Origin: a virus
Lineage: Duplodnaviria; Heunggongvirae; Uroviricota; Caudoviricetes
Reading direction: 5' to 3' (one strand)
Length of the DNA: 50,414 nucleotides
Virus record (IMG/VR): IMGVR_UViG_2718217859_000006
In this document: positions 1 to 50,414 of the stretch, one piece after another
How the letters are laid out: every line of letters begins with the position of its first letter
Numbering within the stretch: position 1 is the stretch's first letter
Made by a program: the position numbers and the translations under genes
The notes under the pieces: generated by a model
Databases searched by the model: none
What the model was told of the DNA's origin: nothing
What the model saw: only the letters and a program-made list of their open reading frames with translations

Positions 1-19
1 CTATTTGATAAATATTAAA

Positions 20-1315
20 TTAATTTTTCATTGCTTCGTTATGGGGCATGGTTGGGGCAAACTCGCTTAACTGTGTATTTAACAAAGCTACCTGTGCATT
101 ATTGTTTTCAGACATCCATTTTCCGTATACCTGAAATACCATTTGCGCATCTGCATGGCCCATCTGGTTTGCTATAAATGCCGGGTTAGCACCAGCTGTC
201 AGCGACCAGCAGGCATAAGTATGTCTCGACTGATATGATTTTCGATGGCGGAGTCCGGCACGTTTTATCGCTGCGTCCCACATCTGCCTTATTGAGTCAA
301 CGGTAAAATGGTCACCATAATTTTTTACTCTCGCTGACACTTCAGGTTGAAAAACAAAGGTGCATTTTTGTTTTTCTGTTCTGCCATACTCTCTGAGGTG
401 AACATCAATGATATGCTCTTTGCTCAGTCTCGTTAATGTCATCTGACTCCGGAGAGCGTCGATTGCTGGCTTAATAAGATGAATGACCCGATTGGTTCCC
501 GCCTGTGTTTTTGGTACCGTGAAACGGTCTTTTGCTAAATTTCTCCTGATCATCATTGTTCCATTTTTCAGATCTATGTCCTCCCATCCAAGTGCACACA
601 GCTCACCAGGGCGAACGCCAGTATAAACAGAAACACACCATAAATTTTTTGCTTGCTGATTTCTGCACGCATCGATAAGACGGATAAATTCCTCCCGCGC
701 AAGAGGATCCGGAATGGTTCTTGATTCCTTTAATGGCGAGATCCCCTTAAACGGATTATCTGCCAGGTAACCGTTATCAACACCAAACTGGAACACGGCG
801 TTAAGATTTGTCATGTAATTATTTACAGTTACAGCCGATCTCCCTGGTTGTGTAACAATATAGTTACTTTTGGGGATCTGGTATCCAGTCAGTAGCTCTT
901 TACGAACCTCCAGTAATTTTTCTTTATTAATCGATGAGGCAAGATTTTTTTCACCGATTATGCTCAGGATATTTTTGATGACGGCACGGTATGTGTTGAG
1001 TGATGTTTTGGCGACTTCAGTTTCTTTCAGTGCCAGAAATTTTTCAGCCAGTTCTTTTATGGTTAAATCTTGTCGGGCCTCACCAAATTTTTCCAGATTG
1101 CGTGAGGAGGGAAACTGTTTTGCATAGTCGAAAACACCAGTTTTTATTGCGTAACAAACAGAGGAGCGTAGTTCACCTGCAACGCGCCTGTTTTTTGCTG
1201 TGTCAGGAACCCCCAGATTTTCCCTGACTCTTACGCCTTTATAAACAAACCAGATACGTAATTTCCCTCCATGGTTTTCCACGCCTGTCGGATATTTCAT
1301 TTCAACTTCTCTCAT
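20..1315 (-). CDS. int: Phage integrase (tyrosine recombinase), full length
   Basis: 431-aa ORF at the prophage edge next to an excisionase-like gene; C-terminal region has the R..HxxR..Y-type catalytic motifs (RHTYACW, QMGH, VFQVYGKW). The second Met (MKYPTG, about 1300) has a better SD and may be the true start. Confidence 0.9.
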   Translation of the reverse strand: MREVEMKYPTGVENHGGKLRIWFVYKGVRVRENLGVPDTAKNRRVAGELRSSVCYAIKTGVFDYAKQFPSSRNLEKFGEARQDLTIKELAEKFLALKETEVAKTSLNTYRAVIKNILSIIGEKNLASSINKEKLLEVRKELLTGYQIPKSNYIVTQPGRSAVTVNNYMTNLNAVFQFGVDNGYLADNPFKGISPLKESRTIPDPLAREEFIRLIDACRNQQAKNLWCVSVYTGVRPGELCALGWEDIDLKNGTMMIRRNLAKDRFTVPKTQAGTNRVIHLIKPAIDALRSQMTLTRLSKEHIIDVHLREYGRTEKQKCTFVFQPEVSARVKNYGDHFTVDSIRQMWDAAIKRAGLRHRKSYQSRHTYACWSLTAGANPAFIANQMGHADAQMVFQVYGKWMSENNNAQVALLNTQLSEFAPTMPHNEAMKN

Positions 1316-1334
1316 TAGTTAGTGTGGCTTTTAG

Positions 1335-1586
1335 TCAAGTAAGATGACGTCTTGGTCTCGCTGATGCCTGGCGCTCAATCCAGCGATCAATTTCTTCCAG
1401 GTTGTAAAAGCATGGACTGTTATCCCATGGCATACCGTCATGAGCGACATGCTTATATTCCCTTCCTTCCATAAACGATTTTTCCCGGGCCTTTTTTAAC
1501 GTACCTTTTTTTATTCCTTTCAGCGCAATTAACTGCTCTTCGGATACCCATTTGCCGGGAGAGACAATCATGATTACTTCGCTCAT
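1335..1586 (-). CDS. Excisionase-like small DNA-binding protein
   Basis: 83-aa basic ORF immediately upstream of int on the same strand, the classic xis position. Confidence 0.6.
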   Translation of the reverse strand: MSEVIMIVSPGKWVSEEQLIALKGIKKGTLKKAREKSFMEGREYKHVAHDGMPWDNSPCFYNLEEIDRWIERQASARPRRHLT

Positions 1587-1658
1587 CGATTTCTTTATCT
1601 CTTACATCAGACGAGCGCCGGTTGCAGAATACCAGTCACAACCGGCGACAGTTGAACA

Positions 1659-4130
1659 TTAAGAATCAGCCTGACTCGGGATCAGTTTTTGCCAGATAAC
1701 TGAAACGTATTTTGCCTGGTAACGGGCGTCATCAAGTGCATTATGGCGCTCACCTTCGAATGGAATAGCCGTTCTGGCATCGAAGTCTATGGCTTTCCCC
1801 AGCTCAACGATTGTGCGTACATCGCGATCGTTGTAGTAACGCCACGGGCAGGGGATCCCCTGCCGTTCGTATGAACGGCGCAAAATCGTGTTGTCGAAGT
1901 TGGCTCCATTTCCCCAAACCTGAACAAAAAATTCACCGGAGTTTTCGTCGATAAATTCCCGCAATTGTAACAGTGCATCATCTAACGGGATTTCATCGGT
2001 CATAATGGCAGATTGCGCTTCGCGTGATTGCTTAAGCCACCATTTAATGGTGTCCCGATCAATGACTCCGCCAGCAGTTTCCAGATCGATAGTCTTACTA
2101 AATTCCGGTCCCATATCTCCGGTTTGCGGATCGAAAAATATTGCACCTATTGAGATGATCGGGGCATCAGGATTTTTTCCCATGGTTTCAAGGTCGATCA
2201 TTAGATGGTCACACGTCCTGCTGGTGGATGTGATTTCGTGATGACCGTTCACCTTAATTGGGTGATCTGCCGTCTCGCCAGTTTCATTATCGCTATTGTG
2301 ATGCTGATTGCCGCCAGTGTTCTCCTTGTGTGGATGTTCAGCGCCTTCCATTTCCTCCGGATCATCTTCCTGAACTTCAACCTGATACTCTTCATCGAAT
2401 GTTTCTTGGTATGTTGCGTCGCCCATCACCGCGCCACAATCAGGGCAGTTGCCGCCGCCGGTCTGACCGCAGGCGGTGCAGGCTTTTTCCACTTCCTGTT
2501 GCGCCACTGGTTCAGGCTGTTTCGTTTCTGGCTCGTTTTGTAACGCATTTGGACTGTTTTGTTCCGCTTTTTGGTAGTTCCGTTCCGATTCATGCTGGTT
2601 CTGGTTCACAGAATCGCGGGTCTGGATCCCCTTAACCCATTTCGGATCATTCGGGTCACTAATCCCTTCAACAAATTCACCACGTGATGCAGCAAGCAAC
2701 TTATCGGCGTCAGGCTGGCTGATATTGGCTGCCTGCATAATTTTGTTTACTTCGTCAGCGGTAACTTTTATCGGCTCTGGTTGTTCTGAATCTTCAGCGG
2801 TATCTACATTTTGCGGTAAGCCCGTGTATGTGCCATTTTTTCGGGCAAAATATTCTTCTTTTGTGATTTCAGTGGCGCCAGCAGCCAGTGCCTTATCCAG
2901 ACCAGAAAGTTTGTTTGCGCGACCGTATTTTTCTCCGTCCTTATCTGCGAAGAGGAAATAGAACGGCCCCTCACGCTCTACAGATGGTTCAGCTTCCGGC
3001 GCGGTTTCATTTTTTGGGATATCAGATACCTCAGTTTCCACTGCATCAGTTTGTGTTTCTGATGACTGGAGAACATCAACAGTGCCCAGGTCTGTTTCTT
3101 CATTCTCAAACACGCCCTTTGTCGTCAGGTATTCGCAGATATATTTGTTCAGTGCTACGGGATCTTTGTGAATGTCGATCGGACGCTCACGGACAAGGCC
3201 AAAAATAGTTTGGCGGTCGTAGCGAAGGGCATCAGGCTGTTTGCGCATTGATGCCGAGATACGCTTCCAGTCTTCGCGGTCGTTGTCGATAACTTCTTTT
3301 TTTGCCCAGCGATGGATGCTGCCGTCAATGTTTCCGGCATCCACATCACCAGGCCAGAGAGCGTAGGCCAGTTCGTCATCCAGTGTTTTCCATGTCTGCT
3401 TGTATTCGCGATGAATGGCAGCAATGACCGGGCTGATTTTTCCTGTTGAATTTTCAGTGTACTGTTGATTGGCTCTGGCGCGGGCGAGATCAACAACAGA
3501 CGTGTATTTTCCGGTTTCCTTGCGTTCACCTTCGCGACGTTTTTTCCAGATGCGCATCTCTGCCTGAATTTCGGGCCATTTAGCACCAGGAATACATTTA
3601 TGCTTAACCCACCCAATGGCGTGCAACTTAAGCTCCGGATACATGGCGTTAACTTCTGGCATTTTCATCAACGCTTCAACGATATGTCCGTCGAATGTTG
3701 CCATGTCTTCCTGCAACAATTCCTGTGCGCTAATAACCATATCAACGGTGATGTTTTCACATGTGTCGAACTTAACCATGACAGCGTTCTGTACTTCAGG
3801 GGCCAGCTTGTCAAAAGTGACGTTCATCGGATCGGATTCAGTCTCAACCGGGACAAAAGAAGCAGACTCCTCATCCCAGCGGTTTTCCTGCATATATTCA
3901 GCATCCCATGAATCGAGGGCAGGGCGGGGTATGCCAGGTTTATCCTCGCAGACAATAAATTTATAAGCGCAGTCCTGAGCAGCCGGATAATGTTCCAGGA
4001 ACTGCCAGTGAAATTTTGCTCGAGCACGGCGTTCGTCGCCAGCTTCAATGGCTGTGGCTACAGCCACAGCGCCTTCTTCCCTTGTTGCCAGTTCGTCAGG
4101 AATAGCGGCGCAAATAAAGACTTTACTCAT
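1659..4130 (-). CDS. Prophage exonuclease (exodeoxyribonuclease VIII-like), C-terminal DnaQ-like 3'-5' exonuclease domain
   Basis: 823-aa ORF with a GAGGT SD; C-terminal 180 aa carry DEDDh-type motifs (MIDLETMG, WGNGANFD, HNALDDA). Sits where the IS2-disrupted ydfE fragment lies in K-12 Qin. Confidence 0.85.
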   Translation of the reverse strand: MSKVFICAAIPDELATREEGAVAVATAIEAGDERRARAKFHWQFLEHYPAAQDCAYKFIVCEDKPGIPRPALDSWDAEYMQENRWDEESASFVPVETESDPMNVTFDKLAPEVQNAVMVKFDTCENITVDMVISAQELLQEDMATFDGHIVEALMKMPEVNAMYPELKLHAIGWVKHKCIPGAKWPEIQAEMRIWKKRREGERKETGKYTSVVDLARARANQQYTENSTGKISPVIAAIHREYKQTWKTLDDELAYALWPGDVDAGNIDGSIHRWAKKEVIDNDREDWKRISASMRKQPDALRYDRQTIFGLVRERPIDIHKDPVALNKYICEYLTTKGVFENEETDLGTVDVLQSSETQTDAVETEVSDIPKNETAPEAEPSVEREGPFYFLFADKDGEKYGRANKLSGLDKALAAGATEITKEEYFARKNGTYTGLPQNVDTAEDSEQPEPIKVTADEVNKIMQAANISQPDADKLLAASRGEFVEGISDPNDPKWVKGIQTRDSVNQNQHESERNYQKAEQNSPNALQNEPETKQPEPVAQQEVEKACTACGQTGGGNCPDCGAVMGDATYQETFDEEYQVEVQEDDPEEMEGAEHPHKENTGGNQHHNSDNETGETADHPIKVNGHHEITSTSRTCDHLMIDLETMGKNPDAPIISIGAIFFDPQTGDMGPEFSKTIDLETAGGVIDRDTIKWWLKQSREAQSAIMTDEIPLDDALLQLREFIDENSGEFFVQVWGNGANFDNTILRRSYERQGIPCPWRYYNDRDVRTIVELGKAIDFDARTAIPFEGERHNALDDARYQAKYVSVIWQKLIPSQADS

Positions 4131-4223
4131 TTTGTTTTAACCTCATGACAGATTTAAGGATGAACAAATCCCTGCCATTGCTGGCATATAAGAATGAAAC
4201 CGGATATTTATTACGGAACTGTT

Positions 4224-4415
4224 TTAAAGACCTGCCGGGATTTCGATATTATCCTGGTGAATAACTTTATCGACCGGGTAACAGTTACCGGGAATTTTCT
4301 GTTCGGTTGCTGCAGTCATACACTCCTGCATTGTCCTGTGAACACTGACTGCAATATCAACTGGCACTCCGGAAACAAGAAAAACTGTCAGAACAAGCGC
4401 AAATGCTGAATTCAT
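4224..4415 (-). CDS. ydfD: YdfD-like small lysis/membrane protein (63 aa)
   Basis: Protein MNSAFALVLTVFLVSG... closely resembles K-12 YdfD as recalled; start overlaps the dicB stop (ATGA). Confidence 0.75.
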   Translation of the reverse strand: MNSAFALVLTVFLVSGVPVDIAVSVHRTMQECMTAATEQKIPGNCYPVDKVIHQDNIEIPAGL

Positions 4416-4600
4416 TGTGCACATCCTTTTGGCATCAGACGTAAACGAGCCAGCATTGAAACAATGCATATTTTATTTAATAGCTCCCGTTCTTGTTTTC
4501 TCTTGTTAATGGCATCTTCAGTAAATACAGGGTTACTGATAGTGACACCAATTTCAAAACAACCTTCAGACGTATTAACGTTTGGTAATAACGTTTTCAT
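4412..4600 (-). CDS. dicB: Cell division inhibitor DicB (62 aa)
   Basis: Protein MKTLLPNVNTSEGCFEIGVTISNPVFTEDAINKRKQERELLNKICIVSMLARLRLMPKGCAQ matches DicB as recalled; lies just downstream of DicF. Confidence 0.85.
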   Translation of the reverse strand: MKTLLPNVNTSEGCFEIGVTISNPVFTEDAINKRKQERELLNKICIVSMLARLRLMPKGCAQ

Positions 4601-4774
4601 TATCGCGTCCTCAACAATGAATTTTGTGATGCAGTGCCTGGTGCCTCCAGGTGACGTTAACCAGTTAACAATTAACGTCGGATACAGAGAATCCACCCAT
4701 AACACTGTTTTTGGTTTTAACTGTTCCGCGTGCGCTTAGCCGTATTCACCGCATCACAAAATTCACTTTAAAAA

Positions 4775-4827
4775 GGGCGGCAGAGCAGTCACGGAGTAAA
4801 ACTGATACCGCCAAACGTCACCAGAAA
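4775..4827 (-). ncRNA. dicF: DicF small regulatory RNA (53 nt, anti-ftsZ), followed by a U-tract
   Basis: Reverse complement reads TTTCTGGTGACGTTTGGCGGTATCAGTTTTACTCCGTGACTGCTCTGCCGCCC then TTTTT, matching the DicF sequence as recalled; correct position between ydfC-like ORF and dicB. Confidence 0.85.
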
Positions 4828-5086
4828 ATTGATAACAGAGGGCGTTGCAGCGGGGTTGTCACTTAAGCGTATGGTCAACCTGACAACCCGGTGTCCTCAA
4901 CGGGGAAGGAATAACCCCGCCATACTTACCGCCGCGCCATTTTGCGGGTTGCCACAACCGGAAGCGCACGGTCGAATTAAATTTAACGACACCGTACAGT
5001 GAGACGAACTTCGCCGTGCGCTTTCGTGTTGTGTGCCTGCTTTTAACCACGTCAGGCGAGGTGGTATCCTTAAAATCACCACAGTT

Positions 5087-5662
5087 TTAAGGATTCATTA
5101 AGCAATGTCGCAACCACCAATAAATCCGCTTAAGAACATGAAAATTGATTACTGGTATAAAGCTCTTACAGTTGTTGGCGCTGCGTTGTTTGTCTTTAAT
5201 GGAACGTCTTTTTTTGACAGATATCCCGTTGTTCCATTGGGTTTTTTGTCCTCCGGCATCTTTTTTATTGGTTTGGGGGAGTGGATTAATCACCCTCTCA
5301 TAGTGAGATTTATTGGTCCTGGAGTTTGGACTCGTGGATATAATCGTTCTTCGTGCGCACTCGGTATCATCTTCGACATACTTGGTTGTTTCCTGATTGT
5401 TACAGGAGTCGTCAAGTTCTTCTGATGTAAAACCGCAAATGGGGCACGTAACGGGAATTTTGAAAAGCGTTTCTCCGGGTTCCAGAACAAAATTTTCTGC
5501 GGTCTGATTTTGCTTCTCATATTTGTGCTCCGCGTCATTGTGAGAGCACATTCTTATTCTGAGTGCCTGTTTAAACTCACTGAAGCTGAGAGCTTCTTCG
5601 CCTTCTGCAAGGCCTTCGAAGTATTCTTCGTAAGCCTTTTCCATGATTGTGTCGAAATCCAT
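5087..5662 (-). CDS. YdfB/YdfC-like ORF of the dicB operon (appears as one continuous 192-aa frame)
   Basis: Strong AGGTGA SD 5 nt before Met (MDFDTIMEKAYEEYFEG...); contains a CPICG zinc-ribbon-like motif; C-terminal 80 aa are low-complexity and overlap a plus-strand ORF. Confidence 0.4.
   Translation of the reverse strand: MDFDTIMEKAYEEYFEGLAEGEEALSFSEFKQALRIRMCSHNDAEHKYEKQNQTAENFVLEPGETLFKIPVTCPICGFTSEELDDSCNNQETTKYVEDDTECARRTIISTSPNSRTNKSHYERVINPLPQTNKKDAGGQKTQWNNGISVKKRRSIKDKQRSANNCKSFIPVINFHVLKRIYWWLRHCLMNP
5105..5425 (+). CDS. Hypothetical small membrane protein (2-3 predicted TM helices), antisense to the ydfB/C-like ORF
   Basis: 106-aa ORF with AGGA SD; strongly hydrophobic segments (ALTVVGAALFVF, GFLSSGIFFIGLG, GIIFDILGCFLIVTGVV). 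Only one of this and the overlapping minus-strand frame can be fully coding. Confidence 0.3.
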   Translation: MSQPPINPLKNMKIDYWYKALTVVGAALFVFNGTSFFDRYPVVPLGFLSSGIFFIGLGEWINHPLIVRFIGPGVWTRGYNRSSCALGIIFDILGCFLIVTGVVKFF

Positions 5663-5663
5663 A

Positions 5664-5819
5664 TCACTCACCTGAGTTTCTTTCCAGCCAGCGACGGGCA
5701 CCATTTTCGGTTTTAAACGTTTTGCTTTTGGTATACGTCATCGCGGTGAACGTGCCGTCCTGGTTGGGGAACACGCCACATACCAGAGATTCGCTGTTGC
5801 CAAGATCGATAGTATCCAT
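5664..5819 (-). CDS. ydfA: YdfA-like small protein (51 aa)
   Basis: MDTIDLGNSESLVCGVFPNQDGTFTAMTYTKSKTFKTENGARRWLERNSGE; first gene of the dicB operon, after dicA on the same strand. Confidence 0.75.
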   Translation of the reverse strand: MDTIDLGNSESLVCGVFPNQDGTFTAMTYTKSKTFKTENGARRWLERNSGE

Positions 5820-5895
5820 GCTGACCTCATTTCCCCTTAACGCCGGGGTAGCGGAACTGTTTGCTGAGAACACCGTGCGGTGTCTTGATGGAGGT

Positions 5896-5946
5896 AATTT
5901 AGTTTTCTCATTATTTTTCGTCAAGGTTTTTTGATGAGAAAACTCA
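5896..5946 (-). promoter_or_regulatory. Putative dicB-operon promoter (-35 TTGACG, 17-bp spacer, -10 TAAATT) flanked by inverted operator half-sites TGAGAAAACT
   Basis: Read on the minus strand: TTGACG-N17-TAAATT; a perfect 10-bp inverted repeat AGTTTTCTCA (5901-5910) and TGAGAAAACT (5935-5944) brackets it. Confidence 0.5.
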
Positions 5947-6011
5947 AGTGTTGGCGCAAGATAAAGCCAATACATTGAAATGTAAGGCTTTAAAATTTTG
6001 TGAAGGGATGA

Positions 6012-6419
6012 TTATTGATGCTTGTTGCGTTTGCGAGCCTCTAATAGCTCGGTGAACAGGCGATTAAAATTCTCAACGCGGGCGCGGAGTTCGCTGAGTT
6101 GTGCTTGTTGCTCTGATTTAGGAAGTGCGCGATACAAACGCAGCATCTCTAACTCATCTTCCGATAAGTCTAAGGCACTATCGAGTGAAACAGGGGGAGC
6201 TGGTGTTTTGTCCTCGTCGCCAAACAGTATCCAAGTTGGTGAACATTGCAATACCTCGGCGAGGCGATGCAAATTTTGCCCGCGCGGGGCTGTATGGTCA
6301 CTTTCCCATAATGAAATTGATGAGCCAGATACGCCAGCAGCTTTGCTTAAACCGTTTTGACTTAAGCCTACCTGCTTACGTCTTTCTCTAATGCGTTGAC
6401 CTAAAGTTTTCTCGTTCAT
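6012..6419 (-). CDS. dicA: DicA-like HTH (XRE-family) repressor
   Basis: From Met-18 of the 152-aa ORF (MNEKTLGQRIRERRKQVGLSQ...), 135 aa like DicA; ends LQCSPTWILFGDEDK...NFNRLFTELLEARKRNKHQ; divergent from a Cro-like gene. Confidence 0.85.
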   Translation of the reverse strand: MNEKTLGQRIRERRKQVGLSQNGLSKAAGVSGSSISLWESDHTAPRGQNLHRLAEVLQCSPTWILFGDEDKTPAPPVSLDSALDLSEDELEMLRLYRALPKSEQQAQLSELRARVENFNRLFTELLEARKRNKHQ

Positions 6420-6440
6420 ATTTAGATATCTTAATAACCC

Positions 6441-6484
6441 TTGACTTGAGATTCCTTGAGTGATTAGCATTGAGAAAACTCAAT
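6441..6484. promoter_or_regulatory. dicA/dicC divergent control region with operator-like repeat ATTGAGAAAACTCAAT and a -35-like TTGACT
   Basis: Same TGAGAAAACT motif as at the dicB promoter; TTGAG occurs three times within 45 bp; located between the divergent repressor genes. Confidence 0.45.
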
Positions 6485-6496
6485 ATTGGAGGTGCG

Positions 6497-6724
6497 ATGT
6501 TTAAATCAGACGTAATTAATTTTTACGGTACGAAAGCCAAAGTAGCGAAAGCTGCTGGCGTTGACCCATCTGCTGTTTCTCAATGGCAAGAGCTGGTTCC
6601 TGAAGGTCGCGCGATGCGTCTACAGGAGGCATCTGGCGGCGAGCTTCTGTATGATCCCAAGGTTTATGACGAATATCGTAAGACGAAGCGGGCGGGGCGG
6701 TTGAACAATGAAAATCACTCCTGA
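6497..6724 (+). CDS. dicC: DicC-like (Cro-like) regulator
   Basis: 75 aa from ATG with GGAGG SD (MFKSDVINFYGTKAKVAKAAG...EGRAMRLQEASGGELLYDPKVYDEY); divergent from dicA. Confidence 0.8.
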   Translation: MFKSDVINFYGTKAKVAKAAGVDPSAVSQWQELVPEGRAMRLQEASGGELLYDPKVYDEYRKTKRAGRLNNENHS

Positions 6725-7229
6725 ACAGGCTCGTGAGGCTCTGGATGCCTGGATATGTCGACCAGGAATGACACAGGAGCAGGCGACGATATTAATCACT
6801 GAAGCATTCTGGGCTTTGAAAGAGCGCCCGAACATCGATGTTCAGCGTGTCACAGATGAAGGTGGCGCGGTTGATCAGCGAGCACTTGGCGTTAATCGAG
6901 TGAAGATATTCGAACGCTGGAAGGCTATCGACACCAGGGATAAGCGTGAAAAGTTCACGGCGCTAGTGCCTGCAATTATGGAGGCTATTCGGATTAATGA
7001 TTTCAGGTTGTATCGTGAAATTAGTGACGGAAAAAGCATCACGTACATGATCGCCGGGTTAAACAAAGAATATGGCGATGTGGTGGAGTCCGGACTGCTT
7101 TTTGCTGATCCTGCCGTAGTGGATCGTGAAACTGACGAACTTATAGAAAAAGCAATTGCTTTCAAACTTGCGTATCGACAGCAATACCAACAAAAAGCTG
7201 GATGGAATTATGAGCCTTCTTTTTGCTGA
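6708..7229 (+). CDS. YdaT-like protein (lambdoid early-right operon)
   Basis: 173-aa ORF directly after the cro-like gene, the position YdaT occupies in Rac. Confidence 0.65.
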   Translation: MKITPEQAREALDAWICRPGMTQEQATILITEAFWALKERPNIDVQRVTDEGGAVDQRALGVNRVKIFERWKAIDTRDKREKFTALVPAIMEAIRINDFRLYREISDGKSITYMIAGLNKEYGDVVESGLLFADPAVVDRETDELIEKAIAFKLAYRQQYQQKAGWNYEPSFC

Positions 7230-8175
7230 ACGCCCACTGGTTATAAACACACAGCTTGCGATGAAGATTGGCTTAAATGAAGCCATTGTGTTGCAGCAGT
7301 TGCATTACTGGTTGAGAGATACCAATTCCGGCATGGAATGTGATGGTGTTCGCTGGATTTACAACACAACGGAACAATGGCTGGAACAGTTCCCATTCTG
7401 GTCAGAGTCAACGTTAAAGCGCGCGTTTGCAAGTCTGAAAACGCTGGGGCTTTTGCGTTGTGAAAAGCTCAATAAATCAAAGCGCGATATGACCAATTTC
7501 TACACGATCAACTACGGGAGCGAGCTTTTAGATGGTGGCAAATTGAGCGAATCCATCGGTTTAAAATGCGCCGCTCCATCAGGTCAAAATGACACGATGG
7601 AAGAGGTCAAAATGAAACGCTCCATTGGTTCAAAACGACCCAATGTCATCGGGTCAAAATGGCCTGATGATCTTACAGAGAATACAACAGAGATTACTAC
7701 AGAGAATAAAAACACTTTTCGTCCGGAAGCTTCGCAACCGGATCCGCAGACCGCTGAACAGGATTTTTTAACCCGGAACCCCGACGCGGTTGTGTTTAGT
7801 GCGAAAAAACGCCAGTGGGGTAGCAGGGAGGATTTGGCGTGTGCGCAGTGGATTTGGGGGCGGATCGTGAACCTTTACGAACAGGCTGCCAGCGACGATG
7901 GAGAGATCATGCGACCAAAAGAGCCTAACTGGACAGCCTGGGCCAATGACGTGCGCACAATGCGGATGCTGGATGGCAGAAGCCACAGACAAATTTGCGA
8001 AATGTTTGGTCGGGTACAGCGAGATCAATTCTGGGTAAAAAACATCATGAGCCCGTCAAAACTCCGCGAAAAATGGGACGAACTGGTCATCCGCCTGGGA
8101 CGTTCACCTGTAAAGCGTTGTGTGAATCATATTTCTGAACCGGATACAGAAATTCCGCCTGGTTTCAGGGGATAA
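7210..8175 (+). CDS. Putative replication initiation protein (winged-helix N-terminal domain)
   Basis: 322 aa from ATG 7210 (the track start at 7156 is TTG); N-terminal region LNEAIVLQQLHYWL...TLKRAFASLKTLGLL resembles phage replication-initiator DNA-binding domains; position after cro/ydaT. Confidence 0.6.
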   Translation: MSLLFAERPLVINTQLAMKIGLNEAIVLQQLHYWLRDTNSGMECDGVRWIYNTTEQWLEQFPFWSESTLKRAFASLKTLGLLRCEKLNKSKRDMTNFYTINYGSELLDGGKLSESIGLKCAAPSGQNDTMEEVKMKRSIGSKRPNVIGSKWPDDLTENTTEITTENKNTFRPEASQPDPQTAEQDFLTRNPDAVVFSAKKRQWGSREDLACAQWIWGRIVNLYEQAASDDGEIMRPKEPNWTAWANDVRTMRMLDGRSHRQICEMFGRVQRDQFWVKNIMSPSKLREKWDELVIRLGRSPVKRCVNHISEPDTEIPPGFRG

Positions 8176-8215
8176 GTGTTGATTTTAGGGTATAAAGTAA
8201 TGTTCAGGAGGACTT

Positions 8216-8635
8216 GTGGCAAAAGTTTTTACACAAGAAGAGCGGGAAAAAATTAAAGGGCAGGTGGTGGAACTCGTACGCCAGAGTGGGCGCGAGACGT
8301 TACGACAACTGGAAGCTAAAACTGGGGCAACAAGATATCTGATGAGCGTTCTGGCCAGAGAGCTGGTTGCCAGTGGCGATGTATACAGCTCTGGTTACGG
8401 GTTATTCCCGTCTGAACAGGCGCGTAAGGACTGGCAAAACGCCCGCAAAAAACTCTCGAGGGCAAAGGTGAAGAAACCTGCTGTGGTTGATCCGGACCTT
8501 ATCTGGTCATTACCTGACGGAGAAATACGTCGCTACGACAGTCGTCTAAACATAATCTGTCGCGAGTGCCGGAAGGCAAGGAGAAGCAGGCTATTGTTAA
8601 CATCAAGCTGTAATGTCCCCTTTGAACCATTCTAA
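8216..8635 (+). CDS. Hypothetical protein (GTG start with AGGAGG SD); 3' end may be altered by the adjacent IS
   Basis: 139-aa ORF; perfect SD caggagga 4 nt before GTG; runs into the region just upstream of the transposase gene. Confidence 0.45.
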   Translation: MAKVFTQEEREKIKGQVVELVRQSGRETLRQLEAKTGATRYLMSVLARELVASGDVYSSGYGLFPSEQARKDWQNARKKLSRAKVKKPAVVDPDLIWSLPDGEIRRYDSRLNIICRECRKARRSRLLLTSSCNVPFEPF

Positions 8636-10380
8636 AATGTCCCCAGACAATTCTCTGGGGGATTTTTCATGATCAAAGAGACTGTTACGATGAGTCATAA
8701 GGAACTCCACCGACTTCAGATTATTCAGGAGTCAATTAATCGACATATTACTCAGGAACAAGCTGCGGCACGCATTGGCATTTCTATTCGGCAGGTTAAA
8801 CGTCTGGTGCAACGGTATAGAAATGAAGGGCCTTCTGGTCTGGTTTCCCACCGACGTGGAAAGCGTCCTAATAATTCCTTTTCTACTGAATTCAGAGCAA
8901 CAGTAATTTCACTCCTCAAAGGCCGTTACGCTGATTTTGGACCTACGTTTGCGTGCGAAAAATTGCGCGAGATACACGGTTTATCTTTATCCGTTGAAAC
9001 TCTCAGAAAGTGGATGATAGAAGAGGGGTTATGGCGTGAACGCCGTCGTAAAATTGCCCGTATATATCAACGCCGCATGCGACGACCATCTTACGGTGAA
9101 CTGATCCAGATTGATGGCTCACCTCATGACTGGTTTGAAAATCGAGGCCCCAGATGTACACTGATCGTTTTCATTGATGATGCCACCAGTGCGTTGATGG
9201 CGTTGCGTTTTGTGCCTGCTGAAACAACCCGGGCTTACATGGAAACCCTCCGGGGTTACCTTAATGATCATGGCGTACCGCTCGCTCTCTACTCTGATAG
9301 ACACAGTATATTCAGGGTAAATAACCCAGAGCGGGAAGGTGAGCTGACCCAGTTCACTCGTGCGATAAAGACACTGGGCATCGAGCCAATCCATGCCAAC
9401 AGCCCGCAGGCAAAAGGGCGGGTAGAGCGCGCCAATCAGACACTACAGGACAGGCTGGTCAAAGAAATGCGGCTTCAGAATATCAGTGATATTGAAACAG
9501 CAAATGCATGGTTGCCGACCTTTATTGAAGCCTATAACAACCGGTTCGCTACGTCGCCTCGTACTACTGATAATGCTCATCTTGATGTGCACCATTCTGA
9601 AGAGGAACTGGGTTATATCTTCAGCCTACAGGCGAAGCGCGTTCTGTCTAAAAATCTCACTTTCCAGTACAAAAGCAGTGCGTTTCAGGTACGCAGTGAG
9701 GGCCGGGGATATCGACTTAGGCATTCGGTTGTTACTGTATGTGAGAACTTTGACGGTGAAATTAACGTTCTGTATGACGGGAAAGCGCTGGGCTGGGAAA
9801 AGTATGTTGATGGCCCGGAGCCTATACCACTGGATGATGAAAAGAGTGTCCATGAACGAGTGGATAATGCCCGTATTGATTTACGCTCAAAATACTATGT
9901 TAAATCTAAAGCTGACCATCCCTGGCTTACGCGCCGAACGCAAAGTCATCAGCAAGTTAAGCCCCCGAAGTTACCTAAAAAGAAGCCTGATCCCGATAAA
10001 ATAGATTGAAACCAAGATCGATTCGGTTGAGTGCATATCCATTCATAGGGTAGATTCTTAAGTCGCGTTTCTGGTGTTCATTTTCGGGTGGTTTGTTACT
10101 TGTTTTACCGGGGATATGCCAGAAACGCGCTGAGTCAGTCTGGGCGGTGCGCGTAATGAGGCGTTATGGTAAATAGCCTATGCTAATGTCCGCTAAGAGC
10201 AAGAAGCGGAAGTTGGCAGTTTTGTGGACTGTCCCCACAAAAGTGACTACAGAAATAGTTGCAATTCATAATTGATCATGGGTTGTCAGTTAAACTCGTG
10301 GCGATTTAAATAGACTAATTGGGAGTGCGTCCATTACTTATATCTTGTAATGTTAACTATCAGAAATGATACAAAGATAA
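8600..10380 (+). mobile_element. Insertion sequence with a single rve-domain DDE transposase (IS481-like or ISNCY-like); ends not resolved
   Basis: Single 446-aa transposase ORF flanked by non-coding DNA that interrupts the nin-like region; no clean terminal inverted repeats could be identified by eye. Confidence 0.5.
8669..10009 (+). CDS. DDE transposase (N-terminal HTH plus rve integrase-core domain)
   Basis: 446 aa; HTH segment IGISIRQVKRLVQRY; catalytic core with DGSPHDWF, LYSDRHSIF and HANSPQAKGRVERANQTLQDRL (D,D,E-type motifs). Confidence 0.85.
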   Translation: MIKETVTMSHKELHRLQIIQESINRHITQEQAAARIGISIRQVKRLVQRYRNEGPSGLVSHRRGKRPNNSFSTEFRATVISLLKGRYADFGPTFACEKLREIHGLSLSVETLRKWMIEEGLWRERRRKIARIYQRRMRRPSYGELIQIDGSPHDWFENRGPRCTLIVFIDDATSALMALRFVPAETTRAYMETLRGYLNDHGVPLALYSDRHSIFRVNNPEREGELTQFTRAIKTLGIEPIHANSPQAKGRVERANQTLQDRLVKEMRLQNISDIETANAWLPTFIEAYNNRFATSPRTTDNAHLDVHHSEEELGYIFSLQAKRVLSKNLTFQYKSSAFQVRSEGRGYRLRHSVVTVCENFDGEINVLYDGKALGWEKYVDGPEPIPLDDEKSVHERVDNARIDLRSKYYVKSKADHPWLTRRTQSHQQVKPPKLPKKKPDPDKID

Positions 10381-10445
10381 TATGTCTTTAAAGAAAAGGC
10401 TGATGGCGAAAAGTGGCCCGATGAGGGCCACAATACGGCTGTCAC

Positions 10446-10778
10446 TTAGACGTAAATATCAATGGTGCCAGCGGTATTTGTATCGTCTTTTTTCTCTTCT
10501 TTTTTATCAGGCTGAACTGTCGCGTCTTTATTCTTTTTCTCTGCCTGCTGCCTTAACAACTGCTCCAGTTGAGCCCTGAGGCTTTCAATTTGCTTCTGTA
10601 CCAATGCAGCCATTTCTTTTTTCTGCTGTGTCGTCATCCCCTCTTCCGATGAGATTTTCCCAAGCTTTTCAGTCAGCACCTGAATTTGTCTTGTGATTTT
10701 GGCTATTTCTGATGTTCCTTCCGGGGCGGAGTTGTTTGAAATAACGGTTGAGGTATTTCCCTGAATTGTGACAGACAT
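10446..10778 (-). CDS. flxA: FlxA-like protein
   Basis: 110-aa ORF MSVTIQGNTSTVISNNSAPEG...; coiled-coil, Lys/Glu-rich C-terminus; preceded by a sigma-28-type promoter. Confidence 0.85.
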   Translation of the reverse strand: MSVTIQGNTSTVISNNSAPEGTSEIAKITRQIQVLTEKLGKISSEEGMTTQQKKEMAALVQKQIESLRAQLEQLLRQQAEKKNKDATVQPDKKEEKKDDTNTAGTIDIYV

Positions 10779-10801
10779 AGATTTCTCCTTTTAAAAAAGC
10801 A

Positions 10802-10828
10802 CTATCGGCATGCACAAAAAAATCTTTA
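10802..10828 (-). promoter_or_regulatory. Sigma-28 (FliA)-type promoter for flxA
   Basis: Minus strand reads TAAAGATT-N11-GCCGATAG against the consensus TAAAGTTT-N11-GCCGATAA, about 25 nt upstream of the flxA SD. Confidence 0.6.
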
Positions 10829-11247
10829 ATCGTATTTCTTGTGTCATTAATTGTTTGATGTTCAGATTGTTTTCCTCGCGGGCTGGCGCGCCTCAGAAAG
10901 TAAAGCTTGTTGACAGGGGTAAACGTTCGGCAATAATTTTCTGCCGCATGCGGGTGTTGCATAAAACGTGCTACGTTCCTTTATCGACAGGTCAGGTCAC
11001 CGCTCACCCGCCGACGAGAAAGCAACACTGACATGCTAAAGCAAAAAATAGATGAATAAGTTGAGTTGTGCATATGTAGCCTGACCGTCACAAAGTATAT
11101 GGTGTCTGTACCAGTAAGATGATGGCCGGACTCTTTAAAAGCGAGCTGACCTGCACAATACAGGATGGACTTAGCAATGGCTGCTCCTGGCACAAAGCGG
11201 ACAGTGATCACCGTTCTTACGACTACTTTCTGACTTCCTTCGTGACT

Positions 11248-11299
11248 TGCCCTAAGCATGTTGTAGTGCGATACTTGTAATGACATTTGTAATTACAAG
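11248..11299 (+). promoter_or_regulatory. relBE promoter and operator (relO-like inverted TTGTAAT repeats)
   Basis: TTGCCC-N17-GATACT followed by CTTGTAATGACATTTGTAATTACAAG immediately upstream of the relB SD. Confidence 0.6.
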
Positions 11300-11310
11300 A
11301 GGTGTAAGAC

Positions 11311-11550
11311 ATGGGTAGCATTAACCTGCGTATTGACGATGAACTTAAAGCGCGTTCTTACGCCGCGCTTGAAAAAATGGGTGTAACTCCTTCTGAAGCG
11401 CTTCGTCTCATGCTCGAGTATATCGCTGACAATGAACGCTTGCCGTTCAAACAGACACTCCTGAGTGATGAAGATGCTGAACTTGTGGAGATAGTGAAAG
11501 AACGGCTTCGTAATCCTAAGCCAGTACGTGTGACGCTGGATGAACTCTGA
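11311..11550 (+). CDS. relB: RelB antitoxin
   Basis: 79 aa MGSINLRIDDELKARSYAALEKMGVTPSEALRLMLEYIADNERLPF...; overlaps relE start (ATGA). Confidence 0.9.
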   Translation: MGSINLRIDDELKARSYAALEKMGVTPSEALRLMLEYIADNERLPFKQTLLSDEDAELVEIVKERLRNPKPVRVTLDEL

Positions 11551-11837
11551 TGGCGTATTTTCTGGATTTTGACGAGCGGGCACTAAAGGAATGGCGAAAG
11601 CTGGGCTCGACGGTACGTGAACAGTTGAAAAAGAAGCTGGTTGAAGTACTTGAGTCACCCCGGATTGAAGCAAACAAGCTCCGTGGTATGCCTGATTGTT
11701 ACAAGATTAAGCTCCGGTCTTCAGGCTATCGCCTTGTATACCAGGTTATAGACGAGAAAGTTGTCGTTTTCGTGATTTCTGTTGGGAAAAGAGAACGCTC
11801 GGAAGTATATAGCGAGGCGGTCAAACGCATTCTCTGA
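11550..11837 (+). CDS. relE: RelE mRNA-interferase toxin
   Basis: 95 aa MAYFLDFDERALKEWRKLGSTVREQLKKKL...YRLVYQVIDEKVVVFVISVGKRERSEVY. Confidence 0.9.
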   Translation: MAYFLDFDERALKEWRKLGSTVREQLKKKLVEVLESPRIEANKLRGMPDCYKIKLRSSGYRLVYQVIDEKVVVFVISVGKRERSEVYSEAVKRIL

Positions 11838-11908
11838 ACCAAAGCATGACATCTCTGTTTCGCACCGAAGGTGACACTTCTGCTTTGCGTTGACAGGAGA
11901 AGCAGGCT

Positions 11909-12064
11909 ATGAAGCAGCAAAAGGCGATGTTAATCGCCCTGATCGTCATCTGTTTAACCGTCATAGTGACGGCACTGGTAACGAGGAAAGACCTCTGCGA
12001 GGTACGAATCCGAACCGGCCAGACGGAGGTCGCTGTCTTCACAGCTTACGAACCTGAGGAGTAA
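11909..12064 (+). CDS. hokD: Hok-family membrane toxin (51 aa)
   Basis: Below the 60-aa ORF-track cutoff; translated by hand as MKQQKAMLIALIVICLTVIVTALVTRKDLCEVRIRTGQTEVAVFTAYEPEE; directly downstream of relBE as in K-12. Confidence 0.8.
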   Translation: MKQQKAMLIALIVICLTVIVTALVTRKDLCEVRIRTGQTEVAVFTAYEPEE

Positions 12065-12133
12065 GAGACCCGGCGGGGGAGAAATCCCTCGCCACCTCTG
12101 ATGTGGCAGGCATCCTCAACGCACCCGCACTTA

Positions 12134-12160
12134 ACCCGCTTCGGCGGGTTTTTGTTTTTA
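12134..12160 (+). terminator. Intrinsic terminator after hokD
   Basis: CCCGCTTCGGCGGG hairpin followed by TTTTTGTTTTT. Confidence 0.6.
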
Positions 12161-12280
12161 TTTTCAACGCGTTTGAAGTTCTGGACGGTGCCGGAATAGA
12201 ATCAAAAATACTTAAGTAGCGCGCAGGGATAAGAGGGATGGTCCCTTAAAGGGGAGAGCTAATTATCCGGAAGGATTCTG

Positions 12281-12532
12281 ATGATGAACATCGAAGAACT
12301 GCGTAAAATTTTTTGTGAAGATGGCCTCTATGCTGTGTGCGTTGAAAATGGAAATCTTGTTAGTCATTACCGCATTATGTGTTTGCGAAAGAATGGGGCT
12401 GCGTTAATTAATTTTGTGGATGCTCGGGTCACGGACGGATTTATCTTGCGCGAAGGTGAGTTTGTCACTTCATTACAGGCATTGAAAGAGATCGGAATAA
12501 AAGCTGGCTTTTCTGCTTTTTCAGGAGAATAA
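12281..12532 (+). CDS. rem: Rem-like small protein
   Basis: 83-aa ORF MMNIEELRKIFCEDGLYAVCVENGN... in the position rem occupies in Qin. Confidence 0.75.
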   Translation: MMNIEELRKIFCEDGLYAVCVENGNLVSHYRIMCLRKNGAALINFVDARVTDGFILREGEFVTSLQALKEIGIKAGFSAFSGE

Positions 12533-12598
12533 ACTCATCTACAATCTTGCGCGGGGCTGAACTCCCGCTGAGTAACACCGTGCCACCGGAGAAAACCG

Positions 12599-12877
12599 AT
12601 GGCACGCAACGCAAAATATTACAATTCTGATAATTCGCCCGTTCTTGCCTGCACGCACGGGCGGTATTCTCACGCATTCAAGTCTGAATGGTTCCAGCAC
12701 CCTCCATGCACTGCAGAACAGGCCGAATGGCTGATTCATTCTTACCGCAGGCGCGGGTTCGAGGTTAAGAAAGCTCTCAGTCTCGACTATCGGCACTGGA
12801 TAATCTCTGTCAGGCTGCCTTATTCCGAACGCCCACCACGTGCGTCCCGCACTTTCCAGCAACGGATCTGGAGGTAA
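12599..12877 (+). CDS. Hypothetical protein, translationally coupled to ydfU
   Basis: 92-aa ORF with GGAG SD; its stop TAA lies inside the GGAGGTAACGTG start region of the next gene. Confidence 0.45.
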   Translation: MARNAKYYNSDNSPVLACTHGRYSHAFKSEWFQHPPCTAEQAEWLIHSYRRRGFEVKKALSLDYRHWIISVRLPYSERPPRASRTFQQRIWR

Positions 12878-12878
12878 C

Positions 12879-13928
12879 GTGCGGGTATTACTTAGACCTG
12901 TTCTGGTGCCTGAGCTTGGGCTGGTGGTCCTTAAGCCGGGCCGTGAATCCATACAGATATTTCATAATCCTCGAGTGCTGGTGGAACCGGAACCAAAAAG
13001 CATGCGTAATCTGCCATCCGGAGTCGTTCCTGCCGTTCGCCAGCCGCTGGCGGAAGACAAAACATTGCTGCCGTTTTTTAGTAACGAACGGGTGATTCGT
13101 GCTGCTGGCGGCGTTGGCGCATTGTCCGACTGGCTATTACGTCATGTTACATCCTGCCAGTGGCCTAATGGCGATTACCATCACACTGAAACAGTCATTC
13201 ACCGTTATGGTACCGGCGCAATGGTGTTGTGCTGGCACTGCGACAACCAACTGCGTGACCAGACATCGGAATCACTGGAGCTGCTTGCTCAACAAAATCT
13301 GACAGCATGGGTGATTGACGTCATCCGTCACGCAATAAGCGGTACGCAGGAGCGGGAATTATCTTTGGCTGAATTATCCTGGTGGGCGGTCTGCAATCAG
13401 GTGGTGGATGCACTACCTGAGGCTGTATCGCGTCGTTCGCTGGGATTACCAGCGGAAAAAATCTGCTCGGTGTACCGCGAAAGCGACATCGTACCGGGAG
13501 AGCAGACCGCCACCAGCATATTGAAACAACGCACAAAAAATCTTGCACCGTTGCCTTACGCCCACCAGCAACAAAAATCACCACAGGAAAAGACGGTGGT
13601 AAGCATCACCGTTGATCCAGAGTCTCCGGAATCTTTCATGAAGCTGCCTAAACGTCGCCGCTGGGTTAAGGAGAAATACACACGTTGGGTTAAGACACAG
13701 CCGTGTGCTTGCTGCGGTATGCCAGCCGACGATCCGCATCATCTGATTGGTCACGGGCAGGGCGGAATGGGAACAAAAGCACATGATCTCTTTGTGTTGC
13801 CTTTGTGCAGAAAGCATCACAACGAGCTGCATACGGATACAGTGGCATTTGAAGATAAGTATGGCTCCCAACTGGAGCTGATATTTCGTTTTATCGATCG
13901 CGCGCTGGCAATTGGCGTACTGGCGTAA
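12879..13928 (+). CDS. ydfU: YdfU-like protein with C-terminal Cys/His cluster
   Basis: 349 aa from GTG with GGAGG SD; C-terminal CACCGMPADDPHHLIGHG...CRKHHNELH; position upstream of Q. Confidence 0.75.
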   Translation: MRVLLRPVLVPELGLVVLKPGRESIQIFHNPRVLVEPEPKSMRNLPSGVVPAVRQPLAEDKTLLPFFSNERVIRAAGGVGALSDWLLRHVTSCQWPNGDYHHTETVIHRYGTGAMVLCWHCDNQLRDQTSESLELLAQQNLTAWVIDVIRHAISGTQERELSLAELSWWAVCNQVVDALPEAVSRRSLGLPAEKICSVYRESDIVPGEQTATSILKQRTKNLAPLPYAHQQQKSPQEKTVVSITVDPESPESFMKLPKRRRWVKEKYTRWVKTQPCACCGMPADDPHHLIGHGQGGMGTKAHDLFVLPLCRKHHNELHTDTVAFEDKYGSQLELIFRFIDRALAIGVLA

Positions 13929-13941
13929 GTGGAGAACGAGC

Positions 13942-14694
13942 ATGAACCTTGAAGCCTTACCAAAATATTACTCCCCAAAATCTCCAAAATTGAGCGATGA
14001 CGCTCCAGCGACAGGCACCGGTTGTTTAACAATTACGGATGTAATGGCAGCGCAGGGGATGGTGCAGTCGAAAGCACCACTTGGGTTGGCCTTATTTCTG
14101 GCAAAAGTTGGTGTTCAGGACCCTCAGTTTGCGATTGAAGGCCTGCTAAATTACGCGATGGCACTGGATAACCCGACATTGAACAAATTGAGTGAAGAAA
14201 TCCGGTTACAGATTATTCCTTACCTCGTGAGTTTTGCCTTTGCTGATTACTCCAGGTCTGCGGCAAGTAAGGCTCGCTGTGAGCATTGTTCAGGTACGGG
14301 ATTTTATAATGTATTGCGCGAAGTGGTGAAACACTACAGACGCGGGGAATCTGTAATCAAGGAAGAATGGGTGAAGGAACTATGTCAGCATTGCCATGGT
14401 AAGGGCGAAGCCAGCACAGCGTGCAGAGGGTGTAAGGGTAAAGGGATTGTTCTGGATGAAAAAAGAACCCGGTTTCATGGCGTACCGGTATATAAGATTT
14501 GTGGGCGTTGTAATGGAAACCGGTTTAGTCGTTTACCGACCACGCTGGCACGACGTCATGTCCAGAAGCTGGTACCAGACCTGACCGATTATCAGTGGTA
14601 TAAGGGGTATGCGGACGTCATTGGTAAACTGGTAACAAAGTGCTGGCAGGAAGAAGCATACGCGGAAGCGCAATTGAGGAAGGTGACGAGATAA
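13942..14694 (+). CDS. quuQ: Late-gene antiterminator Q (zinc-finger Q family)
   Basis: 250 aa from ATG with GGAG SD; Cys-rich (CEHCSGTG, CQHCHGKG, CRGCKGKG, CGRCNG); upstream of the lysis cassette. Confidence 0.85.
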   Translation: MNLEALPKYYSPKSPKLSDDAPATGTGCLTITDVMAAQGMVQSKAPLGLALFLAKVGVQDPQFAIEGLLNYAMALDNPTLNKLSEEIRLQIIPYLVSFAFADYSRSAASKARCEHCSGTGFYNVLREVVKHYRRGESVIKEEWVKELCQHCHGKGEASTACRGCKGKGIVLDEKRTRFHGVPVYKICGRCNGNRFSRLPTTLARRHVQKLVPDLTDYQWYKGYADVIGKLVTKCWQEEAYAEAQLRKVTR

Positions 14695-14800
14695 ATGATT
14701 TTTGCTGAAGATGGCGACATGATGTTTGCATTCTTCAAAAAATATGGATAAAATTTTTTCAACGATGGGCTTTGTATACCCGACGTTAAGAAAAAGTAGA

Positions 14801-14830
14801 AAACCCGCTGATGAGCGGGTTTTGTGCTTT
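14801..14830. terminator. Bidirectional intrinsic terminator between Q and cspF
   Basis: AAACCCGCTGATGAGCGGGTTTTGTGCTTT: a GC hairpin with A-rich and T-rich flanks, between convergent genes. Confidence 0.6.
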
Positions 14831-15115
14831 AAATGGGGCAATGGTAATGTTGAATCTCATCCCGGGACTCATGTCTGTTAACTTATTATTTAGCTGGTGA
14901 CTTGGTTATTTGCCTGATGTTTAAAATGTTTTCTTCCAGTACAATGTCCCTAAACACAATGAGTCTGCTTATTATATTATTAGCAGAGCTATTACGGCCA
15001 AAGTACAGCATAAGCTTTTAAAGCCAATCAACCAGTCATCAAGACAGACGGGGTTATTCATAAAAACTCTCCATGTGTGATCCGATGGGGCCTGAAATTA
15101 AAGCTTTAATATAGC

Positions 15116-15328
15116 TCATGAAAGGTAAACATTGGCAGCTGAAGGGCCACGCAGACCATTTATCCGGCAAAATTCCACGCGTAATCCGGTGGTAATTTCT
15201 TCTGCATCGCGGAGATTGAGCGCTGAAACATGAAGCTGGACATCGATACGACCATCGGATGGGGTGATAAGACCCTTGCCGCTTTTGCCGTCAAAGGTTT
15301 TGACAATTCCTGTCATTTTACGGGACAA
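15116..15328 (-). CDS. cspF: Cold-shock-domain protein, CspF/CspH type
   Basis: 70 aa [37 protein letters not shown]...; divergent from a cspB-like gene as in Qin. Confidence 0.85.
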
Positions 15329-15628
15329 AAAAATTCCTTAATACTGATAACTTGGCGCACTATACACACGTTCCTGAAGAAAGCTATAGTTTTTTGATGG
15401 GGTTGAAGATGGCTGGATGTCTAAAATAAACATTGCTTCATATGTTCAACTATGCGTTAATGATTGCGTCGGTTTGAAGAACAGACGATATACGAAGTAG
15501 TTTACTAAAGCAGTTCTCATTTCAGGTGTTATTCACTTATTCCTTCTTTGAGTCTCTCCAATTAAGTACGAAGTCGTTTCTGTTATGCAAACCATTTATG
15601 CCGAAAGGCTCAAGTTAAGGAATGTAGA

Positions 15629-15844
15629 ATGTCAAATAAAATGACTGGTTTAGTAAAATGGTTTAACGCTGATAAAGGTTTCGGCTTTATTTCTCCTGTT
15701 GATGGTAGTAAAGATGTGTTTGTGCATTTTTCTGCGATTCAGAATGATAATTATCGAACCTTATTTGAAGGTCAAAAGGTTACCTTCTCTATAGAGAGTG
15801 GTGCTAAAGGTCCTGCAGCAGCAAATGTCATCATTACTGATTAA
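15629..15844 (+). CDS. cspB: Cold-shock protein, CspB type
   Basis: 71 aa [38 protein letters not shown]... with RNP1/RNP2 motifs. Confidence 0.85.
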
Positions 15845-16125
15845 AATTCATCGCTCGTCTGTATACGATAACGAAGAAGGCTGATGCCTGAGTAGAGATA
15901 CGGACAGAGTAGTGAATATTGGATCTCTTTAATAAAAAGTAAGGAGGTCCAATACATGAAACAATGGCTAGCATATTTGGCAAAATCTTAATCAGGAAAA
16001 GTATGCTAACCATTGTGGTGAAGTGCAGGTTTGCTGCATGAATAGTTTTACAGCAGAAGCTAACTGCTGGCATGGCAAAACAAAGTGCGTAAGTGGATGA
16101 CTCCCACAAAAAGCACCACAATCTC

Positions 16126-16150
16126 AAACCCGCTCAGGCGGGTTTTTTAT
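16126..16150 (+). terminator. Intrinsic terminator
   Basis: AACCCGCTCAGGCGGGTT hairpin followed by TTTTTATT. Confidence 0.55.
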
Positions 16151-16207
16151 TATCTGCTTTAAATATATTATTAAAATATAAAAAATACTTGTTACTAATA
16201 AAATCAA

Positions 16208-16378
16208 TCAGGCTACAGCTTTAAGATTTGTCTGGAATACTTTGTTGCAATGAGGGCAGATCAAAAGGGCACCTTTTTGTACTCTTGAAAAACTGTGTTC
16301 TGACTCTTGGGTGCAGTTTGGGCAGGAACATTTAACGAGATAATTACGGCGTGATTTTGAGTTTTTACGTTCTGACAT
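16208..16378 (-). CDS. Small zinc-ribbon protein (56 aa, CxxC...CxxC), YnfU/YdaE-like
   Basis: MSERKNSKSRRNYLVKCSCPNCTQESEHSFSRVQKGALLICPHCNKVFQTNLKAVA, from the internal Met of a 73-aa ORF. Confidence 0.65.
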   Translation of the reverse strand: MSERKNSKSRRNYLVKCSCPNCTQESEHSFSRVQKGALLICPHCNKVFQTNLKAVA

Positions 16379-16597
16379 AGGCTTTTCCTGTATAAATGGC
16401 CGTATACAGTACACTAAATATGAAAACATTTCTCGTATTATTATTTTATATATGACTTTCTTTCAAAATAATTACCCACATTTTTAATGTGTATGTTTTT
16501 TTAGCGCCGTTGAGAACAACGTGTGCTGTCAAAACTACCCCGTAGACTCCGATCTTTTCAAACATATTGCACCATCCGTGTACATCGGGGTGAGGAT

Positions 16598-16813
16598 ATG
16601 AAATCAATGGATAAGTTAACAACAGGTGTTGCCTATGGCACATCGGCGGGTAATGCTGGTTTCTGGGCATTGCAGTTACTCGATAAAGTAACTCCGTCAC
16701 AGTGGGCTGCAATCGGTGTGCTGGGTAGCCTGGTTTTTGGCCTGCTGACGTATCTGACAAATCTTTATTTCAAGATTAAAGAAGACAGGCGTAAGGCTGC
16801 GAGAGGAGAGTAA
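16598..16813 (+). CDS. essQ: Class II holin (phage-21 S type) with dual-start motif
   Basis: MKSMDK start (Met-Lys-Ser-Met) with GGGGTGAGGA SD; two TM segments; first gene of the lysis cassette. Confidence 0.85.
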
Positions 16814-16817
16814 TCCA

Positions 16818-17125
16818 ATGACTCAAGACTATGAACTGGTTGTGAAAGGAGTCCGTAATTTTGAGAATAAAGTTACGGTAACTGTAGCCTTACAGGACAA
16901 AGAACGCTTTGACGGTGAAATTTTTGACCTGGATGTCGCCATGGACCGTGTTGAAGGAGCTGCGCTGGAGTTTTATGAGGCAGCAGCCAGAAGGAGCGTC
17001 CGGCAAGTCTTCCTGGAAGTAGCAGAAAAATTGTCAGAAAAAGTTGAGTCTTATCTGCAGCATCAGTACTCCTTTAAGATTGAAAATCCTGCCAATAAGC
17101 ACGAGCGTCCTCATCATAAATATCT

Positions 17126-17129
<4 letters not shown>
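16818..17129 (+). CDS. ydfR: YdfR-like protein
   Basis: 103-aa ORF between holin and endolysin, as ydfR in Qin. Confidence 0.7.
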
Positions 17130-18153
<1,024 letters not shown>

Positions 18154-18515
18154 GGTAATATTAAATCGGAACATTTACATCGCGGAATGTAAAATTTGAA
18201 TAAAAAGGACTCTTCCATGAGCCAAAATTCCTGAAATCTTAAGGGTAAGATAAAAGGTCTTAATCAGAATGACACGTTTTATTAATAAATAAAGCTATTC
18301 TTTCATTGCTGTGTTTTTCTTTACAAAAGTAATCCTTGCTATGGGTGGTTAATCATGCGTTAATGGTGTTCTGGTTTGTTACAAATTTATCTGAAGCAGT
18401 CATTGTTATAATTTTATTATTTGTACCTCTTGAGATTTCCTTGTTGGTTTTTCTCTCTGATATTTTTTTTCGGACCATTCTGCCCAAGGGCTAATTTCTT
18501 CAAAAGGTAATAATT

Positions 18516-18728
18516 ATGTCTAACAAAATGACTGGTTTAGTGAAATGGTTTAACCCTGAAAAAGGTTTTGGTTTCATCACGCCGAAAGATGGCAGCAAAG
18601 ATGTGTTTGTCCATTTCTCAGCAATTCAGAGCAACGATTTCAAAACATTAACTGAGAATCAGGAAGTTGAATTTGGTATTGAGAACGGACCTAAAGGTCC
18701 TGCCGCTGTTCATGTAGTGGCGCTTTGA
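18516..18728 (+). CDS. cspI: Cold-shock protein, CspI type
   Basis: 70 aa [45 protein letters not shown]... Confidence 0.85.
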
Positions 18729-18999
18729 GGTAGACAATATTACAAACCATATTCACTTTAGATGCCCGTGTTGTCATGGTTCCCAGTATAGAACATCATC
18801 TTTTGATGTTTCTGACATGAATCCTTTCGGGGCAAAATGTATCTTTTGTAAATCAATGATGATTACATTTGATAATATTTCACAATACTTAAATGCCAGC
18901 CGTCTGTCGTTGGATTTAAAAAAGTGAAAATGAAGGCTCCTTCGGGAGCTTTTTTGCTTGGTGTCTATTCGATGGATACTCACATACTACGGTAACATC

Positions 19000-19230
19000 A
19001 TGAAAAAAATCATAGTTTTTTTTAACTCTGAACCAGCAGTGGTAGTGCCAGCGATGACTGGAGTTAACACCATCATGCGTGAATATCCAAATGGCGAAAA
19101 AACACACCTTACTGTAATGGCCGCAGGGTTTCCATCTCTGACCGGAGATCATAAAGTCATTTATGTAGCCGCGGATCGACATGTTACTTCAGAAGAAATT
19201 CTGGAAGCAGCAATAAGGCTCTTGAGTTGA
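19000..19230 (+). CDS. Hypothetical small protein
   Basis: 76 aa from ATG (MKKIIVFFNSEPAVVVPAMTG...); weak SD. Confidence 0.4.
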   Translation: MKKIIVFFNSEPAVVVPAMTGVNTIMREYPNGEKTHLTVMAAGFPSLTGDHKVIYVAADRHVTSEEILEAAIRLLS

Positions 19231-19398
19231 TTTGATGCTATTGCATTGATAATTCAGGAAAATTCTCTTTGTCTGTTTGTGTAAAATTTAGACTATCGTA
19301 TGTTGATTATTGCGATGTTTCATCTTATCTTTTACACGTTTGCACCATATAATCGACTTACTGTGTAACTGGAAAGTCATAACAGACTAAAAGAGGAA

Positions 19399-19575
19399 AT
19401 GATGAATATTGAAGACTTAAAAACAAAAGCAGAAGCAGATATTTCTGAATATATAACAAAAAAAATTATTGAACTTAAGAAAAAGACCGGGAAAGAAGTT
19501 ACCAGTATTCAGTTTACCGCACGGGAAAAAATGACGGGTCTTGAAAGCTATGATGTCAAGATTAATTTAATCTGA
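19399..19575 (+). CDS. gnsB: GnsB-like small protein (Gns family)
   Basis: Below ORF-track cutoff; hand translation MMNIEDLKTKAEADISEYITKKIIELKKKTGKEVTSIQFTAREKMTGLESYDVKINLI with AAGAGGA SD. Confidence 0.7.
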   Translation: MMNIEDLKTKAEADISEYITKKIIELKKKTGKEVTSIQFTAREKMTGLESYDVKINLI

Positions 19576-19726
19576 TGTATTCAATAATAAAATTTATCCA
19601 TAAACCTCGTTTTTACGGGGTTTTGTTATATTTGAATGGTTCCGAATATCTAAATCACAATTGTTGATGGTTTTTATTAAACCAATGCAGTCCGGCTCAG
19701 GAGTGAGAGAAGCCGGACGTTATGGT

Positions 19727-20158
19727 TTAGCGTGGTAAGATCTGTGTAGTTTTCTGGATGCTTTCAGTAATTTTCTGGATGCTTTCAGTAAATAGTAATG
19801 AGTTATCAAAGGCATAGTAATATCTTTGGTGTTCCTGGATATTTGTAACCCATCGGAAAACTCCTGCTTTAGCAAGATTTTCCCTGTATTGTTGAAATGT
19901 GATTTCTTTTGATTTCAACTTATTATAGGAGGTCTCTATAAGATGTTTGTTTCTGGAGAATTTAACATTTACAACCTTTTTGAGTCCTTTTACTAACACT
20001 ATGTTGTCGTTTTCTAACACAATGTGAATATTATCTGTGGCTAAATAGTAAATATAAAGTGAGACATTGTGACGTTTTAGCTCAGAATAAAATAATTCAC
20101 AGTTTAAATCTTTACGCACTTGATCGAATATTTCTTTAAAAATGGCAGCCTGAGCCAT
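19727..20158 (-). CDS. ydfO: YdfO-like protein
   Basis: 143 aa from the second Met (GGAAGG SD); 3' end carries a 21-bp tandem duplication. Confidence 0.7.
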
Positions 20159-20458
20159 TGGTAAACCTTCCATGTGATACGATGGCGCGTAGTTAGCATT
20201 ATCGTGTTTATTGTTTCAATCTGGTCTGACCTCTTTGTGTTTTGTTGATGATTTATGTCAAATATTAAGCCTGTTTTTAATGAATAGTGTTGATTGCGTA
20301 ACAAAATTGAGCCTTGCTGGCATCCAGGAGGGATATGCAACCGACAGATGTATGTAAGGTCGATGTACTCAAACTTTCATACTTTTCCTCTTTTATGCAG
20401 TAAGATTTGAAGTAATATTTTAACCGCTAGATGACGAGCAAACGCATGGAGCGACAAA

Positions 20459-20665
20459 ATGAATAAAGAACAATCTGCTGATGAACTCTCGTTGGATCTG
20501 ATTCGTGTAAAAAATATGCTTAATAGCACCATTTCTATGAGTTACCCGGATGTTGTAATTGCATGTATAGAACATCAGGTGTCTCTGGAAGCATTCAGGG
20601 CAATTGAGGCAGCGTTGGTGAAGCACGATAAGAATTCGAAGGATTATTCCCTGGTGGTTGACTGA
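20459..20665 (+). CDS. ynfO: YnfO-like small protein
   Basis: 68-aa ORF in the ynfO position, between ydfO and the cos/terminase region. Confidence 0.5.
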
Positions 20666-21037
20666 GCACCATAACTGCTAATCATTCAAACTATTTCACC
20701 TGTGACAGAGTCAATATCGCATTCTGTCACTGTCAGGCTAATACAGAGCTGCAATTCAACTACTGCAATGTCCTCGTAATTAGGTGAATTTACAATATCG
20801 TCCTGTTCGGATGCCGGTTGCATTGCTGAAGATGAGGCATTTATGGTTCGCATATTTTCCCCTCATGCTCGTCAGTCCTGTGCGTAGGAAGAAACAGGAC
20901 ACTCACACTAATTTGTGTGGGCATGCTGTGATGTCCTTCTGAATTATTCCTATGCCATTATGTAAAGCGCTGTATCAGATGCTCATCACGGCTGTCAGGC
21001 TGTCAGGCTGTCGGGTCCTCCCGGTGGGGGCCCCTGC

Positions 21038-21058
21038 CACGGGGCGGGAGCGTCGCGG
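21038..21058 (+). promoter_or_regulatory. cosN-like cohesive-end site
   Basis: ACGGGGCGGGAGCGTCGCGGA is near-identical in pattern to lambda cosN (ACGGGGCGGCGACCTCGCGGG, as recalled) and lies about 200 bp upstream of the small terminase gene once the IS is subtracted. Confidence 0.6.
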
Positions 21059-21170
21059 AAAAAGGCTAGTTTTTGCATTTCCATGGCGGCGGCAGCATGT
21101 TTGGTAATTTATTGATAATTAAAAGTTATTTCTCTTTTTGCCTGTACAATATTTTTTTCTCCCTGTCATT

Positions 21171-21178
21171 AGACCAGT
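21171..21178. repeat. Target-site duplication GACCAGTT (left copy)
   Basis: Exact 8-bp direct repeat abutting the IS left end. Confidence 0.8.
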
Positions 21179-21232
21179 TGTAACCGGCTCATTTAAACCG
21201 TCTGGTCTGTTTCCTCCGGCTCTACAAAAATA

Positions 21233-21910
21233 ATGTCCATCATTTTTAATGGACACTATCGTATGAAACACCGGACCTGGATCACTGAAGCTTTACGTCT
21301 TCACTTTGAAGAACATTTACCCCGGGTTGTGGCCGGGCGTCGCCTGGGTGTACCAAAATCAACAGTTTGTAGTATGTTCGTGCGCTTTCGGAGAGCTGGC
21401 CTTTCGTGGCCTTTGCCCGCAGGCATGTCGGAGCAGGAACTTGATGCCTGCCTTTACGGACAATTTTCCACGGTACCAGTCGTACGTCCTGAAAGCACCG
21501 TTATATCCGAAGCCCCCGTGGTAAAAAAACGTCCCCGGCGGCCCAACTTCCCTTATGAGTTTAAAATCGCCTTAGTGGAGCAGTCACTGCAGCCCGGAGC
21601 CTGTGTGGCGCAGATCGCCCGGGAAAACGGAATCAACGATAACCTGCTCTTCAACTGGCGCCATCAATACCGGAAAGGTGGCCTGCTGCCTTCCGGAAAA
21701 AATATGCCGGCACTGCTTCCCGTGACGTTAACGCCGGAGCCGGATAATAAAATCCCGGCCCCCGCACAGGAACCAGAGCAGATAAATACACCGTCCGACA
21801 GTCTGTGTTGTGAGCTGGTTCTGCCGGCCGGAACTCTCAGGCTTAAAGGTAAACTGACGCCGGCGTTATTACAGACACTTATCCGCGAAATAAAAGGGAG
21901 CAGCCACTGA
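21233..21910 (+). CDS. IS66-family accessory protein TnpA (orf1)
   Basis: 225-aa ORF, first of three co-oriented IS ORFs. Confidence 0.75.
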   Translation: MSIIFNGHYRMKHRTWITEALRLHFEEHLPRVVAGRRLGVPKSTVCSMFVRFRRAGLSWPLPAGMSEQELDACLYGQFSTVPVVRPESTVISEAPVVKKRPRRPNFPYEFKIALVEQSLQPGACVAQIARENGINDNLLFNWRHQYRKGGLLPSGKNMPALLPVTLTPEPDNKIPAPAQEPEQINTPSDSLCCELVLPAGTLRLKGKLTPALLQTLIREIKGSSH

Positions 21911-22257
21911 TGATATCTCTCCCTGCAGGTTCGCGTATCTGGCTGGTTGCAGGTATCACCGATATGCGAAATGGCTTTAACGGCCTGGCATCAAAAGTTC
22001 AGAACGTCCTGAAGGATGACCCGTTCTCCGGACACCTGTTCATCTTCCGCGGACGCCGGGGTGACCAGATAAAAGTGTTGTGGGCTGACAGTGACGGACT
22101 GTGCCTCTTCACCAAACGCCTGGAGCGGGGCCGCTTCGTCTGGCCAGTCACCCGTGACGGCAAGGTGCACCTTACTCCGGCTCAGTTATCCATGCTTCTT
22201 GAAGGTATCAACTGGAAGCACCCGAAACGAACGGAACGCGCTGGAATCCGCATATAA
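21910..22257 (+). CDS. IS66-family TnpB (orf2)
   Basis: 115 aa MISLPAGSRIWLVAGITDMRNGFNGLA...; start overlaps orf1 stop (ATGA). Confidence 0.85.
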   Translation: MISLPAGSRIWLVAGITDMRNGFNGLASKVQNVLKDDPFSGHLFIFRGRRGDQIKVLWADSDGLCLFTKRLERGRFVWPVTRDGKVHLTPAQLSMLLEGINWKHPKRTERAGIRI

Positions 22258-22276
22258 CCCGTTGTAAAGTGAGGAT

Positions 22277-23848
22277 ATGGACACCTCACTTGCTCATGAG
22301 AACGCCCGCCTGCGGGCACTGTTGCAGACGCAACAGGACACCATCCGCCAGATGGCTGAATACAACCGCCTGCTCTCACAGCGGGTGGCGGCTTATGCTT
22401 CCGAAATCAACCGGCTGAAGGCGCTGGTTGCGAAACTGCAACGTATGCAGTTCGGTAAAAGCTCAGAAAAACTTCGTGCAAAAACCGAACGGCAGATACA
22501 GGAAGCACAGGAGCGAATCAGCGCACTTCAGGAAGAAATGGCGGAAACGCTGGGTGAGCAATATGACCCGGTACTGCCATCCGCCCTGCGCCAGTCTTCA
22601 GCCCGTAAACCGTTACCGGCCTCACTTCCCCGTGAAACCCGGGTTATCCGGCCGGAAGAGGAATGCTGTCCTGCCTGTGGTGGTGAACTCAGTTCTCTGG
22701 GATGTGATGTGTCAGAGCAACTGGAGCTTATCAGCAGCGCCTTTAAGGTTATCGAAACACAACGTCCGAAACAGGCCTGTTGCCGGTGCGACCATATCGT
22801 GCAGGCACCAGTACCTTCAAAACCCATTGCACGCAGTTATGCCGGAGCGGGGCTTCTGGCCCATGTTGTCACCGGGAAATATGCAGACCATCTGCCGTTA
22901 TACCGCCAGTCAGAAATATACCGTCGTCAGGGAGTGGAGCTGAGCCGTGCCACACTGGGGCGCTGGACAGGTGCTGTTGCTGAACTGCTGGAGCCGCTGT
23001 ATGACGTCCTGCGCCAGTATGTGCTGATGCCCGGTAAAGTCCATGCTGATGATATCCCCGTCCCGGTCCAGGAGCCGGGCAGCGGTAAAACCCGGACAGC
23101 CCGGCTGTGGGTCTACGTCCGTGATGACCGTAACGCCGGTTCACAGATGCCCCCGGCGGTCTGGTTCGCGTACAGTCCGGACCGGAAAGGTATCCATCCA
23201 CAAAATCACCTGGCCGGTTACAGCGGTGTGCTTCAGGCCGATGCTTACGGTGGTTACCGGGCGTTATACGAATCCGGCAGAATAACGGAAGCCGCGTGTA
23301 TGGCTCATGCCCGGAGAAAAATCCACGATGTGCATGCAAGAGCGCCCACCTACATCACCACGGAAGCCCTGCAGCGTATCGGTGAACTGTATGCCATCGA
23401 GGCAGAGGTCCGGGGCTGTTCAGCAGAACAGCGTCTGGCGGCAAGAAAAGCCAGAGCCGCGCCACTGATGCAGTCACTGTATGACTGGATACAGCAACAG
23501 ATGAAAACACTGTCGCGTCACTCAGATACGGCAAAAGCGTTCGCATACCTGCTGAAACAGTGGGATGCACTGAACGTGTACTGCAGTAATGGCTGGGTGG
23601 AAATCGACAACAACATCGCAGAGAACGCCTTACGGGGAGTGGCCGTAGGCCGGAAAAACTGGATGTTCGCGGGTTCCGACAGCGGTGGTGAACATGCGGC
23701 GGTGTTGTACTCGCTGATCGGCACATGCCGTCTGAACAATGTGGAGCCAGAAAAGTGGCTGCGTTACGTCATTGAACATATCCAGGACTGGCCGGCAAAC
23801 CGGGTACGCGATCTGTTGCCCTGGAAAGTTGATCTGAGCTCTCAGTAA
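22277..23848 (+). CDS. IS66-family transposase TnpC (orf3)
   Basis: 523 aa; N-terminal coiled coil, CxxC...CxxC zinc ribbon (CCPACGG, CCRCDH), DDE core. Confidence 0.9.
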
Positions 23849-23878
23849 ATATCAATACGGTTCTGACGAGTCGCTTAC

Positions 23879-23886
23879 GACCAGTT
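23879..23886. repeat. Target-site duplication GACCAGTT (right copy)
   Basis: Exact 8-bp direct repeat abutting the IS right end. Confidence 0.8.
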
Positions 23887-23944
23887 TACAATTAATTGAA
23901 ATATATAAATAAACATGATTTTCACCTGCCAGATGGAGTTGCTT

Positions 23945-24472
23945 ATGTCAAATGTGAGCGGGATCGGTGATGCTTATTACTGGAGTGTTTTTAAAATCGC
24001 TGAGGCCTTTGGGCTTCACCGGGACACAGTAAAAAAACGGCTTCTCGCGGCCAACACTCCTGTGGCTGCGACTGTCAGGGGGAACCCCGTTTACGCCCTG
24101 CAGCATGTCGGGCCAGCCCTGTTTAGTGTGAAGCATGAGGCAGCAGACTCTGTTCATGATCCATCCCGTATGGAGCCGAAAGAGAGAAAGGACTGGTACC
24201 AGTCTGAAAATGAAAGGATCAAGCTGGAAAAGGAGCAGCGAAAACTCATCCCCGTTGATGAAGTAGTCATCGTCTATTCGTCCATGAGAAAGGCTGTCGT
24301 CCAGGTTCTGGAGACAATTCCGGATGTTCTTGAACGCGATTGCGCCCTGACTCCTCAGGCCGTCGGCGTTGTACAGCAGGCAATTGATGACCTGCGATAC
24401 ACTCTTCAGGAAAAATCCTACGAGGCTTGTGCTGCTGAATTAATTCCTGATGAGGAAGGAGAGAGTCTCTAG
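23945..24472 (+). CDS. Terminase small subunit (Nu1-like)
   Basis: 175 aa from Met with GGAG SD; N-terminal HTH-like segment; immediately upstream of the large terminase. Confidence 0.8.
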   Translation: MSNVSGIGDAYYWSVFKIAEAFGLHRDTVKKRLLAANTPVAATVRGNPVYALQHVGPALFSVKHEAADSVHDPSRMEPKERKDWYQSENERIKLEKEQRKLIPVDEVVIVYSSMRKAVVQVLETIPDVLERDCALTPQAVGVVQQAIDDLRYTLQEKSYEACAAELIPDEEGESL

Positions 24473-24480
24473 GAGGAATA

Positions 24481-26580
24481 ATGGGTTTTTCATCAGCCCG
24501 AAATTTGGGAAGGGACATATCGGCAGGATTTTCCCCACCACGTCGCATGCCGATTTCGGAGGCTGTTAAAAAATTCATGCGTGTTCCCAAGGGGGCTGGT
24601 AACTCGGTGCCATGGGATCCTGAACTGACACCCTACATCATTGAGCCCATGAACTGCCTGGCATCGCGTGAATACGATGCGGTGATTTTTGTTGGTCCTG
24701 CGCGAACAGGGAAGACCATTGGTCTGATCGATGGATGGATTGTCTATACCATCGTTTGCGATCCTTCGGACATGCTCGTTGTGCAGATGACCGAAGATAA
24801 GGCCCGCGAGCATTCTAAAAAGCGCCTCGACAGAACGTTCAGAAGCAGTGCGGCGGTAAAGAAAAGAATGAGTCCACGTCGTAACGACAATAATGTCCAT
24901 GATAAGACGTTCAGGGATGGCTCGTTCCTTAAAATTGGTTGGCCCTCGGTCAACATTATGTCGTCGTCGGATTACCGGTTTGTCGCCTTAACCGATTACG
25001 ACCGTTTTCCGGAGAATATCGACAGCGAGGGTGATGGTTTCTCCCTGGCCTCAAAACGTACCACCACATTTATGTCCGCCGGGATGACTCTGGTGGAGAG
25101 CTCGCCGGGACGTGACATCTGCGACAGCAAATGGCGACGTAAGTCGCCTCATGAAGCGCCACCGACGACTGGTATTCTTTCCCTTTACAATCGTGGTGAC
25201 CGCCGCCGCTGGTACTGGTCATGTCCGCACTGCGGTGAATATTTTCAGCCAGCCATGGATGCCATGACCGGCTACCGTAATGAACCGGATCCCTTTAAAG
25301 CCAGTGAGGCGGCGTATCTACTTTGCCCGCACTGCAGCGGCATTATCACTGCGGAGAAAAAGCGTGAGCTCAATAGTGCAGGAGTCTGGTTGCGTGAAGG
25401 TCAGGTCATTGATCGTAACGGCAACGTTTCCGGTGAACCGCGCCGCTCCCGTATCGCCAGTTTCTGGATGGAAGGGCCAGCTGCTGCGTATCAGACCTGG
25501 GCGCAACTGGTTTACAAATTACTGACTGCAGAACAGGAGTATGAAGCGACAGGAAGCGAAGAAACACTCAGGGCGGTTATCAACACCGACTGGGGATTGC
25601 CTTATCTTCCTCGTGCCAGCATGGAGCAACGAAAAAGTGAACTGCTTGAGCAGCGGGCAGAGCCAGTTCCTTCCCGCAGTGTGCCGGATGGCATTAATTT
25701 CCTTGTGGCGACAGTGGATGTGCAGGCGGGACGTCATCGCCGTTTTGTGGTTCAGGTAACGGGCTATGGCAGTCGTGGCGAACGCTGGATTATTGATCGT
25801 TACAACATCACGCAGTCATTGCGCAGTGACTGCGACGGGGAGAGCCAGCGAATTGATCCGGCCAGCTATCCGGAAGACTGGGATGTCCTGCTGACGGATG
25901 TTTTTCATAAAAGCTGGCCGCTGGCCTCCGATCCTTCTCAACAAATGCGACTGATGGCAATGGCGGTGGACTCCGGCGGTGAAGACGGGGTCACTGATAA
26001 TGCCTATAAATTCTGGCGTCGTTGCCGTCGTGATGGCCTTGGTAAACGTATTTACCTGTTTAAGGGTGACAGCATCCGGCGCGCAAAACTGATCAGCCGT
26101 ACATTCCCTGATAACACCGGACGAACGGGCCGCCGGGCGCAGGCCGCAGGTGATGTGCCGCTCTGGCTTCTTCAGACGGATGCCCTGAAAGACCGGGTGA
26201 ATAACGCGTTATGGCGTGACTCGCCAGGTCCAGGCTATGTGCATTTCCCTGACTGGCTGGGGAGCTGGTTTTACGACGAACTGACGTATGAAGAGCGGAG
26301 CAGTGACGGGAAATGGAGTAAGCCGGGTCGCGGTGCCAACGAAGCTTTTGACCTGATGGTGTATGCCGAGGCTCTGGTCATTCTGCATGGATACGAAAAG
26401 ATCCGCTGGCCGGATGCACCGGAGTGGGCGAGCCGGGAAACCTGGCTGGAGTGTGTCCAGGACAGTACTGAACCGTCATCCTCACCGGAACCGGTATCCA
26501 CGCCTGTTAAAAAACAAAAACGGAAGAAAACAGTAACTGACGATGTTAACCCCTGGCTGACTTCCGGAGGATGGTTATGA
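24481..26580 (+). CDS. Terminase large subunit (gpA family)
   Basis: 699 aa; Walker A-like GPARTGKT; size and position typical of the lambda-family large terminase. Confidence 0.9.
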   Translation: MGFSSARNLGRDISAGFSPPRRMPISEAVKKFMRVPKGAGNSVPWDPELTPYIIEPMNCLASREYDAVIFVGPARTGKTIGLIDGWIVYTIVCDPSDMLVVQMTEDKAREHSKKRLDRTFRSSAAVKKRMSPRRNDNNVHDKTFRDGSFLKIGWPSVNIMSSSDYRFVALTDYDRFPENIDSEGDGFSLASKRTTTFMSAGMTLVESSPGRDICDSKWRRKSPHEAPPTTGILSLYNRGDRRRWYWSCPHCGEYFQPAMDAMTGYRNEPDPFKASEAAYLLCPHCSGIITAEKKRELNSAGVWLREGQVIDRNGNVSGEPRRSRIASFWMEGPAAAYQTWAQLVYKLLTAEQEYEATGSEETLRAVINTDWGLPYLPRASMEQRKSELLEQRAEPVPSRSVPDGINFLVATVDVQAGRHRRFVVQVTGYGSRGERWIIDRYNITQSLRSDCDGESQRIDPASYPEDWDVLLTDVFHKSWPLASDPSQQMRLMAMAVDSGGEDGVTDNAYKFWRRCRRDGLGKRIYLFKGDSIRRAKLISRTFPDNTGRTGRRAQAAGDVPLWLLQTDALKDRVNNALWRDSPGPGYVHFPDWLGSWFYDELTYEERSSDGKWSKPGRGANEAFDLMVYAEALVILHGYEKIRWPDAPEWASRETWLECVQDSTEPSSSPEPVSTPVKKQKRKKTVTDDVNPWLTSGGWL

Positions 26581-26789
26581 ACCAGAATGATATCGAAGCC
26601 ATGATTCAGCGTTATACGGAAGCTGAAATGGCGGTGCTGGACGGAAAATCCGTCACTTTTAATGGTCAGCAGATGACCATGGAAAACTTATCTGAGATCC
26701 GGCAGGGACGGCAGGAGTGGGAGCGCCGCCTTGCGGCTCTGATTACACGACGACGGGGGCATCCCGGGTACCGGCTGGCGAGGTTCTGA
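26577..26789 (+). CDS. Head-tail joining protein gpW-like
   Basis: About 70 aa; C-terminus ...ITRRRGHPGYRLARF resembles lambda W (...QRRRGPAGFYV); between terminase and portal. Confidence 0.7.
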   Translation: MNQNDIEAMIQRYTEAEMAVLDGKSVTFNGQQMTMENLSEIRQGRQEWERRLAALITRRRGHPGYRLARF

Positions 26790-28297
26790 TGGCAATTCTT
26801 GATGATGTGATTGGCGTTTTTTCACCAGGATGGAAAGCGGCAAGGCTGCGTTCCCGTGCGGTGATCCAGGCTTATGAGGCCGTAAAAACGACACGGACAC
26901 ACAAAGCCCGGCGGGAAAACCGAACTGCCGACCAGTTAAGCCAGTACGGGGCCGTGTCGTTACGTGAGCAGGCCCGTTACCTTGATAACAACCACGATCT
27001 GGTTATTGGTGTATTTGACAAGCTGGAAGAACGGGTGGTGGGGAAAAACGGGATTATTGTCGAGCCACATCCGGTATTACGCAATGGGGCCATTGCCCGT
27101 GATCTGGCAGCGGAGATACGCACCCGATGGAGTGAATGGTCTGTCAGTCCGGAAGTCACCGGGCAGTTTACCCGTCCGATGCTGGAACGTCTGATGCTGC
27201 GTACCTGGCTGCGCGATGGTGAGGTGTTTGCCCAGATGGTTTCCGGGCGCATAAACAGCCTGACGCCTTCTGCCGGTGTTCATTTCTGGCTGGAGGCGCT
27301 CGAGCCGGACTTTATTCCCATGACCAGTGATGAGAGCAACAGGCTGAATCAGGGCGTGTTTGTTGATGACTGGGGGCGTCCCGAAAAATATCTGGTGTAT
27401 AAAAGCCGTCCCGTATCCGGGCGGCAGATGGAAACCAAAGAAGTGGATGCAGAGCGAATGCTGCATCTTAAATTTGTTCGCCGTCTGCACCAGATGCGCG
27501 GGACGTCTTTGTTGTCCGGTGTGCTGATCCGCCTCAGTGCCCTGAAAGAGTATGAAGATTCTGAGCTGACTGCAGCAAGGATCGCCGCTGCTCTGGGGAT
27601 GTACATCCGGAAAGGCGACGGGCAGAGCTATGAACCGGATGGTAATGGCAGCAAGGAGAATGAACGCGAGCTTACCATTCAGCCAGGCATTATTTACGAC
27701 GATCTGAAACCCGGCGAAGAAATCGGAATGGTGAAGTCGGATCGTCCCAATCCTAACCTTGAAACTTTTCGTAATGGTCAGTTGCGTGCCGTGGCGGCGG
27801 GCAGTCGTCTGAGTTTTTCCAGTACGGCACGCAACTATAACGGCACTTACAGCGCCCAGCGTCAGGAACTGGTTGAGTCTACTGATGGCTACCTGATCCT
27901 GCAGGACTGGTTTATTGGTGCCGTCACCCGCCCGATGTATCGTGCCTGGCTGAAACAGGCTGTGGCATCCGGTGTTATCAGGCTACCCCGCGATCTTGAC
28001 CGTTCTTCACTGTATACCGCGGTGTATTCCGGACCGGTGATGCCGTGGATTGACCCTGTTAAGGAGGCTGAGGCCTGGAAAATCCAGATTCGTGGTGGAG
28101 CGGCGACAGAATCAGACTGGGTACGTGCTGGTGGTCGTAATCCGGATGATGTCAAACGTCGGCGCAAGGCCGAAATTGATGAAAACCGCAAGCTGGATCT
28201 GGTATTTGATACCGATCCGGCCAGTGATAAAGGAGGCAGCAGTGCCGCAACGAAACGACAGGAGCCGCAGCACACCGACGACCAGTCCGAAGAATAA
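26789..28297 (+). CDS. Portal protein
   Basis: 502 aa from ATG overlapping the W stop; size and position between W and the head protease. Confidence 0.85.
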   Translation: MAILDDVIGVFSPGWKAARLRSRAVIQAYEAVKTTRTHKARRENRTADQLSQYGAVSLREQARYLDNNHDLVIGVFDKLEERVVGKNGIIVEPHPVLRNGAIARDLAAEIRTRWSEWSVSPEVTGQFTRPMLERLMLRTWLRDGEVFAQMVSGRINSLTPSAGVHFWLEALEPDFIPMTSDESNRLNQGVFVDDWGRPEKYLVYKSRPVSGRQMETKEVDAERMLHLKFVRRLHQMRGTSLLSGVLIRLSALKEYEDSELTAARIAAALGMYIRKGDGQSYEPDGNGSKENERELTIQPGIIYDDLKPGEEIGMVKSDRPNPNLETFRNGQLRAVAAGSRLSFSSTARNYNGTYSAQRQELVESTDGYLILQDWFIGAVTRPMYRAWLKQAVASGVIRLPRDLDRSSLYTAVYSGPVMPWIDPVKEAEAWKIQIRGGAATESDWVRAGGRNPDDVKRRRKAEIDENRKLDLVFDTDPASDKGGSSAATKRQEPQHTDDQSEE

Positions 28298-28310
28298 TTC
28301 CTGGTTCAGG

Positions 28311-29687
28311 ATGCAGGCTGGTCACCAGAGTGACGCGGATATTTATATTTATGACGAGATTGGTTTCTGGGGTGTTACAGCGAAGCAGTTTATCAGTGAT
28401 CTGAATGCACTGGGCGATATCACCCACATTAATCTCCATATTAATTCACCGGGTGGCGATGTCTTTGAAGGCATCGCCATTTTTAATGCGCTGAAAACAC
28501 ATGGTGCGTCCATTACCGTTTATGTCGACGGTGTGGCGGCGTCAATGGCGTCGGTCATTGCGATGGTGGGAAACCCGGTCATTATGCCGGAAAACTCCTT
28601 CATGATGATTCATAAACCATTTGGATTTACGGGCGGTGATGCGGAGGACATGCGCACCTATGCCGACCTGCTCGATAAAGTTGAGGCGGTTCTGTTACCC
28701 GCTTATGCACAGAAAACCGGGAAAACCACCGATGAAATTACTGCCATGCTGGCGGATGAGACCTGGATGTCCGGTGCCGAATGTCTGGCACAGGGATTTG
28801 CTGATCAGGTGACACCAGCCGTTAAGGCAATGGCATGTATTCAGTCAAAACGTACAGAGGAATTTAAAAAGATGCCGGAATCCATTCGAAACATGATTAC
28901 TCCGCCACGCAACAGTGCTCCACGCGTACAGGATGATGAACCTGCAGCCTCCCGGACGCCAGTGCAGGCAGCAGCACCCGTGGTGGATGAAAACAGTATC
29001 CGTGCGCAGGTACTGGCAGAGCAAAAAGTGCGTGTAAACGGTATTAATGATCTGTTTGCCATGTTTGGCGGGCGTTATCAGACGCTGCAGGCCCAGTGTC
29101 TTGCCGATCCTGAATGTTCGCTGGAGCAGGCCCGTGAAAAGCTGTTGAACGAGATGGGGCGCGAGTCCACGCCATCCAATAAAAATACCCCGGCTCATAT
29201 TTATGCCGGTAACGGTAATTTTGTGGGGGAAGGGATTCGCCAGGCGCTGATGGCGCGTGCCGGATTTGAAAAAACCGAACGTGATAATGTCTACAACGGG
29301 ATGACCCTGCGTGAATATGCCCGTATGTCACTAACTGAACGGGGTATTGGGGTTTCCGGTTATAACCCGATGCAGATGGTCGGTGCGGCGTTCACACACA
29401 GTACGTCTGACTTCGGTAATATTCTGCTGGATGTTGCGAACAAAGCCATTCTGCAGGGCTGGGAAGATGCCCCTGAAACCTATGAACAGTGGACGCGGAA
29501 AGGTCAGTTGTCTGATTTTAAAATTGCCCATCGTGTGGGTATGGGGGCTTCAGTGCTCTGCGTCAGGTGCGTGAAGGGGCGGAATATAAATACGTCACCA
29601 CCGGAGATAAACAGGCCACTATTGCACTGGCGACCTATGGCGAGCTGTTCAGTATCACCCGTCAGGCCATTATCAATGATGATCTGA
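28311..29687 (+). CDS. Head maturation protease (ClpP/S49-like) fused to the N-terminal part of the major capsid protein; frame breaks near 29543-29547
   Basis: ClpP-like core (INSPGGDVFEG...MASVIAMVGN...MIHKP) then scaffold/capsid-like sequence; reading frame degenerates after a G5 run and the product continues in another frame. Confidence 0.7.
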   Translation: MQAGHQSDADIYIYDEIGFWGVTAKQFISDLNALGDITHINLHINSPGGDVFEGIAIFNALKTHGASITVYVDGVAASMASVIAMVGNPVIMPENSFMMIHKPFGFTGGDAEDMRTYADLLDKVEAVLLPAYAQKTGKTTDEITAMLADETWMSGAECLAQGFADQVTPAVKAMACIQSKRTEEFKKMPESIRNMITPPRNSAPRVQDDEPAASRTPVQAAAPVVDENSIRAQVLAEQKVRVNGINDLFAMFGGRYQTLQAQCLADPECSLEQAREKLLNEMGRESTPSNKNTPAHIYAGNGNFVGEGIRQALMARAGFEKTERDNVYNGMTLREYARMSLTERGIGVSGYNPMQMVGAAFTHSTSDFGNILLDVANKAILQGWEDAPETYEQWTRKGQLSDFKIAHRVGMGASVLCVRCVKGRNINTSPPEINRPLLHWRPMASCSVSPVRPLSMMI

Positions 29688-30268
29688 ATATGCTGACCGA
29701 TGTCCCGATGAAACTGGGCCGTGCAGCGAAATCCACTATTGCCGATCTGGTTTATGCCATTCTGACGTCTAACCCGAAAATCTCCACAGATAATGTAAGT
29801 CTGTTCGATAAAGCGAAACATGCAAACGTACTGGAGAGCGCTGCAATGGACGTGGCATCGCTGGATAAAGCCCGCCAGTTGATGCGCGTTCAGAAAGAGG
29901 GGGAGCGTCATCTGAATATTCGTCCTGCGTTCGTACTGGTACCGACGGCGATGGAGTCTGTTGCTAACCAGGTCATTCGCTCCTCAAGTGTCAAGGGGGC
30001 TGACATTAACGCCGGTATTATTAACCCGGTGAAAGATTTTGCGACCGTTATTGCAGAGCCTCGTCTTGATGATAACAGCCAGACCACCTTCTACCTGGCT
30101 GCGTCAAAAGGCTCCGATACGATTGAAGTGGCTTATCTCAACGGTGTGGATACGCCATATATTGATCAGATGGAGGGCTTCAGTGTGGATGGCGTGACAA
30201 CGAAAGTGCGTATTGACGCCGGTGTCGCGCCAGTTGATCACCGCGGTCTGGTGAAATGTACGGCGTAA
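29567..30268 (+). CDS. Major capsid protein, C-terminal portion (continuation of the previous gene after a 1-nt frameshift)
   Basis: Frame is open from about 29518; the two frames splice through a GGGGG run to give a continuous protease-capsid fusion. Confidence 0.65.
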   Translation: MREGAEYKYVTTGDKQATIALATYGELFSITRQAIINDDLNMLTDVPMKLGRAAKSTIADLVYAILTSNPKISTDNVSLFDKAKHANVLESAAMDVASLDKARQLMRVQKEGERHLNIRPAFVLVPTAMESVANQVIRSSSVKGADINAGIINPVKDFATVIAEPRLDDNSQTTFYLAASKGSDTIEVAYLNGVDTPYIDQMEGFSVDGVTTKVRIDAGVAPVDHRGLVKCTA

Positions 30269-30354
30269 ACGTCGCAGACAACAACTCTGATGGCCCGTAA
30301 GGGCTTTTTTTGTACCTGAAATCAGCCCCTGAACGGGGCTGTGCGGAGACAGTT

Positions 30355-30678
30355 ATGGCAAAGAATTTTGTAGAAGAAGGAAAAACGGTGGCGATTGTTG
30401 CCAGTGCAGCCATCTGCAGCGGAGAACTGGTGCAGGTGGGCGATGTTTTTGCGGTGGCGCTGACCGATATTCCACAGGGTGAAACAGGCGACGGCATGAC
30501 CGAAGGTGTGTTTATGCTGCCTAAGCTGAAAACGGATGACATGAAAACGGGTAAGAAGGTTTATCTGAAGTCCGGAAAAGTTCAGCTGACTAACAGCGGC
30601 TCTGATCCGCTGGTCGGGGTTGTCTGGGCAGATGCCGGAACCAGTGCAGAAGAAGTGCCGGTAAAACTCAATGTCTGA
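30355..30678 (+). CDS. Small phage head protein (possible decoration/head-completion protein)
   Basis: 107 aa from Met; position immediately after the capsid gene. Confidence 0.5.
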   Translation: MAKNFVEEGKTVAIVASAAICSGELVQVGDVFAVALTDIPQGETGDGMTEGVFMLPKLKTDDMKTGKKVYLKSGKVQLTNSGSDPLVGVVWADAGTSAEEVPVKLNV

Positions 30679-30946
30679 TCCCTTTTCCCGGCTGGCAGCG
30701 CGTATGGATGCTATCACGGTTAGAAAGATGGGAAAGACAGCCTCGATTAATGATGTCGATATGACTGTGATCCCGGGAGAAACACTGGCAGAGCTGAATG
30801 CTCTGTCCGGACCTGCGGTCTCTCTGGTGGTGTTTTCTTCGGGATACCGCCCACGGCGCGGGGATCGCGTTGTTTATGACGGACAACAATGGACGGTCAC
30901 ACGGCATGAACGCTTTAACGGTAAGCCAATGATCTTTATTGAGTAA
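30671..30946 (+). CDS. Head-tail adaptor/joining protein
   Basis: 91-aa ORF in the head-tail connector position. Confidence 0.55.
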   Translation: MSDPFSRLAARMDAITVRKMGKTASINDVDMTVIPGETLAELNALSGPAVSLVVFSSGYRPRRGDRVVYDGQQWTVTRHERFNGKPMIFIE

Positions 30947-30957
30947 AGAGGTGTGGG

Positions 30958-31536
30958 ATGAAGGGGCTTGAGAATGCCATCCGCAATCTGAACAGCCTTG
31001 ATACCCGTATGGTGCCACAGGCCAGCGCATGGGCGATAAACCGTGTGGCACAGAAAGCGGTCTCGGTTACCACCCGGCAGGTTGCCGGGAATACCGTTGC
31101 GGGAGATAACCAGGTGAAAGGGATCCCCCTGAAACTGGTACGTCAGCGTGTCCGGGTGTTTAAAGCCAGTCCGTCAGGAAAAATGACGGCCAGGATCCGC
31201 GTTAACCGGGGCAATCTGCCTGCCATTAAGCTGGGGACAGCCCGGGTCAGACTGGCCCGGCGTGGTGGAAAACTGCAGTACCGTGGCAGTGTGCTGAAGG
31301 TGGGTAAATATCTTTTCCGGGATGCGTTTATTCAGCAACTGGCGAATGGTCGCTGGCATGTGATGCGGCGTATTGATGGCAAAAATCGTTACCCCATTGA
31401 TGTGGTGAAAATCCCGCTGTCCGGACAGCTGACACAGGCATTTGAAGATGCCCGCGACCGCATCATTGCTGCGGAAATGCCGAAACAGCTGGGGTATGCA
31501 CTGAAACAACAACTGAGGTTATGGCTGACCCGATGA
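30958..31536 (+). CDS. Tail completion protein (lambda Z-like)
   Basis: 192 aa, the same length as lambda Z as recalled; position before the U-like gene. Confidence 0.6.
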   Translation: MKGLENAIRNLNSLDTRMVPQASAWAINRVAQKAVSVTTRQVAGNTVAGDNQVKGIPLKLVRQRVRVFKASPSGKMTARIRVNRGNLPAIKLGTARVRLARRGGKLQYRGSVLKVGKYLFRDAFIQQLANGRWHVMRRIDGKNRYPIDVVKIPLSGQLTQAFEDARDRIIAAEMPKQLGYALKQQLRLWLTR

Positions 31537-31934
31537 ACCGACATACACAAATCCGCCAGGTCGTACTGGCACGCCTTCGGGAACAGTGTAGAGACAGCGC
31601 CACGTTTTTTGACGGGCTTCCGGCATTTGTTGATGCGCAGGAACTGCCTGCCGTGGCGGTGTGGCTGAGTGATGCTCAGTACACCGGAAAAATGACGGAT
31701 GAAGATGACTGGCAGGCTGTTCTGCATATTGCTGTCTTCATCCGGGCACAGGCACCGGATTCAGAGCTGGATATGTGGATGGAGAGCACCATTTTCCCGG
31801 CCCTGAATGATGTACCAGCACTTTCCGGACTCATCGACACCCTGATCCCACTCGGTTTTAACTATCAACGTGATAATGAGATGGCCACCTGGGCGATGGC
31901 GGAAATCACGTACCAGATCACGTACACGAATTAA
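31521..31934 (+). CDS. Tail terminator protein (lambda U-like)
   Basis: 137 aa, immediately upstream of the major tail protein. Confidence 0.7.
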   Translation: MADPMNRHTQIRQVVLARLREQCRDSATFFDGLPAFVDAQELPAVAVWLSDAQYTGKMTDEDDWQAVLHIAVFIRAQAPDSELDMWMESTIFPALNDVPALSGLIDTLIPLGFNYQRDNEMATWAMAEITYQITYTN

Positions 31935-31944
31935 GGAGGTGGTA

Positions 31945-32688
31945 ATGACCACACCAAATCCACTGGCAAAAACGAAAGGTGCGGGAACGACGTTCTGGAT
32001 GTATACCGGCAAGGGCGATGCGTTTGCGAACCCTTTATCGGACACTGACTGGCTGCGTCTTGCGATGGTGAAGGATCTGCAACCTGGCGAAATGACCGCT
32101 GATGCAGAAGATGACACTTATCTCGATGATGAAGATGCAGACTGGAAAACGACAACCCAGGGGCAGAAATCCGTTGGTGATACTTCGGCGACGCTGGCCT
32201 GGCGTCCGGGTGACAGCGGGCAGAAAAAACTGGTTCAGTTGTTCGACTCCGGTGAAGTCTGCGCGTTTCGTATCAAATATCCCAACAGCACTGTTGATGT
32301 TTTCCGTGGCTGGTTGAGCTCACTGGGTAAAACCATTGCCTCAAAAGACGTGATGACCCGCACTGTGAAAATCAGCGGTGTGGGGCGTCCGTATCTGGCA
32401 GAGGAAGGCACTGAAACCGTGAGCGTTACCGGGCTGACAGTATCACCGGCATCTGCCAGTGTAAAAGTGGGAGCAACCACCACGCTGACCTTTACAGTAA
32501 AACCTGACGGAGCCAGTGACAAAGCGATCAGTGTGCATTCGTCAGATCCACAGACTGCCACGGTTACCCTGAACGGACTTGTGGCCACGGTAAAAGGCGT
32601 GAAGCAGGGCAGTGTCAGCATTGTGGGCATGACCGCTGACGGGAATTTTGTGGCTGTGGCTGCGGTGACTGTCAGCGCAGCAGGTTAA
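31945..32688 (+). CDS. Major tail protein V with C-terminal Ig-like (Big_2) domain
   Basis: 247 aa from ATG with AAGGAGG SD; C-terminal TVSPASASVKVGATTTLTFTVKPDGASDKAISVHSSDPQTATV is a Big_2-type fold. Confidence 0.85.
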   Translation: MTTPNPLAKTKGAGTTFWMYTGKGDAFANPLSDTDWLRLAMVKDLQPGEMTADAEDDTYLDDEDADWKTTTQGQKSVGDTSATLAWRPGDSGQKKLVQLFDSGEVCAFRIKYPNSTVDVFRGWLSSLGKTIASKDVMTRTVKISGVGRPYLAEEGTETVSVTGLTVSPASASVKVGATTTLTFTVKPDGASDKAISVHSSDPQTATVTLNGLVATVKGVKQGSVSIVGMTADGNFVAVAAVTVSAAG

Positions 32689-32708
32689 CAGGACGATACT
32701 CATCATTT

Positions 32709-32733
32709 GCCCCGGTTATTCGGGGCTTTTTTG
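32709..32733 (+). terminator. Hairpin with T-tract between V and G (possible attenuator)
   Basis: GCCCCGGTTATTCGGGGC followed by TTTTTTG, 20 nt after the V stop. Confidence 0.5.
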
Positions 32734-32745
32734 CAGGTGGAGAAC

Positions 32746-33135
32746 ATGATGTTTCTGAAACAGGACACGTTTAATTATGAAAAACAGTCCGTAGTGCTCA
32801 GTGAGCTGTCCGGGCTGCAGAGAATTGAATATCTGACGTTTGTTCAGCAGCGAACGGCAAAGTTTGATGCCGGGGAGGGAGAACTGCCGGAGGCTGAACG
32901 ACAGATTGCTTTTCTGCGGATGGGGATGGATATCAATGCCTGGCTGGTTTCCCGCTCACTGTGGAATGCGGAACAGTCTCAGGATGTTGAGACGCTTTAC
33001 GCATCCGTTATTACAACATGGTCGTATGATGCCCTGGGGGCGGGGGCGGAGATGGTTCTGTCGCTGAGCGGTATGGGGGCCATTGATAATGCCGGGGATT
33101 TGGAGCATGAGGTGCTGACGCCGGAAAAGTCCTGA
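32746..33135 (+). CDS. Tail assembly chaperone G
   Basis: About 130 aa; position between V and the tape-measure gene; followed by an overlapping -1 frame ORF (T). Confidence 0.8.
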   Translation: MMFLKQDTFNYEKQSVVLSELSGLQRIEYLTFVQQRTAKFDAGEGELPEAERQIAFLRMGMDINAWLVSRSLWNAEQSQDVETLYASVITTWSYDALGAGAEMVLSLSGMGAIDNAGDLEHEVLTPEKS

Positions 33136-33143
33136 CGCGGGAA

Positions 33144-33473
33144 ATGCAGTTTGTCATGCGGCTTGCCCGGGAGTTCCGGCGGGCAGACTGGCGGCGGATG
33201 CTGTCGGAAATGTCGGCCACTGAGCTTGGTGAGTGGGGCGATTATTTCCGGATGCAGAGCTTCAGTGATGTGTGGATGGATGCGCAGTTTGCCTCGCTGA
33301 AGGCATTGATCGTGAGAATGGTGTCCGGCAGCAGTGATGCTGCGGTGGCTGATTTCAGCCTTTTACCGGAAGAGAACGGGATACCGGAGCGAACGGACGA
33401 AGAACTGATGCATCTTGGGGAAGGTATTTCCGGAGGTGTGCGTTATGGACCAGATAGCCAACCTGGTCATTGA
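33144..33473 (+). CDS. Tail assembly protein T segment (expected to be made as a G-T fusion by -1 frameshift)
   Basis: The -1 frame is open across the G stop; conserved G/GT arrangement of long-tailed phages; T overlaps the H start. Confidence 0.7.
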   Translation: MQFVMRLAREFRRADWRRMLSEMSATELGEWGDYFRMQSFSDVWMDAQFASLKALIVRMVSGSSDAAVADFSLLPEENGIPERTDEELMHLGEGISGGVRYGPDSQPGH

Positions 33474-36183
33474 TTTGGGGATTGATGCGGCAGAGTTTAA
33501 AAATGAAATTCCCCGTATCAAAAACCTTCTGAATGGTGCAGCCAGCGATGCAGAACGGTCTTCTGCCCGTATGCAGCGTTTTATGGAGCGTCAGACTCAG
33601 GCCGCCCGGCAGACAACGCAGGCGGCGTCTTCGGCTGCAACAGCCGCATCCGTCCATGCGCAGACGGTGGAGAAGAACGCACAGGCTCATGAACGCATGG
33701 CCCGCGAGGTGGAGAAAACCCGCCAGCGTATGGAGGCACTGAGCCAGAAAATGCGCGAGGAACAGGCGCAGGCCATGGCTCTGGCGGAGGCTCAGGATAA
33801 AGCAGCTGCTGCGTTTTATCGTCAGATTGACAGTGTGAAACAGGCCAGTGCGGGGCTGCAGGAATTACAGCGTATTCAGCAGCAGATCCGACAGGCCAGA
33901 AACAGTGGCGGGATTGGTCAGCAGGATTATCTGGCGCTGATTTCTGAGGTTACGGCGAAAACCCGTGTTCTTACGCAGGCTGAGGAAGAGGCTACCCGAC
34001 AGAAAGTGGCGTTTATCCGTCAGCTTAAAGAGCAGGCAACCCGCCAGAATCTTTCTTCTTCTGAGTTGCTTCGTGCTAAGGCTGCCCAGCTGGGGGTAAG
34101 CAGTGCTGCAGAAGTGTATATCCGCAAAATGGAGCAGGCAGGAAAAGCCACGCATTCGCTGGGTCTGAAAAGTGCAGCGGCCCGCCAGGAGATAGGCGTT
34201 CTGATAGGTGAACTGGCCCGCGGCAATTTAGGGGCGCTGAGGGGATCCGGGATAACGCTGGCTAACCGTGCCGGATGGATAGACACTCTGATGTCACCGA
34301 AAGGCATGATGCTTGGCGGGGTTATTGGCGGTATTTCCGCGTCCGTCTATGGTCTGGGTAAAGCCTGGTATGACGGTCAGAAGGAGGGGGAAGAATTTAA
34401 CCGCCAGTTGTCGCTGACGGGGCATTATGCCGGAGTCACTGCCGGGCAGCTGTGGACGCTCAGTCGTGCTATTTCCGGGAATGGTATCACGCAACATGCT
34501 GCAGCCGGTGCGCTGGCTCAGGTGGTGGGGAGTGGTGCATTTCGTGGAAACGATATCGGTATGGTGGCGAGAGCTGCCGCACAGATGGAGCGATCGGTTG
34601 GCCAGTCGGTCAGCGATACCATAAATCAGTTTAAGCGGCTGAAGGATGATCCTGTAAATGCCGCGAAGGCTCTGGACAATGAGCTGCATTTTCTTACTGC
34701 CACTCAGCTTGAGCAGATACGTGTCCTTGGGGATCAGGGACGGTCCAGTGATGCTGCACGGATAGCCATGTCTGCACTGGCAGAGGAAACCGGTCGGCGT
34801 ACTGCGGATATTGATAATAACCTCAATGCGCTTGGCAGTACGCTGAAGTATCTGTCTGATTTGTGGAGTCGTTTCTGGGATGCGGCCATGAATATTGGTC
34901 GTGAAGACTCGCTGGATGAACAGATTGCCGCTTTACAGGAGAAAGTGTCGCGGGCGAAAAGACTCCCCTGGACGGCATCATCTTCTCAGGTTGAATACGA
35001 TCAGCAGCGTCTTAACGATCTTCAGGAGAAAAAACGCCAGAAGGATTTGCAGGATGCAAAAGAGCAGGCAGAGCGGAATTATCAGGAGCAACAGAAACGA
35101 CGTAATGCTGAAAATGCTGCACTGAACCGGATGAATGAAACGGAAGCAGCACGACATCAGCGTGAAATTGCGCGTATTAATTCCATGCAGTACGCCGATC
35201 AGGCTGTCAGGGATGCAGCGATACAACGTGAAAATGAACGTTACGAGAAAGCCCTGGCATCCGGTAAGAAAAAAACACGCGAAACCCGTAATGATGAGGC
35301 CACCAGGTTATTGCTGCAGTACAGTCAGCAACAGGCACAGGTTGAAGGACAGATTGCTGCTGCAAGACAGTCAGCAGGCATTGCCACTGAAAAGATGACA
35401 GAAGCGCATAAACAGCTTCTGGCTCTGCAGCAGCGCATCAGCGATCTGGACGGGAAAAAACTGACGGCAGATGAAAAGAGTGTGCTGGCCCGTAAAGATG
35501 AACTGATTCAGGCACTGACGCTGCTGGATGTAAAACAGCAGGAGCTTCAGAAACAGACGGCACTCAACGATCTGAAGAAAAAAACAATTCAGCTGACCAG
35601 TCAACTGGCTGAAGAAGAGCGCGCTCAGCGTCAGCAACATGACCTGGATATCGCCACGGTGGGTATGGGTGATCAGCAGCGGCAGCGATATCAGGTACAA
35701 CTGAGTCTTCGCCAGAAATACCAGCAACAGCTGGAGCAGTTGAGGCGGGATAGTGAGCAGAAAGGGACATATAACACGGATGACTACAGAAAGGCCGAGC
35801 AGGCGCTGACGGAGAGCCTGAACCGACAACTGAATGAGAATCGCCGTTACTGGCAACAGCTTGAAGTTGTGCAGGGTAACTGGAAAAACGGAGTCCTGCG
35901 TGCATTTCAGGATTTTACCGTGGATGCAGACAATACGGCAGGAACAGCAGAACAGGTGTTCTCGTCAGCCTTCAGCAACATGGGAAATGGCCTGGCAACT
36001 TTTGTCACTACCGGCAAACTCAACTTCAAATCCTTCACCTCTTCGGTGCTGTCAGATATGGCGAAAATCCTGGCGCAGGCAACCATGATGAAATCGATAA
36101 AAGGGATTGGCAGTGTACTGGGATTTGATCTCAGCAGCCTTTCCCTGAATGCCAATGGGGGATTTATCAGTCTGCTGATTTGA
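33445..36183 (+). CDS. Tail tape-measure protein H (frame breaks near the 3' end)
   Basis: 912 aa from ATG with GGAGG SD; long coiled-coil, Ala/Gln-rich; the conserved C-terminal motif GEAGPEAILPL sits in the next ORF in a different frame. Confidence 0.85.
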   Translation: MDQIANLVIDLGIDAAEFKNEIPRIKNLLNGAASDAERSSARMQRFMERQTQAARQTTQAASSAATAASVHAQTVEKNAQAHERMAREVEKTRQRMEALSQKMREEQAQAMALAEAQDKAAAAFYRQIDSVKQASAGLQELQRIQQQIRQARNSGGIGQQDYLALISEVTAKTRVLTQAEEEATRQKVAFIRQLKEQATRQNLSSSELLRAKAAQLGVSSAAEVYIRKMEQAGKATHSLGLKSAAARQEIGVLIGELARGNLGALRGSGITLANRAGWIDTLMSPKGMMLGGVIGGISASVYGLGKAWYDGQKEGEEFNRQLSLTGHYAGVTAGQLWTLSRAISGNGITQHAAAGALAQVVGSGAFRGNDIGMVARAAAQMERSVGQSVSDTINQFKRLKDDPVNAAKALDNELHFLTATQLEQIRVLGDQGRSSDAARIAMSALAEETGRRTADIDNNLNALGSTLKYLSDLWSRFWDAAMNIGREDSLDEQIAALQEKVSRAKRLPWTASSSQVEYDQQRLNDLQEKKRQKDLQDAKEQAERNYQEQQKRRNAENAALNRMNETEAARHQREIARINSMQYADQAVRDAAIQRENERYEKALASGKKKTRETRNDEATRLLLQYSQQQAQVEGQIAAARQSAGIATEKMTEAHKQLLALQQRISDLDGKKLTADEKSVLARKDELIQALTLLDVKQQELQKQTALNDLKKKTIQLTSQLAEEERAQRQQHDLDIATVGMGDQQRQRYQVQLSLRQKYQQQLEQLRRDSEQKGTYNTDDYRKAEQALTESLNRQLNENRRYWQQLEVVQGNWKNGVLRAFQDFTVDADNTAGTAEQVFSSAFSNMGNGLATFVTTGKLNFKSFTSSVLSDMAKILAQATMMKSIKGIGSVLGFDLSSLSLNANGGFISLLI

Positions 36184-36509
36184 GTCGTTACAGTGGCACG
36201 GTGGTTAACCGTCCGACGTTTTTTGCTTTTGCAAAAGGCGCGGGTGTGATGGGGGAAGCTGGACCTGAAGCCATTCTGCCACTGCGTCGTGGTGCTGACG
36301 GTAAGCTGGGGGTTGTGGCGGATATTGGTGGTTCAGGTATGGCGATGTTTGCCCCGCAGTACAACATCGAGATCAATAACGATGGCACGAACGGGCAGAT
36401 AGGTCCGGCTGCCCTGAAGGTGGTTTATGACCTTGGGAAAAAAGCGGCAGCGGACTTTATGCAACAGCAGGCCCGTGATGGTGGTCGGTTAAGTGGAGCA
36501 TATCGGTAA
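36180..36509 (+). CDS. Tape-measure protein C-terminal segment, separated from H by a 1-nt frameshift
   Basis: Contains TVVNRPTFFAFAKGAGVMGEAGPEAILPL; its frame is open upstream through the last ~10 codons of H; frames splice through a GGGGG run at about 36157-36161. Confidence 0.65.
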   Translation: MSRYSGTVVNRPTFFAFAKGAGVMGEAGPEAILPLRRGADGKLGVVADIGGSGMAMFAPQYNIEINNDGTNGQIGPAALKVVYDLGKKAAADFMQQQARDGGRLSGAYR

Positions 36510-36838
36510 TGGAGACGTTTCACTGGAAAGTGCGCCCGGATATGAATGTGGTATCAGAGCCGAAAGTGGTGACAGTGAAGCTGGGCGATGGTTATGAACA
36601 GCGTCGTGCGGCGGGACTGAATAACCAGTTGTCGACTTACAGCGTGACGATACGTGTTCGTAAATGTGAACACCCATCTTTAAAAGCCTTTCTGGAACGG
36701 CACGGTGGCGTCCGCGCATTTCAGTGGACGCCACCTTATGACTGGAAGCCGATCAGGGTGGTTTGTCGTAAATGGTCGGCAAGCGTGGGGGCGTTGTGGG
36801 TAACCATAACGGCAGATTTTGAACAGGTCGTGGCATAG
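36509..36838 (+). CDS. Minor tail protein M
   Basis: 109 aa, the same length and position as lambda M. Confidence 0.85.
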   Translation: METFHWKVRPDMNVVSEPKVVTVKLGDGYEQRRAAGLNNQLSTYSVTIRVRKCEHPSLKAFLERHGGVRAFQWTPPYDWKPIRVVCRKWSASVGALWVTITADFEQVVA

Positions 36839-36847
36839 GAGTCTCTG

Positions 36848-37546
36848 ATGCAGGATATTCCACAGGAAACACATCATGAGACGACACGCCTCACTCAGTC
36901 AGCCCAGGTGGTGCTCTGGGAAATCGATCTGACAGTGGTCGGTGGAGAACGTTATTTTTTCTGTAATGAGCAGAACGAAAAAGGTGAGCCGGTCACCTGG
37001 CAGGGGCGACAGTATCAGGCGTATCCCATTCAGGGGACGGGATTTGAACTGAACGGCAAGGGCAGTGCTGCCCGTCCGACACTGACGGTTTCTAACCTGC
37101 ACGGCATGGTCACCGGGATGGCGGAAGATCTGCAGAGTCTGGTCGGAGGAACGGTGGTCCGGCGTAAGGTTTACGCCCGTTTTCTGGATGCGGTGAACTT
37201 CGTCAACGGAAACAGTGACGCCGATCCGGAGCAGGAGGTGATCAGCCGCTGGCGCATCGAGCAGTGCAGCGAACTGAGCGCGGTGAGTGCCTCTTTTGTA
37301 CTGTCCACGCCGACGGAAACGGACGGTGCCGTTTTTCCGGGACGTATCATGCTGGCCAACACCTGCACCTGGACCTATCGCGGTGATGAGTGCGGTTATC
37401 ACGGTCCGGCGGTCGCGGATGAATATGATCAGCCGACGTCCGATATCACGAAGGATAAATGCAGCAAATGCCTGAGCGGCTGTAAGTTTCGCAATAACGT
37501 CGGCAACTTTGGCGGCTTCCTTTCCATTAACAAACTTTCACAGTGA
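36848..37546 (+). CDS. Minor tail protein L
   Basis: 232 aa, the same length and position as lambda L; C-terminal Cys cluster. Confidence 0.85.
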   Translation: MQDIPQETHHETTRLTQSAQVVLWEIDLTVVGGERYFFCNEQNEKGEPVTWQGRQYQAYPIQGTGFELNGKGSAARPTLTVSNLHGMVTGMAEDLQSLVGGTVVRRKVYARFLDAVNFVNGNSDADPEQEVISRWRIEQCSELSAVSASFVLSTPTETDGAVFPGRIMLANTCTWTYRGDECGYHGPAVADEYDQPTSDITKDKCSKCLSGCKFRNNVGNFGGFLSINKLSQ

Positions 37547-38295
37547 ATCCCATGACAGAGACAGAATCAGCGATTCTGGCGCACGCCCGGCGATGTGCGC
37601 CAGCGGAGTCGTGCGGCTTCGTGGTGAGAACACCGGAGGGGGAAAGATATTTTCCCTGCGTGAATATCTCCGGTGAGCCGGAGGAGTATTTCCGGATGTC
37701 GCCGGAGGACTGGCTGCGGGCAGAGATGCAGGGTGAGATTGTGGCGCTGGTCCACAGCCACCCCGGTGGTCTGCCCTGGCTGAGTGAGACCGACCGGCGG
37801 CTGCAGGTGCAGAGTGATTTGCCGTGGTGGCTGGTTTGCCGGGGGGCGATTCACAAGTTCCGCTGTGTGCCACATCTTTCCGGGCGGCGCTTTGAGCACG
37901 GGGTGACGGACTGTTACACGCTGTTCCGGGATGCTTACCATCTGGCGGGGATTGAGATGCCGGATTTTCATCGCGAGGATGACTGGTGGCGTAACGGTCA
38001 GAATCTCTATCTGGATAATCTGGAGGCCACAGGGCTGTATCAGGTGCCGTTGTCAGCGGCGCAGCCGGGCGATGTGCTGCTGTGCTGTTTTGGTTCATCG
38101 GTGCCGAATCATGCCGCCATTTACTGTGGTGACAGCGAGCTGCTGCACCATATTCCTGAACAACTGAGCAAACGAGAGAGGTACACCGACAAATGGCAGC
38201 GACGCACACACTCCCTCTGGCGTCACCGGGAATGGCACGCATCTGCCTTTACGGGGATTTGCAACGATTTGGCCGCCGCATCGACCTTCGTGTGA
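37543..38295 (+). CDS. Tail assembly protein K (NlpC/P60 plus JAB/MPN-like domains), C-terminally extended
   Basis: JAMM-like motif VALVHSHPGG; NlpC/P60-like Cys-His region (GVTDCYTLFRDAYH, HAAIY); overlaps gene I by about 100 nt. Confidence 0.8.
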   Translation: MNPMTETESAILAHARRCAPAESCGFVVRTPEGERYFPCVNISGEPEEYFRMSPEDWLRAEMQGEIVALVHSHPGGLPWLSETDRRLQVQSDLPWWLVCRGAIHKFRCVPHLSGRRFEHGVTDCYTLFRDAYHLAGIEMPDFHREDDWWRNGQNLYLDNLEATGLYQVPLSAAQPGDVLLCCFGSSVPNHAAIYCGDSELLHHIPEQLSKRERYTDKWQRRTHSLWRHREWHASAFTGICNDLAAASTFV

Positions 38296-38864
38296 AAACG
38301 GGGGCTGAAGCCATCCGCGCACTGGCCACACAGCTCCCGGCGTTTCGTCAGAAACTGAGCGACGGCTGGTATCAGGTACGGATTGCCGGGCGGGACGTCA
38401 GCACGTCCGGGTTAACGGCGCAGTTACATGAGACTCTGCCTGACGGCGCTGTGATTCATATTGTTCCCAGAGTCGCCGGGGCCAAGTCAGGGGGCGTATT
38501 CCAGATTGTTCTGGGGGCTGCCGCCATTGCCGGATCATTCTTTACTGCCGGAGCCACCCTTGCAGCATGGGGGGCAGCCATTGGGGCCGGTGGTATGACC
38601 GGTATCCTGTTTTCTCTCGGTGCCAGTATGGTGCTCGGTGGTGTGGCGCAGATGCTGGCACCGAAAGCCAGGACGCCCACGGCAGCAAGTACAGATAACG
38701 GCAAACAGAACACCTATTTCTCCTCACTGGATAACATGGTTGCCCAGGGCAATGTTCTGCCCGTTCTGTACGGTGAAATGCGCGTGGGGTCGCGGGTGGT
38801 CTCTCAGGAGATCAGCACGGCAGACGAAGGGGATGGTGGTCAGGTTGTGGTGATTGGTCGCTGA
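38193..38864 (+). CDS. Tail assembly protein I
   Basis: 223 aa, the same length as lambda I; Gly/Ala-rich membrane-like central segment. Confidence 0.8.
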   Translation: MAATHTLPLASPGMARICLYGDLQRFGRRIDLRVKTGAEAIRALATQLPAFRQKLSDGWYQVRIAGRDVSTSGLTAQLHETLPDGAVIHIVPRVAGAKSGGVFQIVLGAAAIAGSFFTAGATLAAWGAAIGAGGMTGILFSLGASMVLGGVAQMLAPKARTPTAASTDNGKQNTYFSSLDNMVAQGNVLPVLYGEMRVGSRVVSQEISTADEGDGGQVVVIGR

Positions 38865-38923
38865 TGAAAAACGTTTATGTGAAACCGCCTCCGGGCGGTT
38901 TTGTCGTTTATGGAGCGTGAGGA

Positions 38924-41900
38924 ATGGGTAAAGGCAGCAGTAAGGGGCATACTCCGCGCGAAGCGAAGGACAACCTGAAGTCCACGCAGTTGCTGAGTGT
39001 GATCGATGCCATCAGCGAAGGGCCGATTGAAGGGCCGGTGGATGGATTAAAAAGCGTGCTGCTGAACAGTACGCCAGTGCTGGACAGTGAGGGGAATACC
39101 AACATCTCCGGCGTCACGGTGGTGTTCCGGGCCGGTGAGCAGGAGCAGACACCGCCAGAGGGATTTGAATCCTCCGGCTCCGAGACGGTGCTGGGTACGG
39201 AAGTGAAATACGACACGCCGATCACCCGGACCATCACGTCGGCAAACATTGACCGACTGCGTTTTACCTTCGGCGTGCAGGCACTGGTGGAAACCACCTC
39301 AAAGGGGGACAGGAATCCGTCGGAAGTCCGCCTGCTGGTTCAGATACAGCGTAATGGTGGCTGGGTGACGGAAAAAGACATCACCATTAAGGGCAAAACC
39401 ACCTCGCAGTATCTGGCCTCAGTGGTGGTGGGTAACCTGCCGCCGCGCCCGTTCAGTATACGGATGCGCAGGATGACGCCGGACAGCACCACAGACCAGC
39501 TGCAGAACAAAACGCTCTGGTCGTCATACACCGAAATCATCGATGTGAAACAGTGCTACCCGAACACGGCACTGGTCGGTGTGCAGGTGGACTCGGAGCA
39601 GTTCGGCAGCCAGCAGGTGAGCCGTAATTATCATCTGCGCGGGCGTATTCTGCAGGTGCCGTCGAATTATAACCCGCAGACGCGGCAATACAGCGGTATC
39701 TGGGACGGAACGTTTAAACCGGCATACAGCAACAACATGGCCTGGTGTCTGTGGGATATGCTGACCCATCCGCGCTACGGCATGGGGAAACGTCTTGGTG
39801 CGGCGGATGTGGATAAATGGGCGCTGTATGTCATCGGCCAGCATTGCGACCAGTCGGTGCCTGACGGCTTTGGTGGCACGGAGCCACGCATCACCTGTAA
39901 TGCTTACCTGACCACGCAGCGTAAGGCGTGGGATGTGCTCAGTGATTTCTGCTCGGCGATGCGCTGTATGCCGGTATGGAACGGGCAGACGCTGACGTTC
40001 GTGCAGGACCGGCCGTCGGATAAGGTGTGGACCTATAACCGCAGTAATGTGGTGATGCCGGATGACGGCGCGCCGTTCCGCTACAGCTTCAGCGCCCTGA
40101 AGGACCGCCATAATGCTGTTGAGGTGAACTGGATTGACCCGGACAACGGCTGGGAGACGGCGACAGAGCTTGTGGAGGACACGCAGGCCATTGCCCGTTA
40201 CGGTCGTAACGTCACGAAGATGGATGCCTTTGGCTGTACCAGCCGGGGGCAGGCACACCGCGCCGGGCTGTGGCTGATTAAAACGGAACTGCTGGAAACG
40301 CAGACCGTGGACTTCAGCGTGGGTGCCGAAGGGCTTCGCCATGTGCCGGGCGATATCATTGAAATCTGCGATGATGACTATGCGGGTATCAGCATCGGTG
40401 GTCGCGTGCTGGCGGTGAACAGCCAGACCCGGACGCTGACGCTCGACCGTGAAATCACGCTGCCATCCTCCGGCACCACGCTGATAAGCCTGGTTGACGG
40501 AAATGGCAATCCGGTCAGCGTGGAGGTTCAGTCCGTCACCGACGGCGTGAAGGTAAAAGTGAGCCGTGTTCCTGACGGCGTTGCCGGATACAGCGTGTGG
40601 GGGCTGAAGCTGCCGACGCTGCGCCAGCGACTGTTCCGCTGCGTGAGTATCCGTGAGAACGACGACGGCACGTATGCCATCACCGCCGTGCAGCATGTGC
40701 CGGAAAAAGAGGCCATCGTGGATAACGGGGCGCACTTTGACGGCGACCAGAGCGGCACGGTGAATGGTGTCACGCCGCCAGCGGTGCAGCACCTGACTGC
40801 CGAAGTCACCGCAGACAGCGGGGAATATCAGGTGCTGGCGCGATGGGACACACCGAAGGTGGTGAAGGGCGTGAGCTTCCTGCTCCGTCTGACCGTAACA
40901 GCGGGCGACGGCAGTGAGCGGCTGGTCAGCACGGCCCGGACGACGGAAACCACATACCGCTTCACACAACTGGCGTTGGGGAACTACAGGCTGACAGTCC
41001 GGGCGGTAAATGCGTGGGGACAGCAGGGCGATCCGGCATCGGTATCGTTCCGGATTGCCGCACCGGCAGCGCCGTCTCGGATTGAGCTGACACCGGGCTA
41101 TTTTCAGATAACCGCCACGCCGCATCTTGCGGTTTATGACCCGACGGTACAGTTTGAGTTCTGGTTCTCGGAAAAACGGATTGCTGGTATCAGGCAGGTT
41201 GAAACCACAGCGCGCTATCTTGGCACGGCGCTGTACTGGATAGCCGCCAGTATCAATATCAGGCCGGGCCATGATTATTATTTTTACGTTCGCAGTGTGA
41301 ACACCGTTGGCAAATCGGCATTCGTGGAGGCTGTTGGTCAGCCGAGTGATGATGCATCCGGCTATCTGGATTTTTTCAAAGGCGAGATAGGGAAAACCCA
41401 TCTGGCTCAGGAGCTGTGGACGCAGATTGATAACGGTCAGCTTGCGCCTGACCTGGCTGAAATCAGGACGTCCATTACGGATGTCAGCAATGAAATCACG
41501 CAGACCGTCAATAAGAAACTGGAAGACCAGAGTGCGGCAATTCAGCAGATACAGAAGGTTCAGGTTGATACAAATAATAACCTGAACAGCATGTGGGCTG
41601 TGAAGCTGCAGCAGATGCAGGACGGACGCCTTTATATCGCGGGTATTGGTGCCGGTATTGAGAACACCCCTGACGGCATGCAGAGTCAGGTGCTGCTGGC
41701 GGCGGACAGGATTGCGATGGTTAATCCTGCGAATGGCAACACAAAACCGATGTTTGTTGGTCAGGGCGATCAGATATTCATGAACGACGTGTTCCTGAAA
41801 CGCCTGACGGCCCCCACCATTACCAGCGGTGGAAATCCACCGGCATTTTCCCTGACACCGGACGGAAAGCTGACCGCTAAAAATGCGGATATCAGCGGTA

Positions 41901-42406
41901 ATGTGAATGCAAATTCAGGGACGCTCAACAATGTCACGATTAATGAAAACTGTCAGATTAAGGGGAAACTGTCAGCCAATCAGATTGAAGGCGATATTGT
42001 CAAAACGGTCAGCAAGTCTTTCCCCCGCACGAACAGTTATGCCAGTGGCACCATCACGGTAAGAATCAGTGATGATCAGAAATTTGACCGGCAGGTCATG
42101 ATACCGCCAGTGTTATTCCGCGGTGGTAAGCATGAGAATTTCAACAGTAATAACCAACAGTCATACTGGTATTCAACCTGCCGGTTAAGAGTGACCCGCA
42201 ATGGTCAGGAGATTTTTAATCAGTCCACGACGGATGCTCAGGGCGTATTTTCCTCAGTTATAGATATGCCTGCCGGACAGGGGACACTGACACTGACATT
42301 CACCGTATCTTCATCAGGAGCGAATAACTGGACACCAACAACCAGTATCAGCGATCTGCTGGTTGTGGTGATGAAGAAATCCACAGCAGGTATCAGTATC
42401 AGCTGA
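38924..42406 (+). CDS. Host specificity protein J (tail tip / central fibre)
   Basis: 1160 aa, lambda J-sized, immediately after I. Confidence 0.9.
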
Positions 42407-42423
42407 ATTTTATAACCCATAAC

Positions 42424-42447
42424 GGGCGTCAGAAATGACGCCTTTTT
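42424..42447 (+). terminator. Intrinsic terminator after J
   Basis: GGCGTCAGAAATGACGCC hairpin followed by TTTTTTATT. Confidence 0.6.
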
Positions 42448-42472
42448 TATTGCAGAAAAGCGAGAGGTAATT

Positions 42473-43072
42473 ATGCGTAAACTTTATGCCGCCATTTTGT
42501 CCGCAGCCATTTGTCTGGCCGTATCCGGTGCGCCTGCATGGGCGTCTGAACATCAGTCCACGCTGAGCGCGGGGTATCTTCATGCCTCGACGAACGTTCC
42601 CGGCAGCGATGATCTGAACGGGATTAACGTGAAATACCGTTATGAGTTTACGGACACACTGGGGATGGTGACGTCATTCAGCTATGCAGGAGACAAGAAT
42701 CGCCAGCTGACCCATTACAGCGATACCCGCTGGCATGAAGATTCCGTGCGTAACCGCTGGTTCAGCGTGATGGCGGGGCCGTCTGTGCGCGTGAATGAAT
42801 GGTTCAGCGCGTATGCGATGGCGGGTGTGGCTTACAGCCGTGTGTCGACTTTCTCCGGGGATTATCTTCGCGTAACTGACAACAAGGGGAAAACGCACGA
42901 TGTACTGACCGGAAGTGATGACGGTCGCCACAGCAACACGTCTCTGGCGTGGGGAGCTGGCGTGCAGTTTAACCCGACCGAATCCGTGGCCATTGATATT
43001 GCTTATGAAGGCTCCGGCAGTGGCGACTGGCGCACTGACGGTTTCATCGTGGGTGTCGGTTATAAGTTCTGA
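42473..43072 (+). CDS. lom: Lom/Ail-family outer-membrane beta-barrel protein
   Basis: 199 aa with signal peptide (MRKLYAAILSAAICLAVSGAPAWA) and C-terminal GVGYKF; own terminator at about 43097-43124. Confidence 0.9.
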   Translation: MRKLYAAILSAAICLAVSGAPAWASEHQSTLSAGYLHASTNVPGSDDLNGINVKYRYEFTDTLGMVTSFSYAGDKNRQLTHYSDTRWHEDSVRNRWFSVMAGPSVRVNEWFSAYAMAGVAYSRVSTFSGDYLRVTDNKGKTHDVLTGSDDGRHSNTSLAWGAGVQFNPTESVAIDIAYEGSGSGDWRTDGFIVGVGYKF

Positions 43073-43130
43073 TTAGCCAGGTAACACAGTGTTATGACAG
43101 CCCGCCGGTTCAGGCGGGCTTTTTTGTGGG

Positions 43131-46100
43131 GTGAATATGGCAGTAAAGATTTCAGGTGTACTGAAAGACGGCACAGGAAAACCGGTACAGAACTGCACAA
43201 TCCAGCTGAAAGCAAAACGTAACAGCACCACGGTGGTGGTGAACACGCTGGCCTCAGAAAATCCGGATGAAGCCGGGCGTTACAGCATGGACGTTGAGTA
43301 CGGTCAGTACAGCGTTATTCTGTTGGTGGAGGGATTCCCGCCGTCACATGCCGGGACCATCACCGTGTATGAAGATTCCCGACCCGGTACGCTGAATGAT
43401 TTTCTCGGTGCCATGACGGAGGATGATGCCCGTCCGGAGGCTCTGCGCCGTTTTGAACTGATGGTGGAAGAGGTGGCGCGTAACGCGTCCGCGGTGGCAC
43501 AGAACACGGCAGCCGCGAAGAAGTCAGCCAGCGATGCCAGCACATCAGCCCGTGAGGCGGCAACCCATGCGACTGATGCTGCGGACTCAGCACGCGCAGC
43601 CAGCACGTCAGCCGGACAGGCCGCGTCGTCGGCTCAGTCAGCGTCTTCCAGCGCAGGAACGGCATCAACAAAGGCCACTGAAGCATCAAAAAGTGCTGCC
43701 GCTGCAGAGTCCTCAAAAAGCGCGGCGGCCACCAGTGCCGGTGCGGCGAAAACGTCAGAAACGAATGCGGCAGCGTCACAACAATCAGCCGCCACTTCTG
43801 CATCCACCGCGACCACGAAAGCGTCAGAAGCTGCCTCCTCAGCCAGGGATGCGTCGGCTTCAAAAGAGGCGGCAAAATCATCAGAAACGAGCGCAGCCTC
43901 GAGCGCCAGTAGTTCCGCTTCCTCGGCAACGGCGGCAGGCAATTCCGCGAAAGCGGCAAAAACGTCCGAGACGAACGCTAAGTCTTCTGAAACGGCAGTG
44001 GAACAGAGTGCCTCCGCAGCAGCAGGCTCAAAAACAGCGGCTGCGTCGTCTGCCAGTGCCGCGTCAACAAGTGCCGGGCAGGCCTCAGCCAGTGCCACCG
44101 CCGCCGGAAAATCGGCAGAAAGCGCCGCATCATCCGCTTCAACAGCCACAACGAAGGCTGGCGAAGCCACTGAGCAGGCCACGGCAGCAGCGAGGACAGC
44201 TTCCGCAGCGAAGACATCCGAAACGAACGCGAAAGCGTCGGAAACCCGTGCAGAATCCTCAAAAACGGCAGCGGCATCGTCCGCCAGTTCGGCGGCGTCA
44301 TCGGCATCATCGGCGTCTGCTTCAAAAGATGAGGCGACCAGACAGGCGTCAGCAGCGAAGGGCAGCGCCACGACGGCATCCACGAAAGCAACAGAGGCAG
44401 CTGGTAGTGCGACGGCAGCAGCTCAGAGCAAAAGTACGGCGGAATCTGCAGCAACGCGCGCCGAGACAGCGGCAAAACGGGCAGAGGATATTGCATCCGC
44501 CGTGGCGCTTGAGGATGCGAGCACGACGAAAAAGGGAATAGTACAGCTCAGCAGTGCGACCAACAGCACGTCTGAAACGCTGGCGGCAACGCCAAAGGCA
44601 GTAAAAGCAGCCTATGACAATGCAGAGAAACGTCTGCAGAAAGACCAGAACGGTGCTGATATTCCCGACAAGGACCGCTTCCTGAGTAACATTAATGTTT
44701 ACAGCAAAGGTGAAGTGGATCAGAAAAAGGGGATGCGATACGTTGTGGTAAATGCCCCGGCGGGTGTCCAGGAAGGTAAATATTATCCGTTAGTGATAAA
44801 AAGGAATGACAGCCATCGGGCATCCCGCGTTGTCATTTCAACGCCAAGTCGCTCAGCTAATCACAGAATGAATAATTGTGAGTTTAATGGTTTTGTTTGC
44901 GCAGGCGGCTGGACGGACCGGGGTAGCTATGCCTGTGGTATGTTCTGGGCTTATTCAACATCGGAACGCGCTATTCATTCCATTCTGATGAGTAATAAAG
45001 GCGATACCGTAGACAGCGTATTCTATATAGAAGGTGGGGCATTTCCCGTAGAGGTCTTTTTAGAAGAAGGTCTCTCCGTTACTGCACCTGCTTCTGATTA
45101 TATTGTTGCTGAAACGACTTATAAATTTGGCGCAACTGATCCTTATTCTGAATCAGTTGCGGTAAATTTAATTTTAGATTTTAAACAAGGTAATGGATTT
45201 TATAGTTCGTATCCTGTTTTGAGTAAGTCAGACATTAGCGGGAATAAGATTTACGCTAATGATGAAGTTATTGTCCGTAGTCAGAACGCGTTAAGGATGA
45301 TTGCAGGTGATTACGGTGTCATATGGCGAAATGATGGAGCAAATACTTACTTGCTCATGACTGATAAAGGCGACCAGTACGGTGGCTGGAACGGTCTTCG
45401 ACCATTTGCAGTAAATAACGCAACAGGTGAAGTGACGATCAATACACCACTTAATTCTCCTAAGGGGATTAAGGGAAATTCTGATACAGCTACGAAACTT
45501 CAGACAGCAATAAAAATATCTGGTGTTTCGTTTGATGGTTCTACTGATATCACTTTAACCGCTGCGCATGTTGCTGCTTTTGCCAGAAGAGCAACGGATA
45601 CGTATGCCGATGCGGATGGGGGCGTTCCATGGAATGCCGAATCAGGCGCTTACAATGTCACCCGCTCTGGCGACAGCTATATTCTGGTTAACTTCTATAC
45701 CGGAGTCGGAAGTTGCCGGACCTTGCAGATGAAGGCACATTACAGAAATGGAGGTCTGTTCTACCGTTCCTCAAGAGATGGCTATGGTTTTGAGGAAGAC
45801 TGGGCAGAAGTTTATACCTCGAAAAATCTTCCACCAGAAAGCTACCCAGTCGGCGCACCAATCCCGTGGCCATCAGATACCGTTCCGTCTGGTTATGCCC
45901 TGATGCAGGGGCAGGCTTTTGACAAATCTGCATACCCGAAACTTGCAGCGGCTTATCCGTCAGGCGTGATCCCTGATATGCGTGGCTGGACGATTAAGGG
46001 CAAACCTGCCAGTGGTCGGGCCGTATTGTCTCAGGAACAGGACGGCATTAAATCGCATACCCACAGCGCCAGCGCATCCAGTACGGATTTGGGGACGAAA

Positions 46101-46532
46101 ACCACATCGTCGTTTGATTACGGCACTAAATCCACGAATAACACTGGTGCGCATACCCATAGTTTAAGTGGCAGCACGAATGCAGCTGGTAATCACAGCC
46201 ATAGAGATGGCCGTCGATTTAACCCCAGTGTTTTTAAAGATACTTATCAATATGGTTATACAAGCTCAGGTCAAAATACCTGGGGTGTACAAGGCTCAGT
46301 AGGTATGTCTACGGGGTGGTTAGCTAATACCAGTACAGATGGTAATCATAGCCACTCACTGTCCGGCACAGCAGCATCTGCAGGTGCACACGCGCATACT
46401 GTCGGTATTGGTGCTCATACGCACTCCGTTGCGATTGGTTCACATGGACACACCATCACCGTTAACGCTGCTGGTAACGCGGAAAACACCGTCAAAAACA
46501 TCGCATTTAACTATATTGTGAGGCTTGCATAA
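43131..46532 (+). CDS. stfQ: Side tail fibre protein with Ala/Ser-rich repeat shaft and His-x-His repeat C-terminal tip
   Basis: 1133 aa; about 330 aa of repeats ([19 protein letters not shown]); C-terminal HTHS, NHSH, AHAH, AHTH, SHGH repeats; followed by a tfa gene. Confidence 0.9.
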
Positions 46533-47107
46533 TGGCATTCAGAATGAGTGAACAATCACGGACCATAAAAATTTATAATCTGCTGGCCGGAACTAATGAA
46601 TTTATTGGTGAAGGTGATGCATATATTCCGCCTCATACAGGTCTGCCAGCAAACAGTACCGATATTGCACCGCCAGATATTCCGGCAGGCTTCGTGGCTG
46701 TTTTCAACAGTGATGAGTCATCGTGGCATCTCGTTGAAGATCATCGGGGTAAAACGGTTTATGACGTGGCTTCCGGCGACGCGTTATTTATTTCTGAACT
46801 CGGTCCGTTACCGGAAAATGTTACCTGGTTATCGCCGGAAGGAGAGTTTCAGAAGAGGAACGGCACAGCCTGGGTGAAGGATACGGAAGCAGAAAAACTG
46901 TTCCGGATCCGGGAGGCGGAAGAAACAAAAAACAACCTGATGCAGGTAGCCAGTGAGCATATTGCGCCGCTTCAGGATGCTGCAGATCTGGAAATTGCAA
47001 CGGAGGAAGAAATCTCGTTGCTGGAAGCATGGAAAAAGTATCGGGTATTGCTGAACCGTGTTGATACGTCAACTTCACAGGATATTGAATGGCCAGCACT
47101 GCCGTAG
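46532..47107 (+). CDS. tfaQ: Tail fibre assembly protein (Tfa)
   Basis: 191 aa; start overlaps the stf stop (ATGG/TAATGG); typical Tfa position. Confidence 0.85.
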
Positions 47108-47204
47108 GGTAAAACATATAAATTCTATAATTAGATGTATCTTTCCATTTACGGCAAGGAAGGGGGCTTGGAAGACGTAAAGCATCTCACACCGAGATTA
47201 TTTT

Positions 47205-47795
47205 TTATATGTCAGGTGTCTGAAGTTTTGCTTTGGCTCTTAAAATGGTTTGCCGCGAGGTTTTGAATTCCCGGGCAATGGCACTTATACTTACACCTGA
47301 CTTAATTCGTTCGAATACCACCTGTTTCTGTTCTTCATTTAACACAGGTGGTCGACCAAAACGTTTCCCTGCGCCGCGGGCTCTTACTATCCCGGAATGA
47401 GTGCGTTCAAGTAAAAGGTCTCGTTCAAATTCAGCGACTGCTGAAATTACTTGCATCATCATTTTTCCTGTTGGACTGGTCAGGTCAATGCCCCCCAATG
47501 CTAAGCAATGCACTCTGATACCTGTTTCGGTCAGTTGTTCCACTGTTTTCCTGATATCCATTGCATTACAACCAAGGCGATCCAGTTTTGTCACAATCAA
47601 TTGATCACCACATTTCAGGCGAGCAAGCAACCGGTTAAAACCAGGACGCTCACTGGTTGCTGCTGAGCCGCTAATGTGTTCTTCGATTATTTGCTGAGGT
47701 TTGATTTTAAAACCTGCACTTTCGATTTCCCGGCGTTGATTTTCGGTGGTCTGATCCAGCGTTGATATCCGACAGTAAGCAAAAATTTGAGACAT
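47205..47795 (-). CDS. pinQ: Serine DNA invertase (Gin/Hin/Pin family)
   Basis: 196 aa [20 protein letters not shown]... with catalytic Ser in the CRIST motif and C-terminal HTH ([17 protein letters not shown]). Confidence 0.9.
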
Positions 47796-48111
47796 AGTGA
47801 GACTCTATACGAAATTGGTGTTCATATCATAATGCATCTCAGAAAATAATTATGATTATTTTTGTGCATATTTGTATGTACACGTTCGAAAATAAACGAA
47901 TGCGTATGCAACCCCGTAATTTTGGTGAGACCCAAAATCGATTTTGTGAAAAATGGCTTTAACTCGGTTTGTTTTTCGAGTTCCGGGCGGACTCAAGGAA
48001 GAAGAATAGTGTTGCGTGTTATTTTAACCAGATTTCAAGTTGTTTGGTCGTGGAAAAGTGGAGCAAAATGTTGTTAAAGTGGAAAAATGATAAAAAAGTA
48101 AGTTTATTATA

Positions 48112-48345
48112 TTACATTTTACCATTTAAATTTTGGTTGTCTTTAAGAACTGATATCGCTGTTTGTAATAATTCTTTGTTATCCAGCCATGATTTTTTCT
48201 TTATGTTTCCTTCAATGTAATCAAGCAATGTTCTGGTATTGATAGGTCTTCCCTGTTTTGCTACTTCCACTACAGCATCCCCTAGGATAATTCTTACTTC
48301 AGGAAGCTGCGCAGGGAACCACTTTAGGGTGTCTTTTGATTTCAT
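48112..48345 (-). CDS. ydfK: YdfK/YnaE-like small protein
   Basis: 77 aa from internal Met MKSKDTLKWFPAQLPEVRIILGDAVVEVAKQGRPINTRTLL... Confidence 0.75.
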   Translation of the reverse strand: MKSKDTLKWFPAQLPEVRIILGDAVVEVAKQGRPINTRTLLDYIEGNIKKKSWLDNKELLQTAISVLKDNQNLNGKM

Positions 48346-49130
48346 GAAGATATTCCTTAAAATATTATTGATTTTCATTGCGATATTGTATGTCTGATTC
48401 AGGATATGTTGACTTATACATCGGTTTTATCTGGGTTATTGGATATGCCAATCCCTAATTTTATTAGGGCATGACTAAAAATGCTGAATATGATAAGGAG
48501 AGATGTGATTATCAGTATGCTGTTCATATAGCCTCGAATTAGTAATGTGTTATATATGATATAGTTGACAATTTTTATCTTGGGTGTTCTTAAAGTTCGT
48601 AGATAAACATTGTCGTTTCAGGTATACAGGAATGCTAACAGGTGGCAGCAAAAATCAGGCGGTTTATGGCGCAAACTGAAGCGGCAACTGCAAACTATCT
48701 TATGCAGAGACTCTACACGGATTGGGTTTAAAAGTATACATAGATAACAGTTTTTATCTGAAAAAGAAAAATATCAAGGTGATATAGCCTATATGCCTTT
48801 GATGCGGAGGAATGAATGTGATGGGAGTGATGTATCTGAATAGTTGAAAAACCGCAGACACGCCTTATGCAAGAACGTGCTGCGGTTGGCTGGTAAATTT
48901 TTCGATAGTGTGAGTATTGAATGATTTCCAGCCGTTCTTGATTTTACGCATAAATCCATGAAAAAACTACTTATCTGTTGGGGAGTTTTTTTGGGGCATA
49001 TATGGGACAGAAATAGGCCCCAGATAGACACTGAGATCGAACTTAGGATGCTTTTTAAAAAATGCAACTATCTGAAAAAACCTAGAAAACGCCAAGGAAA
49101 CCACAGGATGGGAAAAAACACCTGTGAATT

Positions 49131-50414
49131 ATGGATTTCCAGTTATATTCGCTCGGCGCAGCGTTAGTGTTTCATGAAATATTTTTTCCTGAATCATCAA
49201 CGGCAATGGCGTTAATTCTGGCAATGGGAACCTACGGTGCAGGTTATGTGGCGCGTATTGTCGGAGCATTTATTTTCGGAAAAATGGGCGACAGAATAGG
49301 GCGTAAAAAAGTGCTCTTTATTACCATCATCATGATGGGGATCTGTACCACCTTAATTGGTGTGTTACCGACCTATGCACAGATTGGTGTTTTTGCACCC
49401 ATCTTGCTGGTGACGTTGCGTATTATTCAGGGGTTGGGTGCAGGTGCGGAAATTTCCGGTGCCGGTACGATGCTGGCGGAATATGCGCCAAAAGGTAAGC
49501 GCGGAATTATCTCCTCATTTGTGGCTATGGGAACTAACTGCGGAACCTTGAGCGCAACGGCAATCTGGGCCTTTATGTTCTTCATTCTCAGTAAAGAGGA
49601 ACTGCTGGCGTGGGGATGGCGTATACCGTTCCTGGCGAGCGTTGTCGTGATGGTCTTTGCTATCTGGTTGCGTATGAATCTGAAAGAAAGCCCGGTCTTT
49701 GAGAAGGTTAACGACAGTAACCAACCGACAGCAAAACCTGCACCTGCTGGTAGCATGTTCCAGAGCAAATCCTTCTGGCTGGCAACAGGGCTGCGTTTTG
49801 GTCAGGCGGGTAACTCCGGGTTAATTCAGACTTTCCTTGCAGGCTATTTAGTGCAGACGTTATTGTTTAACAAAGCAATTCCAACAGATGCATTGATGAT
49901 CAGTTCGATTCTCGGCTTTATGACCATTCCGTTCCTTGGTTGGTTATCCGATAAAATTGGTCGCCGGATCCCGTATATTATTATGAATACCTCCGCGATT
50001 GTGCTGGCATGGCCAATGCTTTCTATCATTGTAGATAAAAGCTATGCCCCGAGCACCATTATGGTTGCACTGATTGTGATTCATAACTGTGCGGTGCTGG
50101 GATTATTTGCTCTGGAAAACATTACCATGGCAGAAATGTTCGGCTGTAAAAACCGCTTTACCCGGATGGCTATTTCTAAAGAAATTGGTGGTCTTATCGC
50201 TTCCGGTTTTGGTCCTATCCTGGCGGGTATTTTCTGCACCATGACGGAATCCTGGTATCCGATCGCCATTATGATCATGGCATATTCAGTGATTGGTTTA
50301 ATCTCTGCGCTGAAAATGCCAGAGGTGAAAGACCGTGATTTAAGTGCGCTGGAAGACGCTGCGGAAGATCAACCGCGTGTTGTAAGAGCTGCGCAACCTT
50401 CCAGAAGTCTGTAA
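49131..50414 (+). CDS. ydfJ: MFS transporter (ShiA/ProP-like), 5'-truncated host gene at the prophage/chromosome junction
   Basis: 427-aa ORF runs to the window end; an in-frame TGA sits 2 codons upstream of the ATG, and the protein starts inside what should be TM1 (MDFQLYSLGAALVF, compare ShiA VVDWYDFLLYGITAALVF). Confidence 0.8.
   Translation: MDFQLYSLGAALVFHEIFFPESSTAMALILAMGTYGAGYVARIVGAFIFGKMGDRIGRKKVLFITIIMMGICTTLIGVLPTYAQIGVFAPILLVTLRIIQGLGAGAEISGAGTMLAEYAPKGKRGIISSFVAMGTNCGTLSATAIWAFMFFILSKEELLAWGWRIPFLASVVVMVFAIWLRMNLKESPVFEKVNDSNQPTAKPAPAGSMFQSKSFWLATGLRFGQAGNSGLIQTFLAGYLVQTLLFNKAIPTDALMISSILGFMTIPFLGWLSDKIGRRIPYIIMNTSAIVLAWPMLSIIVDKSYAPSTIMVALIVIHNCAVLGLFALENITMAEMFGCKNRFTRMAISKEIGGLIASGFGPILAGIFCTMTESWYPIAIMIMAYSVIGLISALKMPEVKDRDLSALEDAAEDQPRVVRAAQPSRSL

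Follow-up and report, generated by a model that had tools for sequence, protein, structure and literature searches.

A canonical dicF gene, very probably in the early-left operon of a full-length Qin-type prophage with a diverged DicA-family repressor

The closest described system is the dicBF operon of the cryptic prophage Qin in E. coli K-12, where the promoter dicBp, the processing of the transcript by RNases III and E, and the action of Rem have been established experimentally (PMC10448788). A 190-nt species generated by RNase III and the 53-nt DicF species have been described for K-12 (PMC10448788), and the stretch from which they derive is a long untranslated region in which dicF lies (PMC5069750). 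Rem relieves repression by DicA (PMC10448788), and Oc is an experimentally supported DicA operator (PMC3441716). The targets of DicF include ftsZ together with metabolic targets (PMC5069750). A remark from 2016 held that phage databases contained no hits to DicB or DicF (PMC5069750). This remark is now outdated, given that we found the dicBF module in 57 phage records, isolated phages included, and one of these records annotates DicF explicitly. A functional phage with dicB, dicF, dicAC, and rem, mEp460_ev081, was discussed in a 2023 paper (PMC10448788), which leaves no room for the novelty that a preliminary description of the locus studied here had implied. Among 5426 complete E. coli genomes, the DicF precursor was present in 4270 (about four of five), at up to 8 copies per genome.

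The window analyzed here is the whole 50,414-nucleotide stretch of the viral record IMGVR_UViG_2718217859_000006. We conclude with high confidence that the DicF sequence in this window is the canonical dicF and that it belongs to the early-left (PL-type) operon carried by a lambdoid prophage of the Qin family, present at full length. The small RNA is made up of the following features:

4774..4826, minus strand: dicF, the 53-nt DicF sRNA (Rfam RF00039, K-12 identity, and fold)
4770..4774, minus strand: T5 tract of the DicF intrinsic terminator (read from the sequence and seen in the fold)

The Rfam scan took in the whole window and returned four matches above the gathering score, DicF among them. 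On the minus strand, the whole length of RF00039 (1-52/52) aligned to positions 4775-4826 with 76.7 bits (E = 2.8e-15), well above the gathering score of 48 bits, so that the covariance-model search bore out the preliminary call. The 53 nucleotides at 4826..4774 (TTCTGGTGACGTTTGGCGGTATCAGTTTTACTCCGTGACTGCTCTGCCGCCCT) are identical at 53/53 positions to the annotated K-12 dicF (b1574). When DicF was folded alone at minimum free energy, the first 14 nt were unpaired and were followed by the terminal hairpin and UUUUU. The preliminary description had placed DicF at 4770-4830 on the minus strand with its U-tract, and the Rfam match, the K-12 identity, and the fold show that coordinates, strand, and tract were all correct. 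The window holds a single DicF copy, at the Qin site. Given the identity to K-12 and the published targets (PMC5069750), this DicF would be expected to repress ftsZ, which lies outside the window, and other targets by base pairing. We also observed that, in genomes identical to the window, PGAP lists dicB, ydfD, and ydfA, omits the dicF ncRNA, and leaves the gap between dicB and the truncated ydfB empty.

On the minus strand, the order from high to low coordinates is repressor, promoter, ydfA, ydfB remnant, a block of about 0.5 kb, DicF leader, dicF, dicB, ydfD, exonuclease, xis, and int, with ydfA, dicF, dicB, and ydfD keeping the K-12-type order on a single strand. The genes of the operon are as follows:

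5664..5819, minus strand: ydfA (DUF1391), the first gene of the operon (annotation of identical genomes; K-12 alignment; phrog_751)
5561..5662, minus strand: N-terminal remnant of ydfB (PGAP pseudogene in identical genomes; the first ~34 codons match K-12 ydfB, followed by divergence)
4412..4600, minus strand: dicB, 62 aa (PF05358, 136.8 bits; one synonymous difference from K-12)
4224..4415, minus strand: ydfD (lysis protein), 63 aa (annotation; phrog_1092; two substitutions relative to K-12)
4173..4186, minus strand: weak terminator-like hairpin after ydfD (consensus scan only)

The gene about 170 nt downstream of DicF is dicB, as had been proposed. The description of the dicB operon as complete does not hold in the K-12 sense, since ydfC is missing and ydfB is represented only by its N-terminal part. 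In the K-12 alignment, similarity was lost after ydfB codon ~34 until ~5045 and was near-perfect from 4975 onward; full-length ydfB is absent, and the region between ydfB and dicF that holds ydfC in K-12 has been replaced. In a six-frame tblastn search of the whole window, K-12 YdfC (72 aa) had no relevant match; its top hit (E = 2.6) fell at 17.6 kb, which is an unrelated site. An apparent "extended YdfB" ORF of 191 aa on the minus strand (5662..5087) was considered and rejected as a shadow ORF: its only match was phrog_35040, which is the same ORF call, and distant homologues conserve the opposite strand. Because a terminator-like site follows ydfD and no transcripts were detected extending beyond ydfD in K-12 (PMC10448788), co-transcription of the operon with the exonuclease, xis, and int genes is not supported.

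These three downstream genes are listed below:

1659..4130, minus strand: exonuclease, 823 aa, full length (PF16473 3'-5' exonuclease domain at residues 642-813)
1335..1586, minus strand: excisionase (xis), 83 aa (PF06806, 108 bits)
20..1300, minus strand: tyrosine integrase (int), 426 aa (arm-binding and catalytic domains)

The claim that int, xis, and the exonuclease gene are intact here, unlike in K-12 Qin, was supported, given that all three are full length with the expected domains and that K-12 carries an IS2-associated deletion. K-12 ydfE matches residues 1-256 of the 823-aa exonuclease at 100% identity and then breaks off, the alignment contained no K-12 counterpart of xis, and K-12 intQ, which follows an IS2 remnant, aligns only from ~120 nt into int and so is missing roughly 40 codons at its start. 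The window is a Qin-type prophage of full length (~49 kb) that lies between a truncated ydfJ and rspB and is much more complete than K-12 Qin. In genomes that are 100% identical over positions 1-7300 of the window, rspB adjoins int, and at its right end the window aligns with truncated ydfJ in OkiPb01701; integration between truncated ydfJ and rspB is the site of the cryptic Qin in K-12. The window contains the Qin cargo (flxA, ydfV, relBE, hokD, rem, ydfU, an antiterminator Q homologue, cspB/F/I, and lysis genes) together with genes for terminase, portal, capsid, and tail, all of which have been lost from K-12.

Several side observations were made across the rest of the prophage. A 446-aa ORF at 8669-10009 (plus strand), located after O-like and Ren-like genes, consists of a truncated IS1202-like ISEsa1 transposase reading into a ydfW fragment. 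This ISEsa1/ydfW junction likely marks where the remainder of the replication/nin region was deleted and, in consequence, the prophage may be replication-defective despite its intact int and xis. The minor tail protein L gene (36848-37546, plus strand) is an intact 232-aa ORF, and an internal stop is annotated in the 99.9%-identical OkiPb01701 prophage. Rfam cspA-thermoregulator matches at 15468-15860 and 18370-18755 (plus strand) scored 158.8 and 112.8 bits, respectively, and relatives annotate cspB, cspF, and cspI there. An Rfam IS009 match at 46875-47073 (plus strand, 220.9 bits) falls inside the tail-fibre assembly gene tfaQ by OkiPb01701 coordinates.

The expression of dicF would be expected to depend on the immunity region, whose features are as follows (promoter and operator entries are putative and were assigned from consensus matches and repeat statistics):

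6012..6419, minus strand: DicA-family (CI-type) repressor, 135 aa (NCBIfam NF007257, 239 bits, cutoff 101; HTH_3; 57% identical to K-12 DicA)
6497..6724, plus strand: DicC/Cro-type regulator, 75 aa, divergent from the repressor (NF007282, 165 bits, cutoff 130; P22_Cro; 70% identical to DicC)
5896..5924, minus strand: candidate PL/dicBp-type promoter TTGACG-17-TAAATT (promoter scan; position homologous to K-12 TTGACC-17-TAATCT)
6441-6470, plus strand: candidate rightward promoter TTGACT-18-TAGCAT (promoter scan)
5898..5911, unstranded: operator-like repeat overlapping the leftward promoter's spacer and -10 (repeat search)
5934..5947, unstranded: operator-like repeat just upstream of the leftward-promoter -35 (repeat search)
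6470..6483, unstranded: perfect operator-like palindrome, TTGAG-AAAA-CTCAA, at the rightward promoter's -10/start (repeat search)
12281..12532, plus strand: rem, the DicA antirepressor in K-12 (100% identical to K-12 Rem)

The 14-bp inverted repeat TTGAG-N4-CTCAA, searched with at most two mismatches, occurs in three copies in 50 kb, all of which are at the two divergent promoters (shuffle mean, 0.48). The K-12 dicBp has the same two-site layout with a different sequence. The K-12 DicA operator Oc (TTGTTAGTCATAACTAACAA), which our sequence search found in K-12, was absent from the window at up to 3 mismatches, and the two K-12 dicBp operator sites were absent from the window as well. The part of the repressor most diverged from K-12 DicA is the HTH region. 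The preliminary description had put DicF downstream of a DicA-controlled promoter. What stands of this is a leftward promoter beside a DicA-family repressor; the identity of the controlling protein as DicA itself does not, given the 57% identity, the absence of Oc, and the presence of the TTGAG-N4-CTCAA repeat in its place. The leftward promoter is very likely under repressor control, but without K-12 DicA specificity. This difference in repressor and operators is ordinary lambdoid phage heteroimmunity.

Rem is 100% identical to its K-12 counterpart versus 57% for the repressor that it would target; either Rem recognizes the better-conserved C-terminal part of DicA-family repressors, or the pair is mismatched. 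Sensitivity to Rem and the induction signals of K-12 (urea and heat) may not apply to a 57%-identical repressor with different putative operators. We also considered SOS control of rem, which was rejected because no LexA box was found near the gene; CTGT-N8-ACAG occurs once in the window, at 23416 and a long way from rem, a count that is at chance level.

Between the ydfB remnant and dicF lie the DicF leader and the block that has replaced the K-12 sequence:

4827..4975, minus strand: conserved leader of the DicF precursor, in which the 190-nt RNase III species would start near 4963 (comparison of copies)
4859..5050, minus strand: 63-aa ORF, the "ydfC-like ORF" of the preliminary description, judged not to be a gene (no YdfC similarity; frame not kept)
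5045..5560, unstranded: replacement block unrelated to K-12, in place of the ydfB C-terminus and ydfC (K-12 pairwise alignment; GC 0.42)
5105..5425, plus strand: 106-aa predicted membrane-protein gene, unannotated, antisense to the operon (tblastn; homologues; motifs)

The stretch of ~200 nt upstream of DicF is near-identical to K-12, and the known RNase III/RNase E precursor of 190 nt falls within it. The leader is almost invariant in five copies (window, K-12, Tritos, vB_EcoS-640R1, and HannyBb), with mosaic flanking DNA, and has a GC content of 0.55 versus 0.42 in the replacement block. In the predicted 271-nt fold (z = -2.7), the 3' half of DicF pairs with the leader and a hairpin surrounds the expected RNase III site; the window and K-12 differ by C/U in one arm of this hairpin. 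Processing to the 190-nt and 53-nt species is predicted here from a leader substrate near-identical to that of K-12, where the processing was mapped.

The replacement block was found at a coverage of at least 80% in 795 of the 5426 complete E. coli genomes and also in phage HannyBb, and it contains long ORFs on both strands. By tblastn, the 106-aa protein encoded on its plus strand has distant relatives: it shares 46.9% identity, in frame, with gp33 of Burkholderia phage Bcep176 and 38.5% with phage mEp390, where the annotated mEp390_039 runs on the other strand from the matching frame. Its database homologues number 60, are typically of ~100-110 aa and all called "hypothetical," and come from hosts that include E. 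coli, Yersinia, Herminiimonas, and Reinekea. The motifs D-x-WYK and GxGEWxNHP are invariant in the family, which also has hydrophobic segments, and the protein matched nothing in Pfam, PHROGs, NCBIfam, or PADLOC. PGAP leaves 5105-5425 unannotated. Judged by its homologues and motifs, it is a real, uncharacterized gene for a predicted small membrane protein, antisense inside the dicBF operon. Annotations routinely overlook this gene or assign it to the wrong strand. The mEp390_039 annotation (phage mEp390, JQ182729.1, 2956-3411) is probably itself on the wrong strand, the opposite ORF being the one conserved with the 106-aa gene and Bcep176 gp33. We speculate, though we consider it rather unlikely, that this gene, convergent on the leftward operon, is expressed from the repressed prophage and could modulate the transcript reaching DicF and DicB, or that it is a prophage-expressed exclusion or defence moron inserted because the site is silent in lysogens.

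The reading of this region as an RNA precursor within a repressor-controlled operon has to be weighed against several alternatives. One is that 5050..4859 codes for a small YdfC-like protein and that the conservation belongs to this protein and not to the RNA precursor. The ORF does exist, and its sole match, phrog_8854, shows that phage annotators have called the same ORF, the cluster consisting of these very calls. However, the 63-aa product has no YdfC similarity and no family in Pfam or NCBIfam, and the annotators do not agree on a frame over the leader, as the HannyBb annotation uses a different one. The same frame is only 36 aa in K-12 and is broken by a 1-nt insertion in phage vB_EcoS-640R1. 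Given that the ORF is broken in relatives while the DNA is near-invariant, the conservation belongs to the RNA precursor, in keeping with the published K-12 untranslated region and mapped 190-nt species (PMC5069750, PMC10448788). We therefore give the protein-coding reading next to no credence, and the "ydfC-like ORF" placed upstream of DicF has to be withdrawn: it sits on the conserved precursor, and K-12 YdfC has no match in the window. ORF callers put spurious genes on the DicF precursor.

With the RNA-precursor reading preferred, the question becomes how much transcription reaches it and from where. It could be argued that dicF is intact but poorly expressed here, the replacement block with its convergent gene interrupting or attenuating leftward transcription. 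A real opposite-strand gene does lie between the truncated ydfB and the DicF leader and could lower the transcription that reaches DicF, and the truncation of ydfB and the loss of ydfC point the same way. We consider this improbable, given that the consensus scan found no terminator-like site on the minus strand between the leftward promoter and DicF and no intrinsic terminator-like site on either strand within 4827-5896, and that a search for a consensus promoter of the antisense gene came up empty. Moreover, those 795 genomes and HannyBb, an isolated phage, keep the arrangement of block plus DicF, and the sequence constraint on the DicF leader is obvious. Transcription of DicF from its own promoter within the leader, apart from the repressor-controlled operon, is less probable still. 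An older study, as cited in PMC10448788, suggested another promoter upstream of dicB, but we found no promoter-like site on the minus strand between 5896 and 4826. In addition, primer extension and RNase mutants in K-12 attributed the DicF 5' ends to processing, with no internal promoter (PMC10448788), and the leader here is near-identical to that of K-12.

The preferred reading, expression of DicF from the repressor-controlled leftward operon, leads to the following proposed mechanism. In the lysogen, the DicA-family repressor (6419..6012) would bind the TTGAG-N4-CTCAA operators over the leftward (5924..5896) and rightward cro-type promoters. Inactivation of the repressor, most plausibly by the prophage's own Rem antirepressor or through spontaneous CI/Cro-type switching, would release a polycistronic RNA from near 5889. 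This RNA would pass ydfA, the ydfB remnant, and the replacement block, whose gene would be read antisense, into the structured DicF leader, where RNase III would cut to give the ~190-nt species and RNase E would trim it to the 53-nt DicF, the 3' end being generated by the intrinsic terminator at 4774. The DicF hairpin would act as a leaky terminator, and read-through would lead to the expression of dicB and ydfD. DicF, with Hfq, would then base-pair with the ftsZ, manX, xylR, and pykA mRNAs, and DicB would redirect MinC such that FtsZ ring formation is blocked. The processing, the targets, the action of Rem, and the co-expression are carried over from K-12 experiments, and the K-12 model should apply, given the identity in sequence and arrangement.

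In summary, the call of DicF at this locus is correct, and the element itself is already well known, given that the operon, its processing, its repressor/antirepressor control, and its occurrence in prophages and functional phages have all been published. What is mildly new is confined to the antisense gene that had been missed and to the pairing of a heteroimmune repressor with an identical Rem, and the importance of the locus beyond its correct annotation is small. This more intact Qin allele could nevertheless suit a natural study of the benefit of dicBF to a phage with int, xis, and structural genes. The segment is also common: at least 80% of the 7.3-kb int-to-cII segment was present in 1422 E. 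coli genomes, several of which were 100% identical.

Compared with the dicBF operon of K-12 Qin (b1570-b1579), the window has identical DicF, DicB protein, and Rem and near-identical leader, ydfA, and ydfD. It shares with K-12 Qin the ydfJ/rspB site and the relBE, hokD, flxA, and cspB/F/I cargo. The two differ in that K-12 Qin has ydfC and a full ydfB, whereas the window has the block with the antisense membrane-protein gene; in the repressor (57% identical), the Cro-type protein (70% identical), and the operator sequences; and in extent, the window spanning ~49 kb with head, tail, and lysis genes and intact exonuclease, xis, and int, versus 20.5 kb for K-12 Qin. The O157:H7 EHEC prophages CP-933M/O/P carry multiple dicF copies at other integration sites and in other backbones, in contrast to the single copy at the Qin site in the window. 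Phages mEp460_ev081, Tritos, HannyBb, and vB_EcoS-640R1 share with the window the order repressor, small ORFs, DicF, dicB, ydfD, and exonuclease; these are isolated phages, in contrast to the window, an integrated prophage whose replication genes are followed by an IS-truncated junction. Unlike the window, Tritos and vB_EcoS-640R1 keep a K-12-type ydfC, with a YdfC-family gene ~340 nt upstream of DicF as in K-12. HannyBb, on the other hand, is 99.4% identical to the window over 4400-5100 and carries the same replacement block.

Follow-up and report, generated by a model that had tools for sequence, protein, structure and literature searches.

SieB, which is carried by Rac, P22, and λ, is a small membrane protein of 162 aa whose gene lies in the immunity region, opposite the early-left operon and after genes of the ydfA/ydaF type. 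A phage with such an exclusion gene must escape it on induction, and in P22, Esc and the sas RNA give self-immunity to SieB. The order of genes in the Rac prophage of Escherichia coli K-12 is racR(-), ydaG(-), ydaF(-), sieB(+), kilS(-), and kilR(-). More generally, the cI-N region is recognized as a hotspot of mosaicism where prophage defense genes are found, and the BstA/aba system pairs a prophage defense gene located beside the repressor with a self-immunity determinant that lies within the locus itself (PMC8585504). During lysogeny, morons are highly expressed (PMC7067206).

In bacteria, long antisense overlaps in which both genes encode proteins are rare and disputed, and most of those proposed are short, lineage-restricted, and expression-based. 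The antisense genes of E. coli O157:H7 are ~60 codons long, limited to Escherichia/Shigella, and backed mainly by Ribo-seq and competition assays; among them, oloz0137 against yadF represents an in-register case in frame -1 (PMC9927249).

In this work, we describe a locus from the immunity region of a tailed-phage sequence (IMG/VR record IMGVR_UViG_2718217859_000006), and we use the term window for the whole stretch analyzed, 50,414 nt in length. Literature searches found no description of this locus. Our best explanation, to which we assign as a whole a probability of about 0.6, is that the interval is a mobile cassette of ~520 bp with two genuine, convergent, and fully overlapping protein genes that match codon for codon, and that its minus-strand open reading frame (ORF) is the cassette's own gene, fused in frame by recombination to the first 34 codons of ydfB.

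The locus and its cassette

The genes of the region follow the order repressor(-), ydfA(-), ydfB'(-), TM(+), dicF(-), and dicB(-), where TM denotes the gene of the plus-strand membrane protein (Table 1). In its longest form (5087..5704), the minus-strand ORF encodes 205 aa from an ATG at 5704. From the ydfB ATG at 5662, which is placed 1 nt after the ydfA stop and 8 nt downstream of an AGGTGA Shine-Dalgarno (SD) sequence, it encodes 191 aa and, with the stop, comprises 192 codons. The plus-strand ORF of 106 aa, preceded by the SD sequence AAGGA at 5089-5093, lies wholly inside it, and both codon grids start at coordinate mod 3 = 2. An earlier note on this DNA had described two long overlapping ORFs on opposite strands, the minus frame having 192 codons and an AGGTGA SD; both points were confirmed, and the overlap proved to be complete.

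Table 1. Features of the locus; positions are counted from the first letter of the window.
Feature	Position	Strand	Description or basis
Mobile cassette	5045..5561		replaces the ydfB 3' end, all of ydfC, and ~120 bp of K-12 Qin sequence
106-aa membrane protein gene (TM gene)	5105..5425	+	homologs, codon-position pattern, AF2 model
191-aa fusion ORF, early-left (dicB) operon	5087..5662	-	YdfB(1-34) + cassette CxxC head + antisense tail
YdfB-derived N-terminal segment, residues 1-34	5562..5662	-	identity to K-12 YdfB
Head of the minus ORF, contributed by the cassette and lying outside the TM gene	5426..5561	-	conserved P-G-x8-CPxCG, codon variation
Tail of the minus ORF (112 codons), antisense to the entire TM gene and in register with it	5087..5425	-	zero stops
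Conserved non-coding block upstream of the TM gene	5029..5104	+	alignment of three prophage lineages
ydfA (DUF1391), immediately upstream in the operon	5664..5819	-	Pfam PF07151, E = 8e-27; RefSeq
DicF sRNA, downstream in the same operon	4775..4826	-	Rfam RF00039, 76.7 bits
DicA/CI-like HTH repressor gene, immunity region	6012..6470	-	ORF; annotated as HTH protein / transcriptional repressor

The K-12 Qin dicB operon has the same flanks (ydfA upstream and dicF-dicB-ydfD downstream) and the same first 34 codons of ydfB, whereas the ydfB C-terminus and ydfC found there are replaced here by the cassette. Homology to K-12 Qin detected by BLASTN ends at 5044 on the left and starts again at 5562 on the right. 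Residues 1-34 of the minus ORF are 100% identical to residues 1-34 of K-12 YdfB. The sequences diverge at 5561/5562, the C-terminus of the 42-aa YdfB is absent, and PGAP labels the YdfB part 'incomplete, missing C-terminus'. The ydfC DNA is absent as well, and BLASTP of the minus ORF product against YdfC showed no similarity (E = 17). The minus frame had been proposed as a possible ydfB-ydfC read-through, an explanation that we abandon, since only YdfB 1-34 is kept, no YdfC is present, and the stretch from 5045 to 5561 is foreign.

The cassette block was found in 805 of 5426 complete E. coli genomes (~15%), including those of STEC strains. It also occurs in Rac-like, P22-Cro-type, Yersinia, and Pantoea prophages, the neighbors of which otherwise differ. 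RefSeq lists the minus ORF as a protein, WP_000344958.1, in some genomes but labels it a ydfB pseudogene in the majority. It corresponds to phrog_35040. Apart from this family, which is the minus ORF, scans of both proteins and of their alignments against Pfam, PHROG, NCBIfam, and PADLOC matched only the YdfB and YdfA families. Because the locus is annotated as a ydfB pseudogene, as the minus ORF only, or not at all, the membrane gene is generally missed.

The plus-strand membrane protein gene

The 106-aa protein has 60 homologs of ~100-110 aa (34-99% identity) in Yersinia, Herminiimonas, Reinekea, and metagenomes. They constitute an unnamed family present across Proteobacteria, in which the motifs DYWYKA and GLGEWINHPL are invariant; 33 genome loci of such homologs were considered in addition. 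One homolog adjoins kwaA-kwaB (Kiwa). The AlphaFold2 (AF2) model (pLDDT 84.6) predicts helices at residues 17-32, 42-62, and 85-105 and a beta-hairpin at 65-79, so that the plus ORF, first noted for its SD and two or three hydrophobic helices, has the AAGGA element and three predicted helices. No match to the TM protein was obtained in Pfam, PHROG, NCBIfam, or PADLOC, with single sequences or with alignments, or in a fold search of the model against the PDB at E <= 0.001, and neither of the two proteins had a PADLOC-DB match at E <= 1.

Within the overlap, differences are distributed over sense codon positions 1/2/3 as 11/7/34, and amino-acid identity amounts to 90/107 in the sense frame vs 66/107 in the antisense frame. 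No disruption of the TM gene was observed among 21 distinct E. coli variants that were compared. In distant homologs, the antisense frame is interrupted by 5-17 stops, and these loci are therefore readable on the plus strand only. Judged by these comparisons, the plus ORF is a real membrane-protein gene under purifying selection at the protein level. According to the earlier note, protein-level conservation of the minus frame across 5105-5425 would make the membrane ORF an antisense artefact; it is the plus frame that displays such conservation.

The TM gene is located beside a CI/RacR-like repressor and opposite early-left genes in five lineages, i.e., Qin-like, Rac-like, P22-Cro-type, Yersinia, and Pantoea prophages. 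In two Rac-like prophages (L012 and L013), it is found between kilR and the RacR-like repressor. The plus ORF had been suggested to encode a small membrane protein of the superinfection-exclusion type, in the region of sieB in Rac. The membrane gene itself stands, as do the position and orientation of sieB in Rac, but similarity to SieB was not detectable by BLASTP against the K-12 Rac protein (E = 12, with 13% identity over 45 aa), and homology was rejected. The TM protein resembles SieB in being a small membrane protein encoded in an equivalent place, although it has 106 aa and three TM helices. Moreover, Rac sieB contains 7 in-register antisense stops, and an overlapping ORF is thus absent there. 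From the position in the immunity region, opposite the early-left operon and at the Rac sieB site, and from the one Kiwa-adjacent homolog, we infer that the TM protein, putatively of the inner membrane, is a lysogen-expressed 'moron', that is, a superinfection-exclusion, abortive-infection, or toxin-like membrane effector; expression of this effector in the lysogen is probable.

Among three prophage lineages, the TM proteins of which share only 51-58% identity, the non-coding block upstream of the TM gene is near-invariant. It contains a GCCTG..CAGGC hairpin, TTTAAC at 5042-5047, an extended -10-like TGgTATCCT at 5062-5070, and an inverted repeat (5066-5075 / 5085-5094). A simple promoter/terminator scan of 4700-6600 returned no site near the TM gene and zero terminators. 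As the scan did not flag 5062-5070, the promoter assignment is a tentative reading of the conserved sequence, by which the TM gene would be transcribed from its own upstream element. A structured RNA was also considered for this block and rejected, as z-scores of -1.8 to +0.3 and one compensatory pair, in the inverted repeat, are too little to support it.

The minus-strand frame

The part of the minus ORF that the cassette contributes outside the TM gene, referred to here as the head, is ~35 aa long. It contains EPGETLFKIPVTCPICGF, with IPVTCPICGF at 5429-5458 and CPICG at 5432-5446, and the Met at 5549-5551 is a possible native start. The pattern P-G-x8-CPxCG is kept in enterobacterial prophages, gammaproteobacterial MAGs, and Roseateles; the CPxCG knuckle is fixed 2-3 residues from the TM stop, and in most lineages, an ATG start is available 16-45 codons ahead of the motif. 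Variable columns of the head are distributed over minus codon positions as 4/4/16 in 20 codons. The S/N codon differences in the minus frame are 70/25, and 31/41 in enterics, in both cases the best of six frames. Differences in the head peak at minus position 3 (9/9/18, 4/5/11, and 4/3/16), and in the tail, the peak moves to position 1. Third-position periodicity by itself was not accepted as sufficient evidence for coding on the minus strand, since a frame of the TM strand has the same wobble positions; coding is argued instead from the S/N counts, the start/stop architecture, and the open tail. Taken at the level of sequence, this evidence suggests that the head is conserved as a protein in the minus frame and that the frame is not a passive artefact.

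The CPICG motif had been described as zinc-ribbon-like. Across lineages, a single knuckle is kept (CPxCG, or CxCDxC in P0121 and P0134), with no second conserved Cys pair to complete four ligands, and a canonical zinc ribbon is consequently not evident. Zinc-ribbon families gave sub-threshold similarities, with a rubredoxin-like Pfam family at E of about 0.01 in 3 of 11 members and a Lar-like PHROG at E = 0.38. Two further observations on the head were set aside. The invariant Ser that follows the knuckle is the antisense of the TGA stop of the TM gene and is replaced by Leu in L019, L132, and L021, where the antisense is that of TAA/TAG. A separate convergent small ORF with CPSCG in L042, tried as an ancestral unfused state, looks unrelated.

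Due to the exact codon register of the two frames, TTA, CTA, and TCA are the only sense codons that can generate an antisense stop, and none of them occurs in the TM gene. A single synonymous change in any Leu or Ser codon would be enough to produce such a stop. The tail terminates with TAA at 5087-5089, 16 nt beyond the TM start codon, and across lineages, the minus ORF ends 15-36 nt past that codon. Only 2 of 79 windows of 107 codons taken from prophage genes with GC3 < 0.48 had zero in-register antisense stops. Synonymous resampling in six lineages gave probabilities of zero stops of 0.009 (this gene), 0.028, 0.0035, 0.0115, 0.021, and 0.008; in L021, which is of high GC (P = 0.44), the frame would be open by chance. 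Zero tail stops were found in every head-bearing lineage, among them at least six with GC3 of 0.36-0.57. TTA, CTA, and TCA account for 0 of 80 pooled Leu and Ser codons, whereas ATA, CCA, ACA, and GGA are used normally. The antisense frame is open in 5/5 head-bearing loci vs 5/20 head-less ones (one-sided Fisher P about 0.005). Both frames are thus open and kept across divergent homologs beyond chance, in at least six lineages. As far as codon usage can tell, this shows that the three stop-making codons are specifically excluded and that the frame is selectively kept open.

The tail sequence itself behaves differently from the head. Its differences at minus positions 1/2/3 (37/8/13) mirror those of the TM gene, and the only constraint apparent in the alignments is the one that the TM gene imposes. 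The tail is a hydrophilic mirror of that gene (GRAVY -1.12, pI 9.6); the AF2 pLDDT of the minus protein is 30-44, and the tail is predicted to be disordered. What had been noticed as a low-complexity tail is this hydrophilic antisense of the membrane gene.

Possible function, alternatives, and relation to known systems

The need of a phage to escape its own exclusion gene on induction, known from SieB, would apply to the TM gene too. Through the in-frame fusion to ydfB, the minus ORF would be translated within the DicA-repressed dicB operon, and selection would act on translation through the TM gene and not on the tail sequence. Ribosomes on the antisense transcript would guard it against Rho-dependent termination, and antisense transcription would run across the ribosome-binding site and promoter of the TM gene. 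The TM gene would then be switched off in the lytic phase, providing self-immunity, and the guarded transcript would also reach dicF, dicB, and exo; without the tail ORF, ~600 nt upstream of DicF would be untranslated. The CxxC head may also act as a protein antagonist or regulator. The antisense ORF must probably be translated through the TM gene, either as a Rho shield combined with silencing or for the production of an antagonist. The stricter proposal of a 'translated antisense' module, in which ribosome occupancy itself is the mechanism that silences the membrane effector and gives the phage self-immunity upon induction, is put forward tentatively.

Anti-polarity in the dicB operon was rejected as a general and sole reason for the open frame, since the arrangement persists without downstream genes and Rac does without an open frame opposite sieB. 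Where no gene follows the minus ORF, a Rho shield or operon polarity would not account for the persistence of the arrangement, except if the purpose were to silence the TM gene.

A toxin-antitoxin-like or defense module in which both proteins act, and in which the basic, disordered tail is functional (e.g., in binding nucleic acid or the effector), is in our view a rather doubtful alternative. It would suit the preservation of the arrangement in L019, L132, and L134, where no gene lies downstream of the minus ORF, as well as the basic (pI 9.6), uniformly hydrophilic tail and the accessory contexts in which the locus is met, i.e., beside Kiwa, in cassette-like arrays with HigB and ParD-like genes, and with IS elements and a P4-like primase. 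Against it, the tail carries no sequence constraint apart from the one due to the TM gene, and no structure is predicted for it; known toxin-antitoxin or defense families gave no match, and the TM protein exceeds the typical size of type I toxins.

The membrane gene may also be the only real one, with the minus ORF an antisense artefact and the conserved stretch past the TM stop a non-coding 3' element or a short TM-strand ORF. The tail, which mirrors the TM gene and has neither constraint of its own nor an AF2 structure, would be explained in this way, and RefSeq mostly calls the minus ORF a ydfB pseudogene. The minus ORF is also broken beside intact TM genes in L013 (a TGA inside CPVCG), in L009 (no start codon), and by truncation in 3 of the 21 E. 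coli variants, which implies that it is dispensable, at least in decaying prophages; frameshifted database entries of it exist as well. Furthermore, the TM-strand +1 frame comes close behind the minus frame in the head, with S/N of 65/40 and 24/44, and shares the variable third positions. That frame, however, is without a consistent start and ends anywhere from 10 to 63 codons after the TM stop, while the minus frame is the best of six in each comparison and keeps CPxCG at its fixed distance from the TM stop. It would also be left unexplained why TTA, CTA, and TCA are specifically missing from at least six lineages with GC3 of 0.36-0.57 and why open frames go together with the head motif, and we regard such an artefact as unlikely.

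Less probable is that the CxxC head is a real small protein and the tail a neutral run-on, with no role in its sequence or its translation. It is consistent with a head conserved as a protein next to a tail that is not and is predicted to be disordered, with the chance-level openness of the high-GC L021, and with the end of the minus ORF soon after it leaves the TM coding region. Against this, the enteric, L019, and L132 copies would be expected to have 3-5 antisense stops at their GC3, and zero were found in any lineage, even though third positions are near saturation between lineages (51-62 of 107 differ) and head-less relatives of similar GC have 3-17 stops. Finally, the assumption that the minus ORF is the only gene, as adopted in phage HannyBb (which annotates only this ORF), phrog_35040, and WP_000344958.1, and as favored by gene callers, which usually choose the longer ORF (1798 member sequences in P0061 vs ~280 for the plus protein), is already refuted by the comparative data, given the plus-strand family in many genomes with 5-17 antisense stops, the overlap substitutions at plus third positions, the far higher plus-strand identity, and the AF2 models, of which that of the plus protein is confident and that of the minus protein poor.

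Two genuine overlapping genes, the reading that we prefer, would make this locus a bacterial example of completely overlapping antisense genes with unusually good support. It stands out by the overlap of a complete 107-codon gene, by its range from enterobacterial prophages to Betaproteobacteria, and by codon-specific stop avoidance, and the non-overlapping head provides an internal control of second-strand coding. The module is suited to separating overlapping ORFs in which the product matters from those in which translation matters, and it could also show whether morons opposite early operons are silenced by translated antisense transcription. If true, the translated-antisense proposal would amount to a new principle in the regulation of overlapping genes and would define a new family of membrane effectors of prophages or mobile elements.

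Typical type I toxins are smaller than the 106-aa, three-helix TM protein. Similar to the layout of type I toxin-antitoxin systems, a gene for a hydrophobic membrane protein would be overlain along its full length by a convergent antisense RNA extending over its ribosome-binding site; the locus differs in the size and three helices of the protein and in that the antisense transcript would carry a conserved ORF. In BstA/aba, aba is a DNA element of 63 bp, and bstA is encoded on the same strand as the repressor; the putative counter-element here would be a translated antisense ORF, and no homology links the two systems. A further parallel is provided by the O157:H7 antisense genes studied by the Neuhaus/Scherer laboratory (ano, asa, oloz0137, and others), which are likewise protein ORFs antisense to a gene, and in both cases annotation pipelines retain one frame of two. 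In contrast to those genes, a whole gene of 107 codons is overlapped here, the distribution extends from Gamma- to Betaproteobacteria, and the support is comparative; the embedded gene is the older and better conserved partner, and the longer ORF is the add-on.

Cassette with two overlapping ORFs

A lambdoid prophage of the Qin/DicB type makes up the window, whose 4800-6100 region shows about 99.9% identity to many E. coli chromosomes and 99.2% to phage HannyBb. Homology to Qin, the K-12 prophage with the dicB operon, stops at 5044 and resumes at 5562, so that 5045-5561 represents a foreign cassette, which has replaced the final codons of ydfB, the whole of ydfC and about 120 bp beyond. This interval is a mobile cassette carrying two overlapping ORFs, and of 5426 complete E. 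coli genomes, 805 contain it, in nearly all cases at an identity of at least 99%. The ORFs lie on opposite strands, as the earlier note had described: a plus gene for a membrane protein (TM gene) and a long minus ORF. The sensible start of the latter is the ydfB ATG at 5662, located 1 nt past the ydfA stop and provided with an AGGTGA SD; the resulting 191 aa plus stop agree with the 192 codons counted before. The minus frame is not the suggested ydfB-ydfC read-through: residues 1-34 of YdfB are kept at 100% identity, and no similarity to K-12 YdfC was detected. The minus ORF is a YdfB N-terminal fusion unrelated to YdfC, continuing into a CxxC-containing head and a tail antisense to the whole TM gene.

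In most genomes, RefSeq lists only a "ydfB, incomplete" pseudogene (window 5561-5662), and in a few a 191-aa hypothetical protein, while HannyBb is annotated with the 205-aa minus ORF. The plus gene is uncalled in every annotated record inspected (RefSeq genomes, HannyBb), and a literature search found no published description of the locus. Elsewhere in the window, two matches to the cspA-thermoregulator 5'UTR point to cold-shock protein genes of the prophage, like those in Qin.

Features of the locus and side matches in the window
Feature	Position	Strand	Remark
DicF	4775-4826		downstream of minus ORF
HannyBb small hypothetical proteins	4789-4878; 4897-5082	-	within DicF-precursor / conserved non-coding region; probably spurious
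Upstream block	5029-5104		GCCTG..CAGGC hairpin, GGTGGTATCC, 10-bp inverted repeat 5066-5075 / 5085-5094
Minus ORF, longest form	5087..5704	-	205 aa, ORF list
Plus (TM) gene	5105..5425	+	106 aa, ORF list
ydfA (DUF1391)			upstream of minus ORF
cspA-thermoregulator 5'UTR matches	15468-15860; 18370-18755	+	
IS009 RNA match	46875-47073	+	

The membrane protein gene and its surroundings

The plus gene is almost certainly real. A search of 5.8 billion proteins returned 60 relatives, with lengths of 100-110 aa and identities as low as 34%, from Yersinia, Herminiimonas, Reinekea and many metagenomes, in all of which the motifs DYWYKA and GLGEWINHPL are invariant, and a genome scan added 33 further loci. 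Most of the distant family members have 3-17 stops in the in-register antisense frame, and those genes are readable on the plus strand only. Between the window and L012, a Rac-like prophage locus, differences at plus codon positions 1/2/3 number 11/7/34. The earlier note had allowed that the membrane ORF could be an antisense artefact of a minus frame conserved as protein across 5105-5425; it is the plus frame that is conserved, with 90/107 identical residues in this pair against 66/107 in the antisense translation. Judged by these comparisons, the TM gene is under protein-level selection. Its AF2 model is confident (pLDDT 84.6) and contains a beta-hairpin and three TM helices, where the earlier note had seen two or three. 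No fold neighbour of this model was found in PDB, and no matching family in Pfam, PHROGs, NCBIfam or PADLOC. A diverged copy in Shigella flexneri SFBU0723 (L041:6001-6282), interrupted after 10 codons (MSQPPINPLRT*), is probably a pseudogene.

In prophages, TM genes adjoin a CI/RacR-type repressor on the strand opposite the early-left genes. This applies to the Qin-like window, Rac-like prophages (L012, L013; order recE, kilR, TM gene, racR-like), P22-Cro-type prophages (L005-L008, with three different left neighbours), Yersinia prophages (L009-L011) and a Pantoea prophage (L022). In K-12 Rac, exactly this place is taken by sieB, as the earlier note had stated; no similarity between the plus protein and SieB was detected at the sequence level (E = 12). 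In the Pantoea rodasii copy (L022:5968-6459), the adjoining repressor is of the Peptidase_S24 type, and the minus frame again passes through the TM gene without a stop; it has Met codons, and its head, which includes PG but no Cys knuckle, may be degenerate or a variant. In E. coli PS2Canimalfeces12 (L004:2535-3007), ydfA and the repressor are separated by an inserted RelE/ParE toxin-antitoxin pair, a further sign of an insertion hotspot.

Outside these prophages, the family sits in accessory DNA. One head-bearing pair lies immediately upstream of kwaA-kwaB (Kiwa defence system), with the TM gene on the same strand (L134:784-2777). Other members (L132:542-9124, L015:106-3120, L016) occur within long arrays of small same-strand genes, including HigB/HTH, ParD-like, acetyltransferase, glyoxalase and GFA genes, which resemble arrays of integron cassettes; in L132, the gene caller picked the antisense CxxC ORF, making it the sole opposite-strand gene of the array. 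Members are also found beside IS elements and a P4-like primase. Three copies at three sites of an Arcobacter sp. MAG chromosome (L030, L031, L032) are all reported at 38% identity and E = 5e-15, suggesting a repeated mobile element as carrier. The cI-N region is known as a mosaic hotspot where prophages carry genes for defence (PMC8585504), and lysogens express morons (PMC7067206). From this genomic context, an exclusion or Abi role of the TM protein can be put forward only tentatively.

The block of about 75 nt of non-coding DNA that precedes the TM gene hardly varies between prophage lineages with TM proteins of only 51-58% identity. Its inverted repeat contains the TM SD and the minus-ORF stop codon, and the left part of the block also occurs in K-12 Qin, where it lies upstream of dicF. 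The block might serve as promoter or operator, act as an RNA element, or mark a recombination joint.

The open frame across the TM gene

The codon register of the two ORFs is exact, so that a minus-frame stop can arise only from a plus-gene TTA, CTA or TCA codon, none of which is used in that gene for any of the 10 Leu or 6 Ser residues. In background prophage genes at matching GC3, 31-36% of the Leu codons are TTA or CTA and 23-33% of the Ser codons are TCA, and only 2 of 79 107-codon windows of comparable prophage genes lack an antisense stop. Synonymous-codon resampling with local usage gave a probability of zero stops of 0.009 for the window, 0.028 for L012, 0.0035 for L005, 0.0115 for L009, 0.021 for L019, 0.008 for L132 and 0.44 for the high-GC L021. 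Differing from one another at 51-62 of 107 third positions, the three main enterobacterial lineages count as largely independent samples. Pooled over five genes, the three codons are absent from 80 Leu and Ser codons, while other A-ending codons are used normally (ATA 11, CCA 9, ACA 7, GGA 10); the avoidance is specific to TTA, CTA and TCA. Among loci found through the TM protein, and hence unbiased for the minus frame, this frame is open in 5/5 head-bearing and 5/20 head-less lineages (one-sided Fisher P ~0.005), all five of the latter having a GC of at least 0.46. The positional analogue in Rac, sieB, carries 7 antisense stops in register. In a distance tree, the head-bearing TM genes fall within one subfamily, which fits a single origin and long retention.

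Taken as comparative evidence, these data show a minus frame kept without stops across the TM gene, with an apparently unconstrained sequence there. As expected of a sequence antisense to a TM gene, the tail is hydrophilic and basic, and AF2 gives the minus protein no structure beyond the YdfB part (mean pLDDT 42; tail 30-44). We consider it probable (about 0.8) that the minus ORF undergoes translation and that selection keeps it open. Its end always lies 15-36 nt past the TM start codon. Damage to the minus ORF beside an intact TM gene occurs in L013 (TGA inside CPVCG), in L009 (no start codon), in 3 of 21 distinct E. coli variants (truncation) and, as frameshifts, in several database entries; no copy with a damaged TM gene and an intact minus ORF was found.

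The selected feature of the tail may be translation itself, which is tentatively proposed to shield the antisense transcript from Rho. The open frame would let the antisense transcript, in the window the DicA-controlled dicB operon mRNA, extend over the TM gene as far as its ribosome-binding site and the conserved upstream block. Upon prophage induction, read-through would silence the TM gene, providing self-immunity by a logic comparable to P22 Esc/sas and BstA/aba, and the RNA ahead of DicF would not be left untranslated over about 600 nt. As the main alternative, the hydrophilic tail could have a function of its own, as a disordered domain of an antitoxin-like partner; this would better explain why the arrangement is retained where nothing lies downstream (L019, L132, L134).

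The head of the minus ORF and related systems

In the minus frame, the stretch immediately beyond the TM gene is translated as ...EPGETLFKIPVTCPICGF, with IPVTCPICGF at 5429-5458. The pattern P-G-x8-CPxCG is present in all three diverged enterobacterial lineages, stops 2-3 codons short of the codon antisense to the TM stop, and recurs in a gammaproteobacterial MAG group (GWKFxPLYxHCPKCGCD) and Roseateles. The DNA varies synonymously in the minus frame, for instance at Ile-Pro (ATT CCC / ATT CCG / ATT CCA / ATC CCC / ATA CCT). In five MAG-group sequences, variable columns number 4/4/16 at minus codon positions 1/2/3, and the minus frame is the best of six by synonymous/nonsynonymous differences, both there (70/25) and in enterics (31/41). 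A frame on the TM strand, possibly a short downstream ORF, which shares wobble positions with the head, scores close behind (65/40 and 24/44) and in the window is open for 36 codons (5397-5507 (+), +1 to the TM frame) with a semi-conserved peptide KPQMGH; it is judged less likely to code for the conserved stretch, because it has no consistent start codon across lineages and ends variably, 10-63 codons past the TM stop. The substitution pattern flips at the TM stop: at minus positions 1/2/3, head and tail differ by 9/9/18 and 37/8/13 (window vs L012), 4/5/11 and 23/5/14 (L019 vs L132), and 4/3/16 and 59/20/32 (L019 vs L134). By this measure the head appears under protein-level selection as minus-strand coding sequence, with the tail passively mirroring the TM gene as it evolves. 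An additional function at the protein level may come from the head; the zinc ribbon suggested by CPICG is unsupported in its classical form, since only one Cys knuckle is conserved.

Judged by its position, the locus would work like a sieB-type immunity-region moron, although it is not a member of the SieB family. The comparative evidence for the overlapping pair is strong, and TM-synonymous stop mutations make the system directly testable. The pair belongs to a known, sparsely populated kind, the antisense overlapping genes described in E. coli O157:H7 (PMC9927249, PMC5960689). In contrast to those, the overlap spans a whole gene, conservation of the pair reaches beyond a single proteobacterial class, the older member is the embedded gene, and the signature is that of a frame kept open while its sequence is free.

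Follow-up and report, generated by a model that had tools for sequence, protein, structure and literature searches.

We propose that relB and relE in this 50,414-nucleotide viral sequence (the whole stretch analysed, hereafter the window) form the right end of an IS1202-family transposon that inserted at the ribosome-binding site of a hok gene, leaving the toxin gene hokD under the RelB-repressed relBE promoter, and that such targeting of hok sites is a property of the transposon. From the sequence comparisons set out below, we assign this reading a probability of about 0.88. The relB-relE-hokD locus itself is not new, and earlier authors have noted in print that relBE integrated into hokD. 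We found no description in the literature of the vehicle that carries relBE, or of its specificity for hok sites.

The locus is that of Escherichia coli K-12 MG1655, to which window positions 11200-12200 are identical (1001/1001 bases), and 2.2 kb around relB-relE-hokD recurs at 100% identity in many E. coli genomes. Pfam and NCBIfam matches, the relO hexads at 11275-11298 and the K-12 identity bear out the initial annotation of relBE and hokD behind an autoregulated, relO-bearing promoter. Antitoxin and repressor RelB (11311-11550, plus strand; 79 aa, intact; PF04221, 1e-32) is a ribbon-helix-helix protein (NCBIfam equivalog NF008412, 133 bits against a cutoff of 96). The relB stop codon overlaps the relE start (ATGA at 11550) in an antitoxin-first bicistron, and relE (11550-11837, plus strand; 95 aa) encodes a ribosome-dependent mRNA endonuclease toxin of the RelE/ParE fold (PF05016, 2e-13; TIGR02385, 54.7 bits) and is identical in DNA to K-12 relE. 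Neither relE nor hokD carries an inactivating change.

We read the relBE promoter from the sequence as TTGCCC (11247-11252), a 17-nt spacer and GATACT (11270-11275), spanning 11247-11275 on the plus strand; it scores below the threshold of our promoter scan. Overlying it is the palindromic operator relO (11275-11298), whose abutting 12-bp half-sites, TTGTAATGACAT and TTGTAATTACAA, contain four hexads of the form [A/T]TGT[A/C]A, in agreement with the four-hexad operator described in K-12 (PMC2812701). Experiments on the identical K-12 sequence demonstrated autorepression with conditional cooperativity and a Lon-labile RelB (PMC2812701, PMC3507626). In K-12, probes for relB, relE and relF all detect a single relBEF mRNA, which is no longer induced once the relBEF promoter is deleted; the weak constitutive transcript that the deletion leaves was ascribed to a promoter created by the deletion itself (PMC3598666).

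The transposon and its boundaries

The element is an IS1202-family, ISEsa1-like transposon of 3301 bp (8595-11895). Besides a transposase gene and a cer-like site it carries flxA, ydfV, relB and relE, and 15 nt of target (GGAGAAGCAGGCTAT) are duplicated on either side. A repeat search returned an exact direct 16-mer at 8579-8594 and 11895-11910, exactly at both boundaries; because an A follows TTGAC at every junction, non-hok junctions included, the first A of the 16-mer was assigned to the element end. The left copy of the duplication thus occupies 8580-8594 and the right copy 11896-11910, the latter made up of 13 nt of hok leader, which take in most of the Shine-Dalgarno sequence, and the first two letters (AT) of the start codon. 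To the left of the insertion, a remnant of the hok mRNA leader survives at 8566-8579 (plus strand), reading GTGCCGGAAGGCAAGGAGAAGCAGGCTAT together with the left duplication. The remnant keeps the position of the sok -35 hexamer, not sok, and is fused upstream to a DUF977 gene. Phage PhiR42_1 keeps the whole hok leader to the left of the element (Rfam sok model, 104 bits, L007:1204-1375).

The left terminal inverted repeat (TGTTAACATCAAGCTGTAATGTCCCC, 8595-8620, plus strand) abuts different flanks in plasmids, and the right repeat (GGTGACACTTCTGCTTTGCGTTGACA, 11870-11895, plus strand) matches it at 18 of 26 positions, with 5'-TGT...ACA-3' tips. No better inverted match to the left repeat exists in the whole 50 kb window, and shuffled queries reached 18 matches anywhere in 3.5 kb in 6 of 300 trials. 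The transposase (8669-10009, plus strand; 446 aa) belongs to the IS1202/ISNCY family (NCBIfam NF033594, 465 bits against a cutoff of 250), has Pfam HTH and rve_3 domains and carries the RefSeq name ISEsa1 family; K-12 ydfW corresponds to its last 49 codons (9860-10009). Adjacent to it in the conserved left arm lies what we take, from the cer/psi consensus, to be a cer-like Xer recombination site (10021-10176, plus strand), with a core of GGTGCGCGTAA-TGAGGCG-TTATGGTAAAT at 10146-10174. Many small ColRNAI-type plasmids contain unannotated stretches with 74-82% similarity to this site.

Between the two arms is a variable cargo region (10215-11184) that contains flxA (10446-10778, minus strand) and most of the ydfV open reading frame (10981-11286, minus strand). 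Cargo alignments, blastn searches with the arms and annotation show that other copies carry a cytochrome b gene and a cation-diffusion-facilitator transporter gene in its place. Positions 10187-10207 contain a direct, not inverted, copy of a TGTCC(C/G)C motif that pairs with 11183-11203. The left arm is conserved over 1620 bp. The right arm (11185-11895, plus strand) holds the promoter, relO, relB, relE and, at its end, the right inverted repeat; across 19 species-representative loci its identity is 92-100%, and in 16 of them 99-100%. Inverted repeats, transposase and right arm always occur together, in elements of 3.3, 4.6, 6.1 or 7.7 kb with passenger genes.

The element is a cargo-carrying IS1202-family transposon and not a plain IS, for which 1.3-2 kb and one transposase reading frame would be expected. 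The flxA, rem and IS that the initial annotation placed alongside relBE are indeed nearby (rem at 12281-12532), but the IS is the left arm of the same element to which flxA, ydfV and relBE belong. We considered an internal right repeat that would delimit a 1.6 kb IS, and found no inverted match to the left repeat near 10200. Xer-mediated exchange of cargo at the cer-like site was also dropped: homology between cargo variants runs about 40 nt past the site, and the swap point is not the central region of the site.

Insertion sites in other hok genes

Target-site duplications of 15 nt, or 16 nt in two cases, were read at five or more insertion sites. Both junctions were read for an insertion in an Enterobacter IncF plasmid, which has its own duplication (GGAGAAGAAGGCCAT), for one with different cargo beside psiA in a Klebsiella plasmid (GGAGAAGAAGGCTATG), and for one in the pnd locus of a Salmonella IncI plasmid (TGGAGGGGCTATGAT). 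Two further loci, also read at both junctions (L012 and L028), share the Enterobacter 15-mer, but in a different hok gene. The empty site reconstructed for pnd occurs uninterrupted in many IncI plasmids (400/400 nt).

A Hok-family start is abutted by 15 of the 19 species-representative genomic right junctions (three of 22 genome matches to a 22-mer, L022, L023 and L025, lacked the right arm and were chance matches). Targets comprise at least eight different Hok proteins, seven of them confirmed by PF01848, and at every Hok-family insertion relBE reads into hok. The element ends 12-13 nt before the ATG in eight of nine targets, and 3 nt before it in a HokE-like target (L027). Among contigs with a readable junction, the junction is of the hok type in 73 of 76 from viruses and in about 64 of 72 from metagenomes. 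By comparative sequence, the transposon is specific, in both site and orientation, for the region of hok-family genes in which translation starts. One of the 16-nt duplications consists of 5 nt of hok Shine-Dalgarno sequence and 11 nt of an earlier IS, and thus targeting does not depend on the hok coding sequence.

Insertion could instead be more or less random, with the association produced by selection, for example because hok ribosome-binding sites are the only tolerated sites or because silencing a plasmid killer gene is favoured. Consistent with this, a minority of right junctions have non-hok flanks (4/19 genomic, 7/72 metagenomic), one full-length copy (L064) occupies a non-hok site with a repeat of only 6-7 nt, and Harmer and Hall found no target for ISEsa1 (PMC10132070). 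However, we regard selection as an unlikely explanation for a position held within about 1 nt (12-13 nt before the start, with a 15-16 nt duplication) and in one orientation across at least eight divergent hok genes. The same position is used where another IS had previously taken the place of the coding sequence behind a hok leader, and related IS1202-family members are site-specific (PMC10132070). We infer that hok-site specificity is mechanistic and does not reflect selection.

Published work describes integration of relBE from plasmids into hokD, with a minimal unit of promoter/operator and toxin-antitoxin reading frames (PMC6379469, PMC5120126), and K-12 itself lacks both the inverted repeat pair and the duplication. 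A bare relBE cassette of promoter, relB and relE might therefore have joined hokD by illegitimate or homologous recombination, with the IS as an unrelated neighbour. We consider this highly improbable: the 15-16 nt duplication varies by site and matches the local hok on both sides, which recombination cannot yield, the repeats, transposase and right arm always travel together, and a precise empty site exists. The K-12 relBEF operon, in cryptic prophage Qin, shares gene order, relO and terminator with the window, and its homology runs on at 99.87% from 9825 to at least 16000. It is a truncated copy that has lost both the left duplication and the left inverted repeat, and whose transposase gene lacks its first 1156 nt; the left junction disappeared through a deletion that joined window position 6987 to 9825. 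Unlike K-12, the window holds the complete element, in which the origin of the relBEF operon by transposition can be read.

hokD without its leader

hokD (relF; 11909-12064, plus strand) encodes an intact 51-aa Hok/Gef membrane toxin (PF01848, 1e-23), and its TAC codon at 12047-12049 is a reported A-to-I editing site that converts Tyr to Cys (PMC5630033). It is followed by the native hok 3' untranslated region and intrinsic terminator (12065-12160, plus strand), which match the mEp460 hok locus with one mismatch. The strong terminator annotated at the end of the locus is present as a 7-bp G+C-rich stem (12133-12150) and a T run, and is part of the old hok locus. The two modules, initially described as back to back, are arranged in tandem, both on the same strand. 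Abortive infection, also suggested as a role for them, found no support, and none of the proteins matches PADLOC.

Upstream of hokD, homology to intact loci ends abruptly. The hok loci of mEp460, 933W, PPompW and other phages match at 93-99% from 11895 on and not upstream, and in mEp460 the gene order is hok-rem-ydfU-Q, with relBE absent. Only 13-14 nt of hok leader survive; positions 11838-11894 are the relE-distal transposon end, including the 26-nt terminal inverted repeat. Rfam model RF01794, which describes the hok leader and sok, scored 118 bits for K-12 hokC, 110 for hokB, 115 for mEp460, 113 for 933W and 104 for the left flank in PhiR42_1, but had no match at E<=10 in window positions 10000-13000 and none in the whole window at the gathering score. 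The minus-strand positions homologous to the sokW promoter read TGTCAA...ACCTTC instead of TTGCCT-17-TAACCT. The lack of any antisense promoter was a stated ground for refuting the initial annotation, and it applies to the hok/sok half. The alignment to hok/sok loci proposed for locating sok and fold-back elements found the Sok-coding and Sok-target regions absent upstream of hokD, and nothing resembling sok is present at 11840-11910. There is a structural reason why hokD has no sok antisense RNA, namely that the transposon end replaces the hok leader.

Other parts of a hok locus are likewise missing. We found no mok frame overlapping hokD: an in-frame TGA (11891-11893), within the right repeat of the transposon, closes the former mok/hok reading frame, and there is no start upstream of it; mokW is present in 933W. 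Nor did we find a constitutive hok promoter belonging to hokD, the DNA upstream being relE and the transposon end. The K-12 annotation gives mok and sok for hokB and hokC and neither for hokD. Our promoter scan returned no minus-strand promoter, a result that carries no weight because the scan also misses the real sokB and sokC promoters.

Thus, that hokD belongs to a second self-contained module under a cis-encoded sok-like antisense RNA from about 11840-11910 is scarcely credible: although hokD is an intact Hok-family gene and the site would be right for a normal locus, where sok occupies 49-110 nt before the hok start, with a promoter that reaches to within about 14 nt of it, the leader model is silent here against five controls at 104-118 bits, the sokW promoter positions are transposon repeat, and K-12 hokD has neither mok nor sok in its annotation.

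The structured hok 3' end (fbi region) and terminator are present, and 11838-12160 folds with z = -3.15; the fbi element has lost its 5' partner. The predicted 323-nt fold pairs 11886-11899 with 12112-12121, and the 7-nt match to the repeat was not seen in other hok targets. A local RNA hairpin hiding the hokD Shine-Dalgarno sequence was dropped as a candidate, the 93-nt leader folding no better than shuffles (z = +0.41). Rfam matches to isrK, rsmX and P9 at 12049-12154 lie far below gathering scores and are driven by the terminator, which alone accounts for the isrK match (25 bits, with a gathering score of 50).

hokD is a type I toxin gene deprived of its upstream part, and its transcription comes from the relBE promoter, which RelB represses. 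With the canonical hok/sok loci of plasmid R1, 933W (hokW/sokW) and K-12 (hokB and hokC), it shares a Hok/Gef toxin, a Shine-Dalgarno sequence, a 3' untranslated region and a terminator. Unlike them, it lacks sok, the Sok target, the mok frame, the tac/ucb leader and a promoter of its own. Control has passed to RelB, a protein repressor acting on transcription, whereas canonical loci are controlled by Sok RNA.

Relation to known elements and consequences

IS1202-family elements are recognized by repeats of 24-26 bp, TGT...ACA tips and a 15-17 bp duplication (PMC10132070, bioRxiv 2022.12.17.520857), and ISfinder lists ISEsa1 at 1609 bp with no target duplication (PMC10132070). Kinship of our element with ISEsa1 is suggested by the NCBI family name and by the conservation of the left arm over 1620 bp. 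With the family at large (ISTde1-type elements with long duplications, the ISAjo2 group and ISEsa1), the element shares an IS1202/ISNCY transposase, imperfect repeats of about 26 bp and a duplication of 15-17 nt, and with the ISAjo2 group also a strict choice of target and orientation. It differs from the family in its length of 3.3-7.7 kb, its exchangeable cargo, its cer-like site and the constant presence of a toxin-antitoxin pair at its right end. Additionally, its target is the hok ribosome-binding site, not dif or pdif, and it has the duplication and target that are lacking from the catalogued 1609-bp ISEsa1.

Tn3-family transposons that carry type II toxin-antitoxin genes resemble the element in that the pair is integral and conserved, although their transposases are of a different family. 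They are not known to target another toxin gene or to capture a second toxin into their operon.

We suggest that the element entered the hok/sok locus of a lambdoid phage 13 nt upstream of the hok start codon, duplicating 15 nt. By this insertion, the hok coding sequence would have lost contact with its promoter, with the tac/ucb folding elements and mok frame, and with both the Sok target and the sok gene. The severed parts would have stayed on the left side, where all but 29 nt were probably later deleted in the window. Insertion of the transposon is thus the reason that relBE and hokD are adjacent. As experiments on the identical K-12 sequence have established, RelB, with RelE as co-repressor, shuts the relBE promoter at relO, and loss of the labile RelB both frees RelE and de-represses the operon. 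hokD would be transcribed by read-through across the right repeat, ending at the old hok terminator. Because hokD has neither a promoter nor an antisense regulator of its own and is read through from relBE, the supply of HokD would be gated by RelB. Co-transcription of relBE and hokD is shown in K-12, and the relBEF mRNA may be translated into HokD.

A bolder proposal, which we hold at even odds, is that an active and undescribed IS1202-family transposon is dedicated to hok genes and swaps control by Sok RNA for control by RelB protein, creating a relB-relE-hok killer operon and serving as a portable replicon-stability kit. Such a transposon would recognize a hairpin (GCCGNAAGGCA) and the Shine-Dalgarno region of the hok leader, and would insert in one orientation 13 nt before the start codon. 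Its insertion would leave the hok promoter, mok start and sok pointing into the transposon's own transposase gene. Hok-family genes mark plasmids and prophages, and the toxin-antitoxin pair and cer-like site probably stabilize the replicon that is entered; with both, the element would act as a portable kit. Sequence comparison suggests that the element is active and chooses hok sites.

K-12 relBE is among the most used model toxin-antitoxin systems, and hokD (relF) is routinely listed as one of the five K-12 hok/sok systems. Our findings indicate that hokD is not a hok/sok system, that the relBEF operon is a scar left by transposition, and that relBE, flxA, the ydfV reading frame and the ydfW fragment are transposon and not phage DNA. 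Deletion of relBE would also remove the only promoter of a membrane toxin, and thus phenotypes of relBE deletions need to be re-read. Genome annotations of hokD as a type I toxin-antitoxin system are affected as well.

For IS biology, the ISEsa1 branch acquires a target and a duplication length where it had neither. The target, the ribosome-binding site of a toxin gene, is of a new kind, and a toxin-antitoxin pair and cer-like site occur as built-in cargo. For plasmid biology, the observation is that many IncF and IncI plasmids have lost Sok control of hok, pnd and related killer genes to the element. A transposon dedicated to hok genes, if confirmed, would resolve a 40-year-old puzzle, the K-12 relBEF operon, and would show why target duplication and target alike have seemed to be lacking from ISEsa1-type elements.

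The relBE-hokD locus and its truncated leader

We find that the relBE-hokD locus was correctly recognised by the initial annotation, but that the sok-like antisense RNA it expected is absent and that it had overlooked a link to an insertion sequence (IS). The genes relB (11311-11550, plus strand, 79 amino acids), relE (11550-11837, plus strand, 95 amino acids, overlapping relB at ATGA) and hokD (11909-12064, plus strand, 51 amino acids, after a 71-nt spacer) were assigned to the RelB, RelE/ParE and Hok/Gef families far over curated cut-offs (Pfam, NCBIfam). All 1001 positions of window 11200-12200 agree with E. coli K-12 MG1655, where the genes are annotated as relB, relE and hokD within cryptic prophage Qin. 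The three genes show zero changes relative to K-12, and relE and hokD are intact. Many E. coli genomes carry the surrounding 2.2 kb at 100% identity, and 1121 of 5426 complete genomes have it at >=80% coverage. A promoter (11247-11275, plus strand, TTGCCC-17-GATACT) precedes two abutting 12-bp relO half-sites at 11275-11298, TTGTAATGACAT and TTGTAATTACAA, which contain the four [A/T]TGT[A/C]A hexads that constitute relO by footprinting and mutagenesis (PMC2812701), and a terminator with a G+C-rich stem followed by a T run (12133-12150, plus strand) closes the unit. The locus itself is ordinary textbook material, and PADLOC lent no support to a suggested role in abortive infection or defence.

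In canonical loci, sok begins approximately 49 nt ahead of the hok ATG and is transcribed away from that codon (annotation of K-12 sokC and sokB and of 933W sokW). The Rfam model RF01794, a 157-nt hok leader including the Sok target, scored 118 bits at K-12 hokC, 110 at K-12 hokB, 115 in phage mEp460, 113 in phage 933W and 104 in the left flank of phage PhiR42_1, but had no match in window 10000-13000 at E-values up to 10, or across the whole window at the gathering score. The closest hok loci (93-99% identity; BLAST against phages and E. coli genomes) align to the window only from 11895 onward, and a three-way alignment placed the break in homology exactly at AGGAGAAGCAGGCT-ATG. Only 13-14 nt of hok leader survive, essentially the Shine-Dalgarno box. 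The minus-strand sok promoter of 933W and mEp460 is TTGCCT-17-TAACCT; its -35 hexamer occupies the stretch 14-19 nt ahead of the hok ATG, and SokW is annotated as starting 7 nt past the -10 hexamer. The window has TGTCAA and ACCTTC at the homologous positions. In this hok subgroup mok shares the reading frame of hok, and here the mok frame is shut by TGA at 11891-11893. We gave no weight to a consensus promoter scan, since it fails to recover the genuine sokB and sokC promoters. As judged from sequence, hokD is without a sok gene, Sok target, mok and hok promoter, and Sok RNA made elsewhere in the cell has no pairing partner there.

Boundaries and anatomy of the transposon

Phage PhiR42_1 (from ECOR13) carries a relBE-hokD stretch identical to the window at 913 of 913 positions, and a complete hok leader 3.3 kb upstream of it that ends ...GGAGAAGCAGGCTAT and passes directly into TGTTAAC..., where an IS begins. 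This junction recurs in the window at 8594/8595. A repeat search of 8400-12200 returned one exact 16-mer, AGGAGAAGCAGGCTAT, at 8579-8594 and 11895-11910, and the two copies form the edges of a block holding the transposase, flxA, ydfV, relB and relE. Across the full 50 kb window, no stretch matches the inverted IS left end better than 11870-11895, which agrees at 18 of 26 positions; each end starts with 5'-TGT. In comparison, 18 matches were reached by 6 of 300 shuffled queries, anywhere in 3.5 kb with position unconstrained. Because an A follows ...TTGAC at every junction examined, unrelated flanks included, we place the end of the element at ...TTGACA, giving a span of 8595-11895 (3301 bp) and the 15-mer GGAGAAGCAGGCTAT as the duplication. 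In PhiR42_1-type copies the left duplication copy is preceded by C, not A. These copies, in PhiR42_1 itself (PV340562, 1204-1375) and approximately 25 viral contigs, keep the whole hok leader with sok to the left of the transposon, aimed into the transposase gene; sok is thereby left an orphan, and the hok promoter and mok start may drive or regulate the transposase.

Comparison of cargo variants resolved three blocks: a conserved left arm (8595 to ~10214, 1620 bp), variable cargo (10215-11184) and a conserved right arm (11185-11895) with 99-100% identity in 16 of 19 species-representative loci and 92-100% overall. As the right arm is conserved across cargo variants, relBE is a fixed part of the transposon end and not exchangeable cargo. 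The left arm encodes a 446-amino-acid transposase (NF033594, 465 bits). Just past it, approximately 155 nt (10021-10176) resemble, at 74-82% similarity, parts of many small ColRNAI plasmids that carry no annotation, and include a cer-like core at 10146-10174, GGTGCGCGTAA-TGAGGCG-TTATGGTAAAT; by the cer/psi consensus, we take this region to be a putative cer/psi-type XerC/XerD site with its accessory region. The motif TGTCC(C/G)C occurs directly at 8614-8620, 8638-8644 and 10187-10193, and inverted at 11197-11203 and, as TGTCACC at the right tip, at 11870-11876; 10187-10207 and 11183-11203, which lie on either side of the cargo, show 76% complementarity. The repeated motif may mark where the transposase binds within the element, or else the ends of a nested unit. 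The ydfV reading frame (10981-11286, minus strand) begins inside relO and spans the boundary between right arm (from 11185) and cargo; copies with other cargo retain its first 34 codons but lack the remainder, and it has no Pfam or NCBIfam match. It may not be a real gene.

The element agrees with the long-duplication branch of the IS1202 family, for which two family surveys give 15-17 nt duplications and TGT...ACA tips. The listed length of ISEsa1, 1609 bp, coincides with that of the left arm here, and Harmer and Hall (PMC10132070) give neither a target duplication nor a target for it. This would probably be explained if the catalogued right end of ISEsa1 were only the position at which cargo variants part.

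Insertion into hok leaders

The element also resides on plasmids of Enterobacter, Klebsiella, Citrobacter, Salmonella and E. coli. For three plasmids we read both junctions directly, and a script read them in two more loci sharing a fourth hok target. On an Enterobacter asburiae IncF plasmid the target is a different hok gene (duplication GGAGAAGAAGGCCAT); on a Klebsiella plasmid it is a hok beside psiB-psiA (duplication GGAGAAGAAGGCTATG, 16 nt), and this copy carries a cytochrome b and a CDF transporter in place of flxA-ydfV; on a Salmonella IncI plasmid it is pnd, the IncI hok homologue, beside trbA (duplication TGGAGGGGCTATGAT). The two loci with the fourth hok gene (L012 and L028) have a 15-mer identical to the E. 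asburiae duplication. For pnd, the flanks plus a single duplication copy form 400 nt, and many IncI plasmids, NC_002122 among them, contain this empty site unbroken at 100% identity. On the phage side, the empty site is represented by mEp460, with the order hok-rem-ydfU-Q and without relBE.

We scanned for the right-end sequence in species-representative genomes, viral contigs and metagenome contigs. The first collection gave 22 loci, 3 of which had no right arm and were dropped as chance matches, and in 15 of the 19 real loci a Hok-family start directly follows the element end. Genomic loci and plasmids together show at least eight different Hok proteins targeted, PF01848 being confirmed for seven (E-values 8e-12 to 2e-19). 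The distance from element end to ATG is 12-13 nt in eight of nine targets, the exception being a HokE-like gene (3 nt). Viral contigs yielded 77 loci, one at pnd and 72 at the hokD-type site, the latter representing one ancestral event spread by descent. Among 72 metagenome loci with readable flanks (74 in total), 36 are of the hokD type, approximately 16 are IncF hok variants that show additional duplication sequences, and in 12 the end of an earlier-inserted IS comes after the hok leader hairpin and AGGAG. In this last class the 16-nt duplication covers 5 nt of Shine-Dalgarno box and 11 nt of that IS; because insertion occurred at a leader joined to another IS, the hok coding sequence is unnecessary and recognition must be leader-side. 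At most sites the duplication comes directly after the motif GCCG(N)AAGGCA, and orientation is invariant, with relBE reading into hok.

Right flanks other than hok were found at 4 of 19 genomic and 7 of 72 metagenomic loci. Some such flanks (loci L015, L020, L062 and L070) are explained by a later IS, inversion or deletion; a full-length copy on a viral contig (L064) sits at a non-hok site with a repeat of only 6-7 nt. In L020, from Citrobacter portucalensis, the right repeat adjoins an inverted copy of the left flank, marking an inversion, and one viral contig joins a pnd-type left flank to a hokD-type right flank, marking recombination between two copies. The earlier IS in L116, L119 and 10 other metagenome contigs has an rve-type transposase and the end TGTATGGGTCCACC..., and had already inserted into this hok Shine-Dalgarno box when the relBE transposon arrived; L008 and L012 have ISKpn8 in their hok leader. 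It seems that the translation-initiation region of hok is a hotspot for ISs in general.

K-12 history and consequences for hokD

From 9825 to at least 16000, identity between K-12 and the window is 99.87%, and a K-12 deletion joins window 6987 to 9825. Missing from K-12 are the left duplication and left repeat, together with the initial 1156 nt of the transposase gene, whereas the window preserves the complete transposon, which is its added value. K-12 ydfW (49 amino acids; K-12 1647174-1647323, window 9860-10009) is the last 49 codons of the IS1202-family transposase. Since the deletion removed the left end, the transposon is invisible in the strain where relBEF (relF being hokD) was studied. 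Unlike K-12 Qin, the prophage in the window appears largely complete, from integrase through tail genes. Rfam matches over gathering score to DicF sRNA (4775-4826, minus strand), two cspA-type thermoregulator leaders (15468-15860 and 18370-18755, cspB and cspI regions) and IS009 RNA (46875-47073) are consistent with a Qin-like lambdoid prophage.

That relBE of plasmid origin integrated into an ancestral hokD (mok-hok) frame and shortened it was stated earlier (PMC6379469, citing Ramisetty and Santhosh 2016). In such accounts the moving unit is a promoter/operator with two open reading frames, a transposase being unmentioned. A full-text literature search returned no account of relBE inside an IS1202/ISEsa1-family transposon, its duplication, or hok ribosome-binding-site targeting, and earlier priority is possible; a recent survey of Hok diversity does not mention the relBE transposon.

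The regulatory elements of hokD's own are, by sequence, only the Shine-Dalgarno box, whose first A is contributed by the transposon tip, and the native 3' region and terminator. In the minimum free energy fold of the hokD segment (z = -3.15), 11886-11899 (transposon tip and Shine-Dalgarno box) pairs with 12112-12121, UCCUCAACGC, in the hok 3' untranslated region. This predicted pairing, which is not conserved at other hok targets, could mask the ribosome-binding site. K-12 experiments apply to sequence identical to that of the window: a single full-length relBEF mRNA is seen by relB, relE and relF probes, its induction is lost on promoter deletion, and its hokD portion builds up after toxin-mediated cleavage (PMC3598666). 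Additionally, K-12 hokD mRNA undergoes A-to-I editing at a TAC codon (PMC5630033), corresponding to TAC(G) at 12047-12049 on the plus strand (Tyr47 to Cys), and the overexpressed HokD coding sequence is toxic (bioRxiv 2025.08.07.668861). RelB would gate HokD supply at the level of transcription, and conditions that destroy RelB would raise RelE activity and hokD mRNA together.

A multimer-resolution site and a toxin-antitoxin pair in one element look like a portable stability kit. The choice of hok loci would land the transposon on plasmids and prophages, where relBE and the cer-like site may stabilise the carrier replicon.

What the first reader, a model, noticed from the sequence alone, without database searches (positions are those of the whole stretch)
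18730..18958. Zinc-ribbon ORF after cspI with no ATG/GTG/TTG start but a good SD and its own terminator
A frame encoding ...HFRCPCCHGSQYRTSSFDVSDMNPFGAKCIFCKSMMITFDNISQYLNASRLSLDLKK runs from just after the cspI stop to about 18928 and is followed by a terminator hairpin (GGCTCCTTCGGGAGC plus T6). It has the same Cys architecture as the ynfU-like protein at 16208-16378. There is no canonical start upstream of the first Cys pair, but GAGGT lies 7 nt before an in-frame ATT at about 18740, so AUU initiation or a start-codon mutation are both possible.
Basis: seen in the sequence. Interest (0 to 1): 0.45.

Follow-up and report, generated by a model that had tools for sequence, protein, structure and literature searches.

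The report
ynfQ: AUU-started cold-shock zinc-ribbon gene
The ORF after cspI is the already annotated E. coli Qin-prophage gene ynfQ, a 62-residue zinc-ribbon protein that public annotation starts at the rare codon AUU; comparison with relatives supports that start and shows the gene is functional, not broken.

Summary
cspI stops at 18726-18728. GAGGT lies at 18727-18731. Seven bases later an in-frame ATT (18739) opens a 62-codon frame that ends at TGA 18925-18927. A hairpin plus T6 follows at 18932-18955. No ATG, GTG or TTG lies between the upstream in-frame stop (TAG 18715) and the first Cys pair.

This is a known gene. RefSeq annotates exactly 18739-18927 as ynfQ ('cold shock small protein YmcF', WP_071524604.1; UniRef name YNFQ_ECOLI). 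It matches Pfam PF23641 YmcF-like end to end (E 1.7e-32).

Its paralogue ymcF follows cspG in about 5,400 of 5,426 E. coli genomes. It has the same 10-nt gap, the same SD overlapping the csp stop, and the same ATT.

I compared 85 loci from about 25 genera. The homologous codon is ATT or ATC in all 47 loci where a csp stop lies 9-11 nt upstream. ATG sits at or near that position in 31 of 38 loci without an adjacent csp. The protein is under strong purifying selection among ATT lineages (pN 0.10-0.17, pS 0.7-0.99).

AUU initiation is therefore the best reading, probably aided by coupling to cspI translation. The claimed YnfU resemblance is only generic: two CxxC knuckles. Already known; modest interest.

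The parts
18516..18728 (+). cspI, the upstream cistron (70 aa cold-shock protein); stop TGA 18726-18728
   Evidence: ORF list; RefSeq annotation of an identical locus
18715..18717 (+). Nearest in-frame stop (TAG) upstream in the ynfQ frame. It bounds the possible start region to 8 codons, none of them canonical.
18727..18731 (+). Shine-Dalgarno GAGGU overlapping the cspI stop codon, 7 nt before the ATT
   Evidence: Sequence. T[AG]AGG is invariant in 27 distinct csp-coupled sequences while the 7-nt spacer varies.
18739..18741 (+). ATT, the annotated ynfQ start codon
   Evidence: RefSeq CDS start. The homologous codon is ATT, ATC or ATG across about 25 genera.
18739..18927 (+). ynfQ CDS, 62 codons plus TGA; YmcF-like family
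   Evidence: Pfam PF23641 positions 1-62 of 62, E 1.7e-32; exact sequence is named YNFQ_ECOLI in UniRef
18763..18774 (+). First Cys knuckle, C9-P-C11-C12 (followed by H13)
   Evidence: C9 and C12 invariant, C11 and H13 nearly invariant in 36 homologues
18838..18849 (+). Second Cys knuckle, C34-I-F-C37
   Evidence: C37 invariant and C34 nearly invariant; beta-hairpins predicted around both knuckles
18817..18819 (+). Internal ATG (Met27), the first canonical start in frame. It is not conserved, so it is not the family's start.
   Evidence: AGA in another ynfQ allele and CGA in ymcF; R, K, S, Q and other residues in homologues
18932..18955 (+). Intrinsic-terminator-like hairpin (UUCG loop) plus T6, 5 nt after the ynfQ stop
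   Evidence: dG -12.4 kcal/mol, z -2.26. The core stem was flagged, but only on the minus strand; the plus-strand site did not meet that scan's tail rule. Equivalent hairpin plus T run after the stop in most genera, with different stems.
18930..18995 (+). ynfR, an annotated 21-aa ORF that starts 3 nt after the ynfQ stop and contains the terminator hairpin
   Evidence: RefSeq annotation; YnfR-SPA accumulates after cold shock (PMC6001520)

Best explanation
The feature is ynfQ, the second cistron of a cspI-ynfQ transcription unit carried as cargo by the Qin lambdoid prophage. It sits just after the lysis genes and is a paralogue of the chromosomal cspG-ymcF pair.

Translation most likely starts at AUU 18739. 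The start is directed by a GAGGU Shine-Dalgarno that overlaps the cspI stop codon. Ribosomes finishing cspI 10 nt upstream probably assist it, either by termination-reinitiation or by locally loading ribosomes.

The weak start codon keeps YnfQ output well below that of CspI. It may also make output depend on IF3 fidelity, and so on temperature.

The product is a 62-residue protein with two CxxC knuckles, a generic zinc ribbon followed by a C-terminal helix. Its constant linkage to csp genes suggests a role beside the Csp RNA chaperones in cold acclimation.

A hairpin-T6 terminator ends most transcripts 5 nt after the stop.

Shown here: the gene's identity, the absence of a canonical start, conservation of the SD and of ATT/ATC, purifying selection, and the conserved terminator position.
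Inferred: use of AUU in vivo, coupling, the throttle or gate role, zinc binding, and the cellular function.
For: - RefSeq annotates exactly these coordinates as ynfQ, with the CDS beginning at the ATT. UniRef names the sequence YNFQ_ECOLI. Pfam YmcF-like matches end to end.
- No canonical start lies between TAG 18715 and Cys9.
- ymcF, the paralogue after cspG, keeps the 10-nt gap, AAGG and ATT at 73% nucleotide identity. Substitutions become codon-like only from the ATT onward.
- In E. coli the ymcF-frame codon 8 positions upstream is TTG in some strains and TAG in others. That stretch is therefore not coding in this frame.
- Census: all 47 csp-coupled loci (at least 14 genera, including Dickeya) have ATT or ATC. 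Of 38 uncoupled loci, 25 have ATG at the same codon and 6 have an in-frame ATG within 7 codons.
- AGG is invariant in the spacer.
- pN is 0.10-0.17 against pS 0.7-0.99 between ATT lineages.
- All 80 prophage or viral copies examined are identical in the initiation region and in the protein.
- The module occurs on sequenced lambdoid phage genomes such as Tritos.
- Terminator.
- Co-regulation with cspI: listed as 'cold shock induced' and co-induced with cspI and ynfN (PMC11228462); co-repressed with cspG, cspH, cspI and ymcF (PMC11728337).
- AUU gave 6-8 fold lower output than AUG or GUG in a reporter, and about half of second-cistron initiation at short gaps was reinitiation (PMC3592434).
- IF3 discrimination against AUU is reported to be temperature-sensitive (PMC5499595).
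Against: - I could not read any direct evidence of the N-terminus or of initiating ribosomes at 18739. The paper I recall as the source of ymcF/ynfQ (Zhang et al. 2018, Mol Cell, PMC5910227) is not held.
- The link between ATT and coupling is a correlation among related genomes. There are perhaps 7-8 independent uncoupled contexts.
- There are exceptions. Seven Pseudescherichia-type loci keep ATT without an adjacent csp. A Morganella phage has the coupled layout with ATG.
- In extracts, AUU mRNA competed worse at low temperature (PMC5499595). That argues against a simple 'better in the cold' role.
- No conserved RNA structure masks the SD, so coupling by unmasking is not supported.
Confidence: 0.85

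Rival explanations
1. The start codon was lost. This copy and the other ATT copies are untranslated remnants of an ancestrally ATG-initiated gene.
For: Orthologues with ATG at exactly this codon exist in Klebsiella, Raoultella, Enterobacter, Leclercia, Silvania, Kluyvera and a Morganella phage. AUU is a poor start (PMC3592434).
Against: The 62-codon frame is intact in every ATT/ATC locus examined, across at least 14 genera and both E. coli paralogues. Non-synonymous divergence is 0.10-0.17 while synonymous sites are saturated. The Cys ligands and the core motif are invariant. AGG is conserved at SD distance. An untranslated remnant would have decayed.
Confidence: 0.03
2. Translation starts at a canonical codon elsewhere: the internal ATG 18817 (a 36-aa product), or in relatives an upstream in-frame ATG or TTG inside the csp 3' end (the 70-71 aa forms annotated in some Citrobacter, Salmonella and phage records).
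For: ATG 18817 is the only canonical start in the window's frame. Several Citrobacter loci have an ATG 9 codons upstream with no stop in between, and some records annotate 70-71 aa proteins.
Against: - Met27 is not conserved: AGA or CGA in other alleles and in ymcF.
- A 36-aa product would lack the first, invariant Cys knuckle.
- The upstream ATG or TTG is a by-product of csp codon choice (AAT GTT GTG). In the window, in another ynfQ allele and in O157 ymcF that position is TAG. It is absent in Kosakonia, where the csp stop itself is in frame.
- No SD precedes it.
Confidence: 0.05
3. YnfQ sequences are made as a CspI-YnfQ fusion by a prfB-like +1 frameshift at CUU UGA G (18723-18729), whose +1 frame is the ynfQ frame.
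For: The window has the same CUU-UGA slippery codon and stop pair as the prfB frameshift site (prfB site from my own knowledge). The +1 frame is open from 18718 into ynfQ. A natural in-frame csp-ymcF fusion exists in Citrobacter sedlakii.
Against: The motif is not conserved. Orthologues end csp with CTC TAA, GTA TAA, CGC TAA or CGT TGA. No SD-like stimulator lies at the prfB spacing upstream. A conserved SD-spacer-ATT/ATC/ATG layout is the signature of independent initiation.
Confidence: 0.02

Closest known systems
ymcF (E. coli; Pfam PF23641 YmcF-like; 'cold shock small protein YmcF')
   Same: About 65% identical protein of the same 62-aa length. Same position directly after a cold-shock gene (cspG), with the same 10-nt gap, SD overlapping the stop, ATT start and terminator after the stop. 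A parallel downstream gene follows (gnsA versus gnsB).
   Different: ymcF is chromosomal and present in about 5,400 of 5,426 E. coli genomes. ynfQ rides on Qin-type lambdoid prophages and phages and is present in about 2,100 genomes. The downstream neighbours differ: ymcE versus ynfR-ynfN.
infC and pcnB, the two classical AUU-initiated E. coli genes
   Same: AUU start with an SD. infC also sits just after the stop of an upstream gene (a UAA GGU AUU junction), is cold-stress inducible, and keeps a phylogenetically conserved AUU (PMC3592434; PMC5499595).
   Different: For infC the AUU is the sensor of IF3 autoregulation. No such logic is evident for a zinc-ribbon miniprotein. In this family AUU alternates with AUC and AUG among orthologues, whereas infC's AUU is described as extensively conserved. 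IF3 dependence was not tested here.
YnfU (PF23499 / NF038384; window 16208-16378, minus strand)
   Same: Small (56 aa) Qin-encoded protein with two CxxC-type knuckles, lying near a csp gene (cspB). YnfU and YmcF-like genes are adjacent in E. ludwigii and S. blattae.
   Different: BLASTP finds no alignment between them and they belong to different Pfam and NCBIfam families. YnfU starts with ATG on the opposite strand and is not coupled to a csp.
Zinc ribbons of TFIIE-alpha, TFIIB, ribosomal proteins eL37/eL43 and the MqsA N-terminal domain
   Different: No significant structural or sequence match. The resemblance is at the level of a generic fold and carries no functional transfer.

Membership tests
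YmcF-like small proteins (Pfam PF23641) | Match to the family HMM above the gathering score, over the full length | tested here: met
   111.8 bits against a cut-off of 27; residues 1-62 on profile positions 1-62
YmcF-like small proteins (Pfam PF23641) | Conserved core HFRCPCCHGSQYRTS...NPxGAKCIFCK with four Cys ligands | tested here: met
   18 columns are invariant, including F7, C9, P10, C12, G14, Q16, R18, G31-A32-K33 and I35-K38. C11, H13 and C34 are nearly invariant.
YmcF-like small proteins (Pfam PF23641) | Cold-shock induction, as the product name claims | not testable with these tools
   Literature only: ynfQ is listed as 'cold shock induced' and co-varies with cspI (PMC11228462; PMC11728337). 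The primary paper is not held.
AUU-initiated genes (infC/pcnB class) | No canonical start codon available upstream of the conserved domain | tested here: met
   The seven codons between TAG 18715 and the ATT, and codons 2-8 up to Cys9, include no ATG, GTG or TTG. The same holds in Kosakonia and Pseudescherichia.
AUU-initiated genes (infC/pcnB class) | SD at functional spacing, with the near-cognate start conserved in orthologues | tested here: met
   GAGGU is followed by 7 nt. AGG is invariant. ATT or ATC is present in 47 of 47 csp-coupled loci.
AUU-initiated genes (infC/pcnB class) | Experimental proof that initiation occurs at the AUU (N-terminus, toeprint or TIS profiling) | not testable with these tools
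   No accessible paper gave it. The RefSeq annotation is the only external support.
AUU-initiated genes (infC/pcnB class) | Expression depends on IF3 discrimination | not tested
   Needs infC fidelity mutants or IF3 titration.
YnfU family (PF23499 / NF038384) | Match to the YnfU HMMs, or detectable sequence similarity | tested here: not met
   YnfQ does not hit PF23499 or NF038384. BLASTP finds no alignment at E <= 100. Both proteins hit NF047912 only weakly and below its cut-off.
Zinc ribbon / rubredoxin-like metal site | Two CxxC knuckles on beta-hairpins that bind one metal ion | tested here: inconclusive
Rho-independent terminator | G+C-rich stem-loop directly followed by a T run, at a conserved position | tested here: met
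   -12.4 kcal/mol plus T6. A hairpin plus T run lies within about 5-35 nt of the stop in Escherichia, Citrobacter, Salmonella, Kosakonia, Siccibacter, Klebsiella, Raoultella and Atlantibacter, with different stems. Termination efficiency in vivo was not tested.
prfB-type +1 programmed frameshift | CUU-UGA slippery site with an upstream SD-like stimulator, conserved in orthologues | tested here: not met
   CUU UGA is present in the window, but there is no stimulator at the prfB spacing and the motif is not conserved.

The most novel reading that the evidence does not exclude
In this family the near-cognate start (AUU or AUC) is kept only where the gene is translationally coupled to a cold-shock gene 9-11 nt upstream. 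Wherever that csp has been lost, an ATG has replaced it or has appeared next to it.

This would make cspI-ynfQ and cspG-ymcF natural cases in which a non-canonical start depends on termination-reinitiation. It may also make them a second class of AUU genes, besides infC, whose output reads out IF3 fidelity, which is relaxed in the cold. The result would be a translational cold gate layered on the transcriptional one.
Probability: 0.35. Interest if true: 0.55.

Novelty: already known. Interest (0 to 1): 0.3.

Why it matters
AUU-initiated genes are very rare in E. coli. A 2017 paper still counted only infC and pcnB (PMC5499595). ynfQ and ymcF are two more, and gene finders that allow only ATG, GTG and TTG miss them. 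Older records call a truncated 39-aa ymcF or nothing at all.

The gene itself is already in RefSeq, UniProt and Pfam, so the finding adds no new object.

What this analysis adds is comparative evidence that the AUU is functional rather than a lesion. It also adds a testable regularity: the weak start goes with tight coupling to a csp gene. That bears on how bacteria set protein ratios within cold-shock operons and on when reinitiating ribosomes accept near-cognate starts. The function of the conserved zinc-ribbon protein is still unknown.

Tried and rejected
- Conserved RNA hairpin masking the SD and start. The window alone folds to -16.8 kcal/mol with the SD paired, but z is only -1.3. RNAalifold on 27 distinct csp-coupled sequences gives no structure there (-1.9 kcal/mol, no covariation). 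Rejected.
- Second ATT at 18751 as the start. It is CTC in ymcF. Rejected.
- Homology to YnfU. No BLASTP alignment and different families. Rejected, apart from the generic fold.
- Literature on the experimental start site. Seven searches found no accessible paper describing ymcF or ynfQ initiation. Zhang et al. 2018 is not held.
- A naming trap: the 'ynfQ' of VanOrsdel et al. 2018 is a different 37-aa ORF between ydfJ and ydfK, apparently the gene now listed as ynfT (same start coordinate 1632890).
- Viral-contig scan for diverse phage copies. All 80 loci kept were identical E. coli-type copies, which is uninformative for diversity.
- Corrected dN/dS. Synonymous sites are saturated, so only pN and pS are reported.
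- My second csp-detection regex misclassified CspG. Coupling calls for Escherichia ymcF rest, not.

Full report
**1. What is in the sequence**

The window around the finding reads cspI (18516-18728, ATG to TGA), then 10 nt, then a 62-codon frame from ATT 18739 to TGA 18925-18927. GAGGT (18727-18731) overlaps the cspI stop and lies 7 nt before the ATT.

In the ynfQ frame the nearest upstream stop is TAG 18715-18717. The codons between it and the first Cys are TGG CGC TTT GAG GTA GAC AAT ATT ACA AAC CAT ATT CAC TTT AGA. None is ATG, GTG or TTG. The first canonical start in frame is ATG 18817, after the first Cys pair.

Five nucleotides after the stop, AAGGCUCC-UUCG-GGAGCUUU plus a T6 run (18932-18955) folds at -12.4 kcal/mol, and 6 of 200 shuffles do as well. 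The consensus scan found the core stem, although it flagged it on the minus strand.

**2. What it is**

A megablast against 5,426 complete E. coli genomes finds the stretch in 2,148 of them. The features under the match are annotated cspI, ynfQ (or ymcF), ynfR and ynfN.

In strain DH5alpha the ynfQ CDS (WP_071524604.1, 'cold shock small protein YmcF') maps exactly to window 18739-18927. RefSeq therefore starts it at the ATT. The exact protein, written with Met1, is in the public collection under the UniRef name 'Protein YnfQ, YNFQ_ECOLI' on more than 1,000 contigs. It matches Pfam PF23641 'YmcF-like' over all 62 positions (E 1.7e-32).

The neighbourhood is rrrQ, rzpQ, cspI, ynfQ, ynfR, ynfN, gnsB, ydfO. 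This is the cargo region after the lysis genes of the Qin lambdoid prophage. The same module is present in sequenced phage genomes such as Escherichia phage Tritos, where it is likewise annotated.

The finding is therefore a known, named gene.

One naming trap: the 'ynfQ' of VanOrsdel et al. 2018 (PMC6001520) is a different 37-aa ORF between ydfJ and ydfK. The y-ome table now orders the genes ynfN, ynfR, ynfQ, rzpQ, which places ynfQ at the present locus. It lists ynfT first, and the region's start coordinate (1632890) equals that ORF's.

**3. The paralogue**

A more sensitive blastn finds a 72-75% identical copy in 5,413 of 5,426 genomes. This is ymcF, directly after cspG and followed by ymcE and gnsA. 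The layout is the same: csp stop, 10 nt, ATT.

In the alignment the ATT is invariant and so is AGG(T) of the SD. The remaining spacer bases differ without pattern (TAGACAAT versus TTGCCGTT). From the ATT onward the differences become codon-like: ACA/ACT, CAC/CAT, AGA/CGC, TGC/TGT.

The second ATT of ynfQ (18751) is CTC in ymcF. Met27 (ATG 18817) is AGA in another ynfQ allele and CGA in ymcF. Neither is a conserved alternative start.

In E. coli ymcF the in-frame codon 8 positions upstream of the ATT is TTG in some strains and TAG in O157. This is a synonymous change in cspG, and it shows that this stretch is not coding in the ymcF frame.

**4. Start-codon census across genera**

A protein search returned 132 homologues, nearly all from Enterobacteriaceae and mostly 62 aa, beginning M-[TIS]-x-x-I-H-F-R-C-P-C-C.

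I fetched DNA for 80 genome loci. I added 9 loci for more distant members and one Morganella phage. I then read the codon homologous to 18739 in each.

| Context | Loci | Codon at the homologous position |
|---|---|---|
| csp stop 9-11 nt upstream | 47 | ATT or ATC in all 47 |
| No intact csp directly upstream | 38 | ATG at the same codon in 25; in-frame ATG within 7 codons in 6; no ATG in 7 |

The 47 coupled loci break down as follows:
- ATT: Escherichia (both paralogues; coli, albertii, ruysiae, whittamii), Shigella, Citrobacter, Trabulsiella, Yokenella, Kosakonia, Scandinavium, Intestinirhabdus, Pluralibacter and Dickeya.
- ATC: Salmonella and Siccibacter.

The 38 uncoupled loci break down as follows:
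- ATG at the same codon (25): the Klebsiella oxytoca and K. pneumoniae groups, K. aerogenes, Raoultella, Kluyvera, Enterobacter, Leclercia, Silvania, Shimwellia pseudoproteus and a second Citrobacter braakii copy. This count also includes C. sedlakii, where csp and ymcF are fused in one frame.
- In-frame ATG within 7 codons (6): Atlantibacter at codon 2, an E. asburiae-like locus at -3, S. blattae at -6 and E. ludwigii at -7.
- ATT with no ATG (7): Pseudescherichia-type loci.

The Klebsiella and Raoultella loci still carry a roughly 25-nt remnant of a csp 3' end (…aatgttgtagca…) in front of the SD. Loss of the csp there is therefore secondary.

The Morganella phage has the coupled layout (TAAGG-N7) with ATG. 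Coupling therefore does not exclude ATG. Rather, the near-cognate start is almost confined to coupled contexts.

These loci are related. I count roughly 7-8 independent uncoupled contexts, so this is a pattern and not a statistic.

**5. Is the ATT copy alive?**

Over codons 2-50, pairs of ATT/ATC lineages differ at 10-17% of non-synonymous sites. Examples are ynfQ against ymcF, Citrobacter, Kosakonia, Scandinavium, Yokenella or Salmonella. Synonymous sites are saturated at 69-99%.

The frame is intact in every such locus: 62 codons as a rule, 57-64 in a few. The Cys ligands and the core motif are invariant. All 80 viral-contig copies examined are identical in the initiation region and in the protein.

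A gene that had lost its start would not look like this. Its implication, that this copy has lost its start, is not.

**6. How it most likely works**

The SD overlaps the cspI stop. The spacer length is fixed at 9-11 nt. No conserved secondary structure covers the site (RNAalifold -1.9 kcal/mol).

Reporter work shows AUU giving 6-8 fold lower output than AUG or GUG. It also shows that at short intercistronic distances about half of second-cistron initiation comes from reinitiating ribosomes. That study included an infC-like UAA GGU AUU junction (PMC3592434).

I therefore read cspI-ynfQ as a bicistronic unit. Ribosomes that terminate on the heavily translated cspI are handed to an SD-anchored AUU. 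The weak codon holds YnfQ far below CspI.

Whether AUU also acts as a temperature gate is open. IF3's discrimination against AUU is reported to weaken at low temperature, which has been used to explain cold expression of infC. Yet AUU mRNA competed worse in cold extracts (PMC5499595).

Transcriptome papers list ynfQ as cold-shock induced and show it moving together with cspI, ynfN and ymcF (PMC11228462; PMC11728337).

From memory, ymcF and ynfQ were first reported from cold-shock ribosome profiling by Zhang et al. 2018 (Mol Cell). I could not open that paper, so this remains unverified here.

**7. The terminator**

A hairpin followed by a T run lies within about 5-35 nt of the stop codon in Escherichia, Citrobacter, Salmonella, Kosakonia, Siccibacter, Klebsiella, Raoultella and Atlantibacter. 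The stems differ: GGCUCC/GGAGCC, GGCCAG/CUGGCC, CAGGUCAG/CUGACCUG, GAGGCCA/UGGCCUC, GCCCCG/CGGGGC. Position is conserved but sequence is not, as expected for a functional terminator that closes the csp-ymcF unit.

In the window the hairpin lies inside the annotated 21-codon ynfR (18930-18995). Tagged YnfR accumulates after cold shock (PMC6001520), so some transcripts must read through.

**8. The protein**

AlphaFold2 with 36 homologues gives a moderate model: mean pLDDT 75.8, rising to 86-89 over residues 11-40. It shows short strands around both Cys knuckles and a C-terminal helix at residues 44-58.

The evidence thus supports a generic zinc ribbon and gives no transferable function. Persistent linkage to csp genes is the only functional hint.

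YnfU (16208-16378, minus strand; PF23499, NF038384) shares the two-knuckle plan. It has no detectable sequence similarity to YnfQ. The two families are, however, neighbours next to csp genes in E. ludwigii and S. blattae.

**9. Rivals**

- Lost start or pseudogene: contradicted by purifying selection (about 0.03).
- Canonical start elsewhere, either Met27 or an upstream ATG or TTG inside the csp 3' end: these codons are not conserved, are interrupted by TAG in several Escherichia loci including the window, and lack an SD (about 0.05).
- A prfB-like +1 frameshift at CUU UGA G (18723-18729) producing a CspI-YnfQ fusion. The motif is there and the +1 frame is the ynfQ frame. It is absent from most orthologues and has no stimulator (about 0.02).

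**10. Verdict**

The object is already annotated and belongs to a curated family.

What this analysis adds is the association between near-cognate starts and tight coupling to a csp gene. That is a testable hypothesis of moderate interest.

Noticed in passing
window 18930-18995 (+): ynfR (21 aa) starts 3 nt after the ynfQ stop, and its coding sequence contains the ynfQ terminator hairpin and T run. YnfR-SPA is reported to be strongly cold-shock induced (PMC6001520). The terminator must therefore be leaky or regulated, possibly by Csp-type antitermination (that idea is from my own knowledge and was not tested).
   Followed up: partly
window 18723-18729 (+): cspI ends with CUU UGA G, the same slippery codon and stop pair as the prfB +1 frameshift site. 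The +1 frame is the ynfQ frame. The motif is not conserved in orthologues (CTC TAA, GTA TAA, CGC TAA, CGT TGA).
   Followed up: partly
L011 about 1240-1689 (Citrobacter sedlakii NBRC 105722): The csp gene and the ymcF homologue lie in one open frame with no csp stop, which predicts a Csp-YmcF fusion. This locus has ATG at the ymcF start position.
   Followed up: partly
L020, L022, L023, L026, L028, L030, L054 around 1481-1510 (Pseudescherichia-type loci): These loci keep an ATT start without an adjacent csp. An 8-codon mini-ORF (ATG AAA AAA GGA TAC TAT TAT TAC TAA) overlaps the ATT and ends 3-4 nt after it. It could substitute for csp as the upstream translated ORF.
   Followed up: no
L091 1201-1341 (Morganella phage IME1369_01, KY653118.1): An unannotated YmcF-like ORF (MIIALFFQCPCCSGTQYRTS...) lies 9 nt after a phage csp gene. 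The SD overlaps the stop, but the start is ATG. The family therefore extends to Morganellaceae phages and is missed by their annotation.
   Followed up: partly
L089 905-1395 (E. ludwigii) and L173 404-898 (Shimwellia blattae): A YnfU-family gene on the minus strand lies directly upstream of the YmcF-like gene, with csp genes nearby. The two zinc-ribbon miniprotein families thus co-occur around csp genes, as they do within 2.5 kb in the window (ynfU 16208-16378, cspB 15629-15844).
   Followed up: no
L006 (labelled Veillonella parvula MAG) and L060 (labelled Mucilaginibacter MAG): These contigs carry cspI-ynfQ or cspG-ymcF sequence whose start region matches E. coli exactly. The MAG bins are probably contaminated with Escherichia DNA.
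   Followed up: no
L021, L025, L031, L038, L042, L176, about 1455-1500: Klebsiella oxytoca-group, Raoultella and one Citrobacter braakii copy keep a roughly 25-nt relic of a csp 3' end (cctgcggtagtgaatgttgtagca) in front of an ATG-initiated ymcF homologue. An intact csp lies about 430-540 nt upstream in some of them.
   Followed up: partly
window 19000-19230 (+): RefSeq annotates ynfN here as 76 aa (MKKIIVFF...). Phage Tritos annotates only the shorter 51-aa form that starts at the internal MREYPNGEK. The true start of ynfN seems unsettled.
   Followed up: no

Follow-up and report, generated by a model that had tools for sequence, protein, structure and literature searches.

The window, the whole stretch of 50,414 nucleotides that was analysed, corresponds to a full-length lambdoid prophage that occupies ydfJ, the Qin site, in E. 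coli 08-00022; this agrees with the original prediction of a Qin-like prophage. An insertion sequence (IS) interrupts the late operon of this prophage after the lysis genes and ahead of the small terminase gene, with cosN on its left and both terminase genes, which are intact, on its right. Unless stated otherwise, the features described below lie on the plus strand.

The element occupies positions 21180..23878 (2,699 bp) and is an insertion sequence of the IS66 family, ISCro1 by RefSeq naming, as identified by Pfam, RefSeq annotation and 100% identical copies in other strains. Its three genes are all intact and correspond to the IS66 open reading frames: tnpA (21233-21910; HTH_Tnp_1, 8.6e-15) and tnpB (21910-22257; TnpB_IS66, 4.7e-40) are situated upstream of tnpC (22277-23848; DDE_Tnp_IS66, 2.5e-103) on the same strand, and TnpC also carries the zf-IS66, LZ_Tnp_IS66 and DDE_Tnp_IS66_C domains according to Pfam. 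RefSeq annotation names the transposase 'IS66-like element ISCro1 family', and the protein accessions of TnpA, TnpB and TnpC are identical to those of copies in many E. coli genomes. The terminal inverted repeats (left 21180-21201, GTAACCGGCTCATTTAAACCGT; right 23857-23878, GTAAGCGACTCGTCAGAACCGT) match at 16 of 22 positions and start with GTAA. ISCro1 is known as an IS in expansion and is frequently carried by other mobile elements (PMC3072379). The 2.7-kb IS66-family element that had been predicted is thereby confirmed.

The element is flanked by a perfect 8-bp repeat, GACCAGTT, with the left copy at 21172..21179 (131-138 bp from the cohesive end) and the right copy at 23879..23886, and two other ISCro1 copies are likewise flanked by 8-bp duplications. 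This 8-mer by itself occurs four times on the plus strand of the window. When the IS and one copy of the duplication were removed, the reconstructed empty site was matched at 100% identity, without interruption, in 10 other genomes, which identifies the repeat as a true target duplication and not a chance match; at least 80% of the site was covered in 652 genomes. The sister strain OkiPb01676 carries the same prophage (99.8% identity over 40 kb, 39 SNPs) without the IS, and the insertion was seen in only one of 5,426 complete genomes, that of the source strain itself. One of the compared loci, which seemed to represent another case of this insertion, proved to be the source record. Since the sister has an uninterrupted site and the insertion is restricted to one genome, an intact ISCro1 has transposed recently into the AT-rich leader between cos and the small terminase gene. 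The comparison with IS-free sister strains suggested in the original prediction thus bears out its view of a clean and recent transposition, the 8-mer being present as a single copy in their uninterrupted sites.

Left of the element, the sequence could be assigned to an ordered cos block, numbered here in bp from the first base of the cohesive end. The cosQ heptamer GGGTCCT (21013..21019) ends 23 nt before the cohesive end and is invariant among all cos types having this cosN, in line with the high conservation of the 7-bp cosQ (PMC4669245). The presumed cohesive-end sequence GGGCGGGAGCGT is located at 21042..21053 (bp 1-12). The records of phages cdtI and Tritos both begin at the base equivalent to window position 21042, as expected for a cohesive end, and cosN was placed there on this ground. 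The same 12 nt are invariant in 32 cos variants. The predicted lambda-like cosN about 120 bp left of the IS is in accordance with these data, the 20-mer ACGGGGCGGGAGCGTCGCGG at 21039-21058 lying 121 bp left of the element. It is followed by an I2-like spacer with A5 and T5 tracts (21054..21086, bp 13-45), conserved across cos types that differ in their downstream sequence and small terminase; in lambda, I2 (bp 18-50) is essential (PMC4856287). On the minus strand, the sequence TATCAATAAATTA (21105..21117, bp 64-76) fully matches the IHF consensus WATCAANNNNTTR and is one of only two perfect matches in the 50-kb window. At this position the TTGA core is kept in 11 of 11 cos-type clusters and TTGAT in 10 of them, and the site is likely the equivalent of I1. 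The insertion point lies 138 bp right of the cohesive-end cut. As a result of the target duplication, bp 1-138 are still joined to cosN, so that cosQ, cosN, the I2-like spacer and the IHF consensus remain in one contiguous block.

The three-fold repeat of lambda-type cos sites, composed of R3, R2 (inverted) and R1, could not be recognised in this cos type. After comparison of all 12-mer pairs in both orientations over bp 40-200, the best pair matched at 10 of 12 positions against a shuffle mean of 9.8. A search for a remote site in the style of N15, in which 12-mers of the R3 zone were compared with bp 77-450, showed that GCAGCATGT recurs at bp 352, but such a recurrence was also obtained in 41 of 200 shuffles. 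The same repeat scan recovers the repeats of lambda and Gifsy-2, while those of Fels-1 reach only 10 of 12 positions, within the shuffle range.

Given this lack of recognisable repeats, cosB could be placed only by position in the relatives. In Gifsy-2 the repeats are located at bp 53-64 (R3), 96-107 (R2) and 123-134 (R1), with R2 and R1 forming a 12/12 inverted repeat, and in Fels-1 at approximately bp 44-57, 93-104 and 117-128, respectively. Two sister cos types that share the present cosN carry repeats at bp 95-105 and 120-130 (v8) and at bp 48-58 and 122-132 (v2). The R1-like repeat therefore ends at bp 128-134 in all four. By position only, the segment GGCGGCGGCAGCATGTTTGG (21085..21104, bp 44-63) would correspond to R3, and the segment at 21134..21175 (bp 93-134), which flanks a T7 tract, to R2 and R1 of the relatives. 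The terminase-binding core of cosB is accordingly inferred to lie left of the IS, which would put the element at or just past the distal edge of cosB and not in its middle. The alignment to lambdoid cos regions proposed in the original prediction gives a divided answer: the R-like repeats of these relatives fall left of the IS, and in lambda, with R3 at bp 50-65, R2 at 109-124 and R1 at 151-166, the equivalent point falls between R2 and R1, leaving R1 to its right. No experimental mapping of the end of cosB in phages with DUF1441 small terminases was found in the literature.

The last 58 bp of the leader, together with the terminase genes, have been moved 2.7 kb from the cosN block. This displaced AT-rich segment (23887..23944, bp 139-196) contains a near-consensus second IHF site, CAATTAATTGAAA, at bp 141-153. 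Among the 32 cos variants a conserved unit extends from cosQ to approximately bp 193; variable sites make up 11% of bp 139-184 versus 12-33% of the segments left of the IS, and bp 139-184 are as conserved as bp 13-138. In PICI-like islands (phage-inducible chromosomal islands) that lack a terminase gene, about 90% identity is retained as far as approximately bp 196, which suggests that the displaced leader may belong to the functional cos. Both halves of these satellite-island cos sites are equally diverged (about 9-10%). As a guide to the right end of cosB, conservation was consequently undecisive, the two halves being equally conserved in phages and equally diverged in islands.

The small terminase gene is annotated by RefSeq at 23945..24472, with alternative starts at 23933, the one annotated in cdtI, and at 23915. 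Depending on the start at 23933 or 23945, it begins 54-66 bp past the IS, and without the element the distance from cosN to the gene would be 184-196 bp, compared to 190 bp in lambda. Both the gene position (about 65 bp right of the IS) and the lambda-like spacing of about 200 bp had been correctly predicted. The product has the same amino-acid sequence (100% identity) as its counterparts in phages cdtI, Tritos and HannyBb and matches the DUF1441 (1.9e-44, Pfam) and phrog_141 (7.9e-65) profiles; within Pfam it is found in DUF1441 only and not in Phage_Nu1. BLASTP against Nu1 gave an E-value of 4.6, reciprocal PHROG profile matches between the small terminase and Nu1 gave 1e-9 (phrog_57) and 5.6e-8 (phrog_141), and an hhalign alignment covering the N-terminal helix-turn-helix gave an E-value of 0.0024, with a reported probability of 12%. 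A sequence search of solved structures returned no relevant match, lambda Nu1 not being among the matches. By these comparisons the protein is only a remote relative of Nu1 outside the Phage_Nu1 family, with a Nu1-like role. Of the predicted 'Nu1-like' gene, the small-terminase role is retained and the family is replaced by DUF1441, which the original prediction had not mentioned; nor had it considered genome growth or other possible lesions of the prophage. The adjacent gene (24481..26580) encodes a large terminase subunit of the gpA family (GpA_ATPase, 4.2e-80; GpA_nuclease, 4.4e-86; Pfam).

The reading we favour, with a probability of roughly 55%, is a recent ISCro1 insertion at or just past the distal edge of cosB, an ordinary step of IS-driven prophage erosion with an uncertain effect on packaging. 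The IS thus probably occupies the outer margin of the packaging site and not its core. ISCro1 transposed into the leader between cos and the small terminase gene with formation of the 8-bp duplication. In the inferred outcome, cos could still be recognised and cleaved by the terminase, perhaps at lower efficiency, and late gene expression would depend on transcripts that read through the IS, whose orientation is the same. With the element, the DNA to be packaged would lengthen from about 46.4 kb to 49.1 kb. The latter length corresponds to about 104-106% of the genome size in related phages and may approach the packaging limit. The original prediction went further, holding that the IS destroys cosB and that packaging can no longer be initiated. 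This was not established, as bp 1-138 are intact and the R repeats of the relatives end at or before bp 134. It would hold if cosB reached the terminase gene and were split by the IS, the terminase misassembling beside cosN and the prophage being unable to start its own packaging, which we regard as rather unlikely. The conservation from cosQ to approximately bp 193, with bp 139-184 matching the left part, the retention of the region to approximately bp 196 in satellite islands without a terminase gene, the near-consensus IHF site at bp 141-153, the location of lambda R1 right of the equivalent point and the lack of identifiable R sites left of the IS are consistent with a split cosB. However, the critical site in lambda and N15 is R3, R1 having an accessory and, in lambda, non-essential role (PMC9026076, PMC4669245), the R-like repeats of all four related cos types lie within the 138 bp that the duplication has kept intact, and the equal divergence of both satellite cos halves fits neutral drift as well as constraint. 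The position of lambda R1, the conservation of bp 139-196 and the missing R repeats also count against the placement of the element at the edge of cosB, and the lowered transcription downstream of ISCro1 at another locus (PMC8764528) and the enlarged genome count against the favoured reading as a whole.

Two further explanations do not rest on an effect on cos. A main effect on expression appears improbable: the IS would separate the terminase and head-tail genes from the late promoter, and either polarity would lower their expression or an outward hybrid promoter at the right IS end would give low constitutive terminase expression. The element does lie within the late operon, and a promoter-like site with a -10 box TACAAT spans the right IS end and its flank (23863-23892), but its 9/12 match is no commoner in the sequence than in shuffles. 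No forward-strand terminator was predicted within the IS, and Q-modified late transcription of lambdoid phages, through Q antitermination, resists terminators. At the afa locus, on the other hand, ISCro1 reduced downstream transcription (PMC8764528). The second explanation, to which we give somewhat less than even odds, is that the prophage was already cryptic and non-propagating and the IS is another neutral lesion without functional consequence. Signs of prior decay include a truncated ISEsa1 transposase remnant in the early region adjoining the O-like replication gene, which is also present in the sister strain, and pseudogenes peculiar to the sister, in which DUF977 is frameshifted and minor tail protein L is interrupted by an internal stop. 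The source itself has 1-nt deletions that frameshift a protease-capsid fusion gene and the tape-measure gene, and many strains carry the prophage at the Qin site by vertical inheritance. Yet both source frameshifts are losses of a single G, in G runs at window positions 29542 and 36156, and could reflect sequencing errors, no defect is annotated in the integrase, excisionase, repressor, Q, lysis, terminase, portal and tail genes, and free phages exist with identical small terminases and 96-98% identical cos.

Four independent ISCro1 insertions were found near cos or a small terminase gene. A preference of ISCro1 or the IS66 family for the bent AT-rich leader between cos and the small terminase gene was considered and rejected, since no enrichment was seen: a rough estimate based on about 14,000 ISCro1 places in the genome set and a 600-bp region gives about 0.8 expected insertions versus two seen in complete genomes. 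The three target duplications that were compared showed no consensus.

Beyond the source strain, the significance of a recent IS insertion in a prophage, an ordinary decay step, is small. The strain nevertheless offers a test case, as the source and its IS-free sisters otherwise differ by few changes, and their comparison could locate the end of cosB for a DUF1441 small terminase. On a further reading, the strain would be a natural deletion experiment on cos: if the IS-carrying prophage, or just the cos block left of the element, were still cut and packaged, the first 138 bp would form a complete packaging-initiation signal in a cos type without recognisable R repeats. We consider this very unlikely; if true, the DUF1441 small terminase would recognise DNA unlike those of lambda, Gifsy-2 and Fels-1.

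In comparison to ISCro1 of Citrobacter rodentium and E. coli, the element showed no difference in the features compared, including the tnpA-tnpB-tnpC layout, the DDE_Tnp_IS66 domain, the 8-bp duplication and the inverted repeats starting with GTAA, and only its insertion site is particular to the strain. The cos region resembles that of lambda in its A/T-tract spacer, the IHF consensus after the R3 position and the distance of about 190 bp to the small terminase gene. The cosQ heptamer is the same, ending 24 nt before the cohesive end in lambda and 23 nt here, and the presumed cohesive end is identical to that of lambda (GGGCGGCGACCT) at 8 of 12 positions, differing at 7, 8, 9 and 11. Both large subunits belong to the gpA family, whereas the small subunit is Phage_Nu1 in lambda and DUF1441 here, and the three-fold R repeat of lambda is undetectable in this cos type. 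Gifsy-2 and Fels-1 share the terminase families, including the DUF1441 small subunit, and the overall cos layout. Their small terminases are 35-40% identical to that of this prophage, with a proposed recognition helix HRQTxxxR instead of HRDTVKKR, and R3, R2 and R1 repeats can be recognised in both at bp 44-134, in contrast to the present cos type.

An IS66-family insertion in a prophage nu1 gene has already been published, and the present insertion is of the same kind. In prophage Sp4 of E. coli O157 Sakai, ISEc8 is inserted in nu1, a lesion among the many described for a pool of defective prophages, and Sp4 DNA was nonetheless packaged, most probably through the terminase of Sp14, whose cos is nearly identical (PMC2669165). 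Both prophages are lambdoid and carry an IS66-family element in the cos and small-terminase region, but Sp4 has its small terminase gene disrupted by the element, while the present prophage keeps the two terminase genes intact, with the IS situated in the leader, 138 bp from the cut.

A 3.3-kb query from the window gave a 100% match to the genome of E. coli 08-00022 (NZ_CP013662.1, reverse strand), in which the flanking 40 kb are annotated in RefSeq as a full-length lambdoid prophage. The integration site is ydfJ (the Qin site), and the prophage extends over approximately 1-49130 of the window; dicB, relBE, hokD, cspB/F/I, essD and rrrQ precede its terminase, portal, capsid and tail genes. Its size is about 49.1 kb with the insertion sequence ISCro1 and about 46.4 kb before insertion, compared with 46.4 kb for phage Tritos and 47.0 kb for phage cdtI. 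The protease-capsid fusion gene and the tape-measure gene are marked as frameshifted by RefSeq in the source strain. Since both frameshifts are single-G losses within G runs (29542 and 36156) relative to the sister strain OkiPb01676, they may be sequencing errors and not real lesions. A truncated ISEsa1 (IS1202-like) transposase remnant is located in the early region (8669-9739), adjoining an O-like replication gene and a Ren-like gene; its presence in the sister strain as well marks it as an older lesion. Next to the O-like gene, no gene for a helicase loader was seen.

ISCro1 occupies 21180-23878 (2,699 bp) and has 22-nt terminal inverted repeats, in which 16 positions match. It is flanked on either side (21172-21179 and 23879-23886) by a copy of the perfect 8-bp direct repeat GACCAGTT. 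Its forward ORFs encode TnpA (HTH_Tnp_1), TnpB (TnpB_IS66) and a TnpC-type transposase (DDE_Tnp_IS66, E 2.5e-103), in agreement with the name given in RefSeq and with the IS66-family assignment of the original prediction. ISCro1 is a known member of this family that has multiplied in Citrobacter rodentium and is frequent in E. coli (PMC3072379, PMC8764528). It lies within the late operon in the orientation of the late genes, and no forward terminator was predicted within it. A promoter-like site directed toward the terminase genes (23863-23892; -35 CTGACG in the right IS end and flanking TACAAT) scored 9/12, which is not above chance.

The clean and recent transposition, also predicted, could be verified with a 600-bp empty-site sequence, from which ISCro1 and one repeat copy had been removed in silico. 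Ten bovine isolates contain this sequence uninterrupted and at 100% identity, and 652 genomes have matches that cover 80% or more of its length. The prophage is also present, at the same integration site, in one of these isolates, OkiPb01676, where it shares many protein accessions with that of the source. A comparison of the two prophages over 40 kb showed 39 substitutions, two short early-region indels and two 1-nt indels in addition to the IS. ISCro1 was present at this site in the source genome only (one of 5,426 complete genomes). Based on the empty site in relatives, the near-identical sister prophage and this single occurrence, the insertion is real, clean and recent. Of the 39 substitutions relative to the sister prophage, 35 fall in the right-hand 20 kb, and 28 of these are clustered in about 700 bp (39842-40528) of the tail tip gene gpJ, which suggests a recombination patch in a host-range determinant.

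The records of phages cdtI (AB285204) and Tritos (OV696610) begin at the base corresponding to window position 21042 and show 97.7-98.2% identity to the window from there onward. For this reason the putative cohesive end was placed at GGGCGGGAGCGT (bp 1-12, where bp 1 is position 21042), whereas that of lambda is GGGCGGCGACCT. The expected lambda-like cosN left of the IS is accompanied by a cosQ heptamer, GGGTCCT (21013-21019), one base nearer the cut than in lambda, by an I2-like A/T-tract spacer (bp 13-45), kept across cos types with different downstream sequence and small terminase, and by a perfect IHF consensus (bp 64-76). Only two such perfect matches exist in the window, and the TTGA core of this one is found at the same position in each of the 11 sequence clusters of cos types. 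Tandem GGCTGTCA copies directly precede cosQ (20989-21012), and CTGTCA occurs again at bp 123-128. The start of the small terminase gene lies at bp 185 or 197, compared with 191 in lambda, so that the predicted lambda-like spacing holds. The gene was called Nu1-like in the original prediction, but its protein, 100% identical in cdtI and Tritos, belongs to Pfam DUF1441 and not to Pfam Nu1. BLASTP against Nu1 gave no significant match, while reciprocal PHROG profile matches and an hhalign E of 0.0024 over the N-terminal helix-turn-helix were obtained. It is thus only remotely related to Nu1, and phages with DUF1441 small terminases are therefore better guides to cosB.

The duplicated target corresponds to bp 131-138; therefore bp 1-138 are still joined to cosN. 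In lambda, the terminase-binding repeats of cosB are R3 (bp 50-65), R2 (109-124) and R1 (151-166), of which R3 is the critical site and R1 has a non-essential accessory role (PMC9026076, PMC4669245); I2 is essential (PMC4856287). In Gifsy-2 they are located at bp 53-64, 96-107 and 123-134, R2 and R1 forming a 12/12 inverted pair, and in Fels-1, as read from the sequence, at about 44-57, 93-104 and 117-128. Two sister types share the cosN of the window: v8, with R2 at bp 95-105, R1 at 120-130 and R3 not assigned, and v2, with R3 at 48-58, a weak R2 match (8/11, 89-99) and R1 at 122-132. Because the last repeat ends before bp 135 in all four, ISCro1 would, by analogy of position, be located at the distal end of cosB or slightly beyond it, and the core would be left intact. 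A pair scan of the window cos type revealed no R repeats above shuffled controls, although it recovers those of lambda and Gifsy-2; the Fels-1 repeats reached only 10/12, inside the shuffle range. In a sister cos type from IMG/VR, v31, an 11-bp tandem duplication (TATAACGC...TATAACGC) aligns with the IS target (about bp 131-141), so length changes are tolerated there in a natural variant.

The original prediction placed the IS within cosB and expected packaging initiation to be lost. A comparison of 32 distinct variants of this cos type indeed showed a conserved block reaching from cosQ to about bp 193, a mosaic upstream flank, and no more variable sites in bp 139-184 than in bp 13-138. Furthermore, PICI-like (phage-inducible chromosomal island) islands in four loci (L008:1933-8470, L064, L097 and L123), encoding an integrase, Bro-N, DUF4222, AAA_25 and SSB, all terminate in a cos of this type, which is about 90% identical between cosQ and approximately bp 196 and is not followed by a terminase gene. 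Its retention in the islands hints that the displaced 58 bp may be part of the functional cos, but the equal divergence of the two halves of the island cos is as compatible with neutral drift as with constraint. When the repeat positions of the relatives are weighed against these limits, an intact cosB core with an uncertain effect of ISCro1 on packaging is favored, at a probability of roughly 55%; complete loss of packaging initiation is less likely. The observation itself is confirmed and its interpretation partly supported. In L008, the ORF directly preceding the island encodes a large terminase that ends at 331 aa and comprises the ATPase domain only; the surrounding prophage is of a different cos type, and the island thus seems to have been inserted into its large-terminase gene.

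Independent ISCro1 insertions near cos were found in three further cases, all in other strains: inside the DUF1441 small terminase gene of strain 98232 (L003:3717-6415, duplication TTCTGGAG), in opposite orientation near bp 178 of the leader that is interrupted here (L075:1-1938) and about 600 bp upstream of cos in isolate AF6 (L129:2502-5200, duplication GGATAACT). As the genome set contains thousands of ISCro1 copies, they represent no clear enrichment. The insertion described here is of some use as a natural test for locating the end of cosB in the DUF1441 terminase family, but its general interest is low, and it is a further instance of an already known kind of IS insertion. In the O157 Sakai prophage Sp4, the IS66-family element ISEc8 interrupts nu1, and Sp4 DNA is still packaged, most likely through the terminase of another resident prophage, whose cos is nearly identical (PMC2669165).

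Follow-up and report, generated by a model that had tools for sequence, protein, structure and literature searches.

The head modules of lambda and HK97 follow a well-established plan. In lambda (gpB portal, gpC protease, Nu3 scaffold, gpD and the capsid protein gpE) and in HK97 (gp4/gp5), a protease and a scaffold function act on an HK97-type capsid protein in prohead maturation, and protease and capsid protein are encoded by separate genes. A further arrangement is curated as NCBIfam family NF045540 (ClpP-like prohead protease/major capsid protein fusion protein, scaf_prot_MCP1). Head-module polyproteins of this kind assemble into proheads and are then trimmed by their own protease domain. 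The cultured phages mEp460 (gene 5, AFM76042.1), cdtI ('protease/scaffold protein', YP_001272518), phi458 and Tritos all carry members of NF045540, and a single protein-coding gene is annotated under each match in these and other cultured phages. In the alignment, the mEp460 record has one open frame that includes a run of six Gs (G6). A literature search found no paper on the ClpP-like protease/capsid fusion family.

Here, we analysed a stretch of 50,414 nucleotides (hereafter, the window), a lambdoid prophage of E. coli that occupies the Qin site and has a truncated ydfJ at its right end. Its best matches among 5,426 RefSeq complete E. coli genomes are 99.7-99.9% identical. The left half of the prophage carries Qin cargo (relBE, hokD and csp genes) and IS elements. 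The gene order then runs from terminase, a small head protein, portal, the fusion gene and DUF2190 to Z, U, V, G/T, tape measure, M, L, K, I, J, lom and tail fibre, and the flanking genes include a lambda-like gpA-type terminase, portal, Z, U, V, G/T, H, L, K, I and J. Both the gene order and the logic of head maturation resemble those of lambda and HK97, but the protease of the window is ClpP-like (Pfam CLP_protease) and forms one polypeptide with the capsid protein. The fusion gene lies between the portal and DUF2190 (Phage_cement_2) genes of this lambda-like head module, as judged from annotated relatives and from the gene calls of a contig described below. The homologues in cultured phages share this position and the domain order, belong to the same family and are 98.8-99.3% identical to the window at the nucleotide level over 2 kb. 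Their sequence at the site of interest is identical except for the length of one run: the cultured phages have G6 and one frame of 652/675 codons, whereas the window has five Gs (G5) and two frames. The features discussed here are as follows.

28242..30268, plus strand: protease/scaffold-like linker/major capsid fusion gene, interrupted; 2027 nt here versus 2028 nt in the intact gene, which is one 675-aa CDS in RefSeq relatives.
28242..29687, plus strand: upstream frame with the protease, the linker and the beginning (about 60 aa) of the capsid domain, ending in 47 nonsense codons before the stop; from the ORF list and translation.
29543..29547, plus strand: G5 run, one base short of the G6 of intact copies, which encodes Gly-Gly (GGG GGC); from direct reading and alignments.
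29522..30268, plus strand: -1 frame with the remaining capsid domain; the mechanical ORF runs from GTG 29567 to 30268 (233 aa) and matches Phage_capsid_4.
36157..36161, plus strand: second G5 run (G6 in relatives), in the tail tape measure gene; 33445-36183 encodes 912 aa instead of 1021, and the remainder extends to 36509.
21180..23878, plus strand: ISCro1 (IS66 family) insertion, a clone marker; 100% identical over 2699 bp to the copy in O26:H11 11368.

Direct reading of the window gives GGGGG at 29543-29547 in the context gtgggtatGGGGGcttcag. The codons of the upstream frame start at positions divisible by 3, and this frame, open from 28050, reads ...DFKIAHRVGMG, followed by 47 out-of-frame residues (ASVLCVRCVKGRNINTSPPEINRPLLHWRPMASCSVSPVRPLSMMI) and a stop at 29685-29687. 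The -1 frame contains a TAA at 29519-29521, is open from 29522 to the stop at 30266-30268 and reads ...GYGGFSALRQVREGAEYKYV... across this region. Insertion of one G at the G5 run yields ...HRVGMGGFSALRQVREGAEYKYV..., which is identical to the sequence in intact homologues, and restores a fusion protein of 652 aa (from ATG 28311) or 675 aa (from GTG 28242). An initial annotation, made from the letters of the window alone, had described the G5 run together with the frames starting at 28311 and ending at 30268, and had predicted that a sixth G would join them. Reading and translation confirmed the run and the frames, and the predicted junction is the one found in the intact homologues.

Where the fusion gene starts is ambiguous, with RefSeq annotations of relatives placing it at GTG 28242 (675 aa) and phage records, including mEp460, at ATG 28311 (652 aa). 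The GTG start overlaps the end of the portal gene (28297) by 56 nt. The mechanical portal ORF starts at GTG 26717 (526 aa), earlier than the 502-aa portal protein annotated in relatives.

The repaired 652-aa protein matched NF045540 with 982.6 bits (cut-off 475), with aa 9-651 aligned to positions 2-651 of the 652 in the profile. Judged by this full-length match, the gene is a member of a known, curated family. The initial annotation had assigned a ClpP-like protease followed by a capsid protein, and Pfam agreed with both parts: CLP_protease matched at aa 23-168 (E = 7e-36) and Phage_capsid_4 at aa 352-649 (E = 4.3e-55), with Mu-like_gpT matching weakly. Additionally, NF045542 (ClpP-related head maturation protease) matched aa 9-167 with 217 bits, against a cut-off of 120. 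In a PDB sequence search with the repaired protein, ClpP chains matched the N-terminal part with E values down to 8e-16; the matches covered the ClpP part only, and none was found for the capsid part. The ClpP-type Ser and His motifs (...VAASMAS... and ...MIHKP...) are present by inspection, and the ClpP-like domain is predicted to have a catalytic role. The gene is an ordinary lambda-type head gene whose product, a single polyprotein, runs from a ClpP-like maturation protease through a scaffold-like linker to an HK97-type major capsid protein.

The break falls at aa 412. Since Phage_capsid_4 begins at aa 352, some 60 residues of the capsid domain precede the break, which is therefore not at the protease/capsid junction, and the N-terminal part of this domain is missing from the downstream 233-aa ORF. 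The single uninterrupted frame that defines NF045540 members is thus broken in the window, and it is present in an independent assembly of what appears to be the same clone (see below) and in about 99.7% of relatives.

Six Gs are the normal state of this site. Among RefSeq complete E. coli genomes, 1,822 records matched the site 69-mer. Among the matches listed, five were exact and carried G5 (E2865, CRE10, CEC01302, LR-17-1 and NCTC9699), and the non-exact matches spanned 70 bases and therefore had G6 (1817, about 99.7%). G6 was also found in 118/120 IMG/VR contigs with exact flanks, the other two carrying G5, and in 3/3 GTDB species representatives; no G7 allele occurred among these 120 IMG/VR contigs and three GTDB matches. 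Near relatives retrieved by a tail-fibre protein look-up all had G6 where they covered the capsid and tape-measure sites, although the clone itself was not among them; a look-up with the large terminase yielded just common lineages unrelated to the window. Alignment to the intact protease-capsid fusions of relatives, which the initial annotation had proposed, likewise gave G6 at the site and a single frame. No homologue was found that naturally stops here and is followed by a separately initiated capsid gene, and every fetched RefSeq G5 copy is labelled 'frameshifted' by PGAP. Three of these, EL118_RS11655 (NCTC9699), AABJ42_RS18225 (LR-17-1) and EL389_RS11440 (E2865), show the G6 to G5 change at the same position within an identical 69-mer. 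However, they differ from the window in prophage background and chromosomal site and lack the two marker residues described below, T144 and V240. In E2865, unlike in the window, the tape-measure run is intact where checked.

A functional role for the shortened run, either as recoding (a programmed -1 ribosomal or transcriptional slip) or as a phase-variable G-tract switch for virion production, is extremely improbable. If tRNA-Gly slipped by -1 from GGG 29544-46 to GGG 29543-45, the product would carry the intact GMGGF exactly, and G5 does recur in unrelated strains. However, the zero frame reads atG GGG Gct and contains no X XXY YYZ heptamer, and the 93 nt downstream (29548-29640) have a minimum free energy of -20.7 kcal/mol, which is less stable than the mean of -24 for 200 shuffled sequences (z = +1.10). 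The position of the break inside the capsid domain, rather than at a domain boundary, also speaks against recoding, as does the lack of conservation of the out-of-frame arrangement: about 99.7% of RefSeq copies and the cultured phages are in frame with G6. The RVGMGGF motif is kept in a 77%-identical Stx-phage homologue and in Salmonella Fels-1. Because the Stx-phage gene keeps the peptide but encodes it with ATG GGC GGT and has no G run, the run reflects chance in codon choice rather than conservation of an element. For phase variation, the G5 allele is too rare (5/1822 RefSeq records among the matches listed and 2/120 IMG/VR contigs), G7 is absent from the 120 IMG/VR and three GTDB sequences, the sole longer run is a G8 in an assembly full of insertion errors, and six Gs are short for a contingency tract. 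Programmed frameshifting and phase variation were rejected on these grounds.

The strongest evidence on the state of the gene came from an independent assembly. The exact gpJ protein of the window was found in one place, contig AARGOA010000051.1 of the draft genome GCA_011948005.1; this contig is common to three samples. It is 19,046 bp long, and its start was placed at window position 23878, the right end of ISCro1. Such a start is expected of a short-read assembly with the same IS insertion, which suggests that this genome has the ISCro1 insertion of the window and is hence of the same clone. Aligned to window positions 28926-42923, the contig showed 14,000 bases against 13,998 in the window, with 0 mismatches and just two gaps, one at each G run. 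The differences are therefore confined to homopolymers, and the contig has G6 at both, giving an uninterrupted capsid fusion of 675 aa and a tape measure protein of 1021 aa.

Public protein collections gave the same picture. The exact repaired 675-aa fusion protein, including T144 and V240, occurs on 17 public contigs (EET7295246.1 and others), and the exact repaired 1021-aa tape measure protein occurs on 99, including EET7295254.1. The latter lies eight accession numbers after EET7295246.1, consistent with an origin in the same assembly. Meanwhile, an exact look-up of the truncated products of 458, 481 and 912 aa among about 15 billion proteins returned none of them.

Two substitutions in the fusion gene, at 28740 and 29029, change A144 to T and A240 to V (652-aa numbering). 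T144 and V240 are missing from all 116-118 other fetched copies and from the best RefSeq matches. We considered whether A144T, A240V and the frameshift, three changes in 800 bp, might together represent real decay or a recombination patch, and rejected this because the contig of the same clone has 29029T and the repaired protein with both residues is found on 17 contigs. T144 and V240 are, on this sequence evidence, lineage markers in an intact gene. Both substitutions lie outside Dcm and Dam motifs, and 28740 and 29029 thus show no hint of consensus errors linked to methylation.

Other substitutions were clustered elsewhere in the window. Compared with OkiPb01701, there are 27 substitutions in about 690 bp of gpJ (window 39842-40528) and four in 39 bp near the start of lom (window 42676-42714), and both clusters look like recombination patches. 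The gpJ patch is shared with AARGOA010000051.1, and three near relatives (L154-L156) have OkiPb-type bases at the listed patch positions.

The second lesion lies in the tape measure gene, 6.6 kb downstream of the capsid lesion, and is the same G6 to G5 change. Over about 37 kb aligned with OkiPb01701, the nearest complete genome, the capsid and tape-measure G runs are the only single-base indels, both of -1. The A/T runs of at least six, the G5/C5 runs, the G6 runs at 37841 and 38569 and the C6 run at 47491 all agree. No shared flanking context accounted for the shortening of two G6 runs when the other two kept their length. The G5 of the tape measure gene is also uncommon, with 3/1538 RefSeq records (G749 and two O145 strains), and there was no overlap between the exact-G5 records for the two sites among the matches listed. 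Finding two rare lesions of one type together in the window therefore points to something peculiar to this assembly or this isolate.

A cause specific to the isolate would be real and very recent replication slippage, in which the change from G6 to G5 knocked out the capsid gene of a Qin-type prophage that was already in decay, with a second slippage in the tape measure gene. We regard this as unlikely, even though the window sequence as given has G5 and several observations favour a mutation over an error. The rate of indels increases exponentially as runs lengthen, and in E. coli G:C runs 5-8 bases long are true hot spots of -1 frameshifts (PMC8510543). The G5 allele is present on several backgrounds, for example IMG/VR contig L044 and the otherwise clean complete genomes of E2865 (98.4% identity), LR-17-1 and NCTC9699. 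The window has no other homopolymer discrepancy in the roughly 37 kb aligned with OkiPb01701, and is cleaner than a typical noisy long-read consensus. Prophage decay is also real in this group: ISCro1 is inserted here, and relatives carry independent lesions.

However, the spectrum of changes does not fit. In the 14 kb matched to the assembly of the same clone, there are 0 substitutions, and of the only four G6 runs two have lost one base. In mismatch-repair-defective E. coli mutation-accumulation lines, the ratio of substitutions to indels is about 7:1 per coding sequence (PMC8510543). Because substitutions exceed indels by this ratio even in such lines, two run deletions without a substitution would be an unlikely spectrum for real mutations, and are instead the pattern expected of consensus error. 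Moreover, there is no evident selection for knocking out a capsid or tail gene, and no other public assembly shows the truncated products, in contrast to the intact alleles of the lineage, seen 17 and 99 times. If the G5 alleles were nevertheless real, the GGG GGC pair and the tape-measure run might be recurrent slippage hot spots that repeatedly and independently kill virion production in Qin- and mEp460-type prophages of E. coli, and slippage at G runs would be a predictable first step of prophage domestication; we consider this very doubtful.

The relatives of the window illustrate how such prophages decay. OkiPb01701 has an internal stop (a nonsense codon) in minor tail protein L, equivalent to window position 36986. 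E2865 has a 10-bp deletion in the large terminase gene, equivalent to window 24955-24964, in addition to the capsid G5. These independent lesions indicate that Qin-type prophages are decaying in several ways. In related Qin-type prophages, loss of roughly 7 kb of head and tail genes has produced a 796-aa in-frame chimera that joins the protease-capsid gene, up to ...INPVKDFA, to the C-terminal part of minor tail protein L (L154, positions 2026-4416). We found this chimera on 37 contigs; in one source it bears the name 'phage minor tail protein L'.

In the window, the ISCro1 element is complete, with tnpA, tnpB and a 523-aa transposase ORF, and has the lysis/cargo region on one side and the small terminase (DUF1441) gene on the other. 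The insertion may cut the late genes off from their promoter or disturb the cos region, and might thus prevent phage production whatever the state of the two G runs. In O26:H11 11368, the identical copy interrupts xis instead.

The capsid G6 run also proved to be error-prone in public assemblies. The 233-aa fragment from the C-terminal part of the capsid protein appears as a gene of its own in 145 blocks of a public protein collection. We examined ten of these loci (L007-L016), and nine had G5. Six of the nine carried a further 1-nt deletion in a short or long homopolymer of the same gene, and the tenth locus had G8 and five other insertions. Judged from these sequences, the extra deletions and insertions are a signature of noisy reads. 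Similarly, IMG/VR contig L095 has G5 and two further G-run deletions within 6.4 kb. Since most of the examined cases combine G5 with other homopolymer deletions, the G6 run repeatedly gives rise to false calls of split capsid genes. Residual errors in long-read assemblies are predominantly homopolymer indels, mostly deletions (PMC12007338). The window crosses a 2.7-kb multicopy IS in one piece, and this unbroken span suggests that its source was a long-read assembly.

Taken together, the G5 run is best explained as a homopolymer under-call in the assembly, and the gene is most probably intact, with six Gs, in the organism. Consensus building would have dropped one G from the capsid G6 run, and the same type of error would have dropped one from the tape-measure G6 run. 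The initial annotation had left the choice between an inactivated capsid gene and a homopolymer error; these were indeed the alternatives that mattered, all relatives with an intact gene have G6, and sequencing error is clearly the likelier of the two because the assembly of the same clone has G6 and a second identical lesion lies 6.6 kb downstream. The identity of the gene, the exact site of the break, the normal G6 state and the intact copy in the independent assembly are established here, and from them we infer that the discrepancy came from sequencing rather than from two new mutations in the isolate.

At face value, annotation of the window would yield two pseudogenes, capsid and tape measure, and the prophage would be scored as unable to make virions. 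The main value of the present result is thus in quality control: the capsid and tape-measure 'pseudogenes' of the window should not be trusted without read support. There is no new biology here, whether the cause is artefact or mutation, since the family is known and identical G5 copies are already 'frameshifted' in RefSeq. If the G5 were real, it would still be an inactivating mutation of a routine sort, in a gene family that is well known. Most likely, the clone has its capsid and tape measure genes both intact.
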